Program-made: the position numbers and the translations under genes
The notes under the pieces: generated by a model
Databases searched by the model: none
What the model saw: only the letters and a program-made list of their open reading frames with translations
What the model was told of the DNA's origin: nothing
From: Candidatus Spongiisociaceae bacterium
GTDB lineage: Bacteria > Actinomycetota > Acidimicrobiia > Spongiisociales > Spongiisociaceae
Length of the DNA: 64,000 nt
Direction of reading: 5' to 3'
Assembly: GCA_965243165.1 (NCBI GenBank)
Contig: OZ251535.1
Location: forward strand, 1,602,246 to 1,666,245
In this document: positions 1-64,000 of the stretch, one piece after another
Numbering within the stretch: the stretch's first letter is position 1
Layout of the letters: each line of letters begins with the position of its first letter

Positions 1-55
1 GGTTGGAAATCGAACTTCGAAACATGATTGCCTGAGGTTCTTGTCCGGGCGGCCT
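1..55 (+). repeat. Partial copy (3' end only) of a ~300-350-bp non-coding repeat element also present at 46928-47225 (+) and 61141-61470 (-)
   Basis: Bases 1-50 (ggttggaaatcgaacttcgaaacatgattgcctgaggttcttgtcc) align to the reverse complement of 61141-61200 and to the 3' end of the 47.2-kb copy (gggttggatt...). The window starts inside the element. Confidence 0.6.
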
Positions 56-200
56 TGGAGGTGCCCGCTGGATGTCCGAACCGCCGGTGTATTGCGGATG
101 CCTGCGCAGATCGGTAGAGTCCGCGGTGATTCTTGTGCGCGTTGCGGCCTCTGCGGCTTCATAGAGCCGGTTCGCTCCGCGTGGAACGGATGTATCAGCC

Positions 201-1436
201 ATGAGGAGGATATCGAAGATGATGAAATACCGATGGTTGCGCCTGTCGTGCTTGGTCGTGTTCGCTTCGCTGGTGTTCGCCGCCTGCGGCGGCGATTCGA
301 GCGACGAGACGACGACCACCGCCGCCGCGCCCACCACCACGACCACCGCCGCGACGACCACGACCGCCGCGACGACCACCACCGAGGCCATGGCCGACGA
401 CATGGACAGCGACATGGCCGACGGCAGCGATATGGACGGCGATATGGCCGACGGCGGCGATACGGCGGGGGACATGGACGAAGTGGACATGGACTACCCA
501 ACCGCTGAATCGCTCGAGGGCTACAAAGCGGTGGCCCGCCCCGCGTCGCAGCGGTGGACGATCGGATACGGCGACGGCTTGTCGGGCATTCCGTTCACCG
601 ACTCGGTTACCGACAGCATCAACGAGGTGGCCGAGGCGATGGGCGTCGACATCGTCTACTGCGACAACGCATACGACCAGGAGAAGACGGTCCAGTGCTC
701 CGAGCTGATCGTGTCCCAGGGCGCCGACGGGGTGATCTTCGCCAACTGGATCGCGGGCACCGAGGAGCTGATCACGGGGATATTCCTCGACGCGGGCCTT
801 GTCTGCGTGGCTTACGACGGCCCCCATGAGGGTTGCAAGGCGTTCGGCCCCGACAACTACGAGGCTTCCGCAGAGGCGGGCCGCTTCTTGGGCCGGTACG
901 CCGTGAACCACGGTTGGGACCCGGCCGAGACCGAGCTGATCGTTCTCTGGACGCCGGGCGTGCAGGTGATGGCGGACCGCCGGGACGGCTCCATCGCCGG
1001 GGTGAAGGAGATCTTCGACATTCCGGATGAGAACATCCACACCGACATCCCGCACGAGACGTTCGAGGACGTCCAGGCCAACGTCACCTCTTGGGTCACC
1101 GCCAATCCCGAAGCCAAGAACGTGCTCTGCTTCGGCCACAGCGACCAGCCGGGCGTGGACTGCGCCGTGGCGTTGGAGGCGGGGGGGTTCCTGGGCCGGG
1201 CGGCGTCGGCCAGCCTGGGCGCCTCCGACGAGGCGCTGGTCGATCTCCGCACCCGGACCGACGAGGAGTCGATCTTCAAGGCCACCATCTCGTACTTCCC
1301 CGAGCGCTACGGCGAATACCTCGTTCCGATAGTGGTCGACATGCTCGAAGGCCGGGAGGGCGATGTTCCGGACAGGATCATCCCGGCGGTGTCGCCGGTT
1401 ACGCGCAACAACGTCATGGAGCTCTACCCCGGCTGA
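201..1436 (+). CDS. Sugar ABC transporter substrate-binding lipoprotein (periplasmic binding protein type I, ribose/monosaccharide family)
   Basis: 411 aa. N-terminal signal peptide with a lipobox (LVFAACGG), followed by a Thr/Ala-rich and Asp/Met-rich low-complexity linker. C-terminal PBP1 fold residues. Directly followed by the ATPase and permease genes. Confidence 0.8.
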   Translation: MRRISKMMKYRWLRLSCLVVFASLVFAACGGDSSDETTTTAAAPTTTTTAATTTTAATTTTEAMADDMDSDMADGSDMDGDMADGGDTAGDMDEVDMDYPTAESLEGYKAVARPASQRWTIGYGDGLSGIPFTDSVTDSINEVAEAMGVDIVYCDNAYDQEKTVQCSELIVSQGADGVIFANWIAGTEELITGIFLDAGLVCVAYDGPHEGCKAFGPDNYEASAEAGRFLGRYAVNHGWDPAETELIVLWTPGVQVMADRRDGSIAGVKEIFDIPDENIHTDIPHETFEDVQANVTSWVTANPEAKNVLCFGHSDQPGVDCAVALEAGGFLGRAASASLGASDEALVDLRTRTDEESIFKATISYFPERYGEYLVPIVVDMLEGREGDVPDRIIPAVSPVTRNNVMELYPG

Positions 1437-1454
1437 TAGGCCGGTCCTGATCAC

Positions 1455-1501
1455 GCCTTCGGAGGCCCGGAACCGCCTGTTCGATTCCGGGCCCCGAAGG
1501 C
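1455..1501 (+). terminator. GC-rich nested stem-loop between the SBP and ATPase genes (possible attenuator or weak terminator; no U-tract)
   Basis: An outer gccttcg...cgaaggc stem encloses a perfect 9-bp stem ggcccggaa/ttccgggcc. Position is intra-operonic, so it may set the SBP:ATPase transcript ratio. Confidence 0.3.
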
Positions 1502-1540
1502 GCGCGGGTGTAATATGCCCGAAATCCCGGTCGAAGGGTT

Positions 1541-2314
1541 ATGACAGACACCAAGCAGCCGTTGCTCACCATGAGGGGTGTGTCCAAGGCGTTCGGCCAC
1601 GTCCAGGCGTTGGTCGACGTCGACCTCGATGTAGAGCCCGGCGAGGTGATGGGCCTGCTGGGCGACAACGGGGCCGGCAAGTCCACTCTCATCAAGATAC
1701 TCTCCGGCGTCTACCGCGCCGACGAGGGGTGGTTCACCCGCGACGGCGCCGCCGCACACATAGCCAGTCCGAGCGACGCCCAAGCCCTGGGCATCGCCAC
1801 CGTCTACCAGGACTTGGCGCTGGTGGAGACGCGGGCGGTGGCCCACAACATCTACCTGGGGCGCGAGCCGCGCCGATGGGGGATGCTCAGCCGACGCAAG
1901 ATGGAAAAGGACGCCCAAGAACTCCTGACGAACCTCAACATAAACCTGCCGTCCGTCAAGGTGGATGTGGAGATTCTGTCCGGCGGGCAGCGGCAGGCGG
2001 TGGCCATCTCGCGGGCCCTTGCCCAGGGCGGGGACATCCTGCTGCTCGACGAACCCACCGCCGCGCTGGGCGTCGAACAGACCGAGCAGGTCCATCAGCT
2101 GGTGGGGAGCATGCGGGACCAGGGCAAATCGATCATCCTCATCACCCACGACCTGAGCGACGTGCTGAAGGTGGCCGACCGGATCGCGGTGCTGCGCCAG
2201 GGCCGACTCTGGGCCGACGTCCGGGCCGCCGACACCGACCTCAACCATATAATCGGCTGGATAACCGGCGCCCTGCCTTCCCAGTTCTCCAAGGCCGAGG
2301 AGGCGGCGGCATGA
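1541..2314 (+). CDS. Sugar ABC transporter ATP-binding protein
   Basis: Walker A GDNGAGKST, ABC signature LSGGQRQ, Walker B ILLLDEP. The upstream long ORF 1363.. is a fused-frame artefact. Confidence 0.9.
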   Translation: MTDTKQPLLTMRGVSKAFGHVQALVDVDLDVEPGEVMGLLGDNGAGKSTLIKILSGVYRADEGWFTRDGAAAHIASPSDAQALGIATVYQDLALVETRAVAHNIYLGREPRRWGMLSRRKMEKDAQELLTNLNINLPSVKVDVEILSGGQRQAVAISRALAQGGDILLLDEPTAALGVEQTEQVHQLVGSMRDQGKSIILITHDLSDVLKVADRIAVLRQGRLWADVRAADTDLNHIIGWITGALPSQFSKAEEAAA

Positions 2315-3300
2315 GCACCAGAACCGCCTATCTCAGAGAGCCGCTCCCCTTGTTGAAGAAGCTGTTCAGCGGCCGGGACTGGACCATCCCCGGCCTGATC
2401 CTGACGCTGGTTGCGCTGATGGTCTACTTCGGCGCCCAGTCGGAGTTCTTCTGGTCGGTCAGCAACTTCCTGAACATCGGGCGGTCGATATCCATCAGGG
2501 GCATCATCGCCATCGGGCTGACCATCGTGCTGATAAGCGGCGGGCTCGACCTGTCGATCGCGGCCGTGGCGGCCGTGGCGGGCATGGTGGCCGCCATGCT
2601 CATAGACACAGGCATGAACGGAATCCCGGCGGGGCTGATCGCCTTGGCCGCCGCCATGGTTCTGGGCGCCGTCAACGGTTCGGTCATCGTCAGGCTCCGC
2701 ATCAACCCGATCATCGCCACCCTCGCCACCCTGCTGCTCTTCCGGGGGATGGCCTACGTGGTGAGCGGCGGCGACAACGTCGTCATCGGGGTGAACACCT
2801 GGTCGTATCTCGGGCGGGGGACCTTCCTGGGAGTGCCCGTCGCCCTGCTGGTCATGCTGGGCATCATGGCCGCCGGCATCCTCTTCATGCGCTACTCGGT
2901 TCTCGGAAACTACCTGTATGCGATCGGCGGCAACTCCGAGGCCTGCCGCAACGTGGGGATGAAGGTCGACCGCATCCGCTTCGGCACCTACATGGCCACC
3001 GCGCTCCTGTCGGGACTCGCCGGCATCATCCTCATGTCCCAGGGAGGCACCGCGCAGCCCGCGGCCCTGAACGGCGCCGAGCTCGACATCTTCACTTCCG
3101 TGCTGCTGGGCGGGGTGGCCCTGACCGGCGGGCGGGGCAGCCTCTTCGGCACCCTGCTCGGCCTGTTCATCGTCGGCGTCATCACCAACGGGTTCATCCT
3201 CATCGGCCTCCAGATCTACTGGCAGGACGTCGCCCGGGGCGTCATCCTGATCCTCGCCGTAGCGCTGGACAGCATCCGCCGCGGCGGCGGCTACCGCTGA
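2311..3300 (+). CDS. Sugar ABC transporter permease (RbsC/BPD-type inner-membrane component)
   Basis: The ATG overlaps the ATPase stop (ATGA coupling). Multi-TM hydrophobic protein typical of ribose-type permeases. Confidence 0.85.
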   Translation: MSTRTAYLREPLPLLKKLFSGRDWTIPGLILTLVALMVYFGAQSEFFWSVSNFLNIGRSISIRGIIAIGLTIVLISGGLDLSIAAVAAVAGMVAAMLIDTGMNGIPAGLIALAAAMVLGAVNGSVIVRLRINPIIATLATLLLFRGMAYVVSGGDNVVIGVNTWSYLGRGTFLGVPVALLVMLGIMAAGILFMRYSVLGNYLYAIGGNSEACRNVGMKVDRIRFGTYMATALLSGLAGIILMSQGGTAQPAALNGAELDIFTSVLLGGVALTGGRGSLFGTLLGLFIVGVITNGFILIGLQIYWQDVARGVILILAVALDSIRRGGGYR

Positions 3301-3453
3301 CTTCGCGGGCGCCGGCCGGCGCCCTTGCGCGCCCTGGCCGCGATACGATTTGACGCGGGTATGAACAACGGGTCAACGGCGGTGATAAGATGGCAGCATC
3401 GCCGGCGGGCGCCGCGCCGAATCCGGCGGGGCGCAGTTTTCACAGGAGGCTCG

Positions 3454-3705
3454 ATGTCCGAACAGGCCCAGCCCGGACCAGGCGGCGGGCGCGCAGAAGC
3501 GAACCCCGACCTCGTCTTCGGCATGGCCGTGGCTAAGGGCGCCTTGGCGGGCATACCTGTGATGCTGGTGTTCCTCAGCATCGCCGTCTGGCTCATAACC
3601 GACCAGAGCGCGGTGGATTCGATCGTCATCGCCCTCCTGCCGGGAGTGCTGTTGGGGGTGTTCGGCGGCGGGTTCCTCGGCGTACTTCGGGGAATGGATC
3701 ACTGA
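3454..3705 (+). CDS. Small hypothetical membrane protein (2 TM)
   Basis: An aggagg RBS 8 nt upstream of the ATG at 3454. High GC3. Two hydrophobic helices. No recognisable family. Confidence 0.45.
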   Translation: MSEQAQPGPGGGRAEANPDLVFGMAVAKGALAGIPVMLVFLSIAVWLITDQSAVDSIVIALLPGVLLGVFGGGFLGVLRGMDH

Positions 3706-3779
3706 GACCGCACAGCAGGCAGGCGCAGCCCGAAAGAATCTTTGCCGATCGGGGGGCTTCCGCCCTCAGGGTATTCGAA

Positions 3780-4115
3780 TCACGAAAAACTGTCGATGGC
3801 GTCCTGCGTCGAGTCGTAGACCGCGATTATCTTGTCGAAGCCGCTTATCTTGAAGACGGCGCTGACCTGTTCGGACAACGCACAGACCGCAAATCTCCGT
3901 CCGGCCCTGTCCAGTTCCTTGGCGGTCAGCAGAGCAATCCGCAGCCCGGCGCTGTTCATGAACTCCACATCCTCCAAATCGAGGATCACATTTTGGTCGT
4001 TTTGGCCGACGGCCTCTTCGAGTTGCTCCTCGAAACCCTCGGCGCGGGCGCTGTCCAAGCGCCCCGAAGCCCTGAGGATCAACGCGCCTTCACGGCGCTC
4101 GGATACTATGGACAT
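3780..4115 (-). CDS. STAS-domain anti-sigma-factor antagonist (SpoIIAA/RsbV-like)
   Basis: Motifs ...LDLEDVEFMNSAGLRIAL... and a C-terminal ...ISGFDKII.. typical of STAS. Start taken at MSIVSE (4115), 2 nt after the HK stop. An alternative start at 4148 is possible. Confidence 0.8.
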   Translation of the reverse strand: MSIVSERREGALILRASGRLDSARAEGFEEQLEEAVGQNDQNVILDLEDVEFMNSAGLRIALLTAKELDRAGRRFAVCALSEQVSAVFKISGFDKIIAVYDSTQDAIDSFS

Positions 4116-4116
4116 C

Positions 4117-6360
4117 TCACACCTCCACTGTTTGTTCGTCCTCCGCAACTTCGTGCTGCGGTTTGGACAGAGGAAGTTCGATGATCATGGCGGTGAACTC
4201 CCCCTCTTCCGACTCTACCCTGATATTTCCGCCGTGCTCGCGGACTATGTCGCTGGTGAGGGCCAGACCGAGGCCGGTCCCCTCGTCGGTGGGTTTGGTG
4301 GTGAAGAAGGGGTTGAAGACCTTGTCGATCACTTCTTGGGGGATGCCGGTGCCGTTGTCCCGCACCACGACCACGGCTTTGTCCTCCTCGCGGCGGGTCT
4401 TGAGCAGCACCTTCGGCATGTACGGCCCATCTTCCTGCGGGGCTTTCTCCATCTCCGCCCGTTTCTTGTCGGTCGCATAGCAGGCGTTGCCCACCAGGTT
4501 GAGGAAGGTTCTCCCCAGGTCCTGGGTGATGGCGTCTATTTCTCCCATCTCCGGGTCGAGGTCCCGTTCGATGGTGAGGTTGAAGTTCGGGTCGGTCGCC
4601 CGGGCGCTGTGGTAGGCGAGCAGGGCGTGCTCGTTGAGCAGCTCGTTGAGGTCTACCCTCCGCCACTCGCCTCCGCCCCGGCCCATCATGAGCATGTCGT
4701 GCACGATGCGGTTGGCGCGCTCGCTGTGGTTGCGGATCCGCTTCAGGTTGTCGGTCAGGTCCTGGGTGATCTCGAGGATGAACTCCTTGGGGTCTTCGTC
4801 ATCCCCGTCACCGCCGCCCGACCCGCCGTTCTGGTCCAGGTCTTCCAGCTCTTCGATCAGCTCTTCGATCAGCTCCTCGGACACCTCCGAGAAGTTCTTG
4901 ATGAAGTTCAGCGGGTTGCGTATCTCGTGCGCCACTCCGGCGGTCACCTGGCCCAGAGCGGCCAGCTTCTCGCGCATGACGATCTGATCCTGGGCGCGCT
5001 GCAGATCCTCGAGCACCACCTCCAGCTGGCTGTTCTTCTCGCCCAGCTCCTCGGCCAGCTGCTCTACCAGGTTGAGCCGCTGCACCTCCAAGGCGTGGCG
5101 GCGGAACACCTCCAAAGCTTGAGCCATCTCGGCCACCTCGTCCTGCCCTTTCACGTCCACCTCTTCTTCCAGATCGCCCTCGGCCATGCGGCGCATCCGG
5201 GCCGACAGCTTGCCGATCCGGCGCACCAGGATGCGGCCCACGAACCCCCAGCTGATCAGCAGGGCCCCGGCGATGCCGACCGCGCTGATCACCAGCAGCA
5301 GGGTGCGTCCGGTGCCGATGGCCTGGGTGGAGGCGGCGTTGGCGGTGTTGGCGTCGACTTCGGCGGCGGTGACCAGCCGGTCCACCTGGCCGATCAGGTT
5401 GAGCGCCAAACCCTGGTTCTGCGCCATCAGAGCCTGCTGCTGGTTGCCCAGCTCCAGCCGCTGAATCAGCAGGTCGAAGCCGTCCCCCTCCTGAGAACCC
5501 ATCTCGAACAGCCGGTTGAAGATGGGTTGGATATCGGCCGTAAGCTCCGATTCGCCGAGGGTCCCCATGCTGATGGCGAGGTGGCCGGCGGCGGATTCGA
5601 AGCCCTCCTGCAGGGGCTCGATGAAGGCCGGGTCCGATACGTTGAAGGCGCTGGACATCTGCTGGGCGGCCACGGTCGCCTCGGACAGCAGCGCCGACAG
5701 GTGGCGGTAGCGGTTGAACTCGGGCGGGGACATATGCAGCTCGCGCGGCGCCGGCGCCGCCCCCAGCTCCCGGTAGCCGGTTATCTGGTAGAAGAGCTGA
5801 TCGTCGATGGCCGGGACCACGATGTTTTCGAGGCGGCTGCGCAGGTCGATCAGTTCCAGCCGCAGGGCTTCTCTCCTGGCGTTCAGATCGAATATCTGGG
5901 GCATGGCCTCCTCGATGGTGTCCAGGTTGGCGAACAGCGTCTGGGAGTTGCTGCGGATGCTCTCGAAGCGTTCTCTGATCAGCCAGTCGCTGAAGCCGCC
6001 TTCGGGGTCGGCCAACTGGCCCATGCCGCCCTCCATGATCTCGATCTGTTCTTCGAAACCCTGCCTCGCCCGGGCTATCTCCAGCGAGACGGAGGTCAGC
6101 TCGGCGGGTGTGCCGGTGCTGGTCAGGCGGGGGGCGGCCGCCGCCAAGGTGCTGGTGTACTCGGCGATGCGGAGCGCCGAGGTCATCTCGGGCAGGCTCA
6201 CCTCGGACACCTGGGTCTGGGCGGAGTCCACCCGGTTGAACGAGATCCAGCCCACCACGCTGGCGGCGATGGTCAGCATCAGGGCGGCGCCGATGCCCAT
6301 GTACATCTGAGTAGAGATGCGGTTGCGGAGAGCCAAAATCCGCTTCACCCGGTCGAGCAC
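4117..6360 (-). CDS. Sensor histidine kinase with a large (~330 aa) periplasmic sensor domain, HAMP, HisKA and HATPase_c
   Basis: 747 aa. A TM helix follows the N terminus and a second TM lies near aa 340. H-box AHEIRNPLNFI. G-boxes DNGTGIP...GTGLGLAL. Contains the in-frame repeat ELIEELIEELEDL. Confidence 0.85.
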   Translation of the reverse strand: MLDRVKRILALRNRISTQMYMGIGAALMLTIAASVVGWISFNRVDSAQTQVSEVSLPEMTSALRIAEYTSTLAAAAPRLTSTGTPAELTSVSLEIARARQGFEEQIEIMEGGMGQLADPEGGFSDWLIRERFESIRSNSQTLFANLDTIEEAMPQIFDLNARREALRLELIDLRSRLENIVVPAIDDQLFYQITGYRELGAAPAPRELHMSPPEFNRYRHLSALLSEATVAAQQMSSAFNVSDPAFIEPLQEGFESAAGHLAISMGTLGESELTADIQPIFNRLFEMGSQEGDGFDLLIQRLELGNQQQALMAQNQGLALNLIGQVDRLVTAAEVDANTANAASTQAIGTGRTLLLVISAVGIAGALLISWGFVGRILVRRIGKLSARMRRMAEGDLEEEVDVKGQDEVAEMAQALEVFRRHALEVQRLNLVEQLAEELGEKNSQLEVVLEDLQRAQDQIVMREKLAALGQVTAGVAHEIRNPLNFIKNFSEVSEELIEELIEELEDLDQNGGSGGGDGDDEDPKEFILEITQDLTDNLKRIRNHSERANRIVHDMLMMGRGGGEWRRVDLNELLNEHALLAYHSARATDPNFNLTIERDLDPEMGEIDAITQDLGRTFLNLVGNACYATDKKRAEMEKAPQEDGPYMPKVLLKTRREEDKAVVVVRDNGTGIPQEVIDKVFNPFFTTKPTDEGTGLGLALTSDIVREHGGNIRVESEEGEFTAMIIELPLSKPQHEVAEDEQTVEV

Positions 6361-6362
6361 GG

Positions 6363-7598
6363 CTATCTCTCCCTCATCCGGTCGGTGGGCTGGTAGCGCC
6401 CGTCGGGGCCTATGACGGTCAGGAACACCCGGTCCGATCCTTGGTTGTCGCCCTCACCGTAGCTGAGCGGGAATTCGTCCAAGGCGAGTTCTTGGGCCGT
6501 CAACAGAGCGTCGAGGAAGCAGGCGCGGGTGAGGCCGGCCCCGCACCCCTCCAGTCCGGCCACCGCCAGCCTGCCCGACAGATAGCCCTCCAGAGACACG
6601 AACCCGGGCTCCGCATCGGGGTCGTAGTCGGACAGCGCCCGCAGGTACGAGTCCACCACCGGCAGCGAATCGTCGGTGGGGAAGGGCACTACTTGGGTTA
6701 CGTACACCCCCTCGCCGTAGCCTCCCAGCTCTTCCAGTGACTGGGCCAAGGCGTTGCTGCCCACGAACGAGATCGTTATGAACACCGGGTCGAAACCGGA
6801 GTGGCGCGCCCAGGCGATCAGCTCCGCCACCGGGCGGTAGGCGCCCACGATGATCACCCCCTCGGGTTCACCCGCCATGAGGTCTATCAGCCCGGTCTTC
6901 ACCGCGGTGGTGTTGCGGGGGTACAACCCGATGGCCGTAGGCCTCATGCTGCGCCGGGTCAGGGCGGCCAGCGCCCCCCCGTAGCCGGCGCGACCGAAGG
7001 AATCGTCCTGGTACATGATGGCGATGCGCTCGATGCCCAGGTCCTCGGTCATGCGGGCGACCATCTCCTCGGTTTCCTGGGCGTAGGAGGCCCGCAGGTT
7101 GACGATGTTCGTCCAGCTGTCGTCGCGCAGGAAGGCGGCGCCGGTGAAAGGCGCCACGAAGGGTGTGTCCGCCTCGGCCGCCACGGGCGTGGCCGAGCGG
7201 GAGGTAGGCGTCCCCACCTCGCCGATCAGGGCGAATACCCGTTCCTCGTTGATCAGCTGCTGGGTGTTGGCGATGGCCGCCTCCGGTTCGTAGCCGTCGT
7301 CCAGGGTCACCAGCTCGAGGCGCCGGCCGTGGACTCCGCCCGACTGGTTGGCTTCGTGGAAGGCGGCCTCGATGCCCAGCCGCATGCCTATGCCGAGTTC
7401 TTGGGCGGGGCCGCTGAAGGCGGCCGACTGACCGAACACCACCCGGTCTTCGAACACCCCCGGCGTGTTCGCCGGCCTGGGGCGGGTGGAGGCGGTCGTG
7501 TCCGCCGCGCCGGCGGCGGCGGTGACGGCGGGGGCGCTGCTGGACGGCCCGCCGTTGCCGGAACCGCATCCAACTGCTAACAAGGCAACGGCCCCCAA
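6363..7598 (-). CDS. Periplasmic solute-binding lipoprotein, Liv/branched-chain-amino-acid (PBP1 type I) family, encoded inside a signalling operon
   Basis: A lipobox LLAVGCGS is followed by an Ala-rich linker and a LivK/J-like fold (RVVFGQSAAFSGP...). The track start at 7598 is a TTG. The gene overlaps the HK start. No ABC permease or ATPase genes are adjacent. Confidence 0.75.
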   Translation of the reverse strand: MGAVALLAVGCGSGNGGPSSSAPAVTAAAGAADTTASTRPRPANTPGVFEDRVVFGQSAAFSGPAQELGIGMRLGIEAAFHEANQSGGVHGRRLELVTLDDGYEPEAAIANTQQLINEERVFALIGEVGTPTSRSATPVAAEADTPFVAPFTGAAFLRDDSWTNIVNLRASYAQETEEMVARMTEDLGIERIAIMYQDDSFGRAGYGGALAALTRRSMRPTAIGLYPRNTTAVKTGLIDLMAGEPEGVIIVGAYRPVAELIAWARHSGFDPVFITISFVGSNALAQSLEELGGYGEGVYVTQVVPFPTDDSLPVVDSYLRALSDYDPDAEPGFVSLEGYLSGRLAVAGLEGCGAGLTRACFLDALLTAQELALDEFPLSYGEGDNQGSDRVFLTVIGPDGRYQPTDRMRER

Positions 7599-7639
7599 TC
7601 CGAGGGCGAAGGGCAGAGCACCTGTCCGGCGGCGGGGCT

Positions 7640-8074
7640 TTATTTGTCCCTCCCGATCTCCAGGGTCAAGTAGTTCCGGTCGGTTTCTCTTCGGTAGCTG
7701 ATCTCGTCCACCATCGTCTTGATCAGGTAGATGCCCAGCCCTCCGATCGGCCGGGACTCCAGCGGGGAGTTCAGATCAGGCAGGGGAGCGTCGGTCAACG
7801 GGTTGAAAGCAGGGCCGTCGTCCGACAGCTCCACAACTACCGATTCCGGTTGAGAATCGATCGTTATCTCATACTCCTCCAATCCGTTTGCCCTCCCATG
7901 TGTAAGAGCATTGACCTCCAGCTCTTCGAGGACCAGATTGACCGTGTATACCAGCTTGGGGGGCCAGCCTTCCTTTTCGCCGAGCATGACTATCTCGGAG
8001 TACACGTGATCCAGCAAGGCGGAGTTGGTGTCTTCCGCCTTGAGATCGATCTTCAGAGAGAGCGAACCCTTCAA
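7640..8074 (-). CDS. Anti-sigma regulatory factor / serine protein kinase (RsbW/SpoIIAB-like GHKL)
   Basis: 144 aa. Motifs ...VNLVLEELEVNALTHG... and ...GGLGIYLIKTMVDE. Overlaps the upstream PP2C gene by 4 nt. Confidence 0.8.
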   Translation of the reverse strand: MKGSLSLKIDLKAEDTNSALLDHVYSEIVMLGEKEGWPPKLVYTVNLVLEELEVNALTHGRANGLEEYEITIDSQPESVVVELSDDGPAFNPLTDAPLPDLNSPLESRPIGGLGIYLIKTMVDEISYRRETDRNYLTLEIGRDK

Positions 8075-9243
8075 TTGCCGTCCTCGCTGTAGAACAAAGT
8101 CAGGCAGGTGATGTCGTCCGACTGCACGGTATCGCCGGCGAAGGCATGCACCGCTTCGAAGATCGCTCGGTTCGCCTCCTTGGAATTCTTGGGGGGTGAT
8201 CCCTTGAATACATCTTGGAAACGGTTCATTCCAAACTCTTCCTGATCGGCGTTCATCGCCTCGGTTACACCGTCGGTGTAGAGTATCAAAGTGTCTCCCG
8301 GCGAGAGGCTTATCGTGCTCTGGGGATAGGAGAGGCCGGGAGCTATGCCCAGCGCCACCCCGCCGATGTAAGGGAGCAAAGTGGAGCTGCCGTCGCTGTG
8401 GACGATGAGGGGCGGGTTGTGTCCGCCGTTGGCGTATGTCAACACGCCGTCATCTGGAGAATAGACCGCGTATATGACGGTCACGAACAGGCCGGCTTCA
8501 TTGTCTTCGTGGAGCAGATTGTTGACATCCTCCATGACCTTGCCGGGTTCTTCGAGTCCGATGGCTGTTCCCTTCAGCAAGGTTCGGCTGGACATCATGA
8601 AGAGGGCAGCCGGCACTCCCTTGTCGGAGACATCAGCTATAGCTATACCAACGCGGCCGTCCTCCAGCTTGAAAAAATCATAGAAGTCACCCCCCACATC
8701 TCGGGCGGGCTCCATGTTGGCCCATATTTCATAGTTGATGTCCTTTGGAAAGCGGGTGGGCAGGATCGACTGCTGCATCTTGTTGGCGACATTCAACTCG
8801 TTTTGGAGAGTGATCAATTTGTCCCTGGAAGCGAGGGCTTCACGCCATTCGATCATGTGCTTCAAGGTGCGGTCGATGGTGTGCCGAAGGTCATCAAAAT
8901 CCAAAGGTTTGGTGACGAAATCGAAGGCACCTCGGTTCATGGCGGTTCTGATGTTCTCCATGTCGCCGTAGGCCGAGATTATTACCGAGCGGATGTTGGG
9001 GTCGACCTTAGGTATCTGTTCGAGCAAGGTCAAACCGTCCATCTGCGGCATGTTTATGTCGGAGAGAACCATATCTATGTCTTGGTAGTAGTTCAGCTTT
9101 TCCAGGGCATCGATGCCGTTGTGGGCAAAGACGAACTCATACTTGCCCCTTCTGATGGAGCGCCTCATACGCTGCAGGATGAGGGGCTCTACATCTGGCT
9201 CATCGTCCACGACCAGTATCTTGTATTTGTCCTTTAGTTCCAC
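8071..9243 (-). CDS. Response-regulator receiver fused to a PP2C/SpoIIE serine phosphatase (RsbU-like)
   Basis: N-terminal REC domain (ILVVDDEPD...DMVLSDINMP...DFVTKP). C-terminal PP2C domain (GGDFYDF...IADVSDKGVPAALFM...TDGVTEA). Noticeably lower GC (~50%) than the neighbouring genes. Confidence 0.85.
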   Translation of the reverse strand: MELKDKYKILVVDDEPDVEPLILQRMRRSIRRGKYEFVFAHNGIDALEKLNYYQDIDMVLSDINMPQMDGLTLLEQIPKVDPNIRSVIISAYGDMENIRTAMNRGAFDFVTKPLDFDDLRHTIDRTLKHMIEWREALASRDKLITLQNELNVANKMQQSILPTRFPKDINYEIWANMEPARDVGGDFYDFFKLEDGRVGIAIADVSDKGVPAALFMMSSRTLLKGTAIGLEEPGKVMEDVNNLLHEDNEAGLFVTVIYAVYSPDDGVLTYANGGHNPPLIVHSDGSSTLLPYIGGVALGIAPGLSYPQSTISLSPGDTLILYTDGVTEAMNADQEEFGMNRFQDVFKGSPPKNSKEANRAIFEAVHAFAGDTVQSDDITCLTLFYSEDGN

Positions 9244-9319
9244 TTTCTAGCTCACACTTCGGTATCGAGGGCTGGTGTTCCTGCTCGGCACAGGATTGAT
9301 CAGGAGTCGACCGGCTCGA

Positions 9320-9658
9320 CTAGCCCTGCAAGGCTGAAGACGCCGCGGCAAGGTCATCGTGAACATCTATGATCTGGTCGAAGCCGCTGATCATGAAGAT
9401 CTCGCGAACCATGTCGGACAGAGAGCAGATCGCGAACTTCTTGTCCTTTTGCTTGAGGTCCTTGGCGATCAACAAGATGACCCTGAGGCCGGCGCTGCTG
9501 ATGTAGTCGAGGTTCTCGAAGTCCAGGATCACAGTGCCGTCCTCGGAGGTGATCACAGCTTCCACCGAGTTCTGGAATTCGGAAGCGTTGGAGCCGTCGA
9601 TGCGGCCGTCGGTCTTTACGACCAGCTTCCCGCCTTCTCTTTCCGTGTTGATATTCAC
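9320..9658 (-). CDS. STAS-domain anti-sigma-factor antagonist, second copy
   Basis: Motifs LDFENLDYISSAGLRVIL and ISGFDQIIDV. First gene of the minus-strand operon. Confidence 0.8.
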   Translation of the reverse strand: MNINTEREGGKLVVKTDGRIDGSNASEFQNSVEAVITSEDGTVILDFENLDYISSAGLRVILLIAKDLKQKDKKFAICSLSDMVREIFMISGFDQIIDVHDDLAAASSALQG

Positions 9659-10034
9659 TTGGCCAGTCCTTTCCCTCGGAGTCCGTGTGCACCCGGAGGC
9701 CGCGCGGCGCCTCTGGCCGGCAGTCTAACAGGTTGGAGTGTAACACCTCCCCGTCTGCCCCGGTCGGCCGCCGGGCCGCGCCGGGCGGGGCGGCCCGGCG
9801 GTTCCGGCTTGCGGGCGGCCCCGCCTTCGATCGTTCACAGGGGCCGGGCGAGGCCGAGGACACCGGCAAAGCTCCCCTCTGACCTGGGGGTTGTCTCCGC
9901 AGGCAACCTTCTGCTCCGAGTCCAGGCCGAGGCCCCGCCCGCAGGCGTTCAACAACCGGAGAAATTGTATCATCGGCCCGGGGCCCTGCCCGCCGGCGGG
10001 CGGGCCGTCGATTCGAGAACTCGGGAGGAGAGAC

Positions 10035-11306
10035 ATGCGGTCGGGGAAGGCGCGGCCAGAAGGGGGGCTGCGCAGGCAGCTGGCGGTGTGCGGGGCGTCG
10101 ATGCTCTTGGCGGCGGCCTGCGCCCCGGATTACACACCGGGGCCTCTGGGGGCGGTGGAGGTGGGGCCGGGGGAGAAGATCCAGGTGCGGATGTTCCTGT
10201 CCCCCGACGAGGGGGGGTCGGGCATCACCAACCAGCGGATCGTACCGATCGCCTTGGAGCACTACGGACCGGTCCGCGGTTTCGAGGTGAGCCTCGGCGG
10301 CGGCAACGTCGACGACGACTGCACCCCCGAGGGCGGGCGGTCCGCCGCGCAGACGATCATCGACGAGGGGCGGGTGATAGGAGTGATCGGCACCACCTGT
10401 TCGGCGGCGGCGGCCGAGGCGTCGCCCCTGCTGACCGGGGAAGGGTTGGTGATGATCTCGTCGACCAACACCTCCCCGAGGCTCACCTCCGACCTGGCGG
10501 GCAACCCCGGCGAGTACCGCCGCGAAGGGTATTACCGGACTTCGGACAACGACCTGCTCCAGGGCGCCTCGGTGGCGCGGTTCCTGCACCTGGAGAAGGG
10601 CGTCACCAGGGCGGCGGCGGTCCACAACGGCGACGTGTACACCGAGAGCCTGGCCCGGGCCTTCGCCGGCTCGTTCCGGGGAATGGGGGGTGAGATCGTC
10701 TGGTTCGGCGCGGTGGACGAATCCCGGGAGGACATGTCGGCGGTGCTCGCCGAGATGGCGGCCGGCTCGCCCCAGGCGCTGTACTTCCCCGTCAGCAGGG
10801 AGAACGCCTTTGGATTGGTGCAGGGCGCGGCGGAGACGGCCGGTATGGAAGACGTCCTGCTGCTCACCTCCGACGCTTTGCTGGAGGACATCTTCATGGA
10901 GCGGGAAGAAACCGAGGGGGTGTTCTTCTCGGGGCCCGACAACCGCTTCCGCGGCGCCGAGAACCAGAGCACCGGACAGCACGCAGCCGACATCCTCGCC
11001 GAGTACCGGGCGGAGTACGGCCATGATCCTGAGACCCCCTTCTGGGCCCACACCTACGACGCCGCCGTGCTGCTGCTCGACGCGATCGAGGCCGCCTCCT
11101 TCGTGGACGGCGGGACGCTGGTGGTGGACCGGTCCGCAGTGCGGGAGCATCTGAACGGGATTTCGGAGTACGGGGGGATCATCGGGTCGATCACCTGCGA
11201 CGAGTTCGGCGACTGCGGGGTGGGGAAGCTGGTCGTCATCGAGCACATCGACTCCGGCGGCCTGGCCGCCTCCAAGGCCAACATCGTCTACGAGTTCGGA
11301 ACCTGA
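10035..11306 (+). CDS. Liv-type (branched-chain amino acid/amide) ABC substrate-binding lipoprotein, orphan
   Basis: ATG at 10035 preceded by a gggaggag RBS. Signal peptide with lipobox LAAACAP. Motif GVIGTTCSAAA, typical of the LivJ/K family. No transporter genes follow it. Divergent from the partner-switching operon. Confidence 0.8.
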   Translation: MRSGKARPEGGLRRQLAVCGASMLLAAACAPDYTPGPLGAVEVGPGEKIQVRMFLSPDEGGSGITNQRIVPIALEHYGPVRGFEVSLGGGNVDDDCTPEGGRSAAQTIIDEGRVIGVIGTTCSAAAAEASPLLTGEGLVMISSTNTSPRLTSDLAGNPGEYRREGYYRTSDNDLLQGASVARFLHLEKGVTRAAAVHNGDVYTESLARAFAGSFRGMGGEIVWFGAVDESREDMSAVLAEMAAGSPQALYFPVSRENAFGLVQGAAETAGMEDVLLLTSDALLEDIFMEREETEGVFFSGPDNRFRGAENQSTGQHAADILAEYRAEYGHDPETPFWAHTYDAAVLLLDAIEAASFVDGGTLVVDRSAVREHLNGISEYGGIIGSITCDEFGDCGVGKLVVIEHIDSGGLAASKANIVYEFGT

Positions 11307-11403
11307 GCGCCTCCCCCCGGCGGGCCTGAAGAGGCGGTGATCCCGAAGGGGAGGGCGGGGCGGTTAGCATGGGCGCGCGCTCGGTATCGCGGAAAGGAAT
11401 CGA

Positions 11404-11856
11404 ATGCTCGAAGCCCTGTTGTTCTTGCACATCCTCGGGGCGGCGGCCTGGTTGGGCGCCAACCTGGTGCGGGCCTTGGCCGGCCGGGCCTTTGCGAAGG
11501 GAGAAGACGCCGCCGCCGCCTCCTGGCACCGGACCACCATCACCGTCGGGCGGTTGATCCACACCCCGGCCGCCGTAGTGGTGTTCATCACGGGGTTCGG
11601 CCTGATCGGGATGTCGGAAGGCCGCTTCGAGATGACCGACCCCTTCGTGGTGGTCGGCATCATCGTGGTCGTGGTGGGGGCGGTGCTCGGCATGGCCGTG
11701 CTGGGCCCCAACGGAGAGCGGATCGCCTCCGCCTACGAGCAGGGCGACCGCCAGCTCGCCGAAACAGTGGCCCGCCGCTCGAGCGTGGTCGGATGGTTCG
11801 ACACCGCATTGGTCGCCTTCGCCACCCTGGTCATGGTGCTCCACTGGGGCGCCTGA
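11404..11856 (+). CDS. Hypothetical integral membrane protein (4 TM, DUF2269-like)
   Basis: 150 aa and highly hydrophobic, with host-like GC. Confidence 0.5.
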   Translation: MLEALLFLHILGAAAWLGANLVRALAGRAFAKGEDAAAASWHRTTITVGRLIHTPAAVVVFITGFGLIGMSEGRFEMTDPFVVVGIIVVVVGAVLGMAVLGPNGERIASAYEQGDRQLAETVARRSSVVGWFDTALVAFATLVMVLHWGA

Positions 11857-11892
11857 GGTTCGTCATGCTCAAGGCCTGATCGAAGCGGCCGG

Positions 11893-12339
11893 TCAGATAG
11901 TTTTTCCGCCGCACTTCCGCACCCTCGGTAAAAGGGCTGTGCCGTTGGCCTGCCGCAGTGGTCCATACCGCCTTGTGTCTACTCTTCTTCTATACTTGTA
12001 GGCCAACAAAACCTGTGGTCTGTATGATCCAAGTTCGCCGAACTGCTCGGAATTTTCAGCTATAATATTCAAACCCGATTGTACTTGTTCCCAAGCCTTC
12101 TTACGCAGTTGTCTCTTTATCTCTATTACAAACCACTCGTATCTGTTGTTATATTTTCTTAGTACAAGAAGGTCTGGTTTCTTCGTTCCTTTTTCAAGAA
12201 ATGACTGGCATTTATCACAATCTATAGCCATCAGGAATCCCTGGAAGTCAAGGACACATTCTTGATGATCTATAGGGTTGCCGGAAATCAAGCACCCGTG
12301 TTGAAAGTGGATGGCACGTAGGTGCTCTACTTCTATCAC
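11893..12339 (-). CDS. Small protein with a PD-(D/E)xK-like nuclease core, translationally coupled to the upstream AAA ATPase (candidate defence effector)
   Basis: 148 aa in a low-GC (~40%) segment. A GTG start overlaps the ATPase stop (GTGA). Contains ...KPDLLVL...YEWFVIEIKRQ.. (D...ExK). Cys/His-rich N terminus (HFQHGC...H.EC...CDKC). Confidence 0.55.
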   Translation of the reverse strand: MIEVEHLRAIHFQHGCLISGNPIDHQECVLDFQGFLMAIDCDKCQSFLEKGTKKPDLLVLRKYNNRYEWFVIEIKRQLRKKAWEQVQSGLNIIAENSEQFGELGSYRPQVLLAYKYRRRVDTRRYGPLRQANGTALLPRVRKCGGKTI

Positions 12340-13790
12340 GCTAGTAGATCTAATAGATCTGCTGTGTCTTCTGACAGCTCGTTGGCGACCTCAAGGTACT
12401 CGTCTTCGGATATACCCCAGTCAGGCTCAATTATTTCTTGAGTGACCCGAACAGGTCCAGCAGATTGGGAGTGTTGGAACCTATATACAGCTATATCATC
12501 AATAGCAATGTGCTCAGTACCTGGATATGTATCAGTATTCTTATTTAGTTTATTCTTCAATTGCCCCCGCAGGATACAATTCGATAACTCATGAAGTAAT
12601 ATCGAACTGTGTGTTGCACATACCACCTTTATGCCCTGGTTGACCAGGCCGACCAAGACTCGGGCAACGAGTCGAATGGCCTCGGGATGCAAATGTGATT
12701 CTGGTTCATCGATGATGAGCAGATCGTTGGGTGATACGAGGTGTTCCATCCACATGGCTAGGGGAGCAAGGTCCGCTACCATTGAAGAAGCGCGATGGAC
12801 CGCGATCCTGTGTCCATCTTGTTGATATTCCAGGGTAGGGACCATATTCTCCGCTGATCCTGCCCGGATACTGCCCCCCATGACTTCTCTCAATAGAGTT
12901 TGTGTGCCAGTTGTATCGGATTTGTCATCTCTGCGGGATCTAGTCTGGGAGTGTGGTCGGCGCGAGCCTATTATATTCGCCAATGACGAGACGAAATCCA
13001 AGGCGACTCCACCGAGTGAGGAGTCAGGAATTTTGGACAAGCCAAATCGCTTTTTGTCGAGATCCAAGCGCAATTTTATCACATCGGTCCACGCATTGAG
13101 CAAACCTGATCTTCCGGCTGGCAGATAATGTGCCTTACCATTTAGGCCTATGCGGCGAAAAAACTCACTCCAGACCGTGCTTGTTATAAGAAAAGATATC
13201 TCCCGATTACGTATCCCTTTGTCTCCCTCCTTTTTACTCATATTCTGCCAAAACATGAACTCGGATCGGATGTAATTACCTGACTTGTCCAAAGTAAGAA
13301 ATTTGTCTGGCACTTTAAGCGGACGCAGGGATCCAGTTTCAGCATTTTTGAAAAGACAAGTTCTCGCTTTATCTATTAGATCTTGATGGAGTTCGACCTT
13401 TATTTCTGTTGGTTGGTCCCATCTTGTTATATCTCCTAGGTCTGGTACTCCAAAATATTCCAGTAGATAATTCTGGAGCTCATCCCCGGAGTTATTGAGT
13501 AGGTTATTGATCCAATAATTGGCTTTATCTTCTAGCTCAGACGGAAACTTAAATGGATACTCGGAAGCAGTCTGTGCTGCTCGCAATAGGAGCTCTATTT
13601 CATCATCATCTAGGGCGTCTAGCAAGCCATAGGGCTTTACTGCTTTGTGGGTTGCATAGATAGCCTGGGCAAGGTAGGTCTTGCCCGTATTGTTCTTTCC
13701 TATCAGCACAGTGAGAGGCTTCAGCTCGACGTCGGCGTGTTCGATAGGGCCGAGATTCTCGACCACGAGTCTGAGATTGGTTGCGCCCAT
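12336..13790 (-). CDS. AAA_21/ABC-type (OLD/PtuA/AriA-like) ATPase, candidate anti-phage defence ATPase
   Basis: Walker A LIGKNNTGKT. Walker B with the diagnostic LLIIDEPESHLHP. His-loop VCATHS. ATG at 13790 preceded by a ggaaggaaggga RBS (the track's 13808 start is a TTG). Low GC relative to its flanks. Confidence 0.8.
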   Translation of the reverse strand: MGATNLRLVVENLGPIEHADVELKPLTVLIGKNNTGKTYLAQAIYATHKAVKPYGLLDALDDDEIELLLRAAQTASEYPFKFPSELEDKANYWINNLLNNSGDELQNYLLEYFGVPDLGDITRWDQPTEIKVELHQDLIDKARTCLFKNAETGSLRPLKVPDKFLTLDKSGNYIRSEFMFWQNMSKKEGDKGIRNREISFLITSTVWSEFFRRIGLNGKAHYLPAGRSGLLNAWTDVIKLRLDLDKKRFGLSKIPDSSLGGVALDFVSSLANIIGSRRPHSQTRSRRDDKSDTTGTQTLLREVMGGSIRAGSAENMVPTLEYQQDGHRIAVHRASSMVADLAPLAMWMEHLVSPNDLLIIDEPESHLHPEAIRLVARVLVGLVNQGIKVVCATHSSILLHELSNCILRGQLKNKLNKNTDTYPGTEHIAIDDIAVYRFQHSQSAGPVRVTQEIIEPDWGISEDEYLEVANELSEDTADLLDLLA

Positions 13791-13862
13791 GTCCCTTCCT
13801 TCCGACAACAGCTTAGCCTGTCCTTGGGGCGTATTGGCTCTATGTCAGCCCGAACGCCCAGT

Positions 13863-14579
13863 TTATTGCGGAAGGCTGCGGATGGTCTCGAGGGCGATCC
13901 TCACCATGCCGTCGAAGGTGCGCTCCCGCTCGTCGGGGGAGGAGGCTTCGCCGGTGACGAGGTGGTCGGAGACGGTAACGACGGCCAGCGCCCGCGCCCG
14001 CTCCTCGGCGGCGATGGCGTACAGCCCGGCCGCTTCCATCTCCACCGCCAGCACCCCCATCCGCTGCCAGATCTCGAGGGCGTTGTCGTAGGTGTTGTAG
14101 AACAGGTCGGAGGTGTGGAGGTTGCCGACGCGGGCCTCGATGCCCAGCCGGCCGGCGGCGTCGGCGGCCGCCCGCAGCAGCCCGAAGTCGGCGGTGGGGG
14201 CGTAGTCCCATCCGTTGTAGCGCCGGCGGTTGACGGTCGAGTCGGTGCAGGCGCCGATGGCCAGGATCGCATCCTTCATCTTCACGTCGGGGGAGATGCC
14301 GCCGCAGGTGCCCACCCGGATGAGGTTCTTCACCCCGTAGGTGCGGATCAGCTCGGTGATGTAGATGGACGCCGACGGCACCCCCATGCCGGTGCCCATC
14401 ACAGACACCGGAACGCCCCGGTAGGAGCCGGTGAACCCCAGCATGTTGCGGACCGAGGTCACCTCCGCCGCGTCTTCGAGGAAGGCCTCGGCTATGTAGC
14501 GGGCGCGCAGCGGGTCGCCCGGCAGCAGGATCGACTCTGCGAACGCCCCTTCGGGGGCCGATATATGGGGGGTGGCCAC
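13863..14579 (-). CDS. deoD: Purine nucleoside phosphorylase, DeoD type
   Basis: 238 aa. Motif [12 protein letters not shown]...VGTCGG...MEAAGLY, hallmarks of the PNP/UDP family 1. Confidence 0.9.
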
Positions 14580-14695
14580 AGATTCCTCCTTCTCCTCGGC
14601 GGGCGGCTCGGGCTCGGGCGCCTCGGCCGGCCCCGTCTTCGTTCCACCATGTGGTACGGTTGCCCGCGAGTCTAGACCCGCCCCGGGGAGGCCGA

Positions 14696-15430
14696 ATGAG
14701 CAGCGTGCGGTCCATCGAGCGGGCCTTCGCGTTGCTCGAGGCCGTCTCGGTTTCCGAGCAGGGGGTCACCGGCCTGGCCGAACGGGCGGGCATTCCCAAG
14801 AGCACGGCGGCGCGGATCCTCAAAACCCTGGAAACGATGGGGGCGGTGGAGAGGGCGCAGGAGGGCGTCTACCGGATCGGGCCCAAGGTGTACGGGCTGT
14901 CCGCCGCCCGGAGCCGGTCGGCCGAGCTGCTGCACAAGGCCCGCCCCCGCCTCGAGATGCTGGCCAGGGTGCTGGGCGAGGACGCCGGGCTGGCGGTGCA
15001 GGACGGCAACCAGGTCCACTTCATCGCCCAAGAAGACGCCGACAACAACGTGGTGGTGCGGGACTGGACGGGGACGCTGCTCCCTATGTACGTGGTTCCT
15101 TCCGGCCTGGTCATCCTGGCCCACTGGCCGCCGGACCAGCTGGACCGCTACCTGAGGGAGAAGCTCAAGCCCTACACCCGGCGCACGGTTACGGATCCGG
15201 CGCTCATCCGCAAGCGCCTGAAACGCATCCGCGAGGAGGGGTGGGCGTGGGTCATCGAAGAGTTCGTGGAGGGCATCAACTCGGTCGCCTCCCCCGTCTA
15301 CGACGACCGCGGGCGGGTGCTGGCCGCCGTCCACGTGCACGGCCCTTCCTACCGCTTTCCGGGCCGGTCCTCCCAGGGGGCGATCGCGGCCGAGGTGGCC
15401 CGGGCGGCGGCGCAGGTTTCCTCCTACTGA
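14696..15430 (+). CDS. IclR-family transcriptional regulator
   Basis: N-terminal HTH (RAFALLEAV...[23 protein letters not shown]) and a C-terminal IclR effector domain. Confidence 0.85.
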
Positions 15431-15498
15431 CCGAGCATTCTCGGGTCCGCCCTCGTTCGGGGGGCGGGTTCGCGTCCGTTGCCGCGGGCGGAGGGCCG

Positions 15499-16053
15499 TC
15501 AGGGAGTGGAGTGCTTGCGGGCGGCGAACACCCGGCGGACCATCGGCTCGAAGAACTCCAACGGCAGCGGCTCGTAGTCCGGATCGAAGCAGTTCTGGTC
15601 GTAGCGGGCGCAGAACTCCACCGCATCCCCGTACCAGGGGTGGTCCTCGAAGACGTCGCGGGCGTTGCGGTCCCCGCCGAAGTGGTGGAAGTAGTAGTAG
15701 CCCTGGAACAGGCCGTGATGGCGGATGATCCAGTAGTTCTTCTCGGAGACGTAGGGCCGCAGGATGTCCGCCGCCGCCTGGCTGTGGTTGTAGGGGGAGA
15801 TCAGGTCGCCGATGTCGTGGAGCAGGCAGCACACCACGTACTCCTCGCTCCGCCCGTCCCGGTGGGCGCGGCTGGCCGACTGCAGGGCGTGTTCGAACCG
15901 GCTGATCCGGTAGCCGGTGTCCCCCTCGTTCCACTGCACCCACTCAAGCAGCCGGTCCACGTAGTCGGCGTGGAGGCCCTCCTCCAGGCGGGCGAGGAGC
16001 TCGTAGTCCTCCTTGGTGCCGTCTTCCATCCTGGTGAAAGAGACCTGTCGCAT
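15499..16053 (-). CDS. HD-domain phosphohydrolase-like protein
   Basis: 184 aa C-terminal segment of a long artefactual ORF. Motif HD...(CLLHDIGD) with His-rich motifs. ATG at 16053. Confidence 0.6.
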   Translation of the reverse strand: MRQVSFTRMEDGTKEDYELLARLEEGLHADYVDRLLEWVQWNEGDTGYRISRFEHALQSASRAHRDGRSEEYVVCCLLHDIGDLISPYNHSQAAADILRPYVSEKNYWIIRHHGLFQGYYYFHHFGGDRNARDVFEDHPWYGDAVEFCARYDQNCFDPDYEPLPLEFFEPMVRRVFAARKHSTP

Positions 16054-16197
16054 ATTCGCTCTCCGTGCTGGGTCCGGGCCGGCGCCGGGGGGCGGGAACG
16101 GCGGTTTCCCCTCGGCCTCGGCGCTTTCATCACTCAAGCGCCCGGCGGGGGTAGTATTCATTCCGCACAGGCCGGTTTCGCACCAGGAGTTTACAAC

Positions 16198-18048
16198 ATG
16201 ATGAGAGATGTCGAACGGGAACGCCTCGAGATCGACCAGACGATCGGGGACATGACGCTGGTCGACCTGATGGACCGCAACGCCGAGAAGCACGGCAGCC
16301 TGGCGGCCCTCCGGTGGGAAGCCGACGACGGGGTGCGCACCCTGAGCTGGGCCGCCTACCGGCGGCAGGTGCGGGAGGCGGCCGCCGGTCTGCTGGCCTT
16401 GGGCGTCGGGCGGGGGGCGTTCACGGCCCTGCAGGCCTCCAACCGGCCCGAACATGTGATCGCGGACCTGGGCGTCGTGTACGCCGGGGCCACCCCGGTC
16501 TCGGTCTACAACACCCTCGCCCCCTCCCAGATCAAATACATCGCCGGCCACTGCTCGGCCTCGGTCGCGGTCGTGGAGAACACCGACTACCTCGACCGTT
16601 GGGAGGAGATAAAGGGCGAATTGCCGGACCTCGGCTGCATCGTGGTCATGGAGCTCTCGGAGGACCGCCGCACCGAAGGGGTGATCTCTTGGGGCGATCT
16701 GCTCGCCAAGGGCAAGGCCGCCTTGGAGGAGACCCCCGATCTGGTCGACCGTTCGGCGGGGGAGGTCTCCCCGGGCGATCTGGCCACCCTCATCTACACG
16801 TCCGGCACCACCGGAACCCCCAAGGCGGTGATGGTCACCCACCGCAACCTGCTGTGGACCCTCGAGTGCGTGGCCCGCACCTTCCTGGACATCCCCGACC
16901 ATCTGCGGCTGGTGTCGTATCTGCCGCTCGCCCACATCGGGGAGCGGGTGGTCAGCCACTACGCGCCGATGTGGTGGGCCGGCTCCGCCCGCTACGTGCC
17001 CGACCTGACGCAGGTGCTGCCGGCGGTGCAGGAGACCCGCCCCGACGTGTTCTTCGCGGTGCCGAGGGTGTGGGAGAAGTTCCACGCCGGGCTGATGGCC
17101 AAGCTGGAATCCAACCCCAACGCCCGCAAGCGCGCCTTGGCCCTCAAGGCGGTGGATCTGGCCTGGTCCGTCCAGAAGCTCGAGCATTCGGGCGGCAAGC
17201 CCGGACTGGGGGACAGGATCAAGCTGGCCCTGTTCGACCGTCTGGTCTTCTCGAAGATCCGACATGGGCTGGGGCTGGACGAGCTGGTGCTGGCCATCTC
17301 GGCCGCCGCCCCCGTCTCGCCCGAACTGCTGATGTTCTTCCGCGGCATCGGCGTCCCCGTCTTCGAGCTGTACGGCATGACCGAGTCGACCGGCCCCGGC
17401 GCCACCAACCGTCCGGGCAGCGACCGGATCGGCAGCGTCGGCCCCGCCATGCCGGGGGTGGAGATCGCCACCGAGGACGACGGGGAGGTGCTGATCCGGG
17501 GCGGGCTGGTCACCGCCGGGTACTACAAGGATCCGGAGGGCACCGCCCAGACCTTCGACGACGACGGCTGGCTGCACACCGGAGACCTGGGCCGCCTCGA
17601 CGGCAACGGTTTCCTGTCGATCGTCGGGCGCAAGAAGGAGATCATCATCACCGCCGCCGGCAAGAACGTGGCGCCGGCCCGGCTGGAGAACATGATCAAC
17701 GAGCACGCCCTCATCTCCCAGGCCTGCCTGGTGGGGGACGGGCGCCGCTACCTGACGCTGCTGGTGGCTCTCGACCCCGACAACGCCCCCGGATGGGCCG
17801 AGAGCAACGGGGTCGAGTACGAGAGTTTCGAGGCCTTCAGCCGCACCCCCCGGGTGGCCGAGGAGGTGGAGCGGATCGTAGAGGCCGCCAACGGCGAGGT
17901 CGCCCGGGTGGAGCAGGCCCGCAAGTGGTACATCGCCTCCGAGCCCTGGACGGTGGAGACCGGAGAGCTGACCCCCTCCCTCAAGCTGAAGCGCCGGGTG
18001 GTGCTGGAGAACTACTCCGCCCAGATCGAGGAGATGTACGCCGACTGA
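16198..18048 (+). CDS. Long-chain-fatty-acid--CoA ligase (AMP-dependent synthetase, FadD type)
   Basis: AMP-binding motif YTSGTTGTPKAV and a GDLGRLDGNGFLSIVGRKKE motif. The ORF 14572..18048 is this gene with a spurious N-terminal extension. Confidence 0.9.
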   Translation: MMRDVERERLEIDQTIGDMTLVDLMDRNAEKHGSLAALRWEADDGVRTLSWAAYRRQVREAAAGLLALGVGRGAFTALQASNRPEHVIADLGVVYAGATPVSVYNTLAPSQIKYIAGHCSASVAVVENTDYLDRWEEIKGELPDLGCIVVMELSEDRRTEGVISWGDLLAKGKAALEETPDLVDRSAGEVSPGDLATLIYTSGTTGTPKAVMVTHRNLLWTLECVARTFLDIPDHLRLVSYLPLAHIGERVVSHYAPMWWAGSARYVPDLTQVLPAVQETRPDVFFAVPRVWEKFHAGLMAKLESNPNARKRALALKAVDLAWSVQKLEHSGGKPGLGDRIKLALFDRLVFSKIRHGLGLDELVLAISAAAPVSPELLMFFRGIGVPVFELYGMTESTGPGATNRPGSDRIGSVGPAMPGVEIATEDDGEVLIRGGLVTAGYYKDPEGTAQTFDDDGWLHTGDLGRLDGNGFLSIVGRKKEIIITAAGKNVAPARLENMINEHALISQACLVGDGRRYLTLLVALDPDNAPGWAESNGVEYESFEAFSRTPRVAEEVERIVEAANGEVARVEQARKWYIASEPWTVETGELTPSLKLKRRVVLENYSAQIEEMYAD

Positions 18049-18086
18049 CCCGCGCCGTTCCCGGCCGGTCGCCTCGGCAGGCTGAT

Positions 18087-19076
18087 ATGGGCCCTTCCCG
18101 GCTTCCCAGGGCGGTGGTTACACGCCGCCCGCCCGGCGCCGCCGAGGCGATGCTGGCGGAGGCGGCCGAGGTGTGGACCTGGCCGGAGAACCGCCCTATT
18201 CCGAGGGGTGAGCTGCTGGCCGGGGCGGGGGAGGCGGACGGCCTCTACTGCATGCTCACCGACCGGATCGACTCGGAGCTGCTGGACGCCGCCCCGCGGC
18301 TGGCTGCGGTCAGCCAGATGGCGGTGGGGGTGGACAACATCGATTTGGCGGCGTGCACGGCGAGGGGGATTCCGGTGGGCCACACCCCGGACGTTTTGAC
18401 CGAGGCCACCGCCGACGCCGCCTTCGGCCTGTTGATAGCCGCCGCCCGCCGCTTCAGGGAAGGGATGGAGGACGTCGCGGGGGGCCGGTGGGGGGAGTGG
18501 GACCCCATGTACATGGTCGGATCGGACATTTTCGGCTCCACCCTCGGCGTGGTCGGCCTCGGCCGGATCGGCCGGGCGGCGGCCCGCCGGGCGTCCGGCT
18601 TCGGGATGCGGATTCTCTACACCAAGCGCCGCCGCGACCCCGCCGCCGAGAAAGAACTGGGTGTGGAGTACCGCCCATTCGAACAGTTGCTGGCCGAGTC
18701 CGACCACGTGATGGTGCTGACCAGCCTCCACCCCGGCACCCATCGGCTGATCGACCGGGCTGCGCTGGCCGCCATGAAGCCCTCCGCCACCCTCGTAAAC
18801 GCCTCCCGCGGTCCGGTGGTCGACACCGACGCCCTGGCCGAAGCCTTGGCCGCCGGGTCGATAGCGGCGGCCGGACTGGACGTGACCGACCCGGAACCCC
18901 TTCCCCCCGGCCACCCGCTCGCCTCCTTCCCCAACTGCTTCATCGTCCCCCACATCGGAAGCGCCACCGTCCGCACCCGCATCCAGATGGCCGAGCTGGC
19001 GGCGGCCAACCTGACATCCGCCCTCCAAGGACAGCGGATGCCCCACTGCATCAACCCCGAGGTCTACTCGGCTTGA
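18087..19076 (+). CDS. D-isomer-specific 2-hydroxyacid dehydrogenase (glyoxylate/hydroxypyruvate reductase family)
   Basis: NAD-binding motif GVVGLGRIGRAAARR. Catalytic region ...NASRG...D...HIGSAT. Start at MGPSRLPRAVVTRR. Confidence 0.85.
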   Translation: MGPSRLPRAVVTRRPPGAAEAMLAEAAEVWTWPENRPIPRGELLAGAGEADGLYCMLTDRIDSELLDAAPRLAAVSQMAVGVDNIDLAACTARGIPVGHTPDVLTEATADAAFGLLIAAARRFREGMEDVAGGRWGEWDPMYMVGSDIFGSTLGVVGLGRIGRAAARRASGFGMRILYTKRRRDPAAEKELGVEYRPFEQLLAESDHVMVLTSLHPGTHRLIDRAALAAMKPSATLVNASRGPVVDTDALAEALAAGSIAAAGLDVTDPEPLPPGHPLASFPNCFIVPHIGSATVRTRIQMAELAAANLTSALQGQRMPHCINPEVYSA

Positions 19077-19089
19077 CTATCATGGGCTG

Positions 19090-22000
19090 ATGGGCAACCC
19101 AGGTAGATCAGTTTCCCAGAGATGGGAAGGTCCTGATGGACCGCTCGGCGAGTACATCCGTAAGGAGACTCATAATACGTTAGAAGCGTATCGAAATCAA
19201 CCTAACTATGTTGATAGAGATGGCAAGGCTGAGGAATCCAAGGCAAAAGGTGGTTACGCTGGCCGTCAGTTGTTAGAGCTGGTTCAGAACAGCGCCGATG
19301 CTTTGGAAGGAACCAAAGGTGGACGTATAGAGGTGCATCTGGATCAAAATTATCTCTATTGTGCTGACAACGGCAATCCTATCGGCAAAGACGGTATAAC
19401 CGCTTTGATGTTTTCCTATCTGTCAACCAAACAAGGAGTGAACCAGATCGGCAGGTTTGGATTAGGTTTTAGATCGGTGCTAGAGATTACAGACAGTCCA
19501 GAATTCTTTTGCCGTGCGGGGTCCTTTGGTTTTTCTAGATCACGTGCCAAAGAAAAAATTGAAGACTTTTATCCCGATGCTCAATACTATCCTGTTTTGA
19601 ATTTGCCATTTCCGTTAGCACCTGAGCCAGAGTTCGAAAGTGATCCAATCCTGAAAGGACTTAGTACGTGGGCGATGAATATTGTTCGCCTTCCTTTGAA
19701 GCCAGGCGCGGGCGATGGTCTTATCAAACAGATAAGATCGTTTCCATCTGAATTGCTGTTATTCGTTGAGCATGTGAAGGAGATGAAGCTTTCAATGAAA
19801 GAATATTGTTCTAAGGTGACTCTTGAAAGAGTTGATGACTTATATCTTCTCCATAAGGATGATGATCACAGTCTTTGGAAACTTTTTGAGTGCATCTATG
19901 AGCTATCTGACGAGGCTTTAGAAGACGCGAAACCAGTTTATGAAGAGGACAGTGTCCTTATCACCTGGGCTGTACCAATTGATCGGATGAACGCTCCGAG
20001 TTATAAGAATTTTTGGATTTTCTTCCCTACGAAAACAGCAAGTCTTGTAGCAGGTATTCTCAATGCTCGCTGGAAGCCACATGAAGACCGTCATAACCTA
20101 CTATCAGGGGCTTATAATAAAGAACTTATTGATGACACGGCTGATCTTATTATCGACTATTTAGATCAGCTTTCCACTGATGATGATCCAGCTCAACATT
20201 TGGATGCCTTACCGCGCCGACTTGAATCCGGTGATAGTGCACTCACAAATCAACTCCGTGACAAGCTATATTCTGGTCTAGTAGAGCATGAGGTGGTTCC
20301 AGATCAGGATGGCCAATTGCAGAAGATTCGAGACATTTCATATCCGCCGATCAATCTGCCAGTAGAGGCACTAAATATGTGGTCCGATTGCAAGGTTCGA
20401 CCTTCAGAATGGCTCCATCATACGGCTCGTACTCGTACAAGATTCTCGGTTATAGAAAGGATATTCGAATTTGCTAAAAATGGTCGGAGTAGTTTGCTAT
20501 ATTCATATTTACAAATTGGAAGTTCCAGACATGTCCCGGTTTCTAGCCTATCCGAATGGTTGGAGGCATTGGTAAATACTGCTAGCTCGGAAGAAGATTC
20601 TGTTCACGCTTCAATAGTTGCTGTCCAGATTGCTGCTATATTGATTGACGATGATAAATGGCAGGACACAGAATTTGGTAATATCTTGCTTTCAGCTAGT
20701 AATAACTGGTGTCTTCTTGATGCAGATAGTCTCTTTTTGGGCGGAGAGGAGGAACATACAGATATGTCAAAAGCAAGCCTTGTGCATCCTCAATTGGAAT
20801 CCGATCCTGAAACCCTGAGAATCTTGCAAGAATATTTTCGATTTGATTCAATGAGCTCAGAATTAGCCTTCCGAAGAAAGGTTGAAGATCTGTACCAAAG
20901 GGGAGAATGGGAGAAACTTTGGACTATATCCCGAGATGCTAATGCATTGTGGTTACAGATTATTCAGGATCAGCCTTGCTGGTATAATGTTCTTCGGCTC
21001 CGTAGTGTGTCTGGTGAGTGGTATCGCTTTTCAGAGTTACTATTACCGGGATATATTGTGCCTAGTGATGGTAGTCGAGATGCCATAAATGCTATTGATA
21101 TAGAGTATCATCATCAAGACCTTGACCTTGTGCAAAAACTCGGCATGCCCGATAGACCGATAGAGAATTATGATTATAAAGAAATAGAATCTCGAGAGTA
21201 CAATAGGTATAAATATATTTGTTATAGACAATATCTTGACGAAGAATTCCTTTATTCACATCCACGAAGAAACTTGATGGAATTTGATGATCATATGGCG
21301 ATAGGTCCTCTTAAATTATTCGAATACCTGTCTGAAGAGGGTAATGCATTATACACAGAGGCAATCCTTGAATATGACAGCATATTTGAGCCTTGGATAT
21401 TAAGGTATAAAGGGAAATCTACAGAGTACCCCAGTAAGGAGTTTGACTCCCCAGCTATAAAAGCTCTGTTAGAGGATGGTCATATCAGAGTAGGTAATTA
21501 CGGTATTTCTAAACTCTCAGATGGACTAGGCATTAAACCAAAGTCTGAACATGTGAGACGTTGGCTTCTTGAGCACCGTAATTCTAGCCTCTTTCGCAAA
21601 GCTTTTGATATAGAGATAGTTCCAACTATTGAGTTGCTAGGCAAAAGCACGCCGGTTCTTTTAGTTGATGAATGGCCGGGATTAAAACAACATTTAAACC
21701 GTCTTGGATTATCAGACCTTGAATTGATACGGTGTAATCAAATTGGCTTTGATAGTAGCGGTTTTGAGCTAAGCTGTTGGGTAAAGGGAGATAATATATA
21801 TACTTTAGGTGGAGATGAAAGGGATGAACTCCAAGCGATAGTTCTAGAGATCAAGCTGTCGCTTACAGAATCCGAGATAACACAGATCATCTCTCGACAG
21901 ACGGCTGAGGATATCAAAGCAGCTCGCGCCAAAATCCGTAGTAAGTCAACGGATGCCGAACGGTTACTAGCCGCAGTGGGTGAAAGAGCATTGATACACG

Positions 22001-23541
22001 GACTTCCCGCGGCTTTAAGGCGGTACAGAGAGGAAGAAGATCAAGAAGCAGCTGGTATCAGGGCTGCTGAGGCAACTATAGCTATTTACGATGTCGGAGC
22101 TCTATGGGAATATCGAGACCTTCTCCAGGATTTAAGTCCACCAAGTAGATGGGCAGGAAGCCGGCCAGCAGTTGAATTCGTTAGATCGCTCGGGTTTAGC
22201 GAAGAATGGGCTGGACAATCTAGAAGAGGTCGTCCGCCATTTATTGAAGTTGACGGTCCATTTAATTTACCTAAGCTTCATGATTATCAGCGTAAGATAG
22301 CCAACAATCTGAGAGCGATGTTGCGACGAGATATTCTTGAAAGAAGACGCGGCCTCATAAGTCTGCCAACGGGGGCAGGTAAGACGCTCGTAGCAGTCCA
22401 AGCTATTGTTGAAGCAATACGCAACGATGAATATACGGGGGGCGTGCTTTGGATCGCCGATCGAGACGAGCTTTGTGAGCAGGCAGTAGAGGCATGGCGA
22501 CGAGTTTGGTCCAACATAGGAGTTGATGCGGCCCCTTTGCGTATTTCCAGATTATGGCAGGGTAATAAGAATCCTACACCAGTGGGCTTTCAGCATGTCA
22601 TCGTTGCATCTATACAAACACTGAATAGTCGGGTGGTCAGGCAATCTGAAGATAGTAGATTTCTTGAGGCCTTCAAGTTAGTGGTATTTGATGAAGCACA
22701 TCATTCAATTGCACCTAGCTATACACAGGTTATGGCTAAACTTGGATTGACCTTTAGGCGAAAAGAAGATGAACCCTTCTTGATCGGACTGACTGCTACA
22801 CCATACCGCGGGCACAATGAGGAGGAAACACAGCGTCTAGCTAAACGCTATGAGCAGAACAGACTAGATGCTGGGGCTTTTTCAAGTGCTTATGTAGATC
22901 ATTTTTCAAGTGCTTATGCAGATCAAATGACTAACCAACTGCAAGATACAAGAGTCTTGGCGTTCGCCGATCATGAAACTATTGAAGGAGGTGATTTTAC
23001 TCTCACTAAAGAAGCATTACAAGAAATGCTTGAAAAAGGAGTTGCTTGGCTCCCGCCAAGCTTTGAAATTGCGATGGGACTAGACCGTGATAGAACACGG
23101 CGTATTCTTAGGGCGTACGATGAACATATTCGCGGCCAAGGCTGGCCAACACTTATTTTTGCTACTTCAGTAGACCATGCTAGAACATTGGCTGCTCTGC
23201 TTAATGAAGCTGGAGTAACTGCAAGGTCAGTAGATGGAACTACCCCGCATGTGGTTCGTCGTAAAATTGTCAAAGATTTTAGGGCTGGTCAAATTGAGGC
23301 ACTAGTGAACTATAATGTGTTTACTGAGGGGTTTGATGCTCCGCAAACGCGGGCGATCATGGTAGCACGTCCTGTCTATAGCCCCAATCTATATTTCCAG
23401 ATGATCGGGCGAGGTTTACGCGGGCCAAAAAACGGCGGCAATGAAAGGTGCTTGATCCTCAACGTCAAGGACAACATTGTGAACTACGAGGAGAAGCTTG
23501 CTTTCACAGAGCTGGATTGGCTTTGGGCAGACGGACATTGA
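19090..23541 (+). CDS. Giant (1483 aa) fusion protein with an N-terminal MORC/sacsin-type GHKL ATPase, a ~700-aa uncharacterised middle region and a C-terminal DEAH-box SF2 helicase (ResIII-like); candidate single-gene defence/restriction protein
   Basis: Low GC (~42%) against ~69% flanks. N-terminal Bergerat-fold motifs LELVQNSADA...DNGNPIG...GRFGLGFRS. C-terminal helicase motifs: I (PTGAGKT), II (VFDEAHH), III (TATP), VI (QMIGRGLR). Confidence 0.8.
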   Translation: MGNPGRSVSQRWEGPDGPLGEYIRKETHNTLEAYRNQPNYVDRDGKAEESKAKGGYAGRQLLELVQNSADALEGTKGGRIEVHLDQNYLYCADNGNPIGKDGITALMFSYLSTKQGVNQIGRFGLGFRSVLEITDSPEFFCRAGSFGFSRSRAKEKIEDFYPDAQYYPVLNLPFPLAPEPEFESDPILKGLSTWAMNIVRLPLKPGAGDGLIKQIRSFPSELLLFVEHVKEMKLSMKEYCSKVTLERVDDLYLLHKDDDHSLWKLFECIYELSDEALEDAKPVYEEDSVLITWAVPIDRMNAPSYKNFWIFFPTKTASLVAGILNARWKPHEDRHNLLSGAYNKELIDDTADLIIDYLDQLSTDDDPAQHLDALPRRLESGDSALTNQLRDKLYSGLVEHEVVPDQDGQLQKIRDISYPPINLPVEALNMWSDCKVRPSEWLHHTARTRTRFSVIERIFEFAKNGRSSLLYSYLQIGSSRHVPVSSLSEWLEALVNTASSEEDSVHASIVAVQIAAILIDDDKWQDTEFGNILLSASNNWCLLDADSLFLGGEEEHTDMSKASLVHPQLESDPETLRILQEYFRFDSMSSELAFRRKVEDLYQRGEWEKLWTISRDANALWLQIIQDQPCWYNVLRLRSVSGEWYRFSELLLPGYIVPSDGSRDAINAIDIEYHHQDLDLVQKLGMPDRPIENYDYKEIESREYNRYKYICYRQYLDEEFLYSHPRRNLMEFDDHMAIGPLKLFEYLSEEGNALYTEAILEYDSIFEPWILRYKGKSTEYPSKEFDSPAIKALLEDGHIRVGNYGISKLSDGLGIKPKSEHVRRWLLEHRNSSLFRKAFDIEIVPTIELLGKSTPVLLVDEWPGLKQHLNRLGLSDLELIRCNQIGFDSSGFELSCWVKGDNIYTLGGDERDELQAIVLEIKLSLTESEITQIISRQTAEDIKAARAKIRSKSTDAERLLAAVGERALIHGLPAALRRYREEEDQEAAGIRAAEATIAIYDVGALWEYRDLLQDLSPPSRWAGSRPAVEFVRSLGFSEEWAGQSRRGRPPFIEVDGPFNLPKLHDYQRKIANNLRAMLRRDILERRRGLISLPTGAGKTLVAVQAIVEAIRNDEYTGGVLWIADRDELCEQAVEAWRRVWSNIGVDAAPLRISRLWQGNKNPTPVGFQHVIVASIQTLNSRVVRQSEDSRFLEAFKLVVFDEAHHSIAPSYTQVMAKLGLTFRRKEDEPFLIGLTATPYRGHNEEETQRLAKRYEQNRLDAGAFSSAYVDHFSSAYADQMTNQLQDTRVLAFADHETIEGGDFTLTKEALQEMLEKGVAWLPPSFEIAMGLDRDRTRRILRAYDEHIRGQGWPTLIFATSVDHARTLAALLNEAGVTARSVDGTTPHVVRRKIVKDFRAGQIEALVNYNVFTEGFDAPQTRAIMVARPVYSPNLYFQMIGRGLRGPKNGGNERCLILNVKDNIVNYEEKLAFTELDWLWADGH

Positions 23542-24093
23542 TGCTAGATGATCCTTTGCTGTTGGGCCAGACTGGCTCGTTCTGTCGGCGGCACTCTTGG
23601 CGGCGTGCGGCTCGGTGGCACAAGATATATCCCCGAGCCTCACGACCCACGAATCATTCCGTCTGCTTCCGAGGCGGCGGCGATTTCTCCGTCTTATGAC
23701 GTATTGACAGCCGATACCATGAGCTTTCAGGATGGTTTGGAGATAAACGGGCTCTTCGGAAACGAGAGAGGTAGGGGCAGGGCGGAGGTGTCATGGTCAG
23801 GTTTTGTTTGCGAGTGCCGCGTCCTGGTGTCCGTCCCGAGAGGGGCGGATCTGGTTGAAAGCCGCTGGCATGGACCATCTGGCAGCCTCACCCGCACCGG
23901 TAGATTCAGGTTTAGAGTGGCAACACTCAGCTCAGCTATCATTACCGGCTGTGATTGCATTCCCCTCTCCCGACTGGACATACCAGCCTCGCGCCGCCCG
24001 TGACCTACCCGACGTGATGGAAGCGCCGGACAGGCGGGGGCCGTTCGTGGTGCCCATCTCCCTCATTTTGAAGAGGCGGATTAGGGTGAAACG

Positions 24094-24336
24094 ATGAGCC
24101 GGAGTGATTGGAGCGGGTTCGGGTGGCGTCCGGCCCTCGCCGCCGTGTTGATTGGGTGGTTCTTGCCGGTTGCGGCTCTTTGGGCGGCTGTCATCGTTGC
24201 CTTGTTCTCGCTGTGGGCCTGGCGGGCCGAGGGGAGGCGCCGGGCCGGTCTGCTGCTGGGCGCCGCTTCGTGCATGGCGGCGGCCGCCGGCCTCCGTCTG
24301 CTGTCGGCGGTTCCTGTTGTCATCGAGATGACTTGA
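24094..24336 (+). CDS. Small hypothetical membrane protein
   Basis: 80 aa with two TM helices. An agggtga RBS-like sequence upstream. Weak support. Confidence 0.3.
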   Translation: MSRSDWSGFGWRPALAAVLIGWFLPVAALWAAVIVALFSLWAWRAEGRRRAGLLLGAASCMAAAAGLRLLSAVPVVIEMT

Positions 24337-24462
24337 TTCCTGGGTTTCTGGCCGACAGTGGTATGTTGATTGATAAACAAGAACAAGATCGTTCGCTAGT
24401 ATCAGGCCGAAGTACGAGGCGGCGCCGCGATCGGACAGCGGTCAGGACGGGGAAAATCGGAA

Positions 24463-24975
24463 ATGGCGGAATCGACAGGCCGGATCATCGACGACGGGAT
24501 CGACTGGAGGCTCGGCAACTGGGGGGAGGTGGTGCCGGACGACTACCGCAGGATCGAGGCGGCGGCCCGGATGGAACAGCTCGCCGGCGTCTTGTCGGAC
24601 GAGATGGATCGGGTGGCGGACGAGGAAGGCCTGATCAACCAGGGCGACTACAAGGTCCTGTCGACGGTGCGGTTGGCGGAGCACAGGGGCGAACCCATCA
24701 CCGCCATCGAAGTGGCGCGGCGGTTGGAGATGACGGCGGCGACCATGGTCAACCGGATCGACCGGCTGGAGGCGCTCGGCTACGTCCGGCGGAACCCCCA
24801 CCCGCTCGACCGGAGGGCGGCCTACCTGGGCATCACCTCAGAGGGGATAGCCTGCGCGGAGAGGACGGTCCGCCGGCGCACCGAGGTGCGGGAGCGTTAC
24901 CTGTCGGCGCTGACCAAAAGAGAGCGCCAATCCTTCACCAGGTTGCTGCGGAAGCTGGCCGCGGCTTGGATGTAG
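24463..24975 (+). CDS. MarR-family transcriptional regulator
   Basis: Winged HTH ...ITAIEVARRLEMTAATMVNRIDRLEALGYVRR..DRR. Confidence 0.8.
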   Translation: MAESTGRIIDDGIDWRLGNWGEVVPDDYRRIEAAARMEQLAGVLSDEMDRVADEEGLINQGDYKVLSTVRLAEHRGEPITAIEVARRLEMTAATMVNRIDRLEALGYVRRNPHPLDRRAAYLGITSEGIACAERTVRRRTEVRERYLSALTKRERQSFTRLLRKLAAAWM

Positions 24976-24993
24976 GGCCCCCGGCGGGTTGGT

Positions 24994-25806
24994 TCAGCCT
25001 GACGCCCGTTCCTGCAGGAATCGTTCGAGGGCCCCTTCTCGCCGGGCAGTAGGAGCGAGCGGCGTCCGTTTGCCGTCAGAGCGGACGAGCGCGCCGCGCC
25101 GGGTGAGTTCATCGAGCCTCTCCTCGAGCGCCGCCGGGGATGGGCCGCCGGGGCCGGCCTCGGAGATCGTCACCAGCAGGACGCCGGCGTCCGCCTCGAC
25201 CGTTGTCTCGGGGCCGAGGGCCCGGTTGCTGATTCCCAGGGACGAGCCGGCTTCGAGGGCTTCGCCATGCAGGTTCCACTTCGCTCCGGTGATGGTTACC
25301 CCGGCTGCGGTTCCGCCGAGGGGAATCACGCTGAAGACGGCCCCGGCTGCGGCGGGGAGGGTGAGCGGGCCCCGGCCGCCGTGCACCGTATAGGCCGTCT
25401 CCCGCTCCATCACCCAGCGCACCCGGGTATTCCGCAGGGCCGGGGAGGCGATCACCGCCGCGTTCCCCAGCAGGTGGTCGAGCCGCCCCCCGCCCCCTCC
25501 GATCACCGTGATCTCGTCCGCCCCCCGCCGGAGGGCCGCCGCCAGCGCCAGCTCCAGGTCGGTGGCGTCCTTGTCGGGCGGGTGAGCCTCTATCTCGGTT
25601 CCTTCGTCGAACACCGCGTCGAGCGCCTCTTTGCCGATCGAGTCGAGGTCGCCCACCAGGACGTCCACCGTCCGCCCTGCGGCCGCCGCCAGACGGGCGC
25701 CCGAGTCCGCCGCCAGCACCAGGCCGGGGGCGGGAAGGCCGGCCAGCCGCCCGGCCGAGACCGGATCGCCTCCGGTGAATATATGGACGGAGAGCGCGGC
25801 GCGCAT
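24994..25806 (-). CDS. Thiamine pyrophosphokinase
   Basis: 270 aa. Motif VGDLDSI...DKDATDLELAL, the TPK catalytic signature. The ATG overlaps the stop of the upstream propeller gene. Confidence 0.75.
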   Translation of the reverse strand: MRAALSVHIFTGGDPVSAGRLAGLPAPGLVLAADSGARLAAAAGRTVDVLVGDLDSIGKEALDAVFDEGTEIEAHPPDKDATDLELALAAALRRGADEITVIGGGGGRLDHLLGNAAVIASPALRNTRVRWVMERETAYTVHGGRGPLTLPAAAGAVFSVIPLGGTAAGVTITGAKWNLHGEALEAGSSLGISNRALGPETTVEADAGVLLVTISEAGPGGPSPAALEERLDELTRRGALVRSDGKRTPLAPTARREGALERFLQERASG

Positions 25807-27266
25807 CAGGAAGAGGGCGTCGGGGAGGCCGGAGAGAAGGCCGCCATGGAGCCGGGCCCCACCAGGATGGGGTTTTCTTCGTCCAGGGGCTGGAAGAACA
25901 CGTAGTCGTCGTTGCGGTCGAAGGCTGCATACACGAAGCCGGAGCTGTCGGGCGCCCAGAGGTCGTGGCTCAGGTCGTACTGGCCCCAGAAGAGCAGGTA
26001 GCTGCGCAGGAAGGTGTCGGTAGGAACGATGTCCTGGTAGCGGGTGATGCCCCCCGAATCGTAGACGCTCACCGTCATGGCGTTGAGGCCGGCGCCCAGC
26101 AGGAGGATCTTGCGGCTGTCGGGGCTCCACTGCCAGGCGAAGGCGCCGGGGGCGTCGATCTCCTCCGTGCGCCCGGCGGCGAGGTCCACCACCCGCATGG
26201 CCGTGGTCGTTCCGAGGTTCTGTATGGAGTAGGCCACCGACTCCCCGTCGGGCGACAGGGAGAAGTTGAAGTAGCCGGCGCCCCTGCCCAACACCTCGAT
26301 CTCTCCGGTGTCGAGGTCGTGGATGACCAGCTCGTCCCGCCGTTCTTCCGGGCTGTCCGGGTCTGCGCCGCCCGGTTCGGGGGGGCGGACGTAGAGGATC
26401 GACCGGCCCTCGTCGGTCCAGGCCGCCGCTTGGAAATCGGAGTTGGCGGGAACGGGGGCCTCGAGGGGAGAGGAGTCCCCCGTGTCCGGGTCCAGCAACG
26501 CCAGGCTGGTCCTGCCCAGGCGGGTGATCAGCTCGTTCCCCTCCGGGGACCAATGGAAGTAATAGGAAGTGGACGAGTTCATCGGGACGACGGCCTCGCG
26601 GTCGAGGTCGAGGATGGCCAGGGCCACCCGGCCCGGATCGGGCGAACCGAGCATCCCCAGCGCCCGCCCGTCGGGGCGCCACTGCATGTAGTAGACCCCG
26701 AACGGCGTTTCGTAGGAGCGCGCCGCACCCCCCTCCGCCCGGCCCACCGACACCGAGGCGCCCTCCGGGGAGATGCGCGCCCAGGCCACCAGGCTCCCGT
26801 CCGGCGACCAGGTGGGTTGGCTCACGAACTCCCCCTCGGCCGCGTACAGCTCGACCTGTTCGGTGTTGGGGCCGAAGACGGTGACCGACCGGCCGGAGGG
26901 CCCGTTCACCGCCATCTGCATGGCTTCCAGGTCGAGTTCTCGCGGCGAGATGTCCAGCGGGGCGGGCGGGCGGGGGGCGTCCTGTCCGGGTTCGGCGGGG
27001 GCGTCCGTTGTCGTCTGGCCGGCGGCCGGGGCGGCTTCGGCGGCGTCCGATCCGGAAGGGTCCGCTTCTGCCGCCTCCGTCGGGGACGGTCGGGTTTCGG
27101 CGGCGGCCGGAGCGGTGGATGCGGGGGGAAGGGCCGTCTCCGGCGCGCCCTCGAAGACCACTTCGCTGCCGGATGAAGAGCAGGCGGCGGTGAGGAGGAT
27201 TCCGGCGGCGAGCAGGGCGGCGGCCGACGATGCGGGGCGCCTGGCGTGAGCCGCGCGGGTCGTCAT
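25806..27266 (-). CDS. Secreted/lipoprotein beta-propeller protein (TolB/PD40-like WD40 repeats)
   Basis: Start at MTTRAAH with a lipobox LLTAACSSS. Repeated ...SPDG...WSPDG... blades. Confidence 0.7.
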   Translation of the reverse strand: MTTRAAHARRPASSAAALLAAGILLTAACSSSGSEVVFEGAPETALPPASTAPAAAETRPSPTEAAEADPSGSDAAEAAPAAGQTTTDAPAEPGQDAPRPPAPLDISPRELDLEAMQMAVNGPSGRSVTVFGPNTEQVELYAAEGEFVSQPTWSPDGSLVAWARISPEGASVSVGRAEGGAARSYETPFGVYYMQWRPDGRALGMLGSPDPGRVALAILDLDREAVVPMNSSTSYYFHWSPEGNELITRLGRTSLALLDPDTGDSSPLEAPVPANSDFQAAAWTDEGRSILYVRPPEPGGADPDSPEERRDELVIHDLDTGEIEVLGRGAGYFNFSLSPDGESVAYSIQNLGTTTAMRVVDLAAGRTEEIDAPGAFAWQWSPDSRKILLLGAGLNAMTVSVYDSGGITRYQDIVPTDTFLRSYLLFWGQYDLSHDLWAPDSSGFVYAAFDRNDDYVFFQPLDEENPILVGPGSMAAFSPASPTPSS

Positions 27267-27313
27267 GATTCGACTGTAACATGGGACCGTTGCACGAGCG
27301 GCGAGGATGGAGC

Positions 27314-27955
27314 ATGACGACCAGCGAAACAATGACCGCCGAAGCGCTGATGAACTTCAGCGAGGAGGCCGTCGAGCGGATAATCGAGATACGCGATCAG
27401 GAGCCGGGCGACGACGACTACGGCCTGCTCATCGAGATCACCGGCATGCAGGGCATACAGTTCGGCTACTCGTTGTCGTTCATTTCGCTGGCCGAAGTGG
27501 ACGCCGCCGACCACGTGGAGCGCCACGGCGGCCTGACGGTGGTCATCCCGGCCGCCGACTGTGAAAACATGTCCGGCGCCACCCTCGCCGTGTCGACCAA
27601 CCCGGCCGCTCCGGGCCTGGCCATCGACAACCCCAACAACCCTGCGCCCCCCGCCCCGCGTCCGCCCGCCGGCGACCTCACCGGCCCCATCGCCGAGCAG
27701 GCGACCCAGGTGATCGAACAGCAGATCAACCCCGCCATCGCCGCCCACGGCGGCTACGCCCGGCTGGTGAGCGAGGAGAACGGGGTGATCTACCTGGAGA
27801 TGGGCGGCGGCTGCCAGGGGTGCGGGATGGCCGCCATGACCCTGCGGCAGGGGATCGAGCGGATCCTGCGCGATTCCATTCCCGAGATCGTCGAGATCGT
27901 CGACGTCACCGACCACATGAGCGGCGAGAACCCCTACTACGCGGCGTCGCACTGA
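27314..27955 (+). CDS. Fe-S cluster biogenesis protein NfuA-like (degenerate A-type carrier domain + Nfu domain)
   Basis: N-terminal IscA/ErpA-like domain (IEITGMQGIQFGYSLSF). C-terminal Nfu domain with CQGCG. Confidence 0.7.
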   Translation: MTTSETMTAEALMNFSEEAVERIIEIRDQEPGDDDYGLLIEITGMQGIQFGYSLSFISLAEVDAADHVERHGGLTVVIPAADCENMSGATLAVSTNPAAPGLAIDNPNNPAPPAPRPPAGDLTGPIAEQATQVIEQQINPAIAAHGGYARLVSEENGVIYLEMGGGCQGCGMAAMTLRQGIERILRDSIPEIVEIVDVTDHMSGENPYYAASH

Positions 27956-28421
27956 TTTTCAAGATGAACAGCCAGGGTCGGCGGAGCCCGCCTTTCCATC
28001 CGGCTGCTGAAAGTTTGTCACACCCTCCTGATATCTTGGGGCGGTACAGAAACCGCAGCCGGTCCGGATGCTGCGGTCATACAGAGGCCGCTCCGCCCGG
28101 GGCCGGGGCTCCAAGGGCGGGGCGGTCGACCTGGCTGTGCCGAGGCGGATCGGGCGCAGAGGGCCGCAACGCGCCCTCGGCGTCCGAAGACGGTGGTTCG
28201 GCGGCGGGGGAGGGGGCCCGGCGGAAGCCGGGGCGGGGGGCGGAGAACGCGAAAAACGGTGTTCTCCGTGCTCCTCGGGCTTGGTTTCGGTTTCGAGCGG
28301 GTTGAATTCCTGTCGAGCGGCAGTGGGCGTCTCGGGTCTGCCAAGTCAGCAGCGTACGGGACAGCCGATCGACTATCGGCGCTTGGATTCGGCGGGCCCA
28401 TGGAACCGCCGGCGGGGCGGG

Positions 28422-29201
28422 TCAGTCATAGATGAACCAGCCGTCCGGCGCCTGCGGTCTGTCGGGCGGGGCGCCGTCGGCCTCGATGCCGGCCGCCGGC
28501 GCCGGTGATGTGAGCCATACGGAGCTTTCGGTTCCGAGGGAGCAGGGGTAGTCGGCGGCTTTCCGTTCTCCCAGCAGGATGCTGCATTCTGCTTCGAGCG
28601 CGCACCGCCAGGAGAAGTCGATCCGTTCCACCCCGGCGGCCTCCAGGCGGCGGGAGGTTTCCTCGAAAGTGCTCCGGCCGACGAGCTCGTCGGCGGCCGC
28701 CAGCGAGTCGACGACCACCCGCGAGGCCCGGGCCGGGCTCTCGTACCGGAGCTGGCGGGACCACGGGAGGTTGGTGTAGTCCTTCATCCAGAAGGCCCAG
28801 GCGCTGGCCGGTTCGACCAGCGGCGCCGTCCAGAGCCTGTACAAGGGCCTCCATGTGAAGAGCCCGCCCGCCTGTCCGGATGCGGACGGAACCTCTTCTC
28901 GTTCCTTTCGCCTCCGCAGGCGGCGCCTGCCGCGGGGCGGGTCCGCCAAGGTCACGTGCACCGCCGGCAGGTCGAACCGTCCGGCGAGCGCACCGCTGAG
29001 CGAACGGCACATGGCCCGGATTTCGTCGATCGCTTCGAGGTCCGCCCGGCTGGTTGCCGTCGGCCGCCCCGTGTGCTGCGCGGAGTAGAGGCTGCCCATG
29101 ATCCCGATGAGGGCGTCGGCCGCCGGGCGTTCGTCGACGGAGTTGGCTTTTTTGACCATCTTGATCAGGTCGGAGAGGCCTCCGCCGCTGAGAACATCCA
29201 T
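28422..29201 (-). CDS. Hypothetical protein
   Basis: 259 aa ORF with strongly biased high GC3. No recognisable motifs. Confidence 0.45.
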   Translation of the reverse strand: MDVLSGGGLSDLIKMVKKANSVDERPAADALIGIMGSLYSAQHTGRPTATSRADLEAIDEIRAMCRSLSGALAGRFDLPAVHVTLADPPRGRRRLRRRKEREEVPSASGQAGGLFTWRPLYRLWTAPLVEPASAWAFWMKDYTNLPWSRQLRYESPARASRVVVDSLAAADELVGRSTFEETSRRLEAAGVERIDFSWRCALEAECSILLGERKAADYPCSLGTESSVWLTSPAPAAGIEADGAPPDRPQAPDGWFIYD

Positions 29202-29334
29202 GCCGGGCGGCAGCCGTTCAGGAGTCGATGTCGATCGTCTCGGACACCCGGCCGAGCATACATGCAGCCCTTCTCGGACGGCGGTCCGGGCGGCGCCCGA
29301 AGCCGGGGAGGAGGCTCTCCAAGATTTACCCCCC

Positions 29335-29366
29335 GTTCACCCCGAGGGAGACGGCGCTTAACACCG
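29335..29366 (+). promoter_or_regulatory. Possible PHO-box-like direct repeats upstream of pstS
   Basis: GTTCACC at 29335-41 and TTAACACC 22 nt downstream, ~45-75 nt upstream of the pstS ATG. Resembles actinobacterial PhoP/RegX3 direct-repeat units. Weak. Confidence 0.25.
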
Positions 29367-29409
29367 GCCCCCTAACTTGCCCTGCGGCTCTCGATTGAAG
29401 GAGGATTCC

Positions 29410-30543
29410 ATGACACACCGAAAGACGCGGCGCGCCCGCGCCGCCGCTTTCCTGGCTGCGGCTGCGCTGGCGGCCGCGGCCTGCGGAGGCGGGGGAACCG
29501 GAGGCGGGGTGACCACCATCGCCGTTACCGCCCCCCCGGCCGAGGCAGAGGCCGCCCCGGCGGCGGACAGCGGCTCGGACACCGCGTCCGGCGGCGGGGC
29601 GGAAGCGGCGGAGACGGCGGCCTCTTCCGGTGCGTCGGATGGGGGGGTGTTCGGTTTGGCGCCGGTCGATCCGTTGTCGGCGTCGGGGAATATCGCGGTT
29701 GCGGGTTCGTCTACGGTGTTTCCATTGGCGGAGTCGATGGCGGCCCGGTTCGAGGATGAGGGTTTTTCGGGGTTGGTGACCGTCGACTCGATTGGTTCGG
29801 GGGCCGGCTTCGAGCGGTTCTGCGTGGCCGGCGAGTCGGATGTCTCGAATGCTTCTCGTCCGATCAGGGACACCGAGGTGGAGTCGTGCGAGTCGATCGG
29901 CCGGACGCCGATCGAGTTCCGGGTGGGGACGGATGCGTTGGCGGTTACGGTGTCGCCGGGCAATACCTTTGCTGCGGATTTGACGGTGGAGGAGCTGGGG
30001 GTGTTGTTCTCGACGGCCGATGTTTGGTCCGATGTCCGGGCCGGGTTTCCTGCGAATCCGATCCAGCGCTTCATTCCGGGCACGGATTCGGGTACGTTCG
30101 ATTACTTCGTGGAGGAGATCTTCGATGAGGACGAGGGTCCGATCCTGGCGGCGGGGAATACGCAGCTGTCGGAGGACGACAACGTGTTGGTGCAGGGGAT
30201 CTCGGGTGACGGCTGCAACCCTTCTGACGCCTCGACGACGTGCGCCGTTGGTTTCTTCGGGTATGCGTACTACGCGGAGAACAGGGATCTGTTGTCGGTG
30301 TTGAGCATCGAGGGGGTCGAGCCGACTGCGGAGTCGGTGAATGCGAATACGTATCCGTTGGCCCGTCCGCTGTTCATGTATTCGACGGCGTCGATCATTG
30401 CGGAGAAGCCGCAGGTGGGCGCCTTCTTGAGCTTCGTGCTTCAGTTCGTGAACGAGGAGATCGGGGAGGTGGGTTACTTCCCGGCGCCTGATGCGGTGCT
30501 GCAGTCCGCCGCCGACGAACTCAAAGCCGCCGCCGGCGGCTGA
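29410..30543 (+). CDS. pstS: Phosphate ABC transporter substrate-binding lipoprotein PstS
   Basis: Lipobox AAAACGGG. Motif GSSTVFPL, conserved in PstS. gaaggagg RBS. Confidence 0.9.
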   Translation: MTHRKTRRARAAAFLAAAALAAAACGGGGTGGGVTTIAVTAPPAEAEAAPAADSGSDTASGGGAEAAETAASSGASDGGVFGLAPVDPLSASGNIAVAGSSTVFPLAESMAARFEDEGFSGLVTVDSIGSGAGFERFCVAGESDVSNASRPIRDTEVESCESIGRTPIEFRVGTDALAVTVSPGNTFAADLTVEELGVLFSTADVWSDVRAGFPANPIQRFIPGTDSGTFDYFVEEIFDEDEGPILAAGNTQLSEDDNVLVQGISGDGCNPSDASTTCAVGFFGYAYYAENRDLLSVLSIEGVEPTAESVNANTYPLARPLFMYSTASIIAEKPQVGAFLSFVLQFVNEEIGEVGYFPAPDAVLQSAADELKAAAGG

Positions 30544-30738
30544 TCGGGGAGCGGGCGGAACCGTCGGGAAAGCTTCTGCGAGCGGGGGGCCGGCGCCTCC
30601 CGGGCCCCCCGCTCCCGCTGTCTAGGATTCTGGGAAAGGAGGCCCGAAATCGCTGCTGCAGGAACGGAGGGCGCCGCCGCCGGGGCCGGGGCGCTCAGCC
30701 TTCGCCGGAGGCGCCGCCCCGGCGAGGCGGCGATTCGG

Positions 30739-31626
30739 GTGCTGCTGTTCGCGGCGGCGGCCGTTTCGATCCTCACCACGGTGGGCATCGTCTTCGAGCT
30801 GGGCAAGGAGGCCCTGCTTTTCTTCCGGTCGGAGGAGGCCTCCGTCGGGGAGTTCCTCACCTCCACCCGCTGGCAGCCGGCCATCCTCGACTTCGGCGTC
30901 TGGCCGCTGGTGCTGGCCACCTTGACCACTTCCGCAACGGCCATGGTGGTGGCGCTGCCCTGCGGGCTGGCCACCGCCGTCTATCTGAGCGAGTACGCCT
31001 CGCCCCGGGTGCGGGGGGTGATCAAACCGATCCTCGAGGTGCTCGCCGGCATCCCCACCGTGGTGTACGGCTACTTCGCCCTCACCTTCATGACCCCCCT
31101 GCTCCGCTCCGTCCTGGGGGCGGGCGTCGTGGAGATATTCAACACCGCCTCGGCGGGGATCGTGGTCGGCATTCTCATCATCCCGCTGGTCAGCTCCATG
31201 TCCGAGGACGCCCTGCATGCGGTTCCGATGCCGCTGCGGGAGGCTTCCTACGGGGTGGGGGCCACCAAGCTGGAGACCTCCCTCCGGGTGGTGCTGCCGG
31301 CCGCCCTGTCGGGCATCACCGCCGCTTGCGTGGTGTCGATCTCCCGGGCGGTAGGCGAGACCATGGTGGTGGCCATCGCGGCGGGGGCCGGACCCAAGAA
31401 CTTCACCTTCGGGGAGGACAGCCTGTTCGGCTACGTACTCAACCCGTTCGTGGCGGGGGAGACCATGACCGGCCACATCGTCCGCATCAGCGGCGGCGAC
31501 CTGAGCTACGACTCCATCGACTACAACTCGATCTTCGCCATCGGGCTGGCCCTGTTCGTCATCACCCTGGGCCTCAACGTGGTCAGCCGCCGGTTCGTGG
31601 CCCGCTTCCGGGAGGTGTACGAATGA
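30739..31626 (+). CDS. pstC: Phosphate ABC transporter permease PstC (start uncertain; probably an upstream non-ATG start)
   Basis: BPD_transp_1 EAA-like loop. 6 TM. The in-frame open region extends upstream to ~30620 without an ATG. Confidence 0.8.
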   Translation: MLLFAAAAVSILTTVGIVFELGKEALLFFRSEEASVGEFLTSTRWQPAILDFGVWPLVLATLTTSATAMVVALPCGLATAVYLSEYASPRVRGVIKPILEVLAGIPTVVYGYFALTFMTPLLRSVLGAGVVEIFNTASAGIVVGILIIPLVSSMSEDALHAVPMPLREASYGVGATKLETSLRVVLPAALSGITAACVVSISRAVGETMVVAIAAGAGPKNFTFGEDSLFGYVLNPFVAGETMTGHIVRISGGDLSYDSIDYNSIFAIGLALFVITLGLNVVSRRFVARFREVYE

Positions 31627-32990
31627 CCCCCCGCCCCCCGGACGCCCGGGAAGGCGCGCCGGAGCTGTTCGCATCCTCTCCTCAGATGATGCGCCGCCGC
31701 CGGAAGGGCGCGGCCGTCAAGTTCGTCCTGCTGCTGGCGCTCATGGCGGCGGTGGCGGCATTGGTCACCCTCATCATCACCGTGGTCAACAGCTCGTTCG
31801 GGCTGGCGGCGGTGGAGAACTCCCGGTCCCCCTCCGAGCTGGCCGCCGGCCTGGGGCATCCGGAGGGGACCGCGCTCGACTCGCTCGGCAAAGAGGACCT
31901 GACGGCGCTCCTGGAAGCCGAGATCTCCAACAACCTGGGGCGGCGCTTCGAGCGGGAGCAGCGCTTCTTCGACGACCGGCTGGTCTTCGAGGACATCTAT
32001 GCGTTCAACGAACTGTGCATGTCGGAGGCGCCGCCCCCCGCCTGCAGTCTTCCGGCCCGGAGCAGAGAGCAGGTGTACGAGCTGGTGGTGGAGCGGGTGG
32101 TGGAGCCCGCCGTCGTCGGCGCCTGGTCGCTCATCGACTCGGTGTTCGACCGGCGCGGAATCGAAGCCGAGGCCGCCGCCGAACACCCGGAAGCCGAGCT
32201 GGCCTTCCGGTCCTGGATTTCCTGGGACTTCATCAGCAGCCCGCAGTCCCCTGATCCGGCCGCCGCCGGCATCCGCACCGCCCTGTTGGGTTCCCTGTGG
32301 GTGGTGCTGATAACCCTGATCTTCTCCTTCCCGATCGGGGTGGGCGCCGCCATCTACCTGGAGGAGTACGCCAAGGAGAACCGCCTCAACTCGATCATCC
32401 AGACCAACATCAACAATCTGGCGGGCGTTCCCTCGATCATCTACGGCATGCTGGGCCTGGCCATATTCGTGCGGACCCTGGAGGTGTTCACCAGCGGCTC
32501 TTTCCTCGGCGGGGGAGGGGGCGCCACCGCCAACGGGCGCACCATCGTCTCGGCCGGCCTCACCCTCGGCCTGCTGATCCTGCCGCTGATCATCATCAAC
32601 GCCCAAGAGGCGATCCGGGCGGTTCCGGGTTCCCTTCGGCAGGCCGGAATGGCGCTGGGTTCCACCAAATGGCAGACGGTGCGGGCGCATGTGCTCCCCA
32701 ACGCCCTGCCCGGCATCCTCACCGGCACCATCCTGGCGGTGGCCCGGGCGCTGGGCGAGACGGCGCCGCTGGTGGTGGTGGGGGCGTCCACCTTCATCAC
32801 TGCCGACCCCGCCGGCCCCTTCTCGAAGTTCACGGCGCTGCCCATCCAGATCTACCAGTGGACCAGCCGGCCCCAGGATGAGTTCCGCAACATCGCCGCC
32901 GCCGCGATAATCGTCCTGCTGGTTCTGCTGTTGACGCTGAACGCGGCGGCGGTGCTGCTCAGGAATCGTTATTCTCGGAGGACGGCATGA
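31623..32990 (+). CDS. pstA: Phosphate ABC transporter permease PstA (long form with a large periplasmic loop)
   Basis: The ATG overlaps the pstC stop. C-terminal permease core ...[18 protein letters not shown]... Confidence 0.85.
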
Positions 32991-33835
32991 CGATGGAAGA
33001 GACTCGGACGGCGGTCGGGGCGATGACAGAACAGACCCTTCCCAGAGGCGCCGAAATGGATTCCGCCTCCGGCGCCTTCGTCATGGAAACCGAGCGCCTC
33101 GACGTCTACTACCAGCGGTTCCGAGCGCTCAAGGACGTAACGCTGTCCTTCCGCGACCGTCAGATCACCGCCCTGATCGGACCTTCCGGCTGCGGCAAGA
33201 GCACCCTGCTGAGAACCCTCAACCGCATGAACGACTTGGTGCCCACCGCCCGAATGGAGGGGGAGGTCAGGTTCCACGGCCAGAACATCTTCGATGAATC
33301 GGTCGATCCGGTGGAGCTGCGCCGCCGGGTGGGGATGGTGTTCCAGAAGCCCAATCCGTTTCCCAAGAGCATCTACCAGAACGTGGCGTGGGGGGCCAAG
33401 ATCAACGGGGTGAAGGACGGCCTCGGCGATCTGGTCGAGCATTCCCTCCGCCAGGCGGCCCTGTGGGACGAGGTGAAAGACAAGCTGGACGAGAGCGGGT
33501 ACTCCCTGTCGGGCGGCCAGCAGCAGCGGTTGTGCATCGCCCGCGCCATCGCCGTCAAGCCGGAGATCATCCTCATGGACGAGCCCACCTCGGCGCTCGA
33601 CCCGGTGGCCACCCTGCGCATCGAAGAGCTCATCCAGGAGCTCAAGGTCGAATACACGATCATCATCGTCACCCACAACATGCAGCAGGCCGCCCGCGCC
33701 TCCGACTACACCGTGTTCCTCAACATGGACCGCGACCGGGCCGGATACGTGGTGGAGTCCGGTTCGACCAACACGCTGTTCACCAACCCCGCCAGGGCCG
33801 AGACCGAGGACTACATCACCGGGCGGTTCGGATGA
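32987..33835 (+). CDS. pstB: Phosphate import ATP-binding protein PstB
   Basis: Walker [10 protein letters not shown]. Signature [14 protein letters not shown]. Walker [16 protein letters not shown] overlap with pstA. Confidence 0.95.
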
Positions 33836-34517
33836 CCGAGTTCCGCAGCCAGTTCCACGCCGAGCTCAACGAGATGGAGGTGCTGCTGCTCGACATGGCC
33901 GAGCTGGCCGAGCGCCAGATCGTGGACGCGGTGGAATCCCTCCTCAAGGGGGACGCCGAGGCGGCCCGCCGGGTGCGGAGCGGCGACCGTCAGATCGACC
34001 AGATGTACGTGGCGGTGGAGCGGCGCTGGCACGAGATCATGGCGCGCCAGACGCCGGTGGCTTCGGATCTCCGCCTCATGTCGCTCATCCTCCAGGCCGG
34101 CCACAGCCTGGAGCGGATGGGGGATCAGGCCTCCAACATCGCCTACATCACGGAGGTAACCGACGGCCTGCCGCAGAACGCCACCATCCTCCTGCATATC
34201 CGGGAGATGCGGTCGGTCGTGGTGCCGATGCTGCAGACCGCCATGGAGTCGCTGATCAAGCGGGACCTGAACCTGGCGCTGCGCCTCCCGGAGATGGACG
34301 ACCCGGCCGATTGGCTCAACCGCAACATCTGGAAGGAGGTGGCGGCCTGCGGCCCCGACCCCGACCTGCTCGAATGGGCGGTGCAGATGATCCTGGCGGC
34401 GAGGGCGCTGGAACGGGTGGGGGACCGGGCGGTCGACATCGGGGAGCAGGTGGCCTTTCTGCTGACCGGGGAGTTCCGAGAGTTTCCGGAGGGCTGGATG
34501 ACGATGCAGCAGCCGCG

Positions 34518-34521
<4 letters not shown>
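33832..34521 (+). CDS. phoU: Phosphate signalling complex protein PhoU
   Basis: Two PhoU repeats (E..M...A......D....A..V...D..ID). ATGA overlap with pstB. Confidence 0.9.
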
Positions 34522-35236
<715 letters not shown>

Positions 35237-35240
<4 letters not shown>

Positions 35241-36481
35241 TCAGGGTTGACAGGTTCCGGGAAGCGGCGGGCCGGAACGTTCTCAGGTGGATCTGCCCCC
35301 CCGCCTTGCTGCTGGCGGGTCTGGCGGCTCTCTCGGGGCCGGCGCCCTGGCCCTGGATAGGCGGTTCGGCGGCTCTGGCGGGCGCCGGGGCGTGGTTGTG
35401 GGCCGGCCGCCTCGGACGCCGGGCGGAGGCAGAGGCCGGGCGGCGCATCGGCGAGCTGAACGCCGTCAACGCCCGGCTGGCGGACGGAGAGAAGCTGCAC
35501 GCCGCCCTCCTGGAGTCGCTGCCGGTGGGGGTGATGGCGGTGGGCGCCGAACGGCCGGTGTACGCCAACCGGACGGCGGTCGATTTCCTGGGGGGGCGGG
35601 TGACCGAAACGGGGACGCCGCTGCCGGCCGCGGTCCGTTCCGTTACCGCCGAGGCCCGCCGGGGCCGGGCCTCCTCGGGGCAGTTCGTTCAGGGCCTCCC
35701 CCGCCGCATCATCGAGGTGTCGGCCCATCCGCCGGACGGGGGGGGAGGCGGCGCCGGCCTGATCATGATCCACCTGGTCGACGTAACCGAGCGCCGGGAG
35801 ACCGACCGGATACGGCAGGACTTCGCAGCGGCCGCCTCCCACGAGCTCAAGACCCCGGCGGCGGCCGTCCGGGCGGCGGCCGAGACGGTGCTGACGGCCT
35901 TGGAGGACGACCCGGAAGTGGCGCTGGACTTCGCAGGGCGCATCCTCGACAACGCGGTCCGCATGTCCCGGATCGTCAACGACCTGCTGGACCTGTCCCG
36001 CCTCGAATCCGGCGCCCTGAAGGAAGAGCCTTTCGATCTGGCCGACGTGCTCGGCGAAGAGGCGCAGCGCTTCGGCGGCGCCAGCCCGGCGGTCGAGTTC
36101 GGGGCCGACCCCACCCCCATGCTGGGCAACCCCTCCGACATGGCCCTCGCTTTCAGGAACCTGCTGGAGAACGCCGTCCGCAACACCCCCGGCAACGGCT
36201 GGGTGAGAGCCTCGGTGGGTTCGGAGAACGGCGAGGCCCGGGTGGAGGTGTCCGACAACGGCGCTGGCATCCCCGCCGCCGACCTACCCCGCATCTTCGA
36301 ACGCTTCTACCGGGTGGACGAAGCCCGCTCCCGCGCCGCCGGCGGCACCGGCCTGGGCCTGGCCATAGTCAAACATGTAGCCGATCTGCACCGAGGCCGG
36401 GTGGAGGCGGAAAGCCGCCTGGGAGAAGGCTCCACCTTCCGGATCTGCGTGCCGGTCATACCGCCCGGCCCCGCCGGCTGA
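35237..36481 (+). CDS. Sensor histidine kinase (SenX3/PhoR-like)
   Basis: N-terminal TM. H-box ASHELKTP. N/G boxes NLLENAVRNT...DNGAGIP...GTGLGLAIV. ATGA overlap with the RR gene. Confidence 0.85.
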
Positions 36482-36490
36482 GATAAAGAC

Positions 36491-37123
36491 TTACGGTCGA
36501 CGGACGGGCCTTTCCGCCGCCTGCCGCTCGGGTCTGCGGGCCAAAGCGCCGGCAAGGCGGTCGGCGAGGGCCTGCTCGCCGATGCTGCGCAGCTGTTCCG
36601 ACAGCTCCGGCCGCGACTTCGGGAAGACACCCGCCTTGCTGAGCGCGGCGCGGGCCAGATGCGTCAACATGGAGATCCGGAGCTCCGCGGCGGCGTCGAG
36701 GTCGCCGATGGACAGCATTTCGTCGTAGAGGGTTCGAGTCCTGTCTGCGCCGGCCCGCGCCTCGACTGCGGACGGCGGCGTGAGGCGGTCGTTCCAGTCG
36801 GCGCACAGCCGCGTCCACCAGGCGTCCCGCTCGAACAGCGCGTGACCGTACCGCACGGTCCAGGAAAGGTAGTCGTCTCCGGCCGCCAATTTCTGTAAGA
36901 CTGCGGCCTGCTCGTACAACCGCAGATCCACATCGATCGGCCTCCTCCTCAAGTCGGGCGGGTGGTTCCGGTACACCATCACGAGGTCGAGGTCGTCGCT
37001 GTACTCCACGTCCCGCACGGCGGAGCCGGAAGCGACGACCGCCGTTGCCGCTTCGTTGCTTCTCGCGGTCCGCACTGCCTGAAGCGTCCATTCCCGAGCT
37101 TCTCCGCTGGACCATGAACGCAC
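36491..37123 (-). CDS. Nucleotidyltransferase (MNT-fold) protein, possibly fused to a HEPN-like C terminus
   Basis: Minimal NTase motif GSAVRDVEYSDDLDLVMVY. The C-terminal half is alpha-helical with an Rx5H-like RISMLTH. GTG start at 37123 inferred. Embedded in a longer artefactual ORF. Confidence 0.5.
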   Translation of the reverse strand: MRSWSSGEAREWTLQAVRTARSNEAATAVVASGSAVRDVEYSDDLDLVMVYRNHPPDLRRRPIDVDLRLYEQAAVLQKLAAGDDYLSWTVRYGHALFERDAWWTRLCADWNDRLTPPSAVEARAGADRTRTLYDEMLSIGDLDAAAELRISMLTHLARAALSKAGVFPKSRPELSEQLRSIGEQALADRLAGALARRPERQAAERPVRRP

Positions 37124-37167
37124 CGCGCCGAGTGAGAAACCCGCGGTGCGCGGCCCTACCAACTGCC

Positions 37168-38526
<1,359 letters not shown>

Positions 38527-38696
38527 CGAATAACCGGCGCTGGCGAGGGGAATGGCGGTTCTCCTTGCGTAGAGGAAGTCGGGCGGCCATGCAGGTTAGC
38601 CTGCGATACTCTGGTTGCACCCTTCGCGCTCCGACGCCCCTGCTGCCGGTGCACCGGAGCGGCGGGCAATCGGGAAGGAGCGCGGGAGAAGCGCCG

Positions 38697-40439
38697 ATGG
38701 TGAGCAACTTGGAGCTGGCCGCCCTGTTCGGGGAGATGGCCGCGCTCACCAAGATCGCCGACGGCAGCGCCCAGTCCTTCCGGGCGCGCGCCTACGAGGC
38801 CGCCGCCAAGACCATCGAGGGGCTGTCCGCCAAGGCGGCGGAACTGTCTGCGGCCGAGCTGAAGAAACTGCCGGGCATCGGCGGCGCCACCGCCGCCAAG
38901 ATCCGCGAGTACGCCGATTCGGGGCGGATCGCCAAGCTGGAACAGCTGCGGGAGGAGTTCCCGCCGGACTTCCGGGCGCTGGTGAACGTCCCCGGCCTCG
39001 GTCCGAAGCGGGCGGTGCAGCTGCGGAACGAGCTGGGGGTGGGCTCCGCCGAGGAACTGGCGGCGGCCCTCGAAGCGGGGGCGGTGCGGGAGCTGGCGGG
39101 CTTCGGCGAACGGATGGAAGCCAACCTGCGGCGGGCCATGCAGCGGCTGGGCATGTCCGGCAAAGAGCGCCGCACTCCGATCCTGACCGCCATGCGCGAG
39201 GCGGAATGGCTGTTGGCCGAGGTGCGGGCGCTGCCGGGGGTGGAGGCCGCCGCCTACTGCGGGAGCCTGCGGCGTTTCCGGGACACGGTGGCCGACCTCG
39301 ACATCCTGGTGGGGACCTCCGATTCGGGGGCGGTGGCCGAGCGGCTGGTGAACCTGGGGTGGATCCGCCGGGTGATCGCCTCGGGGGGCACCAAGACCTC
39401 GGTGGTGAGCCAGTCGGGCCTCCAGGTGGACGTGCGGATGGTGCCGATGCGCCGGTGGGGGGCGGCGGTCCTGTATTTCACCGGTTCGCAGGCCCACAAC
39501 ATCCGGCTGCGCCGTCTGGCCATCCAGCGGGGGTGGACGCTCAACGAATACGCCCTGTCCGACGCCGGCGCCGGGGTGGAGATCGCGGCGCAGACCGAGG
39601 AGGAGATCTACGCGGCGCTGGGGCTGCCGTGGATTCCGCCCGCCATCCGGGAGGACCGGGGGGAGATCGAGGCGGGGCTGGGGGGCGGGCTGCCCGGCTT
39701 GGTGACGGACGGGGACCTGCGGGGCGATCTGCACGTCCACACCGACCTGTCGGGGGACGGGGACGATTCCCTGGAGGCGGTGCTGGCGGCGGCGGCGGAG
39801 ATGGGCTTGGATTACATCGCCGTTACCGACCACGCCGAGAACCTGGCCGTCAACGGAGCAAGCCGGGGGGAGATGCTGGCCCAGCGGCGGCGGATCGCTT
39901 CCCTCCAAGAGGAATATCCGGGGATGCGGATACTGCATGGAGTGGAGCTGAACATCGCTCCGGACGGCTCGCTCGACTACGACCGCGATTTCCTGATGGG
40001 ATACGACTGGTGCGTCGCCTCGGTGCACAGCCACTTCGACCTGGCAGCCGCCGAGCAGACCGAACGGCTGGCGGCGGCGGTGAGGCATCCGGCGGTGAAT
40101 GCGGTCGGCCATCTGCTGGGGCGGCGGATCGGGCGGAGGCCCGGCATCGAAGTGGACGTGGAGGCGGTGCTCGACGCCGCCGAGGCGACCGGTACGGCCA
40201 TCGAGATCAATTCCCACCTCGACCGGCTCGACGCCCCCGTGGAGGTGCTGTGGCAGGCGAGGCGCCGCCCCGGCGTCCGCTTCGTCATCTCCACCGACGC
40301 CCACCGGGTCGGCGAGCTGGCCCAGTCCAAATGGGGTGTGCTGCAGGCCCAGCGGGGATGGGTGGAAAAAGACAGAATCGCCAACACCTGGCCGGCCGAG
40401 CAGTTTCTGGACTGGGTTCGGGAGGTTCGAGGGGGATGA
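38697..40439 (+). CDS. polX: DNA polymerase/3'-5' exonuclease PolX (Pol beta-like domain + PHP domain)
   Basis: HhH motifs (LPGIGGATAAKI, VPGLGPKRAVQL). Pol X palm. C-terminal PHP motifs HVHTDLSGDG...HAEN... Confidence 0.85.
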   Translation: MVSNLELAALFGEMAALTKIADGSAQSFRARAYEAAAKTIEGLSAKAAELSAAELKKLPGIGGATAAKIREYADSGRIAKLEQLREEFPPDFRALVNVPGLGPKRAVQLRNELGVGSAEELAAALEAGAVRELAGFGERMEANLRRAMQRLGMSGKERRTPILTAMREAEWLLAEVRALPGVEAAAYCGSLRRFRDTVADLDILVGTSDSGAVAERLVNLGWIRRVIASGGTKTSVVSQSGLQVDVRMVPMRRWGAAVLYFTGSQAHNIRLRRLAIQRGWTLNEYALSDAGAGVEIAAQTEEEIYAALGLPWIPPAIREDRGEIEAGLGGGLPGLVTDGDLRGDLHVHTDLSGDGDDSLEAVLAAAAEMGLDYIAVTDHAENLAVNGASRGEMLAQRRRIASLQEEYPGMRILHGVELNIAPDGSLDYDRDFLMGYDWCVASVHSHFDLAAAEQTERLAAAVRHPAVNAVGHLLGRRIGRRPGIEVDVEAVLDAAEATGTAIEINSHLDRLDAPVEVLWQARRRPGVRFVISTDAHRVGELAQSKWGVLQAQRGWVEKDRIANTWPAEQFLDWVREVRGG

Positions 40440-40454
40440 TTCCATCCAGTCAGG

Positions 40455-41702
40455 TCAGTAGAGGTGTCCTTCGAGGCCGAGCAGCCATAGGGTGAGGATG
40501 GTGAGGGCGAGGCCGGCTGCGGCGCAGATCGTCCAGTCGATCAGGCGGGCGGCGAGTCTTCTGCCGGTTTTGGCGGGCGGGCGGGTGGTGTTGCGGTTTG
40601 GTTGGCGGGGGTGGTCTGGGGTGACGGCGGTGCGGGTGATTTGGTCGTGCCAGCCGCGTCGTTGGGTGTTGAAGAGGGGGGAGGCGGCGGTGAGGAGGAA
40701 GATGGGTATTCCGGCTAGGGGGATGAGGAGGGGGAGGTGGAGGGCGGCCCATCTGGCGGTTGTGCGGGTCCATCGGGGGGTTTGTCTGCCGGGGGTGCGG
40801 ATGGTTTGGATTCGGGTGAGGCGTTTGCCGATCGTTCGTCCGAGGGCGGCGGTTGTCAGGGTTTCGTAGAGGAGGAAGGGCGCCAGGAACAGACCGGCTG
40901 CGGCCGGGTAGGCGAGGAGGATGAAGGCCAAGAGGTCGACTCCGTTCGTATCGCTTCCGGTGTCTTCGTCGTTGCCGCCGAGGCCGGTCCGCATCAGGAG
41001 TTGTTCCAGCAGCGGGTTGAGGACTGTGATGCTCACGTCGTTTGTGGTTCCGTCTCTTCCCGCCGGGATGCCGGCGCGGATGCGGTCCAGCAGGTCCGCT
41101 TTCTTGGCGGGGGTGTCGACCACATCATGGAGTGCGACGGCAACTTCGATCTGTCCGGTTGTGATGTCTGGGGAAGACGTTATACCTGTTACCTCTTCGT
41201 AGCCGGATATGATGTCGTGAACGATCTGATGGCGTTTGGTGAGGCCTGCTTCGGTGAATCCCCGGTTTTCGATGATTCGGATGTCACGCGGGAAGGCTCG
41301 GACGGCTTCAACTGCCTCGGCGGGCGCTGTTCCGGTGAAGGATACAAACCCATTCACGCCGTCTTCGATCCAAGAACCTGTAAAGTCTTCCGGAAACTTT
41401 TCCCTGATTTGGTTGACCAAATAGCCGAACGGGCTTTGCCAGGCGTAATTCTCGATTGCTTCTTCGAGCGAGATGCCTTCCTGTTCTGCCAGAAATTCCA
41501 GGTCGCGGCAACGTTCTCCTGGAATTATTCCGGCGGCCAGCTGTTCGATTGGGTCCACTTTGGTCAGGGTGGTGGTAGTGACCAGAGTTCCGTATACGGG
41601 TGTACAGGTCCATGCGTTGCCGGCAGTCGGCATTGTGAGCAGGGATACCGCCAGCATTCCCAGCATCCACCCTGCCAGTGAGCTGCGCGTTCGGGTTGTC
41701 AT
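40455..41702 (-). CDS. Membrane protein with an N-terminal secreted domain homologous to the S1 protease pro-region, fused to a C-terminal RDD-family membrane domain (cassette A, gene 3)
   Basis: Signal peptide MTTRTRSSLAGWMLGMLAVSLLTMPTAGNAW. Residues ~50-230 align with the pro-region of protease 42889-44223 (EQEGISLEEAIENYAWQ...AFPRDIRIIENRGFTEAGL). C terminus carries RDD motifs (LGRTIGKRL...RRGWHD). The ATG overlaps the upstream gene stop (ATGA). Confidence 0.75.
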   Translation of the reverse strand: MTTRTRSSLAGWMLGMLAVSLLTMPTAGNAWTCTPVYGTLVTTTTLTKVDPIEQLAAGIIPGERCRDLEFLAEQEGISLEEAIENYAWQSPFGYLVNQIREKFPEDFTGSWIEDGVNGFVSFTGTAPAEAVEAVRAFPRDIRIIENRGFTEAGLTKRHQIVHDIISGYEEVTGITSSPDITTGQIEVAVALHDVVDTPAKKADLLDRIRAGIPAGRDGTTNDVSITVLNPLLEQLLMRTGLGGNDEDTGSDTNGVDLLAFILLAYPAAAGLFLAPFLLYETLTTAALGRTIGKRLTRIQTIRTPGRQTPRWTRTTARWAALHLPLLIPLAGIPIFLLTAASPLFNTQRRGWHDQITRTAVTPDHPRQPNRNTTRPPAKTGRRLAARLIDWTICAAAGLALTILTLWLLGLEGHLY

Positions 41703-42844
41703 GGGCCGCCTCGGTGTGCTTCGGAGGTTGGAACGACGATAGCGCCGGCGGCTTTGTCGTGCCATCCGCGCCGTTGGGAGTCGAAGAGGGGGGAGGCGGC
41801 TGTCAGGAAGAAGATGAGTATTCCGATGATGGGGAGTGCCAGGAGGGGAAGGTAGATCACAATCCATCTGATGCTGGCTCTCTTCCATCCTGGAACTCGG
41901 CCGTTGCCGATGCACACCACTCGGGTCTGGGTGAGAATTTTTCCGATCGTTTCTCCTCGAAGAGCAATCAGCGGCAACTCGTAGATGACCACCGAGGCTA
42001 AGACAGCAACGAAACCTATATGAAGTATAGATATAGCTATCCAGAGGTCGGATTCAGGTAACAGGCTCTGAACAGTAATCTGGAATGGTTCTATAAACGC
42101 AATACCTTTGTATATATCTATAAAAGTAGATCCTTCAAGTTCCAACAATCCTATCGACCATATCACAAGAGTGATCCCAGCTATTGAATATAGCAACCAG
42201 TCAATAGTTCGGGACAGGAACCGCTTATGCGTGGGAACTGAAAGAGAAACATTGTCCTGGATGGCCGGTGTTTTAGATGCTTGGGTAACAATTGTGCCCG
42301 CGATCTTGTCATGCCATCCGCGTCTTTGAGGGTCGAAGAGGGGGGATATAACTGTCAAGAGGAAAATTATTATTCCGATTATAGGAACCAGAAGAGGAAG
42401 ATATATTATCGCCCATCGCACGCTGGACATCTTCCATCCCGGAACGCGGCCGTTACTGTTATGAGTTACTTTGATTCCCATCATTATCTTCCCGATAGTC
42501 TGACCCCTGGCGGCGGTCATCGGAAGTTCATATAGAAGCGATGGAACCAGTAACAGGATTACACAGGCTAAGTGTATAGCAAAAATGGATAACCAAGGTT
42601 GAAAGTCAGGTACAGCATAAGTCTCAAACCATAATCTATAGGATTGTGAAGGAACTGAATCTCCACCTCCCAAGCCCACATAAGTTCTTGTAAAGCCGGT
42701 TACCCAGATTAGAGAGGACATCCCCCAGATCAGAGAGGACATCCAAAGCCAGATGCCTATAACAACATATAGTAACCAATCAATACATCGAGCTAATATG
42801 CGCCCTATCGATTCAGATTGATTGATACCGATAAGGCTCGCCAT
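41699..42844 (-). CDS. Tandem RDD-domain integral membrane protein (cassette A, gene 2)
   Basis: Two RDD units (GQTIGKIMMGIKV...RRGWHDKIAGT and GETIGKILTQTRV...RRGWHDKAAG) with multiple TM helices. Low GC. Confidence 0.75.
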   Translation of the reverse strand: MASLIGINQSESIGRILARCIDWLLYVVIGIWLWMSSLIWGMSSLIWVTGFTRTYVGLGGGDSVPSQSYRLWFETYAVPDFQPWLSIFAIHLACVILLLVPSLLYELPMTAARGQTIGKIMMGIKVTHNSNGRVPGWKMSSVRWAIIYLPLLVPIIGIIIFLLTVISPLFDPQRRGWHDKIAGTIVTQASKTPAIQDNVSLSVPTHKRFLSRTIDWLLYSIAGITLVIWSIGLLELEGSTFIDIYKGIAFIEPFQITVQSLLPESDLWIAISILHIGFVAVLASVVIYELPLIALRGETIGKILTQTRVVCIGNGRVPGWKRASIRWIVIYLPLLALPIIGILIFFLTAASPLFDSQRRGWHDKAAGAIVVPTSEAHRGGP

Positions 42845-42888
42845 TAGTTACTCCTTTCCTTGTGTTATTTTGTGCTTCATAATTGTGT

Positions 42889-44223
42889 TTATGAAGTAGC
42901 TACTGTCCAGCCTGGGAAGGCATCATCAATGTGATGAACCGGTGTAAAAAGATCCCGACGTTTTAAGCCAAATATCCAGTTGCCACTGTGAATACCGTAT
43001 GCAGTGGTTCCATGAAACCAAGGGCCTCCAGAATCACCTCCTCTGGCCTTTCTATTATGCATAGCAACCAGCTTTCGTCCTTCAGGATAGTATACGCTGC
43101 CCCTGTATACTCTGTCTACAGTGTAGCCGCTAGATTTCCCATATTTTCGCAACCATTGGCCTTCCATTGGTACTCCAGTAGATTCAACAAACTGATAATC
43201 GTTTGGTCCGCTGTCGTAACGAAATTCGTTCACAAGGGTATAGCCAGAAGGAACAGAATGTCTCTGAAGGTCCCCCCATTCTCCTTGATGTTCTATCCCC
43301 CAACCTAGCCGAAGATAAATAGAGCCGTCAATTAATCTTTGATTATTGCCACAGTGTCCTGCAGTAGAAATATGTCTCCTTCCACTCGTATGTTCAAGAA
43401 CAAAGCCCACTGTGCATGTGCTGAGATGCATTCCTCCTGTTACATCCTCATCTCCCCCGCCAGGAGTGGAGGTTACAATATTGAAAAGAACGTCTTTATT
43501 AGTCCCAGTACTGGCAACACTCCCGACTGGAAGGTTAGCTTGGAGAAGATCAAGCATAGATGTCTTCTCCTCAGGAGTAGATTCTGAGTTTTTTAGTACT
43601 ACTTCCACGGTTAGTAGTCCAGTTCCGATATCGTAGGTTGAGGCGGCTGTATCTATATTATCGTTGCCTATCACGCTATTATGAACTGAATCGAGACGTT
43701 GTCTAAGATCGGCTTCGGTGAAGCCCCGGTTCTCGATGATCTGCACGGCACGCGGGAAGGCCCGGATGGAACTCGCAGCACCGGCGGGCGCTGTTCCGGA
43801 GAAGGCCACCCAAGCTGTCAGATCTTCTTCGATCCGGGCTCCGGCGAAATCACCCGGATAATCTTGGCGGATTTCGTTGACCAAATAGGCGAGCGGGCCT
43901 TGCCAGGCGTACTTCTCGATCGCTTTGTCGAGTGAGATGCCTTCCTGTTCGGCCTGCCAGGTCAGCTGCTCGCGAAGCGCTTCGGATATTTCTCCCGCCG
44001 CGAACCGGGAAACCGGGTCGCTCGGGTTGCTCGGTGCCTTTTCGTCGGTTCCCCCTCCGCCGGAGGGTGCGCCGGTGCTGGGGGTTCCGAACCCGCCGTC
44101 GTCGGATCCGGGGGGTGAAACGGCCTGAACGGTCGAGGGGACGACCAGCGCCAACGCCAGCAACAGCAGGATGCCCGCCCTCGCCTTCGTGCGCCTCCGA
44201 ACTCTGCGTCTGCGGATCATCAT
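42889..44223 (-). CDS. Secreted S1-family serine protease, alpha-lytic protease/streptogrisin-like (S1E), with an N-terminal pro-region (cassette A, gene 1)
   Basis: Signal peptide, then a ~200-aa pro-region. Catalytic His in TAGHCG and Ser in GDSGGPWF. Paired Cys residues. Confidence 0.85.
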   Translation of the reverse strand: MMIRRRRVRRRTKARAGILLLLALALVVPSTVQAVSPPGSDDGGFGTPSTGAPSGGGGTDEKAPSNPSDPVSRFAAGEISEALREQLTWQAEQEGISLDKAIEKYAWQGPLAYLVNEIRQDYPGDFAGARIEEDLTAWVAFSGTAPAGAASSIRAFPRAVQIIENRGFTEADLRQRLDSVHNSVIGNDNIDTAASTYDIGTGLLTVEVVLKNSESTPEEKTSMLDLLQANLPVGSVASTGTNKDVLFNIVTSTPGGGDEDVTGGMHLSTCTVGFVLEHTSGRRHISTAGHCGNNQRLIDGSIYLRLGWGIEHQGEWGDLQRHSVPSGYTLVNEFRYDSGPNDYQFVESTGVPMEGQWLRKYGKSSGYTVDRVYRGSVYYPEGRKLVAMHNRKARGGDSGGPWFHGTTAYGIHSGNWIFGLKRRDLFTPVHHIDDAFPGWTVATS

Positions 44224-44420
44224 GAGATGCCTCCTGCCATCCTGCTTCTATTGCTTCTTCGAAGATATCACATCTAACAGGGTTCCGGAGGCTGAAACCG
44301 CATATTTCATAATTGTGTGCAATATGCAAAACCAAAGGATTGCATATTGTATACAATCTCAGCAAAACAGGTTAGCCTCACCGCTCGAGTCCGACTGATA
44401 CAGTTTATCTTCGCTGGCGA
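44224..44420 (-). promoter_or_regulatory. Low-GC promoter/leader of cassette A with a GntR-type palindromic operator; ~90% identical to 55130-55277 upstream of cassette B
   Basis: Near-dyad TGCAATATGCAA-N10-TTGCATATTGTA. The second arm also contains the perfect palindrome TTGTATACAA (GntR-like t.GT...AC.a). AT-rich -10-like hexamers. Confidence 0.5.
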
Positions 44421-44439
44421 GCTGATCGGTGCCGCTATT

Positions 44440-44700
44440 GGATCAATTCCCACCTCGACCAGCTTTGACGCCCCAGTCAAAGGTGCTGCGGCGGGCGAGA
44501 TGCCGCCTCGGTGTCCGCTTCGTCATCTTCACCGAGGCCTGCCGAGTCGGTGCTCCAGACCAGTCAAAGTGGGGGTGGGCTGCAGGCAGCGGAGCAGGAT
44601 GGAAGAGACAGGATCGCCAACACCTGGACAGCCGGGCGGTTCTCGACTGGGTTCGGAAGGTCTGCCGGGGTGACCGGACGTCTCTGCGGAGTGTCGGGCG
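44440..44700 (+). pseudogene. Degenerate duplicate of the polX 3' end (~75% identical to 40185-40440)
   Basis: ORF 44429..44713 translates to ...GVRFVIFTEACRVGAPDQSKWGW...DRQHLD.RAVLDWVRKV, against PolX ...GVRFVISTDAHRVGELAQSKWGV...DRIANTWPAEQFLDWVREV. Together with the intact polX end it brackets cassette A. Confidence 0.65.
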
Positions 44701-44723
44701 GCGGCGGCGTTAGGCTCCCGTCC

Positions 44724-45083
44724 ATGGACGGGCAAGGTACGGGAACGGGCGCGGACGCCGTCGGCCGGGGCGGAAGTTCTCTGGACCGGTTGGTGCGGGC
44801 CCACCCCCATGGGGTGATCCTCACGGTCTGGGTGACGCCTCGGGCGGTGCGCAGCGAGGTGGCGGGGCCGCATGGATCGTATCTGCGGGTGCGGGTCGCG
44901 GCCCCCGCCGAGGGGGGGCGGGCCAACCAGGCCGTTGTCCGCCTGCTTTCCAGCACCTTCGGGTGCCGGGTGGATCTGTTGTCCGGCGCCAGGAGCCGCA
45001 TCAAGCGCATGCTGCTGCGGGGCGCTGACCCCGACTCGGTGACCGCCGCCGTCGCCGCCGTTGCCCGGCGGGGCCGCAGATGA
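44724..45083 (+). CDS. DUF167 (YggU-like) protein
   Basis: Motif ...ILTVWVTPRAVRSEVAGPHGSYLRVRVAAPAEGGRANQAVVRLL.., characteristic of DUF167. Confidence 0.6.
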   Translation: MDGQGTGTGADAVGRGGSSLDRLVRAHPHGVILTVWVTPRAVRSEVAGPHGSYLRVRVAAPAEGGRANQAVVRLLSSTFGCRVDLLSGARSRIKRMLLRGADPDSVTAAVAAVARRGRR

Positions 45084-45138
45084 TGCGCAGGCGGGGCGGC
45101 CCTGCTACTTTCACGGCGTCCAGCAACGCCGGAGGTGG

Positions 45139-45531
45139 ATGATGCCGGTTCTGCGCCGAAGAAAGAAGCTGGCCGATTCAACGCTCGCCTATTTCAAGAG
45201 GATCCTCCAAGAGCGGGAGCGGGAGCTGTTGGCGGTCATTGCCGAACACGAGGCGGAGCGCCAAGAGGTGCGCATGGCCGAGACGGCGGCCGAGCGCAGC
45301 CCCGACCCCGACTCGGCCGACGGCGGGTCCATGGCTTTCGAGTTCGAGAAGGAGCTGTCTGTCGACCGCAACACCCGAGACATCCTGGCCCAGGTCCGCT
45401 CGGCCTTGGCGGCGGTGGAGGACGGCGTCTACGGCGTGTGCCGGGTTTGCCGGAGCCCCATCAGGGTGGCGCGGCTCCGAGCCCTTCCCCACACCAGCCT
45501 ATGCGTGGCTTGCGCCTCGAAAAGGCGCTGA
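45139..45531 (+). CDS. DksA/TraR-family C4 zinc-finger transcription factor
   Basis: Coiled-coil N terminus. C-terminal CRVC...CVAC zinc finger. ggaggtgg RBS. Confidence 0.75.
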   Translation: MMPVLRRRKKLADSTLAYFKRILQERERELLAVIAEHEAERQEVRMAETAAERSPDPDSADGGSMAFEFEKELSVDRNTRDILAQVRSALAAVEDGVYGVCRVCRSPIRVARLRALPHTSLCVACASKRR

Positions 45532-45980
45532 CCGTCCGGCGGCGCCGGGCCGCGCTGGTTGGGGCGGTGGTGTTGACGGCCGATCAGATCACCAAGCTGT
45601 GGGCCCGCACCGCCCTGGCGGACGGCGGCATCGAGGTGATACCGGGTTTCCTGCGGTTCCATCTGGGCGAGAACGCCGGCTCGGCCTTCTCCCTCTTCCA
45701 GGGCCAGGGCCCGCTGCTGGGGCTGGCGGCCGCCGCCGCCTCCGTTTTCATCCTGGTGATAGTCGAGCGGGCGGGCGCCCGTCTGGAGGTGGCCGGGCTT
45801 TCCTTGATCCTGGGCGGCGCGGTCGGCAACCTGGCCGACCGGGTGGTGAAAGGCCCCTGGTTGACCGGGACGGTCACAGATTTCATCGACTTCAGCTTCT
45901 GGCCGAACTTCAACCTGGCCGACTCGGCGATCACCCTGGGCGTGGCGGGGATGCTGTGGGCGGCGAGACGAGGCGGATGA
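45501..45980 (+). CDS. lspA: Lipoprotein signal peptidase II
   Basis: Conserved LspA regions: ADQITKLWA, NAGSAFSLF, FNLADSAITLG. Confidence 0.8.
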   Translation: MRGLRLEKALTVRRRRAALVGAVVLTADQITKLWARTALADGGIEVIPGFLRFHLGENAGSAFSLFQGQGPLLGLAAAAASVFILVIVERAGARLEVAGLSLILGGAVGNLADRVVKGPWLTGTVTDFIDFSFWPNFNLADSAITLGVAGMLWAARRGG

Positions 45981-46924
45981 CCGTCCCCGAATCGATGGAG
46001 GGGGAACGGTTCGACGCCGCCCTCGCCCGGTTGGCGGGGGTGAGCCGCTCCCGGGCGCGGCGGCTGATCGAGTCGGGCGAGGCTGGCCTGTCCCCGGTGG
46101 GCGGGGCGGGCGCCCCCGGCCGGACCGGCGTCCGGCGCATCCGGCTGAACACGCGGGCGGCGGCGGGCGACCGTATCTGGTTCCGGCCGCCGGAGGAACC
46201 CGTCCTCGGCCCCGAACCCATCCCCCTCGCCGTGCTCTACGAGGATCCGCACCTGGCGGTGATCGACAAACCGGCCGGCCTGGTCGTCCACCCCGGGGCG
46301 GGCAACTGGGGCGGCACCCTCGTATCGGCCCTGCTTCACTGCTGGCCGGAGGTGGAAGGGGTGGGGGAGCACCCCCGGTGGGGCATCGTCCACCGGCTCG
46401 ACAAGGACACCTCCGGGGCGATGGCGGTCGCCCGCCGCCCGGAGGCGCACCGCGGCCTGTCGGCGGCGCTGGCGGCCCGCCGGGTGAATAGGAGCTACCT
46501 GGCGCTGGTGCACGGCGCCTTCACCGCCGGCGCCGGGACCATCGACGCCCCCATCGACCGCCGCCGGGGCCGCCGCTTCGTCGGCCCGGACGGGAAACCG
46601 GCGGTTACCCGCTACCGTCGTCTGTCGGAGTGGCGGCGGCCCGGTCTCAGCCTTTTGGAGATCACCCTGGAGACGGGCCGCACCCACCAGATCAGGGTCC
46701 ACCTGGAGTCGATCGGGCGGCGGGTGGTGGGCGACGCCCTCTACGGCAAGCCGGGCGGCGGAGGGGCGCCCGATCCCGGGAGGCAGTGGCTGCATTCCCG
46801 GCTTCTGAGCTTCACCCACCCGATCACGGGGGCGCCCGTCGAGGCGGAGGCCCCCCTCCCCCCGGAGCTGCGGTCTTCCCTGGATGAGCTCGGCCCCCCC
46901 GACCTGGGCGCCGCCCCCGGGTGA
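45977..46924 (+). CDS. RluA-family 23S rRNA pseudouridine synthase (RluD-like)
   Basis: S4 domain plus the catalytic motif HRLDKDTSG. ATGA overlap with lspA. Confidence 0.85.
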   Translation: MTVPESMEGERFDAALARLAGVSRSRARRLIESGEAGLSPVGGAGAPGRTGVRRIRLNTRAAAGDRIWFRPPEEPVLGPEPIPLAVLYEDPHLAVIDKPAGLVVHPGAGNWGGTLVSALLHCWPEVEGVGEHPRWGIVHRLDKDTSGAMAVARRPEAHRGLSAALAARRVNRSYLALVHGAFTAGAGTIDAPIDRRRGRRFVGPDGKPAVTRYRRLSEWRRPGLSLLEITLETGRTHQIRVHLESIGRRVVGDALYGKPGGGGAPDPGRQWLHSRLLSFTHPITGAPVEAEAPLPPELRSSLDELGPPDLGAAPG

Positions 46925-46927
46925 AGC

Positions 46928-47225
46928 AAGGAACCGAAGCGGTCGAGCCTGCGAAAGTTCTCCGAACATACGTACCCCTAGCCGGAAGCCCGAAAATTTG
47001 GTATACCTATTGGGCTGAAGCACAAACACCGCCGCGAGTTCTGGAGAGGGCGGCGGTCAGAGAGACGGATCCCGTTCGGTCCGGCCCCGTCGGGCCGGGG
47101 GCGGCCTTGTGCGGCCCGGCGGATTTTCGTTCAAGGAGGCGGCGGCGGGGGATGGGCCCGGGTTTGCCGGCGGGGAGGGGCCGATTTTCGCGTTCTCGAG
47201 GGCATTTGGGTTGGATTGAAGGAGC
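46928..47225 (+). repeat. Full copy of the ~300-bp non-coding repeat element; inverted partner at 61141-61470
   Basis: ~90% identity over ~290 bp to the reverse complement of 61.2-61.47 kb. Indels between copies break every reading frame. Contains the palindrome ggtatacc and GC hairpins (ccggccccgtcgggccgg). Confidence 0.7.
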
Positions 47226-47403
47226 GGACGGCGGCGTGTTTGCCTCAGCGGGTTTGCCGAAAGGAGGGTATCTATGGCCTATATCGGCAGATGTCATGTT
47301 TGAGGCGCAACGGGCGCTGGCGAGTCGGTCTATGCCTGACGGCAGGGGCGGCCGACCGCTCGCTCGAGGCTCCCGGGCAGCCAGCTGGGCCGCTCTCCAA
47401 GGG

Positions 47404-47589
47404 TCAGTCGTCTTCGGTTTCGGTCGGGGAGGGTTCCGGATCGGGGTCGGCCGGAGAAATGTGGGAGTAGTAGCCCGCTATGTAGAACACTATCTGCAGC
47501 AGGACGAACACGCCCAAGGTTATCCACGGCCACCGAACCATCAGTTCCCCGAGTTCACCGACCAGCCTAACCACCGCATTCCCCTTCAA
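47404..47589 (-). pseudogene. Duplicated 3'-end fragment of the DUF2339 gene (tandem duplicate of 47650-47835)
   Basis: The ORF ends ...SPADPDPEPSPTETEDD, against the DUF2339 C terminus ...SPVPPADPDPEPSPTETEEAA. About 170 bp of nucleotide identity, including the 3' flank. Confidence 0.6.
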
Positions 47590-47733
47590 CCTCGACTGGC
47601 ATCATCGTAGTTTACATCGTTGATTGACATCGGGAACGCAACGGGTGCCCGCGAGTCGGTCTATGCCTGACGGCAGGGGCGGCCGACCGCTCGCTCGAGG
47701 CCCCCGGGCAGCCGGCCGGGCCGTTTCCAGGGG

Positions 47734-50475
47734 TCAGGCGGCTTCTTCGGTTTCGGTCGGGGAGGGTTCCGGATCGGGGTCGGCCGGAGGGACGGGGGAG
47801 AAGTAGCCCACTATCAGCAGCAGGACGCCCACGCCCAGGAAGGACACCACCCGGGCCAGGGTTCCGGTGTTGCCGAGGTCTACCAGGAACAGCTTCACCA
47901 CCACCACTCCCATCAGGGCGGCGCCTGCGATCCATACCGGACGCCGGACGAGCCGCCCGCCGGCCACCATCGCGCCCAGCCCGGCCAGCCCCCACAGGAT
48001 CGACAGGGACGCCTGCAGCAGGGTGGAGTCGAACATGTCTCCGAATCGGAACGGCACATCGAACCAATGGTGGACGGTGCGCACCGCACTCATCGTCAAC
48101 AGCAGCATCCCGAAAGCGGCCGTCCATCCAACCCAGTTGCGCCGGACGACGGACAGTTCCCAGCCCTCGAAGGGGGCGGTCCGGCGCCGCCACAGGAAAG
48201 CCGCGGCAGCCGTCAGGACGACGGCCGCCTCCAGCGGGTTGAGCAGCGGCAGATAGACCAGCGGACGCGGATCGCCGTCGGATGTCAGCAGGAGCACCGC
48301 CGACGCCGCCGTCAGCCCCGCCAGCAGCATCCCCGCCCCGGCGGTGAGGTAGACGCGCCGATACGGGCGGAGAGGCCAGGGGATGCGGCGCCCGTTCCAC
48401 AGCGGGATGGAGGCGGCCGCCAGCGCGGCGGCGACCCCCGCCGACGCGGGCCACACCCCGTCCGCCGCCCGATCGACCAGCGCGGACGCCTCCAAGGCGG
48501 CGAGCGCTGCAACCAGCCAGAGGCCCCCTGCGTGCAGGGCGGCCGCCAGTTTCGGGAACTGGTCCTCCCGCAGCCGCAGGAACAGGTAGAACACCGCCAG
48601 CGCGGCCGGCCAGGCCGCCCATCCGTATTCGTCGAACGGATGGCCGAGCCGCTCGGAATCCTCCCAGACAACTGTTATGAGCAGCGCCGCCGCCATGGCC
48701 GGCAGGACCGCCGTTCCCAGCGCCGCCAGCCGCGGCCAGCGCAGATGAGGCGCCGCCAGCGCCGCCCCTCCCAGACAGGCGGTCGTCCACACCAGCACGG
48801 CGGCCAGTTCGGCGTAGGAGAGCTGGTTGGCGATTTCCGTCGACCCGCCCCACAGGAGCCACGCCGCCCCCCATATCATCCCCATCCAAACCGCCGTCAG
48901 GCCGGAGGGGGTTCGGTGCCGCTCCCGGTCGTACAGCCAGGCCGAGAACAGCCCGGCCGCGGCCAGGAGGGCCGACCCGGCCAGATAGGGGTTGACCACC
49001 GGGAGGGCGTCGGCCGGATAGGGCAGCTCGACCAGCAGGAACCACATGAAGCTGACCCCCGCCAAGCCTTGGAGAAAAGCGCCGCCCGCCGCCAGCAGAC
49101 GGAAACGGCGGCGCAGGCCCATCCACACCACCGCCGCTCCTTCCGCCGCCCATATCAGGGATATGTAGAAGGCGTCGAAGGCCAGCGGGACGGCCAGCGA
49201 GGCGAAGAACAGGCCCAAGCCCAAGTGGGCGTCGCTCAGCAGCCTCCGCTCCCGGAAGACCCGCCAGTGGGCGGCCAGCAGCCCGCCGTGGAGGGCGGCC
49301 AGCCCCAAGGCGCTGAAGGCCGGTCCGTATTCGGTGTGGCCGACCAGCTCGTTCTGCAACAGGAAAACGGTGAACGGAGCTCCGAAGATCAGCGGCCCGT
49401 CTACCGTCCACCGGGCGGCCGGGCTGCGCTCCCGCCCCCGGATCTCCAGAAGCAGGGGCGCCGATATGTACATGACCGCGAACAGGGCCAGGAATATCTG
49501 GGCGGAGGCCATTTGGACGGGGTCGTAGCGGAGCAGCAGCCAGTGGGCGCTCACCCCGTATGTGAAGATGAAGCCCAAGAGGCTCAGCTCCGGCCAGCCT
49601 TTGAACCAGGTGAGGGCCAGCACCGCGGCGCCGAGCACCGCCATGTAGGTGAAGAGGAGCAGATGGTTCCCGTCGTCCACCGAGATCAACACCGGCGCCA
49701 GGAACCCGCCGATGAGGCCCAGCACCGACAGGGCGCGGGAGTCCTGCACCGTTGACAGCGCTCCGGTCCACACGGTGATCGCCACCACCGCGGCTATAGC
49801 GGCGGGGCCGGGCAGCACCTCGTAGCGGATGAGCGAGGCGTACACGGTCAGATAGAGGACCGCCGACCCTCCTCCCTGCAGGCTGAGCGCGTACATCAGA
49901 TTGCGCCGCCGCACCCACAGCCCCACCCCGGTCATGGCCGCTCCGAACAGGGCGGCCGCGGCCAGCCGCATTTCCAGGGTGAGGGTGATCCAGCCCCGGT
50001 TCAAGGCGGTCTGGATCAGGAATCCCAGCCCGATCAACGACAACAGGACCCCCGCTTTCACCGGGGCGTTGCCGGCGGTGAACCAGTTCTTGACGGCCCG
50101 CGCCGGTGCGCTCAGCAGCGCGGCGAGAGGGTCCTGCCGCGGAGGGTCCTCTTCGATTCGAGCCGGGGCGGCGGCAACCGGTTCGGGGCGCGGCCCCGCC
50201 GGAGACGGACGGGCGGCGGCAACCGGCGCGGGAGCCGCCCGGGGTGCGGCGGCCGGGGGCGGCGGAGCGGGGGCGGCGGGCGGAGCCTCCTTCGCGGGCG
50301 GGGCCGGTGCGGCCGCCTCGGCTTCGGGCTTTTGGCCGGCCTCCAGCTGTTCTACCCGTTTCCGGAGGCGGGTCACCTCGGCGCTCAATCGGCTGATCCG
50401 CACGGCCATAGGGATGAGGACGGGCGCCGTCGCCGCCAAGACGAACAAGACGGGCAAGACGATGTACAAACCCAC
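47734..50475 (-). CDS. DUF2339-family large polytopic membrane protein with an N-terminal coiled coil
   Basis: 913 aa. A GTG start at 50475 follows a ggaggggct RBS. Coiled coil (RISRLSAEVTRLRKRVEQLEAG), a Pro/Ala-rich linker, then >20 TM helices. The track ORF's N terminus (MDPHNRQMGRPPPPP...) is read-through of the upstream repeat. Confidence 0.75.
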   Translation of the reverse strand: MGLYIVLPVLFVLAATAPVLIPMAVRISRLSAEVTRLRKRVEQLEAGQKPEAEAAAPAPPAKEAPPAAPAPPPPAAAPRAAPAPVAAARPSPAGPRPEPVAAAPARIEEDPPRQDPLAALLSAPARAVKNWFTAGNAPVKAGVLLSLIGLGFLIQTALNRGWITLTLEMRLAAAALFGAAMTGVGLWVRRRNLMYALSLQGGGSAVLYLTVYASLIRYEVLPGPAAIAAVVAITVWTGALSTVQDSRALSVLGLIGGFLAPVLISVDDGNHLLLFTYMAVLGAAVLALTWFKGWPELSLLGFIFTYGVSAHWLLLRYDPVQMASAQIFLALFAVMYISAPLLLEIRGRERSPAARWTVDGPLIFGAPFTVFLLQNELVGHTEYGPAFSALGLAALHGGLLAAHWRVFRERRLLSDAHLGLGLFFASLAVPLAFDAFYISLIWAAEGAAVVWMGLRRRFRLLAAGGAFLQGLAGVSFMWFLLVELPYPADALPVVNPYLAGSALLAAAGLFSAWLYDRERHRTPSGLTAVWMGMIWGAAWLLWGGSTEIANQLSYAELAAVLVWTTACLGGAALAAPHLRWPRLAALGTAVLPAMAAALLITVVWEDSERLGHPFDEYGWAAWPAALAVFYLFLRLREDQFPKLAAALHAGGLWLVAALAALEASALVDRAADGVWPASAGVAAALAAASIPLWNGRRIPWPLRPYRRVYLTAGAGMLLAGLTAASAVLLLTSDGDPRPLVYLPLLNPLEAAVVLTAAAAFLWRRRTAPFEGWELSVVRRNWVGWTAAFGMLLLTMSAVRTVHHWFDVPFRFGDMFDSTLLQASLSILWGLAGLGAMVAGGRLVRRPVWIAGAALMGVVVVKLFLVDLGNTGTLARVVSFLGVGVLLLIVGYFSPVPPADPDPEPSPTETEEAA

Positions 50476-50567
50476 AGCCCCTCCCTTCTGGGCCGATCCT
50501 AGCGAAGGAGAGTCTTCCTGTTCGGACTGTGTTCCTTCCGCCGGTCGATGCGCCGGGGTGATTCCGT

Positions 50568-51050
50568 TCAGTAGAGGTGTCCTTCGAAGCCGAGCAGCCA
50601 TAGGGTGAGGATGGTGAGGGCGAGGCCGGATGCGGTGCAGATCGTCCAGTCGATCAGGCGGGCGGCGAGCCTTCTGCCGGCTGCGGCGGGCGGGCGGGTG
50701 GTGTTTCGGCTTGGTTGGGGGTCTGGGGTTACGGCGGTGCGGGTGATTTTGTCGTGCCATCCGCGTCGTTGGGGGTCGAAGAGGGGGGAGGCGGCGGTGA
50801 GGAGGAAGATGGGTATTCCGGCCAGGGGGATGAGCAGGGGGAGGTGGAGGGCGGCCCATCTGGCGGTTGTGCGGGTCCATCTTGGGGTTTGTCCGCCGGG
50901 GGTGCGGATGGTTTGGATTCGGGTGAGGCGTTTACCGATCGTTCGTCCGAGGGCGGCGGTTGCCAGGGTTTCGTAGAGAAGGAAGGGTGCCAGGAACAGG
51001 CCGGCGGCGGCCAGGTAGACGAGGAGCAACAGCACCAAGGGGTCGACGCC
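50568..51050 (-). repeat. ~480-bp direct repeat (3' end of the pro-region-RDD fusion gene). Copies at 40455-40935 (~90% id) and a partial third copy at 51712-51845
   Basis: Nucleotide alignment of the two cassette termini. The encoded C termini (…RTIGKRLTRIQTIRTPG.QTPRWTRTTARWAALHLPLLIPLAGIPIFLLTAASPLF...LGLEGHLY) are nearly identical. The segment is high-GC, unlike the rest of the cassettes. Confidence 0.75.
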
Positions 51051-51701
51051 GCGGCCGGCATCGCTTTCACCACCCGGCACATCTGGCTCAGTTCCGTCTC
51101 CGGTGTTCATCAACATTTCGAGGCGGTGCAGGAGTGGATTCATAACGATCAGGTCAATGTCATCTATGGTTCCGTCTCTTCCGGCTGGAATTTCAGCACG
51201 GATGCGGTCTAGTATGGTTGCTTTCTTGGCGGGAGTGTCGACCGAATCGTCGAGCACGAAGTTCACCGTGAATTGTCCTGTGGCTATATCGAAGGTAGAT
51301 CCAGTTTCTATTACGCTTTCGTTGTTCCATACGATATCATGAACGATGGTGAGTCGTTCTTTGAGTTGTGCTTCGGTGTAGCCGCGGTCCTCGATGATTT
51401 GTATGTCGCGGGGAAACGCCAGAATTGTTTCTACGGCGCCGGCGGGGGCTTCTCCAGCGAAGGCGATCCAAACCGTCTGGTCGTCTTCGATCCGAGCTCC
51501 TGCAAAATCTTCTGGATATTCTTCCCGGATATCGTTGACCATCGTAGACAGTGATCCCTTTGTAAGGGTGGCAGCGGCGGCCAGAGCATCGGATACGAGT
51601 GTACTGGCCCATGCGTTGCCGGCGGTCAACGCTGCAAGTAGGAAAACCGCCAGCATTCCCAGCAACCGCCATGTCTGTGAGCTTCGCCTCCGGGTACTCA
51701 T
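50568..51701 (-). CDS. Pro-region-like domain fused to an RDD membrane domain (cassette B, gene 4). Shorter pro-like domain than its paralogs
   Basis: Signal peptide MSTRRRSSQTWRLLGMLAVFLLAALTAGNAWA. Pro-like segment (…ILAFPRDIQIIEDRGYTEAQL…). RDD C terminus. Start overlaps the upstream gene stop. Confidence 0.75.
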   Translation of the reverse strand: MSTRRRSSQTWRLLGMLAVFLLAALTAGNAWASTLVSDALAAAATLTKGSLSTMVNDIREEYPEDFAGARIEDDQTVWIAFAGEAPAGAVETILAFPRDIQIIEDRGYTEAQLKERLTIVHDIVWNNESVIETGSTFDIATGQFTVNFVLDDSVDTPAKKATILDRIRAEIPAGRDGTIDDIDLIVMNPLLHRLEMLMNTGDGTEPDVPGGESDAGRGVDPLVLLLLVYLAAAGLFLAPFLLYETLATAALGRTIGKRLTRIQTIRTPGGQTPRWTRTTARWAALHLPLLIPLAGIPIFLLTAASPLFDPQRRGWHDKITRTAVTPDPQPSRNTTRPPAAAGRRLAARLIDWTICTASGLALTILTLWLLGFEGHLY

Positions 51702-52576
51702 CGGCCGCCTCCTGTTTGCCGATTGTTCGTCCGAGGGCGGCGGCTGCCAGGGTTTCGTAGGAGGAAGAGCGTCAGGAGCAGGCTGGCGGCGGCTAAGCAG
51801 ACGAGGAGTAACAGCACCAGGGGGTCAACGCCGCGGCCGACTTCGCTTTCACCATCCGGCATACCTAGCTCGGGTCCGCCTTCGATGCGATCGACAACCT
51901 TCAGGTCGATGTCATCTATGGTTCCGTCTCTTCCCGCCGGTATTTCAGCGCGGATGCGGTTTAGTATGGTTGCTTTCTTGGCGGGGGTATCGATTGAATC
52001 ATGCAGTACGATAGTAACTTGGATCTGTCCGGTAGTGATGGAGTAAGTCGATATGTAATCTATCACCTCTTCGTAGCTGGACGCGATTCCGGAAACAATC
52101 CCGTGGCGTTTGTTGAGGGTTGCTTCGGTGAATCCCCGGTTTTCGATGATTCGGATGGGGTGTGGGAAGGCTCGGATGGCTTCAACGGCCTCGGCGGGCG
52201 CTGTTCCGGTGAAGGATACAAAACCATTCACGTCGTTCCTGATCCAAGAGCCTGTAAAGTCTTCGGGATATTTTTCCCTGATTTCGTTGACTAAATAGGA
52301 GAACGCGTCTTGCCAGGCGTACCTCTCAATGGATTCTTCGAGCGAGATGCCTTCCTGTTCTGCTATCAATTCCAGGTCTTGGCAAAGGTATCCAGAGATT
52401 ATTCCGGCGGCCAGCTGTTCAACTGGGTCGGCCTTTGTCAGGGTAGTATTGGTGTCTGGAGTGTCGGATACGGTTGTACAGGTCCATGCGTTGCCGGCGG
52501 TCGGCGCTGCGAGCAGGGAAACCGTCAGTATTCCCAGCAACCGCCATGCCAATGAACTGCGGGCTCGGGTTTTCAT
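51698..52576 (-). CDS. Pro-region-like secreted protein, a C-terminally truncated paralog of the pro-region-RDD fusions (cassette B, gene 3); likely a degenerate copy
   Basis: The N-terminal 230 aa are ~75% identical to 40455..41702. The TM region ends in the out-of-frame tail ...RNPGSRRPRTNNRQTGGGR. The alternative frame at 51712-51760 still encodes AAALGRTIGK (RDD motif), so a frameshift plus deletion is inferred. Confidence 0.6.
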   Translation of the reverse strand: MKTRARSSLAWRLLGILTVSLLAAPTAGNAWTCTTVSDTPDTNTTLTKADPVEQLAAGIISGYLCQDLELIAEQEGISLEESIERYAWQDAFSYLVNEIREKYPEDFTGSWIRNDVNGFVSFTGTAPAEAVEAIRAFPHPIRIIENRGFTEATLNKRHGIVSGIASSYEEVIDYISTYSITTGQIQVTIVLHDSIDTPAKKATILNRIRAEIPAGRDGTIDDIDLKVVDRIEGGPELGMPDGESEVGRGVDPLVLLLLVCLAAASLLLTLFLLRNPGSRRPRTNNRQTGGGR

Positions 52577-53730
52577 GAGCTGCCCCTCGACTGTTGGCGG
52601 CCTTGAAGCCCTTCGGAGGTTGGAACGACGATGGTGCCTGCGGCTTTGTCGTGCCATCCGCGCCGTTGGGGGTCGAAGAGGGGGGAGGCGGCTGTCAGAA
52701 GGAAGACCAGTATTCCGATGATGGGTAGTGCGAGGAGGGGAAGGTAGAGCACCATCCATCTTATGCTGGCTTTCTTCCATCCGGGAACTTGGCCGTTGTC
52801 GATGCATACTACTTGGGTCTTGGTGAGTATTTTTCCGATTGTTTCTCCTCGAAGAGCAGTCAGCGGCAACTCGTAGATAACTACCGAGATGAAGACAATG
52901 GTGAAGGAATTATGAATTCCAAATACAGCCAACCAGAAGTCGGATTCATATATCATCCGTCTTATACCCTCAATCTGATAAGAGATGCTCAATGGTTCTA
53001 TGGCAACCCTGCTATTGTATAGGTCTATGAAGGTTGATCCTTCGAGTTCTAGCAATCCAATTGACCATATCAGAAAGGTAACTCCAGCTATTGAATATAG
53101 CAGCCAGTCGATAGTTCGGGCCAGCAACCGTTTGTGTGCACCGGTTGGAAAGAGAAGTGATGTTCTTGATTCTTTGTCTTTACTTACTGGAGCGACGAGT
53201 GTGCCAGCGATTTTGTCGTGCCAGCCGTGTCGTTGAGAGTTGAACAGCGGTGATGCGGTTGTCAGGAGGAAAATCAGTATTCCGATTATTGGAATCAGAA
53301 GAGGAAGGTAGAGTATCGCCCATCTTATGCTGGATCTTGTCCATCCTGGAAAGTGGCCCTTATTGTTGTGGGTTACTTTGATTCCCATCAGTATCTTCCC
53401 GGCTGTTTGCCCTCTCGCGGCGATCAGCGGTAGTTCATATAGAAGAGATGGAAGTAGTAATAGTATTACACCGGCCAGATGTATAGCAAAGATAGATGTC
53501 CAGGGTTGGAGGTCAGGTATCGCATAGGTTTCGATCCATGTTACCGGAGGCGGCGGAGGGTCAGGTTCAACCTGATAAGTACTCCGTTTTGTTCCCGTCA
53601 AGAGTGCTATCCAATCTTGAGATGATAATAAAAGAGTTATGCCTGTAATAACATAGATCGTCCAATCGATGCACCGAGCTAATACGCGCCTCGTTGATTC
53701 AGATTGGTTGATCTTTATGATGCTTGCCAT
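52573..53730 (-). CDS. Tandem RDD-domain membrane protein (cassette B, gene 2), paralog of 41699..42844
   Basis: Start MASIIKINQSES, matching MASLIGINQSES in the paralog. Two RDD units (GQTAGKILMGIKV...RHGWHDKIAG and GETIGKILTKTQV...RRGWHDKAAG). Confidence 0.7.
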   Translation of the reverse strand: MASIIKINQSESTRRVLARCIDWTIYVITGITLLLSSQDWIALLTGTKRSTYQVEPDPPPPPVTWIETYAIPDLQPWTSIFAIHLAGVILLLLPSLLYELPLIAARGQTAGKILMGIKVTHNNKGHFPGWTRSSIRWAILYLPLLIPIIGILIFLLTTASPLFNSQRHGWHDKIAGTLVAPVSKDKESRTSLLFPTGAHKRLLARTIDWLLYSIAGVTFLIWSIGLLELEGSTFIDLYNSRVAIEPLSISYQIEGIRRMIYESDFWLAVFGIHNSFTIVFISVVIYELPLTALRGETIGKILTKTQVVCIDNGQVPGWKKASIRWMVLYLPLLALPIIGILVFLLTAASPLFDPQRRGWHDKAAGTIVVPTSEGLQGRQQSRGSS

Positions 53731-53779
53731 TTTCTTTTTGCCCTCCTCGTCTCCTGCTATTACCTTTATAGCCGATGGT

Positions 53780-55129
53780 TTATGAAGTAGCGACATCCCA
53801 ACCAGGAAAGGCGTCTTCAATATGATGGACCGGAGTAAAAAGGCTTCTCCTTTTACTGGCTGGACGCCCTATATCATTTTTGTAGCCAAAATGAATACCA
53901 TAGGCGGTGTCTCCCCGGAACCATGGACCCCCAGAATCTCCTCCTTGAGTTGTATGACTAAACATTGCTACTAGATGTTCTGCTATACCGGCATTAACAA
54001 CACCTCTGTAGACCCAATCTGATTTATAACCTGTGGACATTCCATAATTTAATAATACTTGACCTTCCACTGGGACTCCGGTTGACAAGATCGGCCGAGA
54101 GTGCCGCCCGCTGCTATTATAACGAATACTATTTGTCAGAGTGTGTCCTGAAGGTACGGAATGCCGTTGAAGGTCTCCCCATCGTCCTTCATGTTCGTCT
54201 TCAAAAGTCAATGTTATCCTAATATTGCCGTCCCTCAATGTCTGATTGTTGGAACAGTGGCCTGCAGTGGAGATATTCCTCTCCCCGTTTGAGTTCTCAA
54301 GAACAAACCCTGCTGTGCACCGGCTGAGATGTGTCCCGCCTCGTATGTCGGATTCAGCTCCGCCCGCTATGTCACTTACGACATTCAGAGTCACGTCGCT
54401 GGTTCCAACGTTGGCAACGCTTCCGATCGGGAGTTCGGCGCGTAGAAGATCCGACAGTGCTTTCTTCTGTGCGGGGGTGTCAGCCGAATCCTCGATTGCG
54501 ACGGTTACCTCCAACCGGCCGGTAGCGAGGTCGTAGGTCGAGACAGCGTCTTCGACCTTGTCGTTTGCCATCACGCTGTCATGAACGGCGGTGAGGCGCC
54601 GATTGAGGCCAGCTTCGGTGAAACCCCGGTTCTCGATGATTTGCACGGCGCGCGGGAAGGCGCGGATGGAGCTCGCAGCACCGGCGGGCGCCGTTCCGGA
54701 GAAGGCCACCCAGGCTGTCAGATCTTCTTCGATCCGGGCTCCGGCGAAATCATTCGGATAATCTTGGCGGATCTCGTTGACCAGATAGGCGAGGGGGCCT
54801 TGCCATGCGTACTTCTCAATCGCTTTGTCGAGTGAGATGCCTTCCTGTTCGGCCTGCCAGGTCAGCTGTTCGCGAAGGGCTTCGGAGATCTCTCCCGCCG
54901 CGAACCGGGCAACCGGGTCACTGGGGCTGCTCGGCGCCTCTTCGTTGCCTCCCCCTCCGCTGGCTGGTACACCGGCGCCGGGGCCGGGGGTTCCGAACCC
55001 GCCGTCGTCGGATCCGGGGGGTGAAGCGGCCTGAACGGCCAAGGGGAGGACCAGCGCCAGCGCCAGCAACAGCAGGATGCCCGCCCTCGCCTTCGTGCGC
55101 CTCCGAGCTCTGCGTCTGCGGATCATCAT
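53780..55129 (-). CDS. Secreted S1E (alpha-lytic/streptogrisin-like) serine protease with pro-region (cassette B, gene 1), paralog of 42889..44223
   Basis: Signal peptide. Pro-region ~90% identical to the cassette A protease. The mature domain has diverged (TAGHCSNN, GDSGGPWF). Confidence 0.85.
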   Translation of the reverse strand: MMIRRRRARRRTKARAGILLLLALALVLPLAVQAASPPGSDDGGFGTPGPGAGVPASGGGGNEEAPSSPSDPVARFAAGEISEALREQLTWQAEQEGISLDKAIEKYAWQGPLAYLVNEIRQDYPNDFAGARIEEDLTAWVAFSGTAPAGAASSIRAFPRAVQIIENRGFTEAGLNRRLTAVHDSVMANDKVEDAVSTYDLATGRLEVTVAIEDSADTPAQKKALSDLLRAELPIGSVANVGTSDVTLNVVSDIAGGAESDIRGGTHLSRCTAGFVLENSNGERNISTAGHCSNNQTLRDGNIRITLTFEDEHEGRWGDLQRHSVPSGHTLTNSIRYNSSGRHSRPILSTGVPVEGQVLLNYGMSTGYKSDWVYRGVVNAGIAEHLVAMFSHTTQGGDSGGPWFRGDTAYGIHFGYKNDIGRPASKRRSLFTPVHHIEDAFPGWDVATS

Positions 55130-55277
55130 GAGATTCCTCCTGTCATCCGGCTTCCTATTGCTTCTTCGAAGATATCACATCGAATAGGGTTCCGGAGGCT
55201 GAAACCGCCTATTTTGTAATTGTGTGCAATATGCAAAACCGGAAGATTGCATATTGTATACAATCTCAGCAAACCGG
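55130..55277 (-). promoter_or_regulatory. Promoter/operator region of cassette B, lying between the GntR gene and the protease gene
   Basis: Contains the same TGCAATATGCAA / TTGCATATTGTATACAA dyads as the cassette A leader. Low GC. Confidence 0.5.
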
Positions 55278-55976
55278 TCAGGCCATGGCGTTGTTTCGGC
55301 GCGCTGATATCAGTTGTTGTATTTCGGAAGAGACTGCCGTCAGGTGCTCGGCGATCCACTGCTCGGCCCGGTCGGAGTCCTTGGCTCGGATGGCTTCCGT
55401 CAGGACTTTGTACATCGAATGCCGGTGCGGGGCTGCGTCGACGCTCATCCAGTAGCGGCCCAGTCCGGTGCGGAGCCTGCCCACGATGGCGGCGGTCAGC
55501 GGGCAGTGGGCGGCGGTGTAGACGCGCTGGTAGAACCGGTCGGTGAGCTCCCGCCGCCGGGCGGGGTTATCCTCGCCGTCGATCTGCTTCGCCAGTTCGG
55601 TGAGCTCGTCCACGGCGGCGGGGGTGATCCGTTCGATCGCCAACCGCAGGGCGAAGGTCTCCAACAAGATGCGGAGCTGGTAGGTCTCCTCCAGCTCCTC
55701 GGGTTCGAGCATTCGGACCGTTGCCCCCCGGTGGGGGGCGTAATCCACCAGGCCTTCCGCGGCGAGGGTGTGGAGGGCGGCGGTCACCGGCACCCGCGAG
55801 GTGTTCAGCTCTTTGGCCAGGGCCGCTTGGCGCAGCCTTTGCCCCGGTTTCAGGACGCCGGTGATGATCGCCTCGCGCAGAGCGGCCGTTACGGCTTCTT
55901 CCACCGTGCTGTAACGCAGGTTGGCCCGGTGGGCTATCTCTGCGAGAGTTCCTTCTGCGGCCATCCGCCCGGCCAT
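55278..55976 (-). CDS. GntR-family transcriptional regulator (FadR/FCD subfamily)
   Basis: N-terminal wHTH (...GQRLRQAALAKELNTSRVPVTAALHTLAAEGLV). C-terminal all-helical FCD domain. Sits immediately upstream of the cassette B operator. Confidence 0.8.
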   Translation of the reverse strand: MAGRMAAEGTLAEIAHRANLRYSTVEEAVTAALREAIITGVLKPGQRLRQAALAKELNTSRVPVTAALHTLAAEGLVDYAPHRGATVRMLEPEELEETYQLRILLETFALRLAIERITPAAVDELTELAKQIDGEDNPARRRELTDRFYQRVYTAAHCPLTAAIVGRLRTGLGRYWMSVDAAPHRHSMYKVLTEAIRAKDSDRAEQWIAEHLTAVSSEIQQLISARRNNAMA

Positions 55977-56009
55977 ATCCCGCCCCGGCTGTGGGTGTCT
56001 CCGCCCAGG

Positions 56010-56981
56010 CTACCAGGGGTGTCCGGGGCCGGTCGGCGGAGGGGGCCGCCTTCGGGGGCCGAGGAACTCGGCGGCAACGTCTAGGAACAGGCGGGGGGTT
56101 TCCAGCATCGATATGTGCCCGGCCCCGGTGATGGGGGTGAAGGTCCAATCGGGGCGGATGCGGGCGACCGCCTCGGCGGCTTTGTGGGGAACCACGGAGT
56201 CCGCCGTTCCATGCATGAGTAGCGTGGGCGCCTCTATCTTCATCACCATTCGGTCGTATTTCCGGGGCGGGGTCATCAGGCCGAAGATGGAACGGAAGGC
56301 GGTGAACTGGGTCTTGGGCAGCCAGGGCATGCGGCAGCGCTCGTTGGACGAGGCGAGGTGCAGGCGCCGGGCCGCCGGGGAGATCGATCCGCCGCCGGTC
56401 AGCAGAGCCAGCGCATCGTCGATCCGCCGCTCGGGCACCCCGCTGCGGTACACCCAGGCGATCAGGACCCGGTTGAGGCCGGGGGTCATGTAGAGCAGGA
56501 GCGTCATGATCCAGACGGGGTGGAGGGAGCGTATGTCCCAGCAGGGGGCGGGCGGGTCGAGCAGCACCAGCCGCTCTATAAGCTCAGGCCGCCCGCCCGC
56601 CAGCAGCATGGCTGCCAGCGCCCCCATCGAGTTGCCGACGATCACCGCCGGGCGGTCGGTGCGGGCCTCGATGAACCCGGCCAGGAATTCGGCCTGGGCG
56701 TGGATCGAAGAGGAGCGCCCCGCCAGGGGGGAGCGCCCGAAGCCGGGCAGGTCGGGGGCGAGCACCCTCCCGAAGCGGGTCATCTCGGCCCCCACTTCCA
56801 TCCAGTTGATGCCCGCGCCCCCCAGCCCGTGCACCAGCAGCACCAGCCGCCCTTCCCCCCCGTAGTCGATGCCGTGGACCGGGCCGTCCAAGTCGACCGT
56901 GAAGCGCTTCAGGGCCGCCGCCTCCGCCGGGTGCGCCGCCGCCCCGCCGGCGGAGGAGGCTGCGGGGCCGCCGGATGACAT
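56010..56981 (-). CDS. Alpha/beta-fold hydrolase
   Basis: Motif HGLGG, a GNSMG nucleophile elbow and a C-terminal His (GAGH). Confidence 0.7.
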   Translation of the reverse strand: MSSGGPAASSAGGAAAHPAEAAALKRFTVDLDGPVHGIDYGGEGRLVLLVHGLGGAGINWMEVGAEMTRFGRVLAPDLPGFGRSPLAGRSSSIHAQAEFLAGFIEARTDRPAVIVGNSMGALAAMLLAGGRPELIERLVLLDPPAPCWDIRSLHPVWIMTLLLYMTPGLNRVLIAWVYRSGVPERRIDDALALLTGGGSISPAARRLHLASSNERCRMPWLPKTQFTAFRSIFGLMTPPRKYDRMVMKIEAPTLLMHGTADSVVPHKAAEAVARIRPDWTFTPITGAGHISMLETPRLFLDVAAEFLGPRRRPPPPTGPGHPW

Positions 56982-56987
56982 GGCGGT

Positions 56988-57953
<966 letters not shown>

Positions 57954-58075
57954 GACGGCGGTCTGCCCGTCCGGGGATGCGTCTCCGGATGCGGCGGCCG
58001 CTGCTGAGCCGGCGCCGGAGGCGGGGGAGTCGGAGAAGCCGAAGTTCTCGCCGGCGCTGGCCGTTCTCGCCGCCG

Positions 58076-59044
58076 TCACGGGGCGAACACCCCCTCCTCC
58101 ACGGAGGCCGGATCCGGCCAAGGGCTCGCCTCGGCGAACGCCGCCGCGTCGTCGGCGGCCTCCCGGCAGCGGCGGGCGGTTTCATCGAGGAAGGCCCGGT
58201 CCACCGTTCCGTCCTCAAGCAGCTTCCGTTCGTACCGGTCGATCGGGTCCCGCTTCCTCCACTTCTCCAGCAGCTCCTCCGGCACGTATTCGGCGCCGTC
58301 GTGGATGGCGTGGCCCAGCATCCGCATCGTCCTGGCCTCGATCAGAGAGGGTCCGCCGCCCGGCCTGGCCCGTTCCAGCGCCGCCGACGCCGCCCGGTAG
58401 ACGGCCTCCACGTCGTTGCCGTCCACCTCCTCGGCGGGAACACCGGCCGCCCGGCTGCGGCGGACGATGTTGCGTCCGGCCAGGTGCCGGTGGACGGGGG
58501 TGGAGTAGGCGTACTGGTTGTTCTCCACCACGATCACCAGGGGCGCCTGGTAGAGGGCCGCCATGTTCAGCACCTCGTGGAACAGCCCGGTGGCGGTCCC
58601 CCCGTCGCCCAGGTAGGCCATGGCGGCCCTCGGCCGGCCCCGGTAGGTGAAGGACATGGCCGCCCCCAGGGCGGTGGAGACCGACTGGGGGATGTGGCTG
58701 ATGAACCCCACGATGCCGAGGGAGAGGTCGCCGCATCCGTGCAGGTTGGCGTCCCTCCCGCCGGTCACGCCCCCGGCCCGCCCCAGCTGGTTGGCAAAGA
58801 TGCGGCGGGGGGTCATGCCCCGGATCAGGTAACAGCCGAGGTCGCGGTGGAGGGGGGCGGCCACGTCGTCGGGGGCGAGGGCGGCGCCGGTGCCCACACT
58901 GATCGCTTCGTGGCCCCGCTGGTTGAAGGTGCCGCCCACCCCCCGCCCCTGTTTCCAGAGGGCGGCCAGCCGGTCGTCCAAGGTGCGGGTGAGCCGCATC
59001 CAGTAATGAAGCTCGCGGCGCAGCTCGTCCGGCAGGGGTTCCAT
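58076..59044 (-). CDS. 2-oxoacid dehydrogenase E1 component alpha subunit (TPP-dependent)
   Basis: TPP-binding motif GDGGTATG...VENNQYA. Confidence 0.85.
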   Translation of the reverse strand: MEPLPDELRRELHYWMRLTRTLDDRLAALWKQGRGVGGTFNQRGHEAISVGTGAALAPDDVAAPLHRDLGCYLIRGMTPRRIFANQLGRAGGVTGGRDANLHGCGDLSLGIVGFISHIPQSVSTALGAAMSFTYRGRPRAAMAYLGDGGTATGLFHEVLNMAALYQAPLVIVVENNQYAYSTPVHRHLAGRNIVRRSRAAGVPAEEVDGNDVEAVYRAASAALERARPGGGPSLIEARTMRMLGHAIHDGAEYVPEELLEKWRKRDPIDRYERKLLEDGTVDRAFLDETARRCREAADDAAAFAEASPWPDPASVEEGVFAP

Positions 59045-59082
59045 GCCCCGATTCTACGCGCCGCTCCGGCGCCCGCCGGGGG

Positions 59083-61092
59083 TCAGGGGCCGCAGGCGGG
59101 GGGAACAGGGTCGTCGGACAGGGCGTCGAGCAGGGAAAGCGCCCCGGCCGCCTCTTCGCCGAAGGGGCGTCGGCCCTCCGCTGCGCCTTGCCGGCTTCGG
59201 CGGCCGGCCTGCCGGAGCGCGTTGGCGAACAGGTGCCGGGAAACGGCTTCGGGGGCGGTGATCCGGCCTTCGGCCAAGAGGCGGGCGCCCCGCTCCAGGC
59301 AGGCCTCCAGGAATTCTCGCTCTTGCTCTTCTGCTGCTTGCCCCTGCCCGGTGCGGAGGGCGGGCCGGGCGGCCAGCTCCTCGGCGGCCACCAGGTAGGC
59401 CTCCAGGTAGGGCCGGAGCACCCAGGGGGCGCAGTGGGGGCGGAGCCGCTCCAGCAGCCGATCCGCCGCCCCCTGCGCCAGCAGGTCCTCCCAGACGGGT
59501 TCCCTCCGTTTCATCTCCTGGTGGATTTCGTCGAAGAAGGCGCGGCGGGCGGGGAAGAAGAACTCGGATCCCAGCAGGTTCCTCAAATCAGACACCTGAT
59601 TCCAGAAGGCGAGCACGGGGCTGCGCGCCGGGGAGCCGTCCGCCGCTCCCGCCCCCGCGGCCGCGGCTAGCCCCGCCTCGGCGGCGGCGGGGGTTACGAA
59701 GAAGTGGATGATGGTGTTGCGGTAGTAGCCGGCGGCCAAGCGGCGGCCGGGCGGAATGCGGTAGGCCGGGGGCGCTCCTTCCTGCCCGGCGGCTTCGGGC
59801 GGGGCCTCGACCTCGACCACCCCGTGTTCCTCCAGTCCGCGCATGATCCGATCCAGGCCTTCGGGGTCTTCCAGGACGTCGAGCGGTTCGGTGGCGGGCA
59901 GGCCCCGCTCCTTGGCGCAGGCGGCCAGCCCGGACAAGGCGGCGGCCAGCTCGGGGCGGGTGAGCGGACGCCCGCCGGCCGCCAGCAGGGGCGCGGCGGC
60001 CAGGGCGGAGGGGGTCAGGGGGGTGATCCGGTTGATCCTGATGCACACCTCGGCGGCGGTCCGCTGGAGGGCGGTGCGCCTTTCTTCATCGGCGGGGCCG
60101 TCCGCCAGCGCCTCCCGGAGCGGCAGCGGCTCCCCGAAGCGGAGGTGGATGCTGCCGTTGGGCCTGCGGAGCGCCCGGATCGTTCCCACCAGCCAGGCGA
60201 AGGTCTCGGGTTGTTTGTCCAACCCCGCCTGCTCGGCGGTGTAGCAGTCCAGCTCGTGGACGTGGTCGTAGCTGATCGAGGTGGGGACCAGGCAGACGTC
60301 GGAGCGGCCGGAGGCTTCGAGGGCGTCGGCGGCGTAACCCAGCAGTCCGTAGCGGGGTGTGAGGAGCTTGCCGGTGCGGCTCCTGGTCCCTTCCATGTAC
60401 CACTCCAGGGAGGCGCCCCGCTCGATCAGATATTCGAAGTAGGAGCGGAGGACGAACTTGTAGAGGGGGTCGTCGCCGAAGGTGCGCCGGATGAAGAACA
60501 GCCCCGACCGGCGGGCGAGGGGGCCGATCGGGAAGAAACTCATGTTGACCCCCCCGGCTGTCTGGTGGTTGCGGTGGCCGTTCTCCCAGAGCACCCGCCG
60601 CAGCACCAGATGATCGAGGTTGGACTTGTGGGAGGGCAGGAAGACGAGGGGGCGGCCGTCCGCCGTGCGCTTCAGTTCTTCCAGCCGGCCGGGGTCGTAG
60701 CGGATCTGGTCGAACCCCCGGCGGTAGAGGATGCGCGTCGCGCAGGCCACTGCGTTCACGACCATCGGGGAGTGGGCTGCGGCGATCTCCTTCAGATAGC
60801 GGTCGGCCCGCCGGTTCACCTCGGCGGCGCCGGGGCTCGGATCGAGTTCTTCGGCCAGCCGGGCCAGGCCTTCCTGGAAGCCGGGGCGGCGCCGGACGTC
60901 CTCCCTGACGGGCCGGGGCGTCCTCCGCAGGGGGCCGCCGGATTCCCGCCGCCGGGCGGCCTTCCGCGCAGCCGGGGGCGGCTTGGCGTCCATCGGCGTC
61001 AGCGGACGCCCGCCGGAGGGCCGGGGTTGGGCGCGGGGCGGGGGGCGGACGCTCCGCCCCTTCCGGCCTGCGGCCGAAGACGATCCGAACAT
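59083..61092 (-). CDS. Glycerol-3-phosphate/lysophospholipid acyltransferase (PlsB-like GPAT family)
   Basis: HX4D acyltransferase motif (PSHKSNLDHL). Motifs FIRRTF and EGTRSRTGKLL. Start at MFGSSS (61092) is uncertain; MDAKPPP at 60993 is an alternative. Confidence 0.7.
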   Translation of the reverse strand: MFGSSSAAGRKGRSVRPPPRAQPRPSGGRPLTPMDAKPPPAARKAARRRESGGPLRRTPRPVREDVRRRPGFQEGLARLAEELDPSPGAAEVNRRADRYLKEIAAAHSPMVVNAVACATRILYRRGFDQIRYDPGRLEELKRTADGRPLVFLPSHKSNLDHLVLRRVLWENGHRNHQTAGGVNMSFFPIGPLARRSGLFFIRRTFGDDPLYKFVLRSYFEYLIERGASLEWYMEGTRSRTGKLLTPRYGLLGYAADALEASGRSDVCLVPTSISYDHVHELDCYTAEQAGLDKQPETFAWLVGTIRALRRPNGSIHLRFGEPLPLREALADGPADEERRTALQRTAAEVCIRINRITPLTPSALAAAPLLAAGGRPLTRPELAAALSGLAACAKERGLPATEPLDVLEDPEGLDRIMRGLEEHGVVEVEAPPEAAGQEGAPPAYRIPPGRRLAAGYYRNTIIHFFVTPAAAEAGLAAAAGAGAADGSPARSPVLAFWNQVSDLRNLLGSEFFFPARRAFFDEIHQEMKRREPVWEDLLAQGAADRLLERLRPHCAPWVLRPYLEAYLVAAEELAARPALRTGQGQAAEEQEREFLEACLERGARLLAEGRITAPEAVSRHLFANALRQAGRRSRQGAAEGRRPFGEEAAGALSLLDALSDDPVPPACGP

Positions 61093-61140
61093 GACCCTGT
61101 CACCGGGCCGCAATCCTAGATTGGCGGCTCCAAGGTTTAC

Positions 61141-61470
61141 CCCCGACAAGAACCTCGTGCAATCATGATGGCTCGAAGTTCGATTCCAATTCCAACCCAA
61201 ACGCCCCCAAGTCCGCGAAAATCGGCCCCTCCCCGCCGGCAAACCCGGGCCCATCCCCCGCCGCCGCCTCCTTGAACGAAAATCCGCCGGGCCGTACGAG
61301 GCCGCCTCCGGCCCGACGGGGCCGGAACGAACGGAATGCCGTTTCTGACCGCCGCCCTCTCCAGAACTCGCGGCGGTGTTTGTGCTTCAGCCCAATAGGT
61401 ATACCAAAATTCGGGGCTTCCGTATAGAGGTATGTTCGGAGAAGATTTCGCGGACTCGACCGCTTCGATC
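61141..61470 (-). repeat. Inverted copy of the ~300-bp non-coding repeat element, in the divergent plsB-like/dtd intergenic region
   Basis: Reverse-complement alignment with 46928-47225 and with window bases 1-50. Confidence 0.7.
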
Positions 61471-61625
61471 CTCCGGCCTCGCTCGGAGGTGCCCCAAATC
61501 CAGGGAGGGCAGGCTCGGAAGCGGCGTTCATGACGGCCTCTGCCGCACGCCTCGCCCCAACCGCTCATCTCGGCAGCGAGCGGCAATGCCTTGCCTTACG
61601 GGCGGGCGAGGGTAGGTTTGACCTC

Positions 61626-62081
61626 ATGCGGGCGCTCATCCAGCGGGTAGATCATGCTTCGGTGTCGGTGGACGGCGAGGTGACGGGCCGGGTGGGGAAC
61701 GGTCTGCTGGTTCTGGTGGGGGCGGGCCGGGCGGATACCGAAACCGACGCCCGCGCTCTGGCCGCCAAGGTGGCGGGGCTGCGCATCTTCCCCGACGACG
61801 GCGGAAGGTTCAACCTGTCCCTGCGGGACGTTGGGGGCGCAGTGCTGGTGGTCAGCCAGTTCACCCTGTACGCCGACGTGCGCCGGGGCCGCCGCCCCAG
61901 CTTCACCGGGGCGGCCCGCCCGGAGCAGGCCGAACGCCTGGTGGACGAGTTCGCCCGGGCGGTCGAGGCGGAAGGCGTCGAGGTGGCCGAGGGCCGGTTC
62001 GGCGCCATGATGCAGGTAGACCTCCGCAACAACGGCCCCTTCACCCTCATGGTCGAGACCGTGGACGGCCGGGTTGTATGA
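61626..62081 (+). CDS. dtd: D-aminoacyl-tRNA deacylase
   Basis: N terminus MRALIQRV. Motifs SQFTL and NGPFT. Confidence 0.9.
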
Positions 62082-62301
62082 ACCTGCCGCAGCCTGGGCT
62101 TTCACATCCGATTTGCCCGCCTTCCCCGTTCTGATATGTGCAACCTGTCGAATCTGTCATACCCCCCTCGTACCTTGAACATGGTGAAACTACGACCCCG
62201 CCCTCCAAGTCTGGGGCGGCTTCCAGGCTGGGGCCGAAGTCGGTGATGTGTCCGCCGCGGGTGATATCGTCCCTGCCGGGCGCCGCAGGAAAGGAGAGGC
62301 C

Positions 62302-64000
62302 GTGAAAGAAGTGTCCTTCAACGAGAGGTTCGCGGACGCCCTGCGGATCGCGTCCGGTTGGGATGACAGCTGGATCGTGAAGGACAGCGCCGATGTGGGG
62401 CTGTTCGTCGAGGAACGCAGATCTCCTGACGTGTTGCTGATCTTGCCCAACTCACCTCCGATAGTGGTCGAATGCAAGTTCGATGACGGGTCGGGCGACC
62501 CGGTGGAAGACGCCAAGAAAGAATTGGGGCTCACCATTTCCCAGGCGGGGGCGGGCGCATCCGGACGGAATATCCACGCCGCGGCGGCGGTGTATTACCC
62601 GCCGGGAGCCCGACAATGGGGAGATCAGGAAGTCGTAGCCAGGTTCGTTGACAGCGGCGAGCAAGTGCGGTGGAAGTTCATCTCGGGAAGAGGCGCCGAC
62701 TACTGCGCTCTCTGGCCCGAGCGGGGCTGGTTGACCGGTTCTGTATTCGACTTTGCTGACAGTATCGCTAAAACGGCGACAGACGCCGAGATAATTGATT
62801 TGGCCGCCGGGGGCGCCGCGAGCTGCATCTTGGCGGCGGCGGCTTCGCTCGATGCGGTGCTGGGCAACCACCCCGCCGAGAAGGAACGGATCAGCGCTCT
62901 GATGGGTTCACCGGACGATATCAGAATCGGATTGCAGGTGGCGTGTCTGGTGTGGTTCGATTCGATGCTCATCTTGAACGAACTGGGGAGAAGAAACCCG
63001 CGATTCGGCAGCACCGCATCCTGCCGGGATGAGGTCGGCAAAATCTTCGCTCAGAAGATAAAGGAAGAGTGGGGAAAGGTGCTCGCGGTCAACTATGACT
63101 CGGTGTTCCGCCCTGCCTTCGATGCGTTTCCTCAGGTTTTGCCGCCGGCCTCCTTCTGTGACACCTTTACAACCCTCGCGAACGCGGTCGACGAGGCAGA
63201 ACAATACTTGCTGGGAGAAACTGCGGACTTGGCGGGGGGAATCTTCGCCCGAGTCATGGACGACGGGCAGCGGAAGAACTCGGCTGCTTTCTACACCCGC
63301 CCCGAAGCGGCTGAATATCTGACCTATCTTACCCTTCCTGATGTTGCGGAACTTTCCGATGATTGGCGGAGTTGGAGGATCGCCGACTTCGCCTGCGGGA
63401 CAGGCACCCTCCTGCGGGCGGGGTACCGGCGGCTGCAACAGTTCGCATCCGGCCGCGGGGCGCCGCTCGACGCCTACCACCGAGCGATGATAGAGGAGGG
63501 GTTGTGCGGGGTGGATGTTGCCCCTATCGCTGTCCACCTCACCGCCGCCGGGATCGTGGGCCTGCGGCCGGAAGTCGATTACAACCCGACCAACATCGGG
63601 CTGGCGAGGATCGGAGCAACAGACGGAGGGAACGGTGGGGTCTTTACCGGGTCGGTCGAGCTGTTGGGGGAGCATGAAACTCGGCTGTTCACCGACAACT
63701 ACGACACCCAGAAGGGGACGGAGATTGAGAACGGCCAGGGCGTTTCCGTCTTGGCAGCCGAAGACGGCTCCTTCGACGCGGTGTTGATGAACCCCCCTTA
63801 CTCCCGGACCGGCGGGGGGCAGAAGCTGTTCGACCTGTCGGGCATTTCCCCCTCGGACCGGCGGGCGGCGCAGAAGCGGGTCTGGAAGCTGGCCCAAGGC
63901 ACCTGCGGTGACGGCAATGCCGGTTTGGCTTCGGTGTTCGCGGCGATAGGCGACCGCAAGCTCAAAGACGAGATGCGCATGGGTCTGGTGCTCCCGTTGA
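62302..64000 (+). CDS. Type IIG/IIL restriction-modification enzyme, 3'-truncated by the window end. N-terminal PD-(D/E)xK endonuclease and gamma-class N6-adenine methyltransferase (MmeI/BREX-PglX-like). Not in the supplied ORF track
   Basis: Open frame from a GTG at 62302 (RBS aggaaaggagagg) to the window end, with no stop over >560 codons. Endonuclease motif PD...VVECK. MTase motif I DFACGTGTLL. MTase motif IV VLMNPPY. GC is slightly below the flanks. Confidence 0.65.
   Translation, partial: MKEVSFNERFADALRIASGWDDSWIVKDSADVGLFVEERRSPDVLLILPNSPPIVVECKFDDGSGDPVEDAKKELGLTISQAGAGASGRNIHAAAAVYYPPGARQWGDQEVVARFVDSGEQVRWKFISGRGADYCALWPERGWLTGSVFDFADSIAKTATDAEIIDLAAGGAASCILAAAASLDAVLGNHPAEKERISALMGSPDDIRIGLQVACLVWFDSMLILNELGRRNPRFGSTASCRDEVGKIFAQKIKEEWGKVLAVNYDSVFRPAFDAFPQVLPPASFCDTFTTLANAVDEAEQYLLGETADLAGGIFARVMDDGQRKNSAAFYTRPEAAEYLTYLTLPDVAELSDDWRSWRIADFACGTGTLLRAGYRRLQQFASGRGAPLDAYHRAMIEEGLCGVDVAPIAVHLTAAGIVGLRPEVDYNPTNIGLARIGATDGGNGGVFTGSVELLGEHETRLFTDNYDTQKGTEIENGQGVSVLAAEDGSFDAVLMNPPYSRTGGGQKLFDLSGISPSDRRAAQKRVWKLAQGTCGDGNAGLASVFAAIGDRKLKDEMRMGLVLPL

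Follow-up and report, generated by a model that had tools for sequence, protein, structure and literature searches.

The six minus-strand genes at positions 3780–9658 of the window, the whole 64-kb stretch of DNA analysed here, probably (at roughly 60%) make up a self-contained two-stage signalling cassette. An input pair, a solute-binding lipoprotein (SBP) and a sensor histidine kinase (HK), would control a switch composed of a receiver-PP2C phosphatase (REC-PP2C), an RsbW-like kinase and a STAS protein, and the target of this switch would be encoded elsewhere. We found the five-gene core (STAS, REC-PP2C, RsbW, SBP, HK), unusually well conserved and with its gene order unchanged, in about 80 genomes of at least six phyla, distributed among the Acidimicrobiia, Chloroflexota, Acidobacteriota, Gammaproteobacteria, Latescibacterota and Spirochaetia. 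We infer every protein–protein and phosphotransfer step from homology; the ligand and the output are likewise inferred.

Layout of the cassette

The original prediction of six minus-strand genes with named domains agreed with both the open reading frames and the Pfam annotation, which gave the order STAS1, REC-PP2C, RsbW-like kinase, SBP, HK and STAS2, with all catalytic motifs intact:

9659..9890, no strand assigned: intergenic region 5' of STAS1, presumed from its position to be the promoter region
9320..9658, minus: STAS1, cassette gene no. 1, a single-domain STAS protein of the anti-sigma-factor-antagonist type, 112 aa (Pfam STAS, E = 8e-21)
8071..9243, minus: REC-PP2C, 390 aa, in which a SpoIIE/PP2C serine phosphatase is joined to a response-regulator receiver (Response_reg, E = 3e-24; SpoIIE, E = 3e-51)
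7640..8074, minus: RsbW-like serine kinase, 144 aa (Pfam HATPase_c_2, E = 4e-23)
6363..7643 (from ATA) or 6363..7598 (from TTG), minus: SBP, putative signalling solute-binding lipoprotein (Peripla_BP_6, E = 4e-49)
4117..6360, minus: sensor HK, 747 aa, with TM1, TorS-type sensor, TM2, HAMP, HisKA and HATPase_c (Pfam)
3780..4115, minus: STAS2, 111 aa from the ATG at 4115 (open reading frame 4148–3780; Pfam STAS, E = 1e-22)

STAS1 and REC-PP2C are separated by 76 nt, REC-PP2C and RsbW overlap by 4 nt, and the spacer between SBP and HK is 2 nt. The probable SBP start is a conserved, non-canonical ATA (7643–7641) overlapping the stop codon of RsbW; a start at the TTG at 7598, the first canonical one, would leave a gap of 41 nt. 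Members of the clade share the peptide encoded 5' of this TTG, which reads K-x-RRR and then turns hydrophobic. STAS2 would start at the ATG at 4115, 1 nt past the HK stop, as suggested by the GGAGG preceding it. Across loci, longest-ORF calls gave a 4-nt overlap between the RsbW stop and the SBP start in 45 of 74, and between the SBP stop and the HK start in 46 of 76. Region 9659..9890 is shared by STAS1 and a divergent orphan binding-protein gene; a consensus promoter scan of this region detected no promoter and nothing above chance, and an Rfam search matched no family.

Binding protein and sensor kinase as the proposed input

The SBP carries the lipobox LAVGC, and its closest solved structure is 4kv7 (E = 2e-76). 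Its signal peptide tracks the host envelope, being a lipobox with linker in the Chloroflexota and Acidimicrobiia and plain Sec in the Gammaproteobacteria, Acidobacteriota and Latescibacterota. The HK bears two hydrophobic segments (about residues 19–41 and 351–379). A 330-aa periplasmic domain had been predicted for it; an extracytoplasmic domain does lie between the segments, but its size is about 310 aa. This all-helical domain is a TorS-type double four-helix bundle. The HK of the window itself fell below threshold against Pfam TorS and scored 150 bits against a TorS family model with a cut-off of 676, and a PDB sequence-profile search with it did not find TorS.

SBP homologues with 52–54% identity are encoded immediately 5' of chemoreceptor genes in the alphaproteobacteria Ruegeria sp. 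TM1040, Phaeobacter inhibens and Terrarubrum flagellatum. These uncharacterised pairs resemble the cassette in joining the same SBP subfamily to a TorS-like sensor and HAMP receptor, and the two genes of T. flagellatum overlap by 4 nt. The Terrarubrum receptor aligns to HK residues 28–442 (E = 9e-24) and also matches TorS_sensor_domain. The receptors of these pairs carry a methyl-accepting chemotaxis domain as output module in place of the histidine kinase, and the pairs have no partner-switch genes. Such homologues, together with the TorS-type sensor fold, translational coupling and the lack of a transporter in the 80 related loci, uphold the proposal of an SBP–HK ligand-sensing input.

As far as its genomic context indicates, the SBP is dedicated to signalling: the 80 loci share no conserved permease or ATPase. 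It strikes us as very improbable that the SBP merely sits among signalling genes and serves ordinary ABC transport (of branched-chain amino acids, for instance) through a transporter encoded elsewhere, possibly the opposite-strand one downstream. Peripla_BP_6 is mostly a transport family, some SBPs are known to serve both transport and signalling (PMC8050422), and a BPD_transp_2 permease (about 2311–3300, plus strand) and an ABC ATPase are encoded 500 bp past STAS2. An ABC permease of the operon just outside the inspected region had been named as evidence against the original prediction. The one found there is part of a separate, convergent operon, which also encodes a binding protein and an ATPase of its own, and neither L001 and L003 nor the 80 genome loci have that transporter beside the cassette. 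Moreover, in most loci translational coupling links the SBP gene to those for RsbW and HK, its product scores far short of the family cut-offs for LivJ/K and UrtA (43 bits against 477 for LivJ/K), and its nearest relatives in cultured bacteria are partnered with chemoreceptors instead of permeases. With such low scores in these two families, the amino-acid-like ligand suggested earlier is no more than a candidate.

TorT/TorS, the TMAO sensor of Escherichia coli and Vibrio parahaemolyticus (PDB 3o1h, 3i9w), is among the closest known systems and provides the precedent for docking of a binding protein on such a sensor (PMC8050422). TorT, which binds TMAO, is a member of the Peripla_BP_1/4 group; the cassette SBP is of the Peripla_BP_6 family, and its docking may therefore follow a different geometry. 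As a hybrid kinase (REC and HPt), TorS acts on the DNA-binding regulator TorR, whereas the cassette HK has neither a receiver nor an HPt domain and would feed a phosphatase. In the first, extracellular stage of the proposed cassette, the dedicated SBP would bind a small molecule and dock on the double four-helix bundle of the HK, as TorT does on TorS, thereby setting the kinase/phosphatase balance of the HK.

The switch and its candidate targets

A STAS/PP2C/kinase switch had been predicted in the operon, and a complete one was found, with both its domains and its catalytic residues and with no linked sigma factor. STAS1 passes NCBIfam TIGR00377 (86 bits, cut-off 53). Its motif YISSAGL, which includes the phosphorylatable Ser55, recurs in all but one of the 81 cassette STAS proteins. 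REC-PP2C is the best-conserved component (63–86% identity across six phyla); the receiver residues D13, D14, D62, S90 and K112 and the phosphatase residues D186, D189, D204, D324, D376 and D377 are invariant in 83 of 83 sequences. The RsbW-like kinase, with N-box EELEVNALTHG, G1 DDGPAF and G2 GGLGIYL in its translation, is the least conserved (36–53% across phyla). This variability counts against the model, as do the loci of spirochaetes, where RsbW and STAS are both missing; other substrates of the phosphatase are therefore conceivable. STAS2 also passes TIGR00377 (83 bits) and keeps the phosphorylatable serine in its motif FMNSAGL. It groups with the STAS protein encoded 3' of an ammonium-transporter (Amt) gene in L001/L005 and is missing from L003; judging from these sequences, it is a lineage-specific extra paralogue added locally to the five-gene core.

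Each cassette encodes one HK and one receiver. In the second, cytoplasmic stage, the HK would phosphorylate this sole receiver and thereby switch the serine-phosphatase activity of REC-PP2C, which would oppose the RsbW-like kinase in setting the phosphorylation of Ser55. Unphosphorylated STAS would capture the kinase, changing the free partners of the kinase or of STAS, and the final target would be encoded outside the cassette.

The best NCBIfam match of the REC-PP2C is Pseudomonas RssB (115 bits, equivalog cut-off 700), which is built of the same two domains and works with a STAS protein, RssC; RssB is not known to have an adjacent SBP–HK pair or RsbW-type kinase. In the RsbK-RsbY-RsbV-RsbW-sigma B system of Bacillus cereus, an HK controls a REC-PP2C, which dephosphorylates a STAS protein opposed by RsbW. 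The operon encodes sigB, and its hybrid kinase RsbK works without a binding protein. The cassette shares the chain from HK through REC-PP2C to STAS and the opposing RsbW kinase, but lacks a sigma gene and would take an extracytoplasmic, SBP-dependent input (for the context of RsbK, see PMC4574943). In HptB-HsbR(PA3346)-HsbA(PA3347) of Pseudomonas aeruginosa, CrsR-CrsA of Shewanella and SypE-SypA of Vibrio fischeri, the STAS protein is the common substrate of a PP2C and an RsbW-type kinase, which phosphorylates its serine (PMC8256260). These systems likewise have a receiver-controlled PP2C, an RsbW-type kinase and a conserved STAS serine; their output is not always a linked sigma factor, and SypE/SypA governs colonisation of an animal host. 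They differ from the cassette in that a single protein combines kinase, receiver and phosphatase, as opposed to separate REC-PP2C and kinase genes, and in that their input is a phosphorelay (HptB) or not known, as opposed to a co-encoded SBP–HK pair.

The leading guess as to the target, which we hold at a little under even odds, is a classical anti-sigma circuit, in which the RsbW-like kinase would sequester an unlinked alternative or primary sigma factor of the host. The superfamily model for anti-sigma-factor antagonists accepts both STAS proteins, the only family matches of the kinase are RsbW and RsbA, and its low conservation would be expected if it had adapted after transfer to partners that differ from host to host. 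In addition, rpoD lies directly 5' and co-directional in three gammaproteobacterial loci, and the reference list of PMC8256260 includes a report that Chlamydia RsbW acts on the primary sigma factor. On the other hand, both family matches are weak and below cut-off (21 bits against 145 for the RsbW model), and the rpoD loci represent only two related lineages, in which the adjacency may be an accident of the insertion site. The operon had been predicted to have no sigma factor, and the surroundings gave the same picture by motif scans only: no sigma-70-type motif across the 64-kb window (regular-expression scan) and, for 77 of 80 loci, no sigma gene next to the cassette. Spread across phyla without a sigma factor would require a compatible target in every recipient.

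A less likely, tentative second candidate is a nitrogen-tied, non-sigma output, in which unphosphorylated STAS or the kinase would act post-translationally on ammonium uptake or assimilation, possibly on Amt in the usual place of GlnK, with the SBP sensing a nitrogen-containing metabolite of the host or community. An Amt gene lies within 8 kb of the cassette in 18 of 80 loci, in several arrangements (Actinomycetota, Chloroflexota, Acidobacteriota and Latescibacterota). Amt and STAS genes are adjacent and co-directional in L001/L005, L043/L054/L063 and L027, and in the Latescibacterota the Amt-adjacent STAS is the only one near the cassette. STAS2 of the window is the orthologue of the Amt-linked STAS in L001/L005, genes for CP_ATPgrasp, Alpha-E and transglutaminase proteins recur as neighbours too, and the STAS proteins SypA, BtrV and RbaV have known non-sigma targets (PMC8256260). 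Nevertheless, about 56 of 80 loci lack every one of these neighbours, the 64-kb window contains no Amt gene, and no STAS–Amt link was found in the literature searched. Part of the linkage may also have no functional meaning and stem from a small number of transfers of a longer segment.

Spread of the cassette and base composition

Among 82 loci, REC-PP2C was found in 82, RsbW in 80, SBP in 80, HK in 78 and a nearby STAS in 70, with order and strand of the five genes conserved in 78–82. The hosts span several phyla, and many of them are probably sponge symbionts; a sponge origin is documented for seven of 80 loci (MAGs), and the other MAG records state no source. In gene trees, all by neighbour-joining only, the phyla are interleaved. 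The concatenated tree placed Terriglobia within Dehalococcoidia (88% bootstrap), Spirochaetia with Dehalococcoidia (80%), and Gammaproteobacteria, Acidobacteriota, Latescibacterota and Caldilineaceae in one mixed clade (83%), and an HK–CP_ATPgrasp–Amt extension is common to the Terriglobia locus and Dehalococcoidia. Given this interleaving and the cross-phylum identity of REC-PP2C, the whole cassette appears to be horizontally mobile among phyla as one unit.

The spread across phyla and the lineage-specific STAS2 both go beyond the earlier single-locus reading.

That reading had contrasted a switch part of about 50% GC with an HK gene of about 69% and taken this as a hint of modular acquisition. 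The switch genes are indeed lower, but the values are 54–56% against 64.8% for the HK gene (68.9% for SBP). In most genomes the difference in REC-PP2C resides in codon positions 1 and 2 (0.51 vs 0.54–0.58), with GC3 equal. The low GC is mostly a matter of amino-acid composition, and separate acquisition of the two halves is therefore not supported; the five genes are conserved as one unit and their trees are congruent, which also speaks against it. A GC3 deficit of the switch genes occurs only in the window's own clade (0.72 vs 0.88; in L005, 0.53 vs 0.84), and this observation counts against the two-stage cassette model.

Within the window, GC drops from about 0.69 to 0.52–0.57 exactly across 7640–9660, as it would if the RsbW/SBP junction were an artefact of chimeric metagenome assembly from two organisms. 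We give this explanation practically no credence. The GC difference lies mostly in codon positions 1 and 2, the arrangement is repeated on independent contigs of the same lineage, and the junction sequence itself is conserved. The same junction and order occur in independent assemblies from other samples (L085, L086, L092, L001, L005 and L003), and the junction is also present in 78 further genomes; these independent contigs refute a chimeric assembly.

Gene content and conservation of the cassette

Pfam annotation agreed with the original prediction of six minus-strand genes for a partner switch, a solute-binding protein and a kinase: all six ORFs are real and carry the domains named for them.

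9658-9320, minus strand: STAS protein (STAS1; Pfam STAS)
9243-8071, minus strand: REC-PP2C, a receiver joined to a phosphatase (Pfam Response_reg and SpoIIE)
8074-7640, minus strand: RsbW-like kinase (Pfam HATPase_c_2)
7598-6363, minus strand: solute-binding lipoprotein, SBP (Pfam Peripla_BP_6)
6360-4117, minus strand: sensor histidine kinase, HK (Pfam HAMP/HisKA/HATPase_c)
4148-3780, minus strand: ORF of a second STAS protein (STAS2; Pfam STAS)

The genes for REC-PP2C and the RsbW-like kinase overlap by 4 nt, and the SBP stop codon TAG is followed 2 nt on by the GTG of the HK gene, with GGGAGAG ahead of it. For STAS2 the likeliest start codon is an ATG at 4115, 1 nt past the HK stop and with GGAGG in front. 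The sole real spacer in the operon is the 76 nt between STAS1 and REC-PP2C. A promoter and terminator consensus scan of positions 3500-10000 returned nothing over chance level, and an Rfam search of positions 1-16000 gave zero matches.

A scan with one genome per species recovered at least 593 relatives, the best 80 of which belong to Acidimicrobiia, Chloroflexota (mostly Dehalococcoidia), Acidobacteriota, Gammaproteobacteria, Latescibacterota and Spirochaetia. Contigs of related organisms share the order STAS, REC-PP2C, RsbW, SBP, HK, and tblastn with the six proteins of the window against all 84 fetched loci found order and strand to be the same almost everywhere (identities to the window: REC-PP2C 63-86%, SBP 55-84%, HK 43-80%, RsbW 36-76%, STAS 45-81%). 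ORF clustering over 82 loci (the 84 minus two duplicates of L003, a locus of the window's clade) detected these five as the sole conserved genes (REC-PP2C in 82, RsbW in 80, SBP in 80, HK in 78 and STAS in 70 loci), the remaining large clusters being antisense shadow ORFs. Comparative synteny, which had been put forward as a check, upheld this order in nearly all of the loci. By a longest-ORF rule applied to 80 loci, under which individual starts and some gene calls are approximate, 45 of 74 loci have a 4-nt overlap between the RsbW stop and the SBP start, and 46 of 76 have one between the SBP stop and the HK start.

STAS2 groups with a second STAS that only the nearest relatives, L001/L005, possess, and is missing in L003; we therefore regard the five genes as the core and STAS2 as a local extra. 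In Gammaproteobacteria, Bryobacterales and Latescibacterota, a STAS gene follows the HK gene on the opposite strand. Three Spirochaetia loci (L022, L026 and L033) retain three genes, for REC-PP2C, SBP and HK, with no gene for an RsbW-like kinase or STAS protein within 8 kb, so that the phosphatase of this version may have other substrates, or partners encoded elsewhere.

The switch genes had been thought to be ~50% GC against ~69% for the HK gene, hinting at modular acquisition. The measured values are 54-56% for STAS1, REC-PP2C and RsbW against 64.8% for HK, with 58.5% for STAS2 and 68.9% for SBP; the low-GC block matches 7640-9660. Over 72 loci, mean GC at third codon positions (GC3) is equal among REC-PP2C (0.765), SBP (0.755) and HK (0.772), and GC at positions 1 and 2 is fixed near 0.51 in REC-PP2C (SBP, 0.58; HK, 0.54). 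It follows that the amino-acid composition of very constrained proteins accounts for most of the low GC in the switch genes. The exception is the window's own clade, in which GC3 of STAS1, REC-PP2C and RsbW is clearly lower than that of SBP and HK of the same operon (0.72 vs 0.88 in the window, 0.53 vs 0.84 in L001/L005, and 0.54 vs 0.74/0.66 in L003). The gene trees gave no sign of a different donor as the source of this deficit. With mean GC3 equal among the three genes over 72 loci and no separate donor in the trees, acquisition of the switch half as a module is not supported. Chimeric assembly was also considered as the cause of the GC step, and was excluded because independent contigs carry the same junction.

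A solute-binding protein paired with a TorS-like sensor

The SBP is extracytoplasmic in every host. Its N-terminus carries a lipobox and a long linker in Chloroflexota and Acidimicrobiia; in diderm phyla a plain signal peptide leads directly to GVSD..ILFGQSAAFSGPA. Invariant residues include Q57, S58, Y103, T130, T132, F151, T152, G153, R158, R169, S171, Y172, Q197, D199, S200, Y226, R228, N229, T230, Q302, E337 and Y339. Against the transport binding proteins LivJ/LivK and UrtA, the SBP scored far below the cut-offs of both families (LivJ/K PRK15404, 43 vs 477 bits; UrtA, 26 vs 493 bits) and no permease, ATPase or other transporter genes occur in the cassette in the 80 loci; orthology to either was rejected. 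The nearest solved structure is 4kv7, an uncharacterised protein (E 2e-76).

Cultured Alphaproteobacteria have members of the SBP subfamily as well, at 52-54% identity. Directly downstream of the homologue, Ruegeria sp. TM1040, Phaeobacter inhibens and Terrarubrum flagellatum encode a methyl-accepting chemotaxis protein, and no transporter is present. The homologues in Ralstonia (36% identity, 3lop-like) are orphans that lack an adjoining receptor gene, so receptor linkage is confined to the closer subfamily.

H478 and N621 are invariant in 79 HKs, and the remaining residues of the N, G1, F and G2 boxes are nearly so. The window HK itself gave just a weak Pfam match, to 4HB_MCP_1; among the 50 homologues in the alignment, 23 matched the Pfam TorS_sensor_domain with E <= 0.001 (best E 6.6e-9), and one of the homologues, P0193, scored 32.6 bits over a cut-off of 27. 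Over residues 60-330, AlphaFold modelling with 50 homologues gave an all-helical structure at high confidence (pLDDT about 90), and the HK falls among kinases with a TorS-type, double four-helix-bundle periplasmic sensor. A PDB sequence-profile search with the HK alignment retrieved kinase cores only and not TorS; a fold search was needed for that. TorS is also the top NCBIfam match of the HK (TIGR02956), albeit at 150 bits against a cut-off of 676, because TorS is a hybrid kinase with receiver and HPt domains and the HK has neither.

The Terrarubrum receptor aligns with residues 28-442 of the window HK, covering the first transmembrane segment, the sensor and HAMP (E 9e-24), and matches TorS_sensor_domain over its full length. 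With a kinase as the output here and a chemoreceptor in Alphaproteobacteria, the comparison argues that the SBP and the TorS-like sensor are a portable input module. In the textbook case of TorS, the periplasmic binding protein TorT docks on the same type of sensor and switches the kinase (PMC8050422). TorT belongs to the Peripla_BP_1/4 group and binds TMAO, unlike the SBP, which is of the Peripla_BP_6 family. Ligand sensing by the SBP and HK, as originally proposed, is strongly supported by gene coupling, the TorS-like sensor and the chemoreceptor-paired SBP homologues, and would follow a TorT/TorS-like mechanism with a predicted SBP-sensor complex; the two pointers to such a complex modulating the HK are the gene coupling and the chemoreceptor-paired homologues. 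Among tabulated SBP-dependent receptors that have been characterised, the sole Peripla_BP_6 case is the archaeal chemotaxis pair BasB/BasT (PMC8050422), and the pairing of Peripla_BP_6 with a TorS-like sensor is an addition to that table. Reuse of one input module, with a kinase as output in some bacteria and a chemoreceptor in others, is a further contribution to signal-transduction research.

The start of the SBP gene deserves mention. In most lineages its ATG overlaps the TGA of the RsbW gene as ATGA; the whole clade of the window has ATAA or ATAG instead. At the ATA site (7641-7643, minus strand), compared with L085, L086, L001 and L005, the peptide read in frame from ATA (K/E-x-RRR, a hydrophobic stretch, the lipobox) is conserved with synonymous changes, and only 10 residues would precede the lipobox cysteine if translation began at TTG 7598, the earliest canonical codon. 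The conserved peptide and the short leader suggest that the SBP starts from a conserved non-canonical AUA or by termination-reinitiation.

Switch components and candidate outputs

STAS serines of the SpoIIAA and RsbV type are phosphorylation sites, and 80 of the 81 STAS proteins from cassettes have the corresponding serine (Ser55 in the STAS1 motif YISSAGL). STAS2, a single-domain protein like STAS1, retains the serine in FMNSAGL, and both pass the NCBIfam anti-sigma-factor-antagonist model TIGR00377. The RsbW-like kinase scored 82 bits with Pfam HATPase_c_2, and its N, G1 and G2 boxes are readable in translation; its likeness to RsbW and RsbA is weak and below threshold, and the RsbW equivalog cut-offs were missed. 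In REC-PP2C (SpoIIE domain, 175 bits in Pfam), the receiver residues D13, D14, D62, S90 and K112 and the phosphatase residues D186, D189, D204, D324, D376 and D377 are invariant in 83 of 83 aligned proteins. With the STAS serine, a HATPase_c_2 kinase and a PP2C phosphatase with metal-binding aspartates all present, the genes supply the components of a partner-switching module of the RsbU/RsbV/RsbW type, in which the STAS serine would be reversibly phosphorylated and binding partners exchanged, and its parts look functional as judged from these residues. REC-PP2C does not qualify as a Pseudomonas RssB equivalog by NCBIfam score (NF045505, 115 bits vs a cut-off of 700). It has more than 8000 database relatives, the best 120 clusters all being at least 70% identical. 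Homologues on Bacteroidota plasmids (43-47%) lie beside kinases without RsbW or STAS genes, and were uninformative as a clue to the output.

Each cassette encodes one non-hybrid HK and one receiver, which makes transfer of phosphate from HK to REC-PP2C the parsimonious link. Such a link would follow the logic of Bacillus cereus, in which RsbY, a REC-PP2C, is under the histidine kinase RsbK in a sigB operon; in the cassette, REC-PP2C has a co-encoded HK, and motif scans found no sigB. Pseudomonas HptB-HsbR provides another example (PMC8256260).

The claim that this switch lacks a sigma factor was confirmed by motif scans: motif and regular-expression scans, which could miss divergent ECF sigmas, detected none in the 64-kb window, and scans equally weak for ECF sigmas found no sigma gene conserved among the 80 loci. 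The single sigma gene seen adjoining any copy is the housekeeping rpoD of three gammaproteobacterial loci (L060, L061 and L074), which is co-directional with REC-PP2C and stops 40-170 nt before it (about 5930-7831 in L074). Such a switch is not new as a category, because SypE/SypA, BtrUVW, RbaVW and PA3346/PA3347 are already known (PMC8256260).

Neighbouring genes offer a lead on the output, not a finding. A gene for an ammonium transporter (Amt) lies within 8 kb of the cassette in 18 of 80 loci, in four phyla and several arrangements (L001, L005, L006, L007, L014, L018, L021, L027, L030, L036, L043, L053, L054, L056, L062, L063, L073 and L077), and adjoins a co-directional STAS gene in L001/L005, three Latescibacterota loci and L027. 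Genes for a circularly permuted ATP-grasp protein (CP_ATPgrasp), Alpha-E and transglutaminase recur near Amt, which often either has a STAS gene as its partner or is embedded among them; about 24 of the 80 loci have at least one of these four neighbours, and the window has none. No glnK was noticed next to the Amt genes of related loci.

Distribution across phyla, link to sponges and neighbouring loci

The neighbour-joining trees for REC-PP2C, SBP and HK agree with one another, and phyla are interleaved in them. In the tree from a concatenated alignment (1506 columns, 100 bootstraps), the Terriglobia locus L007 falls inside Dehalococcoidia (88% bootstrap), three Spirochaetia group with the Dehalococcoidia loci L014/L018/L030 (80%), and one clade (83%) unites Gammaproteobacteria, Bryobacterales, Thermoanaerobaculia, Latescibacterota and a Caldilineaceae. 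These mixed groupings speak for horizontal spread of the cassette. L007 and Dehalococcoidia loci also have in common an extension of HK, CP_ATPgrasp and Amt. The window's clade (the window, L001/L005, L003 and L010) shares flanking genes. As Ca. Spongiisociaceae is, by taxonomy, a family of Acidimicrobiia, this clade is vertically coherent and not itself evidence of transfer.

Seven loci belong to documented sponge MAGs (supplement of PMC8163846): RHO3_bin_74 and RHO3_bin_54 are from Rhopaloeides odorabile, COS2_bin_4 and COS1_bin_18 from Coscinoderma matthewsi and SB0661_bin_55 from Ircinia ramosa, and COS4_bin_44 is the sister of COS1_bin_18 in the MAG tree. That large study described lateral transfer of sponge-enriched genes and never mentioned signal transduction or histidine kinases (PMC8163846). 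L010 is a member of a family named for sponge association, and for the remaining cassette MAGs we infer the sponge link from their taxa. At roughly one chance in eight, we consider it unlikely, yet attractive to speculate, that the cassette is a niche-specific, horizontally shared device for host sensing, in which one SBP reads a single sponge or community metabolite across unrelated phyla and a post-translational STAS response, such as Amt gating in place of GlnK, synchronises nitrogen physiology consortium-wide.

Little is known of how sponge symbionts of many phyla sense their host, as comparisons in print deal chiefly with eukaryote-like proteins, defence systems and carbohydrate enzymes. 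One cassette with a 60-84% identical extracellular SBP over at least six phyla is a concrete, testable handle: if the ligand of one SBP were identified, it could point to a signal that many members of the consortium read. Literature searches on the cassette in sponge symbionts, on partner switches with an SBP and on STAS with ammonium transporters found no description of it. The novelty lies in the combination of these genes as a fixed cassette, in the Peripla_BP_6/TorS-like input module and in the spread across phyla among sponge-associated bacteria. The many copies, three-gene versions included, also form a natural series of sigma-less partner switches in which the output can be sought.

Three further loci lie near the operon.

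9891-11306 (true start probably near 10035), plus strand: second, orphan Peripla_BP_6 lipoprotein, divergent from STAS1
201-3300, plus strand: three-gene ABC transporter (binding protein with a weak Peripla_BP_1 match, 257-aa ATPase, BPD_transp_2 permease)
11893-13808, minus strand: low-GC island (43-50% GC vs about 68%)

The second Peripla_BP_6 lipoprotein is a distant relative of the cassette SBP, has no transporter genes of its own nearby and was seen beside the cassette in none but the closest relatives of the window (L001, L005, L086 and L092). Being non-paralogous and confined to this clade, it is not counted as part of the cassette. The ABC transporter is convergent with the cassette, with about 500 bp between its end and STAS2; contig L092, of the same species, has it too, but it is not beside the cassette in other genomes.

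The island encodes a 490-aa AAA_15/AAA_21 ATPase with a full-length match to PADLOC PD-T4-4_A (E 2e-46) and a partner ORF of 148 aa with no family match. In L092, from another sample, the island flanks are 98.85% identical to the window, and 776 nt of island at the contig end (window 12195-12970) are 80.5% identical; these features suggest a hypervariable defence locus. At its very end, L092 has ~150-190 bases that match window positions 47065-47215 and 61141-61342 at 90% and 84% identity, which points to a repeated element or gene family.

Follow-up and report, generated by a model that had tools for sequence, protein, structure and literature searches.

The window analysed here, a stretch of 64,000 nucleotides, carries on its minus strand a two-gene cassette that, by analogy with its validated relatives, is likely to be a two-subunit anti-phage module of the abortive-infection type and of the PD-T4-4/WonAB kind. 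The cassette is a divergent relative of these systems and extends them without introducing a new principle. The first-pass annotation had suggested that the pair might be undescribed, which does not hold: the ATPase is homologous to PD-T4-4_A over its full length, the partner appears to belong to the PDC-M47B/PD-T4-4_B superfamily, and the combination of an OLD-type ABC ATPase with a small “novel REase” is an architecture already known from the literature and validated in PD-T4-4 and WonAB (PMC9519451, PMC12137116).

Organization of the gene pair

The genes and their boundaries are the following.

12336..13790, minus strand: ABC/OLD-type ATPase gene, 484 aa, the putative PD-T4-4_A-like sensor/regulator subunit (ORF with ATG start and RBS)
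11893..12339, minus strand: small PD-(D/E)xK-fold nuclease gene, 148 aa, GTG start, the predicted effector subunit
12336..12339, minus strand: 4-bp GTGA start/stop overlap, nuclease GTG over ATPase TGA, read directly
13791..13862, minus strand: upstream boundary, 72-nt deoD-ATPase spacer containing the RBS AGGAAGGGA at 13792-13800
11857..11892, no strand: downstream boundary, a spacer of 36 nt separating the nuclease gene from the convergent DUF2269 gene, with a terminator-like hairpin at 11876-11896

The ORF list contains both reading frames where the first-pass annotation had placed them, and the translational coupling that it proposed is borne out by the 4-bp overlap. The ATPase starts at the ATG at 13790, with the RBS just 5’ of it, and its product is exactly P0012 in public collections; a TTG at 13808 reflects mechanical extension of the ORF and was discarded as the start. 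No sigma-70-like promoter was found in the deoD-ATPase spacer. Both frames are real genes and not chance ORFs, because their homologues are numerous (at least 395 for the ATPase and 194 for the small protein, whose family forms 1826 clusters at 50% identity) and the dN/dS between cassette alleles is 0.23-0.32. The ATPase lies directly upstream of its partner in every close homologue, in the majority of the 78 related loci where an ATPase ORF could be called, and in two distant members picked independently. A 4-bp overlap is the commonest arrangement among related loci and is also present in two independently sampled members.

The ATPase and its motifs

The assignment of the larger protein to the OLD-type ABC ATPases of AAA_15/AAA_21 was confirmed with Pfam (4.6e-20 for AAA_15 and 1.8e-16 for AAA_21). 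Among the PADLOC models, PD-T4-4_A (PDLC04033) matches over its full length, with an E-value of 2.4e-46 and 156.9 bits, aligning residues 13-482 to positions 2-451 of 460; PDC-M47A (1.3e-34), AriA (5.6e-22), Old (1.8e-19), and GajA (2.6e-17) follow. Two bona fide PD-T4-4 pairs were taken from phage and plasmid collections for comparison. Bona fide PD-T4-4_A proteins score 364-614 bits against 157 for ours, which is therefore a distant member, and the identity with the E. coli plasmid protein is 26% in an alignment that runs from the P-loop to the last residues. The NCBIfam PtuA model gives 31.6 bits, compared to a cut-off of 500. Among PDB sequences, OLD 6p74 matches best (1.6e-7), in the Walker B/D-loop region, where PtuA structures also match. 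The Pfam search found no Toprim domain in the ATPase, and the Old and GajA matches are limited to the core (best Old stretch, residues 359-407).

The following elements were located in the ATPase gene.

13677..13700, minus strand: Walker A/P-loop GKNNTGKT (aa 31-38; K37 as putative catalytic Lys), from the homologue alignment
13161..13640, minus strand: variable insert 1 (aa 51-210), candidate sensor region, from homologue divergence
13104..13127, minus strand: ABC-signature-like motif YLPAGRSG (aa 222-229; R227), from the homologue alignment
12684..12722, minus strand: Walker B/D-loop block LLIIDEPESHLHP (aa 357-369; E362), from the homologue alignment
12606..12617, minus strand: H-loop ATHS (aa 392-395; H394)
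12339..12500, minus strand: C-terminal extension (aa 431-484), candidate nuclease docking site, from a recombination breakpoint

The two ATPase motifs quoted in the first-pass annotation, GKNNTGKT and LLIIDEPESHLHP, were both recovered at these positions, and the motifs follow the order of the OLD-type ABC ATPases (GKNNTGKT 31-38, YLPAGRSG 222-229, IIDEPESHLHP 359-369, and THS 393-395). Invariance was scored over 35 homologues of 38-75% identity. Residues G31, N33, N34, T35, G36, K37, and T38 of Walker A are invariant, as are Y222, L223, P224, G226, R227, and G229 of the signature-like motif; L358, E362, P363, E364, H366, H368, and P369 of the Walker B/D-loop block, in which D356, L357, and D361 reach at least 90%; and T393, H394, and S395 of the H-loop. 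K37 corresponds to K34 of WonA, whose mutation abolishes defence (PMC12137116), while R227, by motif order alone, would be the equivalent of WonA R182 (PMC12137116). Judging from these residues, the apparatus for ATP binding and hydrolysis (K37, R227, E362, and H394) appears complete and conserved.

Insert 1 has a mean pairwise identity of 0.29-0.66 among 17 close homologues, compared to 0.8-0.94 in the ATP-binding core. Alleles of the same species differ most in this part, which shows indels and a dN/dS of 0.27-0.32.

The small partner as a predicted nuclease

An AF2 structure model built from a 117-sequence alignment of database proteins reached a pLDDT of 91, and residue conservation was counted in the same number of family members. 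The main elements are listed below.

12208..12222, minus strand: D40-C41-D42-K43-C44, acidic pair plus subfamily-specific CxxC, from the 117-member alignment
12172..12177, minus strand: P55-D56, the “PD” of the nuclease core, from the 117-member alignment
12115..12123, minus strand: E73-I74-K75, nuclease-core “(D/E)xK”, located on modelled strand 66-75
12085..12087, minus strand: Q85, invariant (117/117), in the helix after the ExK strand
11911..11913, minus strand: C143, putative C-terminal ligand of the Cys cluster, together with C16 (12292-12294) and C28 (12256-12258)

According to the model, the 148-aa protein adopts a restriction-endonuclease-like fold in which the D42/D56/E73-x-K75/Q85 site is intact: the modelled alpha/beta core carries the D on strand 2 and the (D/E)xK on strand 3, as expected of a PD-(D/E)xK protein. 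The ExK nuclease core proposed in the first-pass annotation, with its motifs PDLLVL (aa 55-60) and EWFVIEIK (aa 68-75), thus agrees with the predicted fold. D40 is kept in 114 of the 117 members and D42 in 113, while the combination of C41 and C44 is confined to the window’s subfamily, which has 11 members. D56 and E73 are present in all members and K75 in 115; position 55 is Cys in 105 of them and Pro in the window’s subfamily only. Q85 aligns with a Q of the PD-T4-4_B sequences in hhalign.

The strongest structural neighbours of the model are the DNA endonucleases Upx, N.BspD6I, NucS, and FokI. The same two-gene architecture could in principle carry an effector that targets RNA (tRNA or rRNA) instead of DNA, like the tRNA-cleaving AriB of PARIS. 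The sequence itself does not discriminate between substrates, and with DNA endonucleases as the top neighbours we regard an RNA-directed effector as unlikely.

Direct searches of Pfam, NCBIfam, and PADLOC with the 148-aa protein produced no usable match (Kdo, E 0.14; SduA, E 0.029, so that it does not qualify as a DUF4263/SduA member), and its profile gave chance-level matches only in a PDB sequence search. The profile searches yielded no HNH, AriB, DUF4435, or Toprim match, in line with the initial view that the partner is neither an HNH nor a Toprim/DUF4435 protein. The family as a whole lacks a Pfam, NCBIfam, or PADLOC model, and its candidate Cys ligands appear to migrate between subfamilies.

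The Cys/His cluster reported at first reading was also found (H11, H14, C16, C28, C41, C44, and C143). C28 is present in 117, C143 in 114, and C16 in 69 of the 117 members. The conserved Cys at 16/23, 28, 55 (or 41/44), and 143 span both termini, forming a conserved multi-Cys cluster that links the N- and C-terminal segments of the protein to the core and may bind a metal, either Zn or an Fe-S cluster. In iron-staple (4Fe-4S) PD-(D/E)xK nucleases such as AddB and Cas4, four cluster-binding Cys lie on either side of the nuclease core in a C..CxxC..C pattern, from which the Cys spacing of the small protein differs; AddB is a weak Foldseek match of the model.

Relationship to known defence systems

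The partner can be connected to known families through intermediates. Of the 72 downstream partners extracted, 67 are connected to the small protein by profile iteration, and members of the joined groups match PADLOC PDC-M47B (up to 4.4e-63) and PD-T4-4_B (1.3e-11). In hhalign, the small-protein family reaches 96.4% and 97.4% with two partner groups, the former being the group that matches PDC-M47B, and 78.5% with the B subunit of a phage PD-T4-4; values were weak for a 3-sequence PD-T4-4_B-like group (59.5%) and for a single E. coli PD-T4-4_B (35.8%). The PADLOC models gave no PD-T4-4_B match to the small protein at E <= 1 and none to PDC-M47B. These profile comparisons place the partner in the same superfamily as PDC-M47B and PD-T4-4_B by a link that is transitive, because the hhalign similarity to PD-T4-4_B is remote and there is no direct PADLOC match.

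PD-T4-4 (Vassallo et al. 2022, E. coli) is likewise a two-gene operon with the ATPase first and the small partner second, the genes often overlapping or abutting, and the pair in the window is adjacent and co-oriented with the A gene upstream. Both partners are small PD-(D/E)xK proteins, by prediction in our case, with the motif order D..(C/P)D..(E/D)xK..Q. In contrast, our partner has 148 aa instead of 190-210, with no equivalent of the PD-T4-4_B N-terminal region, carries the Cys cluster, and is matched by no PD-T4-4_B model; moreover, the hosts of window-type pairs are uncultured high-GC bacteria, whereas PD-T4-4 is found in mobile elements of Enterobacteria or Vibrio. The PADLOC candidate PDC-M47 resembles the cassette in its ATPase and provides, through its B-type group, the best hhalign link, although PDC-M47B-type partners have about 180-200 aa and there is no direct HMM match of ours; the literature collection searched yielded no paper naming this system.

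WonAB, which comes from prophage WASA-1 of Vibrio cholerae, and the “OLD-ABC ATPase + novel REase” operon described by Krishnan et al. 2020 share with our pair an OLD-type ABC ATPase with deviant motifs and a small variant PD-(D/E)xK nuclease as partner, a likeness of architecture and motif positions only. The catalytic Lys is similarly placed (K71 in WonB, K75 here), and WonB K71A loses defence (PMC12137116). Docking is predicted to take place on the C-terminal extension of WonA, consistent with the recombination breakpoint described below, and the insert and C-terminal regions differ between WonAB-related OLD-ABC ATPase subfamilies (PMC12137116). Unlike the prophage-borne WonAB, the cassette is chromosomal, with no mobile-element genes among the flanking genes examined.

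The Septu/PARIS-like logic suggested at first reading stands in so far as the ABC ATPase clade and the control of a nuclease by a sensor ATPase are common to these systems, which are nevertheless more distant comparators than PD-T4-4 and WonAB. PARIS, Septu, Gabija, and the class 1/2 OLD proteins share the clade and the DEPE-x-H-L-H Walker B/D-loop block, with similarity limited to the nucleotide-binding core. Their effectors are Toprim/DUF4435 (AriB, OLD, and GajA) or HNH (PtuB), compared to the predicted PD-(D/E)xK here, and in OLD class 1/2 and GajA the Toprim is fused to the ATPase. Shedu is a single gene without an ABC ATPase, and the match to the SduA/NucS-type DUF4263 covers the catalytic core only and is far from significance.

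Composition and genomic site

The cassette (11893-13790) has a GC content of 46.3%, with values of 41-52% in 400-nt windows, while its flanks have 69-70%. Its composition is thus foreign to the host, as first proposed, although the original figure of about 40% was slightly low; cassette GC is 23 points under that of the genome and is below that of the flanks in 66 of 68 loci. The flanking genes are those named at the outset: a DUF2269 membrane protein gene (11404..11856, plus strand) and a PNP_UDP_1/deoD-type gene (13863..14579, minus strand). A TmtA-like giant gene lies 5.3 kb from the cassette in the same window.

The deoD-DUF2269 site holds the cassette in five lineages, and the cassette is not a recent insertion. 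Conservation in a syntenic context across the genus had been named as evidence against the defence reading, and it is literally observed; however, this does not make the pair housekeeping, because the locus is hypervariable, recombining, and AT-rich, and in other phyla the pair occurs at unrelated sites flanked by mobilome or defence genes. When the JGI metagenomes were searched with deoD for an empty site, close relatives were lacking (the best match had 75% identity), and even the nearest locus is not cleanly empty, since this more distant relative carries a different 358-aa gene between deoD and DUF2269. In addition, 80 deoD loci of other metagenomes lack the cassette.

That the cassette forms a nucleoside-salvage operon with the upstream deoD, or that deoD is a third, PNP-type effector, would fit its position 72 nt upstream on the same strand, the spacer without a promoter-like site, and the use of PNP_UDP_1 domains as effectors in some defence systems, e.g., Cap17 (PMC10952713). 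Yet deoD has the host composition (~70% GC), and its protein is still 96-97% identical when haplotypes with only 71-76% identity in the cassette are compared. It stands without the cassette in those 80 loci, and related cassettes elsewhere stand without deoD. We consider these readings extremely unlikely and rejected deoD as a third component.

Neither att-like direct repeats nor a tRNA, an integrase, or an Rfam family lies at the cassette borders; site-specific integration was therefore rejected, and exchange of alleles by homologous recombination is preferred. A conserved chromosomal site of this kind, without integrase, tRNA, or flanking repeats, counts against the defence reading, and so does the fact that the majority of the neighbours of related cassettes are housekeeping genes. 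In favour of that reading, related cassettes elsewhere also adjoin other ABC-ATPase systems (HEC-01A, 1e-137), along with integrases, transposases, DUF1156, and SocA_Panacea, and the TmtA-like gene lies near the cassette in the window. Relatives in the phage and plasmid collections are all distant, with at most 38% identity over partial alignments.

Divergence and recombination of the alleles

Same-species haplotypes at this site have flanks that are 99-100% identical and cassettes that are 59-90% identical. The dS is 0.46-0.66 in the cassette, where dN/dS is 0.23-0.28, and 0.006-0.04 in the flanks. Synonymous sites in the cassette have thus diverged ~12-110 times as much as those in the flanks when one species is considered, and 3-4 times as much in a distant relative. 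Positive selection was rejected as the cause, because dN/dS stays under 0.6 in all regions and the synonymous sites are heavily diverged. Identity to same-species haplotypes falls to 0.73-0.83 in the deoD-ATPase spacer, and identity to locus L002 is back at 99-100% within ~30 nt of the downstream boundary.

These data bear on a housekeeping alternative, in which a RecF/RecN/SbcCD-like ATPase and a structure-specific nuclease (NucS or a resolvase) would serve DNA repair or recombination and be inherited vertically at a core locus. The excess of synonymous divergence, the low GC content, the different gene at the site in the more distant relative, the presence of the pair at unrelated loci in other phyla, and the tolerance of a nonsense nuclease allele all argue against it; the SMC_N and AAA_23 matches to the ATPase, for their part, are under the Pfam cut-offs and confined to the P-loop region. 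We regard a repair function as very unlikely. The best explanation is that the locus behaves as a fixed immune hot-spot at which old, AT-rich alleles are exchanged by homologous recombination.

One haplotype (L174/L175) has a recombination breakpoint at ~12,470-12,520, in the ATPase tail. Upstream of it, ~430 ATPase codons belong to a 71%-identical allele, while the tail and the nuclease show 96-100% nucleotide identity; the ATPase tail is therefore inherited with the nuclease. Such natural “domain-swap” haplotypes point to the C-terminal tail as the candidate nuclease docking site and to the insert region as an exchangeable sensor, and the sensor part being swapped independently of the effector-plus-docking part is the best explanation. 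The swapped-ATPase haplotype carries a nonsense nuclease (Q77*) in two assemblies.

Proposed function

By homology with WonAB, PD-T4-4, and PARIS, an ATPase dimer would hold the nuclease inactive on its C-terminal extensions. The variable insert may sense a phage-derived cue, upon which ATP binding or hydrolysis would license or release the nuclease to cut nucleic acid (DNA, or possibly tRNA/RNA), and phage replication would be stopped at the cost of the infected cell. PD-T4-4 protects E. coli against phage (PMC9519451). WonAB defence is of the abortive-infection type and depends on both genes, on every ATPase motif, and on the nuclease Lys; the predicted binding site of WonB is formed by the dimerised C-terminal extensions of WonA, and WonA ATPase mutants lose the WonB protein (PMC12137116). 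EcPD-T4-4 forms higher-order complexes (bioRxiv 10.1101/2025.07.10.664194). A result that speaks against the proposed function is that EcPD-T4-4, once purified, cut none of the 11 DNA substrates tried in vitro. Systems of the PD-T4-4/WonAB type are validated defences whose prototype is inactive in vitro, so a variant with a minimal 148-aa effector, a clear catalytic set, and a Cys cluster that may be a structural or regulatory metal site is of interest.

Several of these features would also suit a toxin-antitoxin-like addiction module, in which a nuclease toxin is restrained by the ATPase, loss kills the cell, and there is no dedicated anti-phage role. The Pfam name of AAA_21 is “putative AbiEii toxin, Type IV TA system”; the loss of nuclease protein in WonAB ATPase mutants indicates tight coupling; a mismatched regulator that renders the nuclease harmful would account for Q77*; and related cassettes adjoin the TA-type genes NTP_transf_2, SocA_Panacea, DUF6036, and RHH. 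On the other hand, TA and abortive-infection roles are compatible, the validated relatives PD-T4-4 and WonAB are phage defences (PMC9519451, PMC12137116), and addiction leaves unexplained the variable sensor-like insert and the long-lived allele diversity at a chromosomal site. Addiction alone is in our judgement unlikely, and the anti-phage module is the reading that we retain.

A broader proposal can be put forward only tentatively: the partner might represent an unrecognised, metal-cluster-stapled PD-(D/E)xK branch of ~1,800 clusters, and the locus might be long-lived and trans-specifically polymorphic, with shuffling of sensor (the first ~430 ATPase residues) and effector (the ATPase tail plus the nuclease) and with mismatches resolved by nuclease inactivation. 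If so, sponge symbionts and related uncultured bacteria would keep a shared pool of AT-rich alleles of this system that current defence finders miss. The effector family, with its 1826 clusters, escapes the present HMM libraries, so that the number of complete systems is probably underestimated, above all in uncultured bacteria that live with hosts.

An ATPase-nuclease gene pair between deoD and DUF2269

The pair consists of two overlapping genes on the reverse strand:

13790 to 12336, - strand: ATPase gene, ORF of 484 aa, ATG start preceded by AGGAAGGGA
12339 to 11893, - strand: small nuclease gene, ORF of 148 aa, GTG start

The ATPase stop and the GTG start overlap as GTGA, and the 484-aa product is identical to P0012, a protein already present in public assemblies. 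A PNP_UDP_1/deoD-type gene lies 72 nt upstream of the ATPase gene on the same strand, while the convergent neighbour of the small gene encodes a DUF2269 membrane protein. All motifs quoted in the first-pass annotation were found where it placed them. The GC contrast it described also holds (46.3% in the pair vs 69-70% in the adjacent genes), its figure of ~40% needing correction to about 46%.

The DUF2269/nuclease spacer is spanned by a G+C-rich hairpin (11876-11896), with a T-run after it on the + strand, which also overlaps the stop codon of the nuclease gene; the hairpin may be the DUF2269 transcription terminator. One of its arms also pairs with 14026-14040 within deoD, probably by chance. 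GC is also moderately reduced (52-57%) at 8071-9658 (- strand), where a response-regulator-SpoIIE/PP2C phosphatase and a STAS anti-sigma-factor antagonist are encoded. In the same-species haplotype L002 this DNA keeps 99-100% identity, which the ATPase cassette does not, so low GC alone is no marker of variable DNA in this genome.

The ATPase is a homologue of PD-T4-4_A

The ATPase matches Pfam AAA_15 (4.6e-20) and AAA_21 (1.8e-16), with only sub-threshold matches in NCBIfam. Its best PADLOC match, PD-T4-4_A, covers the whole length (2.4e-46, aa 13-482 on model positions 2-451 of 460) and is followed by PDC-M47A (1.3e-34); AriA, HEC-02A, Old and GajA match around the nucleotide-binding core only. 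A PDB sequence search returned OLD (6p74) and PtuA, confined to the Walker B/D-loop block.

Four elements are essentially invariant across 35 aligned homologues (38-75% identity): the P-loop G31-x-N-N-T-G-K37-T38, Y222-L-P-A-G-R227-S-G229, D361-E362-P-E-x-H-x-H-P369 and T393-H394-S395. The ABC-type ATPase site is intact. Matched by motif order, these elements appear to correspond to K34, R182, E300 and H333 of WonA, the ATPase of the anti-phage system WonAB, where mutation of each residue abolishes defence (PMC12137116). Conservation among 17 close homologues is 80-94% in the ATP-binding core and drops to 29-57% at residues 51-210 (insert 1), 271-300 and 406-430, in agreement with the inserts and C-terminal extension published as the sites of diversification in this ATPase clade (PMC12137116).

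A small predicted PD-(D/E)xK nuclease with an apparently migrating Cys cluster

The 148-aa protein is recognised by no model in Pfam, NCBIfam or PADLOC; one weak library match links 26 residues of its PD..ExK core to Shedu SduA (E 0.029). An initial database search gave 11 relatives, all from metagenomes, and an AF2 model built on them reached a pLDDT of 38.9. None of the 194 proteins found by a profile search with the family has a Pfam domain, and the model built from a 117-sequence alignment drawn from these has a pLDDT of 91.2 and a pTM of 0.88. Its elements follow the order helix 4-14, three short strands, strands 57-63 and 66-75, helix 80-95 and strand 106-114, and further structural neighbours are XisH, Can2, AspBHI, SdaI, BsmI, Bse634I, HamA, Cfr10I, Hna, CdiA-CT toxins, LlaBIII, PaqCI and McrC. 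On this confidently predicted fold, the PD-(D/E)xK site is intact.

Conservation of selected positions in the 117 sequences of the small-nuclease family

D56, E73, Q85, C28: 117/117 each
K75: 115/117
D40: 114/117
G89, C143: 114/117 each
D42: 113/117
C55 (family position 55): 105/117
C16: 69/117
Cys at position 23: 54%

In the window's subfamily the pattern is C16-C28-C41-C44-P55-C143, in which Pro replaces the Cys that most of the family has before the catalytic Asp, turning 'CD' into the canonical 'PD', and a CxxC lies 11-14 residues upstream. These patterns suggest that the CxxC is a ligand that has migrated within a single conserved putative metal site (Zn or an Fe-S cluster), which would staple the N- and C-terminal segments onto the core.

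The partner is a remote relative of PD-T4-4_B

Our sample comprised 80 genomic loci encoding ATPase relatives, 78 with a callable ATPase ORF; directly downstream, 72 of the 78 have an ORF of at least 60 aa, mostly of ~150-200 aa and most commonly in a 4-bp overlap. A profile of the 11 close relatives matches 12 of these partners at E < 1e-12 and, when iterated, converges on 67 of the 72. BLAST single-linkage splits the partners into several groups, a large one matching PDC-M47B of the PADLOC candidate system PDC-M47 (up to 4.4e-63) and another matching PD-T4-4_B (1.3e-11). With hhalign, the window's group gave 96.4% (PDC-M47B-like), 97.4%, 93.5% and 88.9% against the other groups and 59.5% against the three-member PD-T4-4_B-like group, all between-group alignments being anchored at the D56 / E73-x-K75 core. 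Two family members chosen independently of the ATPase-based sampling also have a ~508-aa AAA_15/21 ATPase in front, with a 4-bp overlap. The ATPase-nuclease pairing is obligate and translationally coupled.

Searched exhaustively with HMMER, 1.84 billion representatives yielded 1826 clusters at E <= 1e-3, of which 315 reach E <= 1e-30; almost all consist of single-domain proteins about 155-160 aa long. The small nuclease gene, with a GTG start, is absent from public gene calls at L173 (9466-9912), L176 (6452-6901) and L177 (from 6452), three loci syntenic with the window, and therefore the family is probably under-annotated. Its reading frame runs uninterrupted to the stop codon in L173 and L176; L177 has no stop within the stretch read.

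Two bona fide PD-T4-4 pairs served as references: one on E. coli plasmid pSCU-105-5 (A 3.2e-123, B 1.1e-43), the other in Vibrio phage 1.202.O, where it lies between cI and integrase (A 6.4e-185, B 6.5e-18; B also matches PDC-M47B). Alignment of the window family profile has a probability of 78.5% with the B subunit of the phage and 35.8% with that of the plasmid, and the motif order D..CD..(E/D)LK..Q is common to all three. These remote alignments and the common motif order place the 148-aa partner as a remote member of the PD-T4-4_B effector superfamily, outside the PD-T4-4_B family as currently modelled.

The phage pair (L178 1649-3680, MG592573.1) belongs to a P2-like phage, with the CI repressor and integrase on either side, and is annotated merely as 'AAA domain protein' and 'hypothetical protein'. 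The plasmid pair (L171 1352-3350, NZ_CP051743.1) makes up most of a 4.8-kb Col-type plasmid and is annotated 'AAA family ATPase' and 'hypothetical protein'.

A fixed locus with old, exchanged alleles

The order IclR - deoD - [ATPase - nuclease] - DUF2269 - PBP - STAS is found in five lineages: the window, L002, L003/L173, L174/L175 and L176/L177. In L091, a more distant relative, a different gene occupies the deoD-DUF2269 site.

Divergence of flanks and cassette from the window (paired values, the two cassette genes)

L002: flanks 99-100% nt, dS 0.006-0.038; cassette 59-90% nt, 73% and 76% aa, dS 0.66 and 0.46
L174/L175: flanks 96-100% aa, dS 0.052-0.054; ATPase 71% aa, dS 0.55; nuclease 95% aa, dS 0.064
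L176: flanks 71-85% aa, dS 0.39-0.40; cassette 63-64% aa, dS 1.5 and 1.2

Between L002 and the window, dN/dS is 0.23 and 0.28 for the two cassette genes; purifying selection acts on both. In every region of the ATPase, dN/dS is at most ~0.6. Low dN/dS together with high dS argues that the alleles are old and functional, exchanged rather than rapidly evolved in place.

The locus undergoes modular recombination. The divergent block of L174/L175 stops at about 12,470-12,520, within the ATPase C-terminal region; replacement is limited to the first ~430 codons, and the ATPase tail and nuclease have the same ancestry as the flanks. Such a natural swap fits the docking of the nuclease on the C-terminal extension of the ATPase, as predicted in the literature (PMC12137116). 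In this haplotype, with its ATPase body exchanged for a 71%-identical allele, the nuclease gene of two separate assemblies (L174 6455-6901, L175 2130-2576) is interrupted just past the ExK motif by a nonsense codon, Q77*, which may reflect the inactivation of a mismatched effector.

Cassette GC is 44-48% in all five lineages vs 64-70% around it, and in 66 of 68 related loci the cassette has a higher AT content than its flanks, the mean difference being 7.6 points. A search of the cassette borders for repeats, tRNA, integrase or an RNA family found none.

Neighbours and hosts of related cassettes

Elsewhere, close relatives stand head-to-head with a second ABC-ATPase system or adjoin RHH and DUF6036 genes. 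The 103 ORFs around 18 related cassettes include six more AAA_15/21 ATPases, three of them matching HEC-01A (best 1e-137), three integrases and three ISL3 transposases; the remainder are housekeeping genes. At L006 188-2148, L010 147-2513 and L011 3456-5419, the head-to-head neighbour is an AT-rich gene for an ABC ATPase (~470 aa) that shares 26-27% identity with the first, together with a ~175-aa partner; these second ATPases are presumably the three HEC-01A matches. L010 has an additional 130-aa ORF, and its 176-aa protein is a DUF6036 member. Directly downstream of a distant pair member, L180 6477-11685 is defence/TA-island-like, with a 968-aa DUF1156 protein, NTP_transf_2/Polbeta, an IS1-like transposase and SocA_Panacea. 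Named hosts include Candidatus Poriferisodalis, Spongiisociaceae and Poribacteria MAGs, as well as Acidimicrobiia and Dehalococcoidia; MAG names alone point to sponge association for many of them.

Standing of the system and proposed mechanism

The pair is a real, well-delimited system of an ABC ATPase and a small PD-(D/E)xK nuclease. The first-pass annotation had suggested that it may be an undescribed ATPase and mini-nuclease defence pair; the full-length PD-T4-4_A match and a partner in the PD-T4-4_B superfamily assign it instead to a known one. The system is not categorically new; it is a variant with an effector family that current models do not capture. Two features merit follow-up: the conserved, migrating Cys cluster of the nuclease family, and a locus that is fixed and shows trans-specific polymorphism and modular recombination.

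By analogy with PD-T4-4, WonAB and PARIS, an ATPase dimer would restrain the nuclease on its C-terminal extensions, the variable insert would sense a phage cue, and the ATPase would then license a cleavage that aborts infection. EcPD-T4-4 showed no in vitro activity on any of 11 DNA substrates, and RNA or tRNA as the effector target is a live alternative to DNA.

Other AT-rich islets in the window

A second AT-rich islet (19090-24003, + strand, 40-52% GC) lies 5.3 kb from the pair. Its 1483-aa ORF, probably another defence gene, carries at its N terminus a region resembling Tiamat TmtA (PADLOC 2.1e-54, aa 21-456; weak Pfam SACS), to which a ResIII/DEAD/Helicase_C module (aa 1062-1444) is fused; a 151-aa ORF without family comes next. 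In the syntenic L173, the next called genes beyond the 2-Hacid_dh gene are a 262-aa gene without Pfam match and a MarR-family gene.

Two more islets (41699-44223 and 50568-55129, both - strand, 43-57% GC) hold paralogous cassettes, for which a PADLOC search gave no match. In them an RDD-family membrane protein (381, 377 and 415 aa) adjoins a ~445-aa protein whose C-terminal part gives a weak trypsin-like match, and the islet at 50568-55129 also encodes a 369-aa ORF without family.

What the first reader, a model, noticed from the sequence alone, without database searches (positions are those of the whole stretch)
19090..23541. 1483-aa GHKL(MORC-like)-SF2 helicase fusion protein alone in a 4.5-kb low-GC island: candidate single-protein restriction/defence factor
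The gene is ~42% GC inside ~69% GC DNA, with no mobility genes and ~550 bp of gene-poor intermediate-GC DNA downstream. The N terminus has the Bergerat ATPase motifs of the MORC/sacsin/HATPase_c_3 clade (ELVQNSADA, DNGNPIG, GRFGLGFRS). The C terminus is a complete DEAH SF2 helicase (PTGAGKT, VFDEAHH, TATP, QMIGRGLR) of the ResIII type. About 700 aa in between are unassigned. As I recall it, prokaryotic MORC-like GHKL ATPases have been reported linked to SF2 helicases in predicted restriction-like systems. This looks like a fully fused version with a large unknown central region that could hold the effector or target-recognition domain.
Basis: partly seen in the sequence, partly recalled or inferred. 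Interest (0 to 1): 0.78.

Follow-up and report, generated by a model that had tools for sequence, protein, structure and literature searches.

The report
Lone GHKL–helicase fusion, probable defence gene
A foreign, low-GC gene has replaced a resident gene in this high-GC genome; it encodes a 1483-residue protein with two ATP-driven motors (an Hsp90/sacsin-like clamp and a restriction-type helicase), belongs to a large unstudied family whose relatives sit in known anti-phage systems, and has no recognisable DNA-cutting domain.

Summary
ORF 19090-23541 (+) encodes 1483 aa at 43.9% GC, between flanks of 67-73% GC, and every quoted motif is present and invariant in 45 homologues.

A sibling contig that is 92-95% identical in its flanks shows the foreign DNA is essentially the ORF alone (~19077-23560). 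It replaced a resident 204-aa gene. The "gene-poor 550 bp" downstream is the frameshifted remnant of a resident lipoprotein gene.

The N-terminal 460 aa are sacsin/Hsp90-type rather than MORC-type, and match only the N-terminal third of the Tiamat TmtA models. Residues 481-1060 fold confidently but match no solved structure and keep no catalytic-looking residues. The C-terminus is a DEAH ResIII-type SF2 helicase.

The family is large (739 clusters at 50% identity; at least 556 species) and absent from the plasmid collection and from phage records. Most of the best matches are marine-sponge symbiont genomes from many phyla. The gene is usually lower in GC than its flanks.

Relatives occur in three settings: alone; overlapping a BrnT toxin gene, with a BrnA-derived N-terminal peptide (25 of 80 loci); or, in a divergent branch, heading a DrmA/DrmB (DISARM-like) operon.

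Most likely it is a nuclease-free, dual-ATPase anti-mobile-element factor. Its function is untested.

The parts
19090..23541 (+). Complete ORF, 1483 aa: sacsin-type GHKL ATPase, family-specific middle region and SF2 DEAH helicase in one polypeptide.
   Evidence: At least 964 homologues were found; the 120 listed (all but a few) have the same full-length architecture at 46-58% identity.
19090..20469 (+). N-terminal module, aa 1-460: Hsp90/sacsin-type GHKL ATP-binding domain (core aa 59-139 = nt 19264-19506) plus the domain that follows it. Homologous to the N-terminal ~430 profile positions of Tiamat TmtA.
   Evidence: PADLOC TmtA 2.1e-54, query residues 21-456 on profile positions 11-428 of 1538. 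NF047352 64.2 bits, cut-off 50. AF2 model pLDDT 73, pTM 0.76. Foldseek top hits GRP94/Hsp90/TRAP1/HtpG, E ~6e-6. E63, N67, D70, D93, G95, G121, G124, G126 invariant.
20470..20529 (+). Variable linker, aa 461-480.
   Evidence: Column conservation falls to 0.11 here, against 0.6-0.9 on either side.
20530..22269 (+). Family-specific middle region, aa 481-1060: mixed alpha/beta, confidently folded, no known relative and no conserved catalytic-type residues. The first ~200 aa are shared with an Arthrobacter plasmid protein from a Dcm/Mza-like operon. Residues ~1000-1060 form a highly conserved lead-in to the helicase.
22273..23529 (+). SF2 DEAH helicase/translocase, aa 1062-1480 (ResIII plus Helicase_C), of the RadD/Hef/XPB/restriction-enzyme type.
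   Evidence: Pfam. NCBIfam RadD 113.8 bits, far below its equivalog cut-off of 720. PDB sequence hits RadD, Hef and 7clg. PADLOC mREase_IV, PbeA, DpdF. Motifs I, II, III and VI invariant.
22878..22925 (+). In-frame 24-nt tandem duplication (FSSAYVDH / FSSAYADQ) in a poorly conserved loop between the two RecA-like helicase lobes.
   Evidence: conservation 0.44 for aa 1261-1280.
19077..19089 (.). Left junction: a 13-nt spacer between the stop codon of the resident 2-hydroxyacid dehydrogenase gene (19074-19076) and the ATG. Homology to the sibling contig L087 ends at 19076.
23542..24069 (+). Decayed resident DNA. 23561-23721 aligns with sibling contig L087. 23606-23742 encodes, with one frameshift, residues 27-72 of the 326-aa lipoprotein that is intact in L087.
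   Evidence: ORF 23548-24003 has no Pfam match.

Best explanation
The gene is a recently and horizontally acquired, self-contained conflict (anti-phage or anti-mobile-element) factor. It belongs to a large, uncharacterised family of dual-ATPase proteins.

Shown:
- One polypeptide carries (i) a catalytically intact sacsin/Hsp90-type GHKL ATPase module homologous to the N-terminal module of Tiamat TmtA, (ii) a ~580-aa family-specific region without catalytic signatures, and (iii) a catalytically intact DEAH SF2 helicase of the kind found in ATP-dependent restriction enzymes and fork-repair helicases.
- The ORF alone replaced a resident gene.
- Relatives are wired to bona fide defence or toxin modules.

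Inferred mechanism:
- The helicase loads on and translocates along nucleic acid, most probably foreign or replicating DNA.
- The middle region acts as the recognition or scaffold element.
- ATP-driven dimerisation of the GHKL module, as in Hsp90, MutL and MORC, clamps or switches the complex.
- Because no nuclease is present in cis, the output in this stand-alone form is probably non-nucleolytic. It could stall or dismantle replication or packaging complexes, trap DNA, or recruit a host factor in trans.
- In BrnT-linked relatives the output is probably release of the BrnT RNase from the BrnA-like N-terminal peptide. In the divergent branch the protein works together with DrmA/DrmB.
For: 1. Foreign origin.
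- GC is 0.439 against ~0.69 in the flanks.
- Sibling contig L087 is 92-95% identical on both sides but carries other genes at this site. Homology stops at the upstream stop codon.
- L088 and L089 have neither this gene nor the L087/L090 genes at this site, and no MarR.

2. Family behaviour typical of defence genes.
- Gene GC is below flank GC in 74 of 79 related loci, median -0.046, Wilcoxon p 3e-13.
- No neighbour is conserved apart from BrnT.
- Some genomes carry two copies: L037/L068 and L022/L024.
- Nearest relatives cross phylum boundaries.

3. Links to known systems.
- The N-module matches TmtA models at 2.1e-54.
- P0011 (51% identity) lies among PglZ/SNF2, HicAB and SduA_C genes.
- In 4 of 4 sampled members of the ~33%-identical branch, the gene heads an operon with a UvrD-like helicase, DrmA (1.1e-179 to PDB 7s9v_A) and DrmB (8.1e-74 to 7s9v_B), plus a NERD helicase in 3 of 4.
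- In 25 of 80 loci a BrnT toxin gene abuts the start of the gene. All 25 carry an N-terminal 'EYDFSKGERGRFYRP' peptide; 52 of the 55 BrnT-less loci lack it (Fisher p 9e-18). The peptide shares 'DFS...RGRFYRP' with canonical BrnA.

4. Both ATPase sites are invariant.

5. The literature links GHKL ATPases with SF II helicases in restriction-like operons (PMC2292703).

6. A second low-GC islet in the window holds a PD-T4-4_A-like ATPase.
Against: - No member of this family has been tested. PADLOC 2.0.0 has no full-length model for it.
- No nuclease or other effector domain is detectable.
- In the window and in most sampled loci the neighbours are metabolic genes, not a defence island.
- The family is absent from 72,556 plasmids as a full-length gene. 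Residues 1-1050 find no match in 50,697 phage records, and only one locus turned up in IMG/VR, so no vehicle is known.
- Within Dehalococcoidia and Acidobacteriota the proteins cluster by lineage, which also fits long residence.
- The closest characterised helicases include repair enzymes (RadD, Hef, XPB).
- The window copy has neither BrnT nor DrmAB, so evidence from those relatives is indirect.
Confidence: 0.6

Rival explanations
1. A DNA repair, recombination or replication-restart helicase. An accessory RadD/Hef-like enzyme with an Hsp90-like clamp spread among sponge-associated bacteria because it helps them cope with DNA damage or frequent foreign DNA. Its purpose would be genome maintenance, not immunity.
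For: - The best characterised helicase relatives are RadD, Hef and XPB.
- No nuclease is present and there is no methyltransferase partner.
- Neighbours are often metabolic genes.
- The whole length is strongly conserved: 55% mean column identity over 45 sequences.
- Proteins partly cluster by lineage.
Against: - The RadD model scores 113.8 bits against a 720-bit equivalog cut-off.
- There is no conserved synteny. The gene is absent from close siblings of this very genome.
- GC is systematically foreign.
- Relatives are linked to BrnT, DrmAB, a Dcm/Mza-like operon and TmtA.
Confidence: 0.17
2. A selfish or addiction-type element rather than a host-beneficial defence. The gene would persist because it is hard to lose (toxin-antitoxin-like behaviour, as in the BrnT-linked relatives), or because it is a remnant cargo gene of an unrecognised mobile element.
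For: - BrnT is coupled to a BrnA-derived peptide in 25 of 80 loci.
- The insertion is ORF-only and replaced a resident gene.
- A possible 18-nt microhomology lies at the right junction.
Against: - The window copy has neither BrnT nor the peptide.
- No transposase, integrase or repeats are present.
- A 4.4-kb ORF with two invariant ATPase sites kept intact across many phyla points to selection on its activity.
- Toxin-antitoxin-like wiring is itself common in abortive-infection defence (general knowledge).
Confidence: 0.1
3. An RNA- or protein-directed quality-control machine: an Hsp90/sacsin-like chaperone module joined to an RNA helicase, acting on ribonucleoprotein complexes or misfolded proteins. 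This could be relevant to life inside a host.
For: - The fold neighbours of the N-module are chaperones of the Hsp90 family. Eukaryotic sacsin is described as a chaperone (PMC3710099).
- There are weak sequence hits to eIF4A-III, RIG-I/LGP2 and Dicer helicase domains.
- The toxin linked to relatives, BrnT, is a ribonuclease.
Against: - The stronger helicase hits are DNA enzymes: ResIII, RadD, Hef, type I/IV restriction enzymes and DpdF.
- Operon partners of relatives are DNA enzymes: Dcm, DrmAB, UvrD-like and NERD.
- The patchy, foreign-GC distribution is unlike that of chaperones.
Confidence: 0.08

Closest known systems
Tiamat (TmtA), a single-gene anti-phage system (PADLOC models PDLC03964-03972). 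Its experimental validation is recalled from Millman et al. 2022, not checked here.
   Same: A single large protein. The homologous N-terminal ~430-residue sacsin-type GHKL module scores 2.1e-54. Its mechanism is unknown too (PMC10482375).
   Different: TmtA models are 1063-1782 positions long, and nothing beyond position ~540 matches. Tiamat is reported to hold a PD-(D/E)xK nuclease (bioRxiv 2024.10.26.620412). This protein instead has a novel middle region and an SF2 helicase, with no nuclease signature.
MORC/paraMORC GHKL ATPases linked to SF II helicases in restriction-modification-like operons (Iyer, Abhiman and Aravind 2008, PMC2292703).
   Same: The same functional pairing of a GHKL ATPase with an SF II (Rad25/ResIII-like) helicase. 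Laterally mobile.
   Different: Here the two are fused in one chain. The GHKL is sacsin/Hsp90-type, not MORC-type (HATPase_c_3 below cut-off; fold hits). No nuclease or methyltransferase accompanies it.
DISARM (DrmA/DrmB core; PDB 7s9v).
   Same: A branch of the family at ~33% identity is the first gene of operons encoding clear DrmA and DrmB homologues.
   Different: The window gene has no DrmA or DrmB nearby. Those operons showed no methyltransferase or PLD gene in the sampled flanks, but a UvrD-like and a NERD helicase instead. They may be an undescribed DISARM-like variant.
Dcm-linked Mza-like operon on Arthrobacter sp. 68b plasmid p2MP (WP_173160688.1 and its neighbours).
   Same: The 1096-aa protein shares the N-module and the first ~200 aa of the middle region: 30% identity over aa 26-684, E 3e-79.
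ATP-dependent type IV/I/III restriction enzymes (PADLOC mREase_IV; PDB 7clg, which I recall as SauUSI) and the repair helicases RadD and Hef.
   Same: The helicase core is of the same ResIII/DEAH type.
   Different: There is no PLD or PD-(D/E)xK nuclease, no target-recognition domain of those enzymes and no Mod or HsdMS partner. The RadD equivalog cut-off is not reached.

Membership tests
Tiamat (TmtA) | N-terminal sacsin-type GHKL module homologous to TmtA. | tested here: met
   PDLC03964 2.1e-54, query 21-456 on profile 11-428 of 1538. Five further TmtA models score below 1e-18.
Tiamat (TmtA) | A match over the rest of the TmtA profile (about 600-1300 further positions, depending on the model, reported to include a PD-(D/E)xK nuclease). 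| tested here: not met
   No TmtA model aligns beyond query residue 504. No conserved acidic cluster exists in 461-1060.
Tiamat (TmtA) | Confers phage resistance as a single gene. | not testable with these tools
   Needs cloning and a phage challenge.
Sacsin-like Hsp90-type GHKL (NF047352 / Pfam SACS) | Profile match above the curated cut-off. | tested here: met
   NF047352 scores 64.2 bits against 50. Pfam SACS reaches only 27.2 against 32.8, over a 27-residue stretch.
Sacsin-like Hsp90-type GHKL (NF047352 / Pfam SACS) | Bergerat-fold ATP site (ExxxNxxD, DxG, GxxGxG) and an Hsp90-like fold. | tested here: met
   Motif residues are invariant in 45 sequences. Foldseek top hits are GRP94/Hsp90/TRAP1/HtpG, with 257 hits at E<=1e-3.
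MORC / paraMORC | HATPase_c_3-type GHKL above the Pfam cut-off. | tested here: not met
   HATPase_c_3 scores 14.2 bits against 25, E 0.044. No MORC or MutL chain is among the 50 hits shown.
MORC / paraMORC | An S5-fold transducer domain after the GHKL domain. | tested here: inconclusive
   Some alignments extend into the Hsp90 N+M structures, but at high rmsd. Model residues 305-337 have low confidence.
MORC / paraMORC | Association with an SF II helicase. | tested here: met
   Fused in the same polypeptide. Literature.
SF2 DEAH helicase (ResIII + Helicase_C) | Both RecA-like lobes above Pfam cut-offs, with motifs I, II, III and VI. | tested here: met
   ResIII 99.3 bits, DEAD 59.9, Helicase_C 52.1. 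Motifs are invariant.
ATP-dependent restriction enzyme (type I R, type III Res, type IV SauUSI-like) | A nuclease domain in cis (PD-(D/E)xK, PLD or HNH). | tested here: not met
   None was found by Pfam, NCBIfam or PADLOC. The middle-region fold has no PDB relative. No conserved catalytic cluster exists.
ATP-dependent restriction enzyme (type I R, type III Res, type IV SauUSI-like) | An adjacent methyltransferase or specificity subunit (types I and III). | tested here: not met
   The neighbours are a ligase, a dehydrogenase, MarR and TPK.
RadD (NF053632) | The equivalog score cut-off. | tested here: not met
   113.8 bits against 720.
DISARM | DrmA and DrmB encoded in the same operon. | tested here: not met
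   Absent from the window. Present next to the ~33%-identical branch.
BrnT/BrnA toxin-antitoxin coupling | A BrnT gene directly upstream, and a BrnA-like N-terminal peptide. | tested here: not met
   tblastn finds no BrnT in the window, and the protein starts MGNPGRSVSQRWEGPDG. Both features are present in 25 of 80 related loci.

The most novel reading that the evidence does not exclude
The family is a new class of nuclease-free immune motor: an Hsp90/sacsin-like ATP clamp coupled to a DNA translocase through a novel ~580-aa recognition scaffold. It would act alone, or as a plug-in sensor for different effectors. In about a third of close relatives it has captured the N-terminal peptide of the BrnA antitoxin, so that it leashes a BrnT RNase and releases it on sensing. 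In a deeper branch it partners DrmA/DrmB. It has spread laterally, and apparently preferentially, among marine-sponge symbionts of ten or more phyla.
Probability: 0.3. Interest if true: 0.78.

Novelty: new variant of a known kind. Interest (0 to 1): 0.62.

Why it matters
If confirmed, this would add an abundant single-gene immune protein that has no nuclease. The family counts 739 clusters at 50% identity and at least 556 species.

It would give a handle on how the still-unexplained Tiamat-type sacsin GHKL module works.

It would link three system types (Tiamat, DISARM-like, BrnTA) through one shared sensor architecture.

The BrnA-peptide fusion is a testable case of an antitoxin fragment grafted onto an ATP-driven sensor.

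The concentration in sponge symbionts fits reports that defence genes are enriched in, and laterally exchanged within, sponge microbiomes (PMC8163846). The family could serve as a marker for that gene flow.

The window also offers an unusually clean natural "knock-in": an ORF-only replacement, with a 92-95% identical sibling genome that lacks it.

Tried and rejected
- **Other architectures for the middle region.** The profile search over 1.84 billion representatives returned only this architecture or fragments of it among the 150 listed.
- **Mobile-element signatures.** No tRNA, no Rfam family, no flanking direct or inverted repeats. Promoter and terminator counts are at chance level.
- **Downstream ORF 23548-24003 as a partner gene.** Rejected: no Pfam match, and the region is a frameshifted remnant of a resident lipoprotein gene.
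- **Conserved partners among 82 loci.** Only BrnT recurs. RecQ-like, DUF4143-type ATPase and dehydrogenase clusters sit at inconsistent positions.
- **Pfam on the 38-aa N-terminal peptides of BrnT-linked relatives.** No hit. The BrnA origin rests on direct comparison with two annotated BrnA proteins.
- **Exact-sequence look-up of the window protein.** Not on record. The organism was inferred only from a flanking dehydrogenase whose named relatives are Acidimicrobiia at 61-62% identity.
- **Cargo in sibling genomes as defence genes.** Rejected: secreted or lipoprotein-like, with no PADLOC hit.
- **148-aa ORF next to the PD-T4-4_A-like ATPase.** No PADLOC hit.
- **ARMADA/BRIGADE/TALON descriptions (PMC12458937).** None mentions a GHKL-helicase component.

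Full report
**1.

The window has a single 4452-nt ORF at 19090-23541 on the + strand, with an ATG start, encoding 1483 aa. Its GC is 0.439. Windows of 500 nt inside it run 0.38-0.50, while the flanks run 0.67-0.73.

Pfam places ResIII at 1062-1240 (2.8e-28), DEAD, and Helicase_C at 1348-1444. It gives only sub-threshold SACS, HATPase_c and HATPase_c_3 hits at 61-141. NCBIfam's sacsin N-terminal ATP-binding-like domain is above its cut-off, at 64.2 against 50 bits.

In 45 full-length homologues the following residues are invariant:
- GHKL residues E63, N67, D70, D93, G95, G121, G124 and G126
- helicase motifs I (PTGxGKT), II (DEAH), III (TATP) and VI (QMxGRGLR)

So both ATPase sites look functional.

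**2. Domain anatomy**

Column conservation across the family shows four segments:
- an N-terminal module, 1-460
- a variable linker, 461-480
- a moderately conserved middle region, 481 to about 1000
- a strongly conserved lead-in to the helicase (1000-1060), followed by the helicase

*The N-module.* It matches nine PADLOC models of TmtA, the single protein of the Tiamat system. The best is 2.1e-54, but it covers only profile positions 11-428 of 1538. An AlphaFold2 model of residues 1-470 (pLDDT 73, pTM 0.76) finds GRP94, Hsp90, TRAP1 and HtpG as its best solved neighbours (E about 6e-6, 257 hits at E<=1e-3). The module is therefore sacsin/Hsp90-type, not MORC/MutL-type.

Across 81 sequences down to 31% identity, the middle region keeps almost only W, G, L, P and A residues, plus H674 and C882. 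No acidic or histidine cluster of the kind that marks PD-(D/E)xK, HNH, PLD or GIY-YIG nucleases is present. I conclude it is a scaffold or recognition region rather than an enzymatic effector, and that the protein has no nuclease.

*The helicase.* It resembles RadD, Hef, XPB, the helicase parts of type I and type IV restriction enzymes, PbeA and DpdF. It is no orthologue of RadD: 113.8 bits against a 720-bit cut-off.

**3. How it got here**

The upstream gene encodes a D-2-hydroxyacid dehydrogenase. Its relatives at 85-94% identity led to four sibling contigs.

L087 is 94.6-95.1% identical to window 14000-19076 and 92.6% identical to 24070-27953. Homology stops exactly at the stop codon of the dehydrogenase gene (19076). 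Between the shared flanks, L087 has 1.8 kb with two secreted-protein genes, of 204 aa and 326 aa, where the window has 5.0 kb.

Window 23561-23721 still aligns with L087. Window 23606-23742 encodes, across one frameshift, residues 27-72 of the 326-aa lipoprotein. The foreign DNA is therefore about 19077-23560: the ORF plus 13 nt upstream and about 19 nt downstream. It replaced the 204-aa gene, and the neighbouring lipoprotein gene has since decayed. That explains the "gene-poor intermediate-GC" stretch.

L088 and L089 have no cargo at this site and no MarR. L090 has paralogues of the lipoprotein gene.

There are no repeats, tRNA, integrase or transposase. The last codons of the helicase (ELDWLW) and of the displaced gene (ELDWVW) share 15 of 18 nt at the right junction. 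This may be a recombination microhomology or a coincidence.

The host is probably an Acidimicrobiia bacterium, because the named relatives of the flanking gene are Acidimicrobiia. The window protein's closest relatives are only 55-58% identical. Two of them (L001, L017) are likewise about 45% GC in 64-68% GC genomes. The donor has not been sampled.

**4. The family**

At least 964 homologues share the full architecture, and at least 556 GTDB species representatives encode one.

The 80 best loci are metagenome-assembled genomes. Most come, by name or bin label, from marine sponges: Candidatus Spongiisociaceae, Poriferihabitaceae, Poriferisodalis and Palauibacter, and bins from Aplysina, Rhopaloeides, Ircinia and Coscinoderma. 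They are spread over Chloroflexota, Actinomycetota, Acidobacteriota, Gemmatimonadota, Binatia, Alpha- and Gammaproteobacteria, Spirochaetia, Opitutales and Rhodothermales. Sampling bias cannot be excluded. The biome of the window's own genome was not established.

Other family-level observations:
- Gene GC is below flank GC in 74 of 79 loci (median -0.046, p 3e-13).
- Several nearest-neighbour pairs cross phyla at 64-71% identity, while others cluster by lineage.
- Some genomes hold two copies.
- No full-length member occurs in 72,556 plasmids.
- Residues 1-1050 find no match in 50,697 phage records.
- Only one locus turned up in IMG/VR.

Sponge symbionts are reported to be enriched in restriction-modification and CRISPR genes that are laterally exchanged (PMC8163846).

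**5. Contexts of relatives**

(a) *Alone among metabolic genes.* This is the situation in the window, and in L001, L002 and L092.

(b) *Inside a defence island.* P0011 (51% identity) lies between SNF2/PglZ genes, IS elements, HicAB and a Shedu SduA_C gene.

(c) *Coupled to BrnT.* In 25 of 80 loci a BrnT toxin gene (PF04365, 3.6e-26) abuts or overlaps the start of the gene. All 25 of those proteins carry an extra N-terminal peptide, MKxEYDFSKGERG(R/K)F(F/Y)R...; 52 of the 55 BrnT-less loci lack it, and 3 carry it without a detectable BrnT (25/0 against 3/52, Fisher p 9e-18). Annotated BrnA antitoxins from Agrobacterium and Iodobacter plasmids contain "IDFSDIP...AVRGRFYRPIK" just before their ribbon-helix-helix strand. 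The peptide therefore looks BrnA-derived. The large protein occupies the antitoxin's position.

(e) *A DISARM-like operon.* In 4 of 4 sampled members of a branch about 33% identical to the window protein, the gene is first in an operon. It is followed by a UvrD-like helicase, a DrmA homologue (1.1e-179 to 7s9v_A), a DrmB homologue (8.1e-74 to 7s9v_B) and, in three cases, a NERD helicase. The recent survey of YprA-family systems does not mention a GHKL-helicase partner.

**6. Interpretation**

The shown facts point to a conflict-system protein. These facts are: foreign origin, ORF-only replacement, two intact ATPase sites, homology of the N-module to TmtA, and recurrent wiring of relatives to toxins and defence cores. 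I put this reading at about 0.6.

The mechanism is inferred. The helicase would translocate on nucleic acid, most probably DNA. The middle region would serve recognition or scaffolding. The GHKL module would act as an ATP-driven dimerising clamp or switch. With no nuclease in cis, the stand-alone form would act without cutting DNA, or through host factors. BrnT-linked and DrmAB-linked relatives would use those partners as output.

The rivals are a repair or recombination helicase (0.17), a selfish or addiction element (0.10) and an RNA or protein quality-control machine (0.08).

**7. Comparison with what is known, and novelty**

The protein is not a TmtA. Only the first ~430-540 positions of the 1063-1782-position TmtA profiles match, and the reported nuclease is absent. 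It is also not a MORC or paraMORC, not RadD, not a restriction enzyme, and in this window not part of DISARM or BrnTA.

It works most like the GHKL-plus-SF II-helicase pairings predicted in 2008 (PMC2292703), here fused and stripped of nuclease and methylase. I rate it a new variant of a known kind.

The family-level findings are the parts a specialist would find surprising: the BrnA-peptide graft, the DrmAB-linked branch, the skew towards sponge symbionts and the novel middle fold. None has been tested experimentally.

Noticed in passing
Related loci L020, L033, L038, L040-L043, L045-L049, L051, L054, L057-L060, L063, L065, L066, L069, L073, L078, L081 (about 9600-10000 in each): A BrnT toxin gene abuts or overlaps the start of the GHKL-helicase gene. 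All 25 of those proteins carry a ~28-aa N-terminal peptide (MKxEYDFSKGERGRFYRP...), which 52 of the 55 BrnT-less loci lack (25/0 against 3/52). The peptide shares 'DFS...RGRFYRP' with canonical BrnA antitoxins. This looks like an antitoxin fragment grafted onto a giant ATPase.
   Followed up: partly
L093 1642-15092; L094 9001-23187; L095 10001-21813; L096 1034-16529: In a family branch about 33% identical to the window protein, the GHKL-helicase gene heads a conserved operon: a UvrD-like helicase, DrmA, DrmB, and in 3 of 4 cases a NERD helicase. No methyltransferase or PLD gene was seen in the sampled flanks. It may be an undescribed DISARM-like variant.
   Followed up: partly
L003-L082: The best 80 genomic relatives are almost all metagenome-assembled genomes of marine-sponge symbionts from ten or more phyla. 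This suggests niche-linked lateral spread, but sampling bias was not controlled for.
   Followed up: partly
window 11893-13808 (-): A second low-GC islet (0.40-0.53 GC, about 11900-13800) holds a 490-aa AAA_15/AAA_21 ATPase at 12336-13808. It matches PADLOC PD-T4-4_A end to end (2.3e-46). A 148-aa ORF (11893-12339) overlaps its stop codon and has no PADLOC hit. This is probably another acquired defence pair.
   Followed up: partly
window 41699-44223 (-) and 50568-55129 (-): Two further low-GC islets (0.43-0.57 GC) each encode RDD-family membrane proteins next to ~445-aa proteins with a weak trypsin-like C-terminus. They appear to be paralogous cassettes of unknown role.
   Followed up: no
window 23470-23560 against L087 7940-8000: The helicase C-terminus (ELDWLW) and the C-terminus of the displaced 204-aa resident gene (ELDWVW) share 15 of 18 nt exactly at the right junction. 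This could be a microhomology used in the replacement, or a coincidence.
   Followed up: partly
window 22878-22925: An in-frame, near-perfect 24-nt tandem duplication inside the helicase gene (FSSAYVDH/FSSAYADQ), in a variable loop.
   Followed up: no
[not shown]
   Followed up: partly
L087 7170-8949; L088 10979-11654; L090 10982-13948: The site between the 2-hydroxyacid dehydrogenase gene and MarR/TPK varies among sibling genomes: empty, one to two secreted or lipoprotein genes, or the helicase.
   Followed up: yes
L007 14144-14406 and 16823-17085; L037/L068 and L022/L024: One locus repeats the 3' end of the gene 2.7 kb downstream. Two metagenome-assembled genomes each carry two diverged copies of the family.
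   Followed up: no
L084 8001-12641 (IMGVR_UViG_3300003747_000017): This is the only IMG/VR contig with a relative (37% identity). Whether it is a true viral or proviral context was not examined.
   Followed up: no
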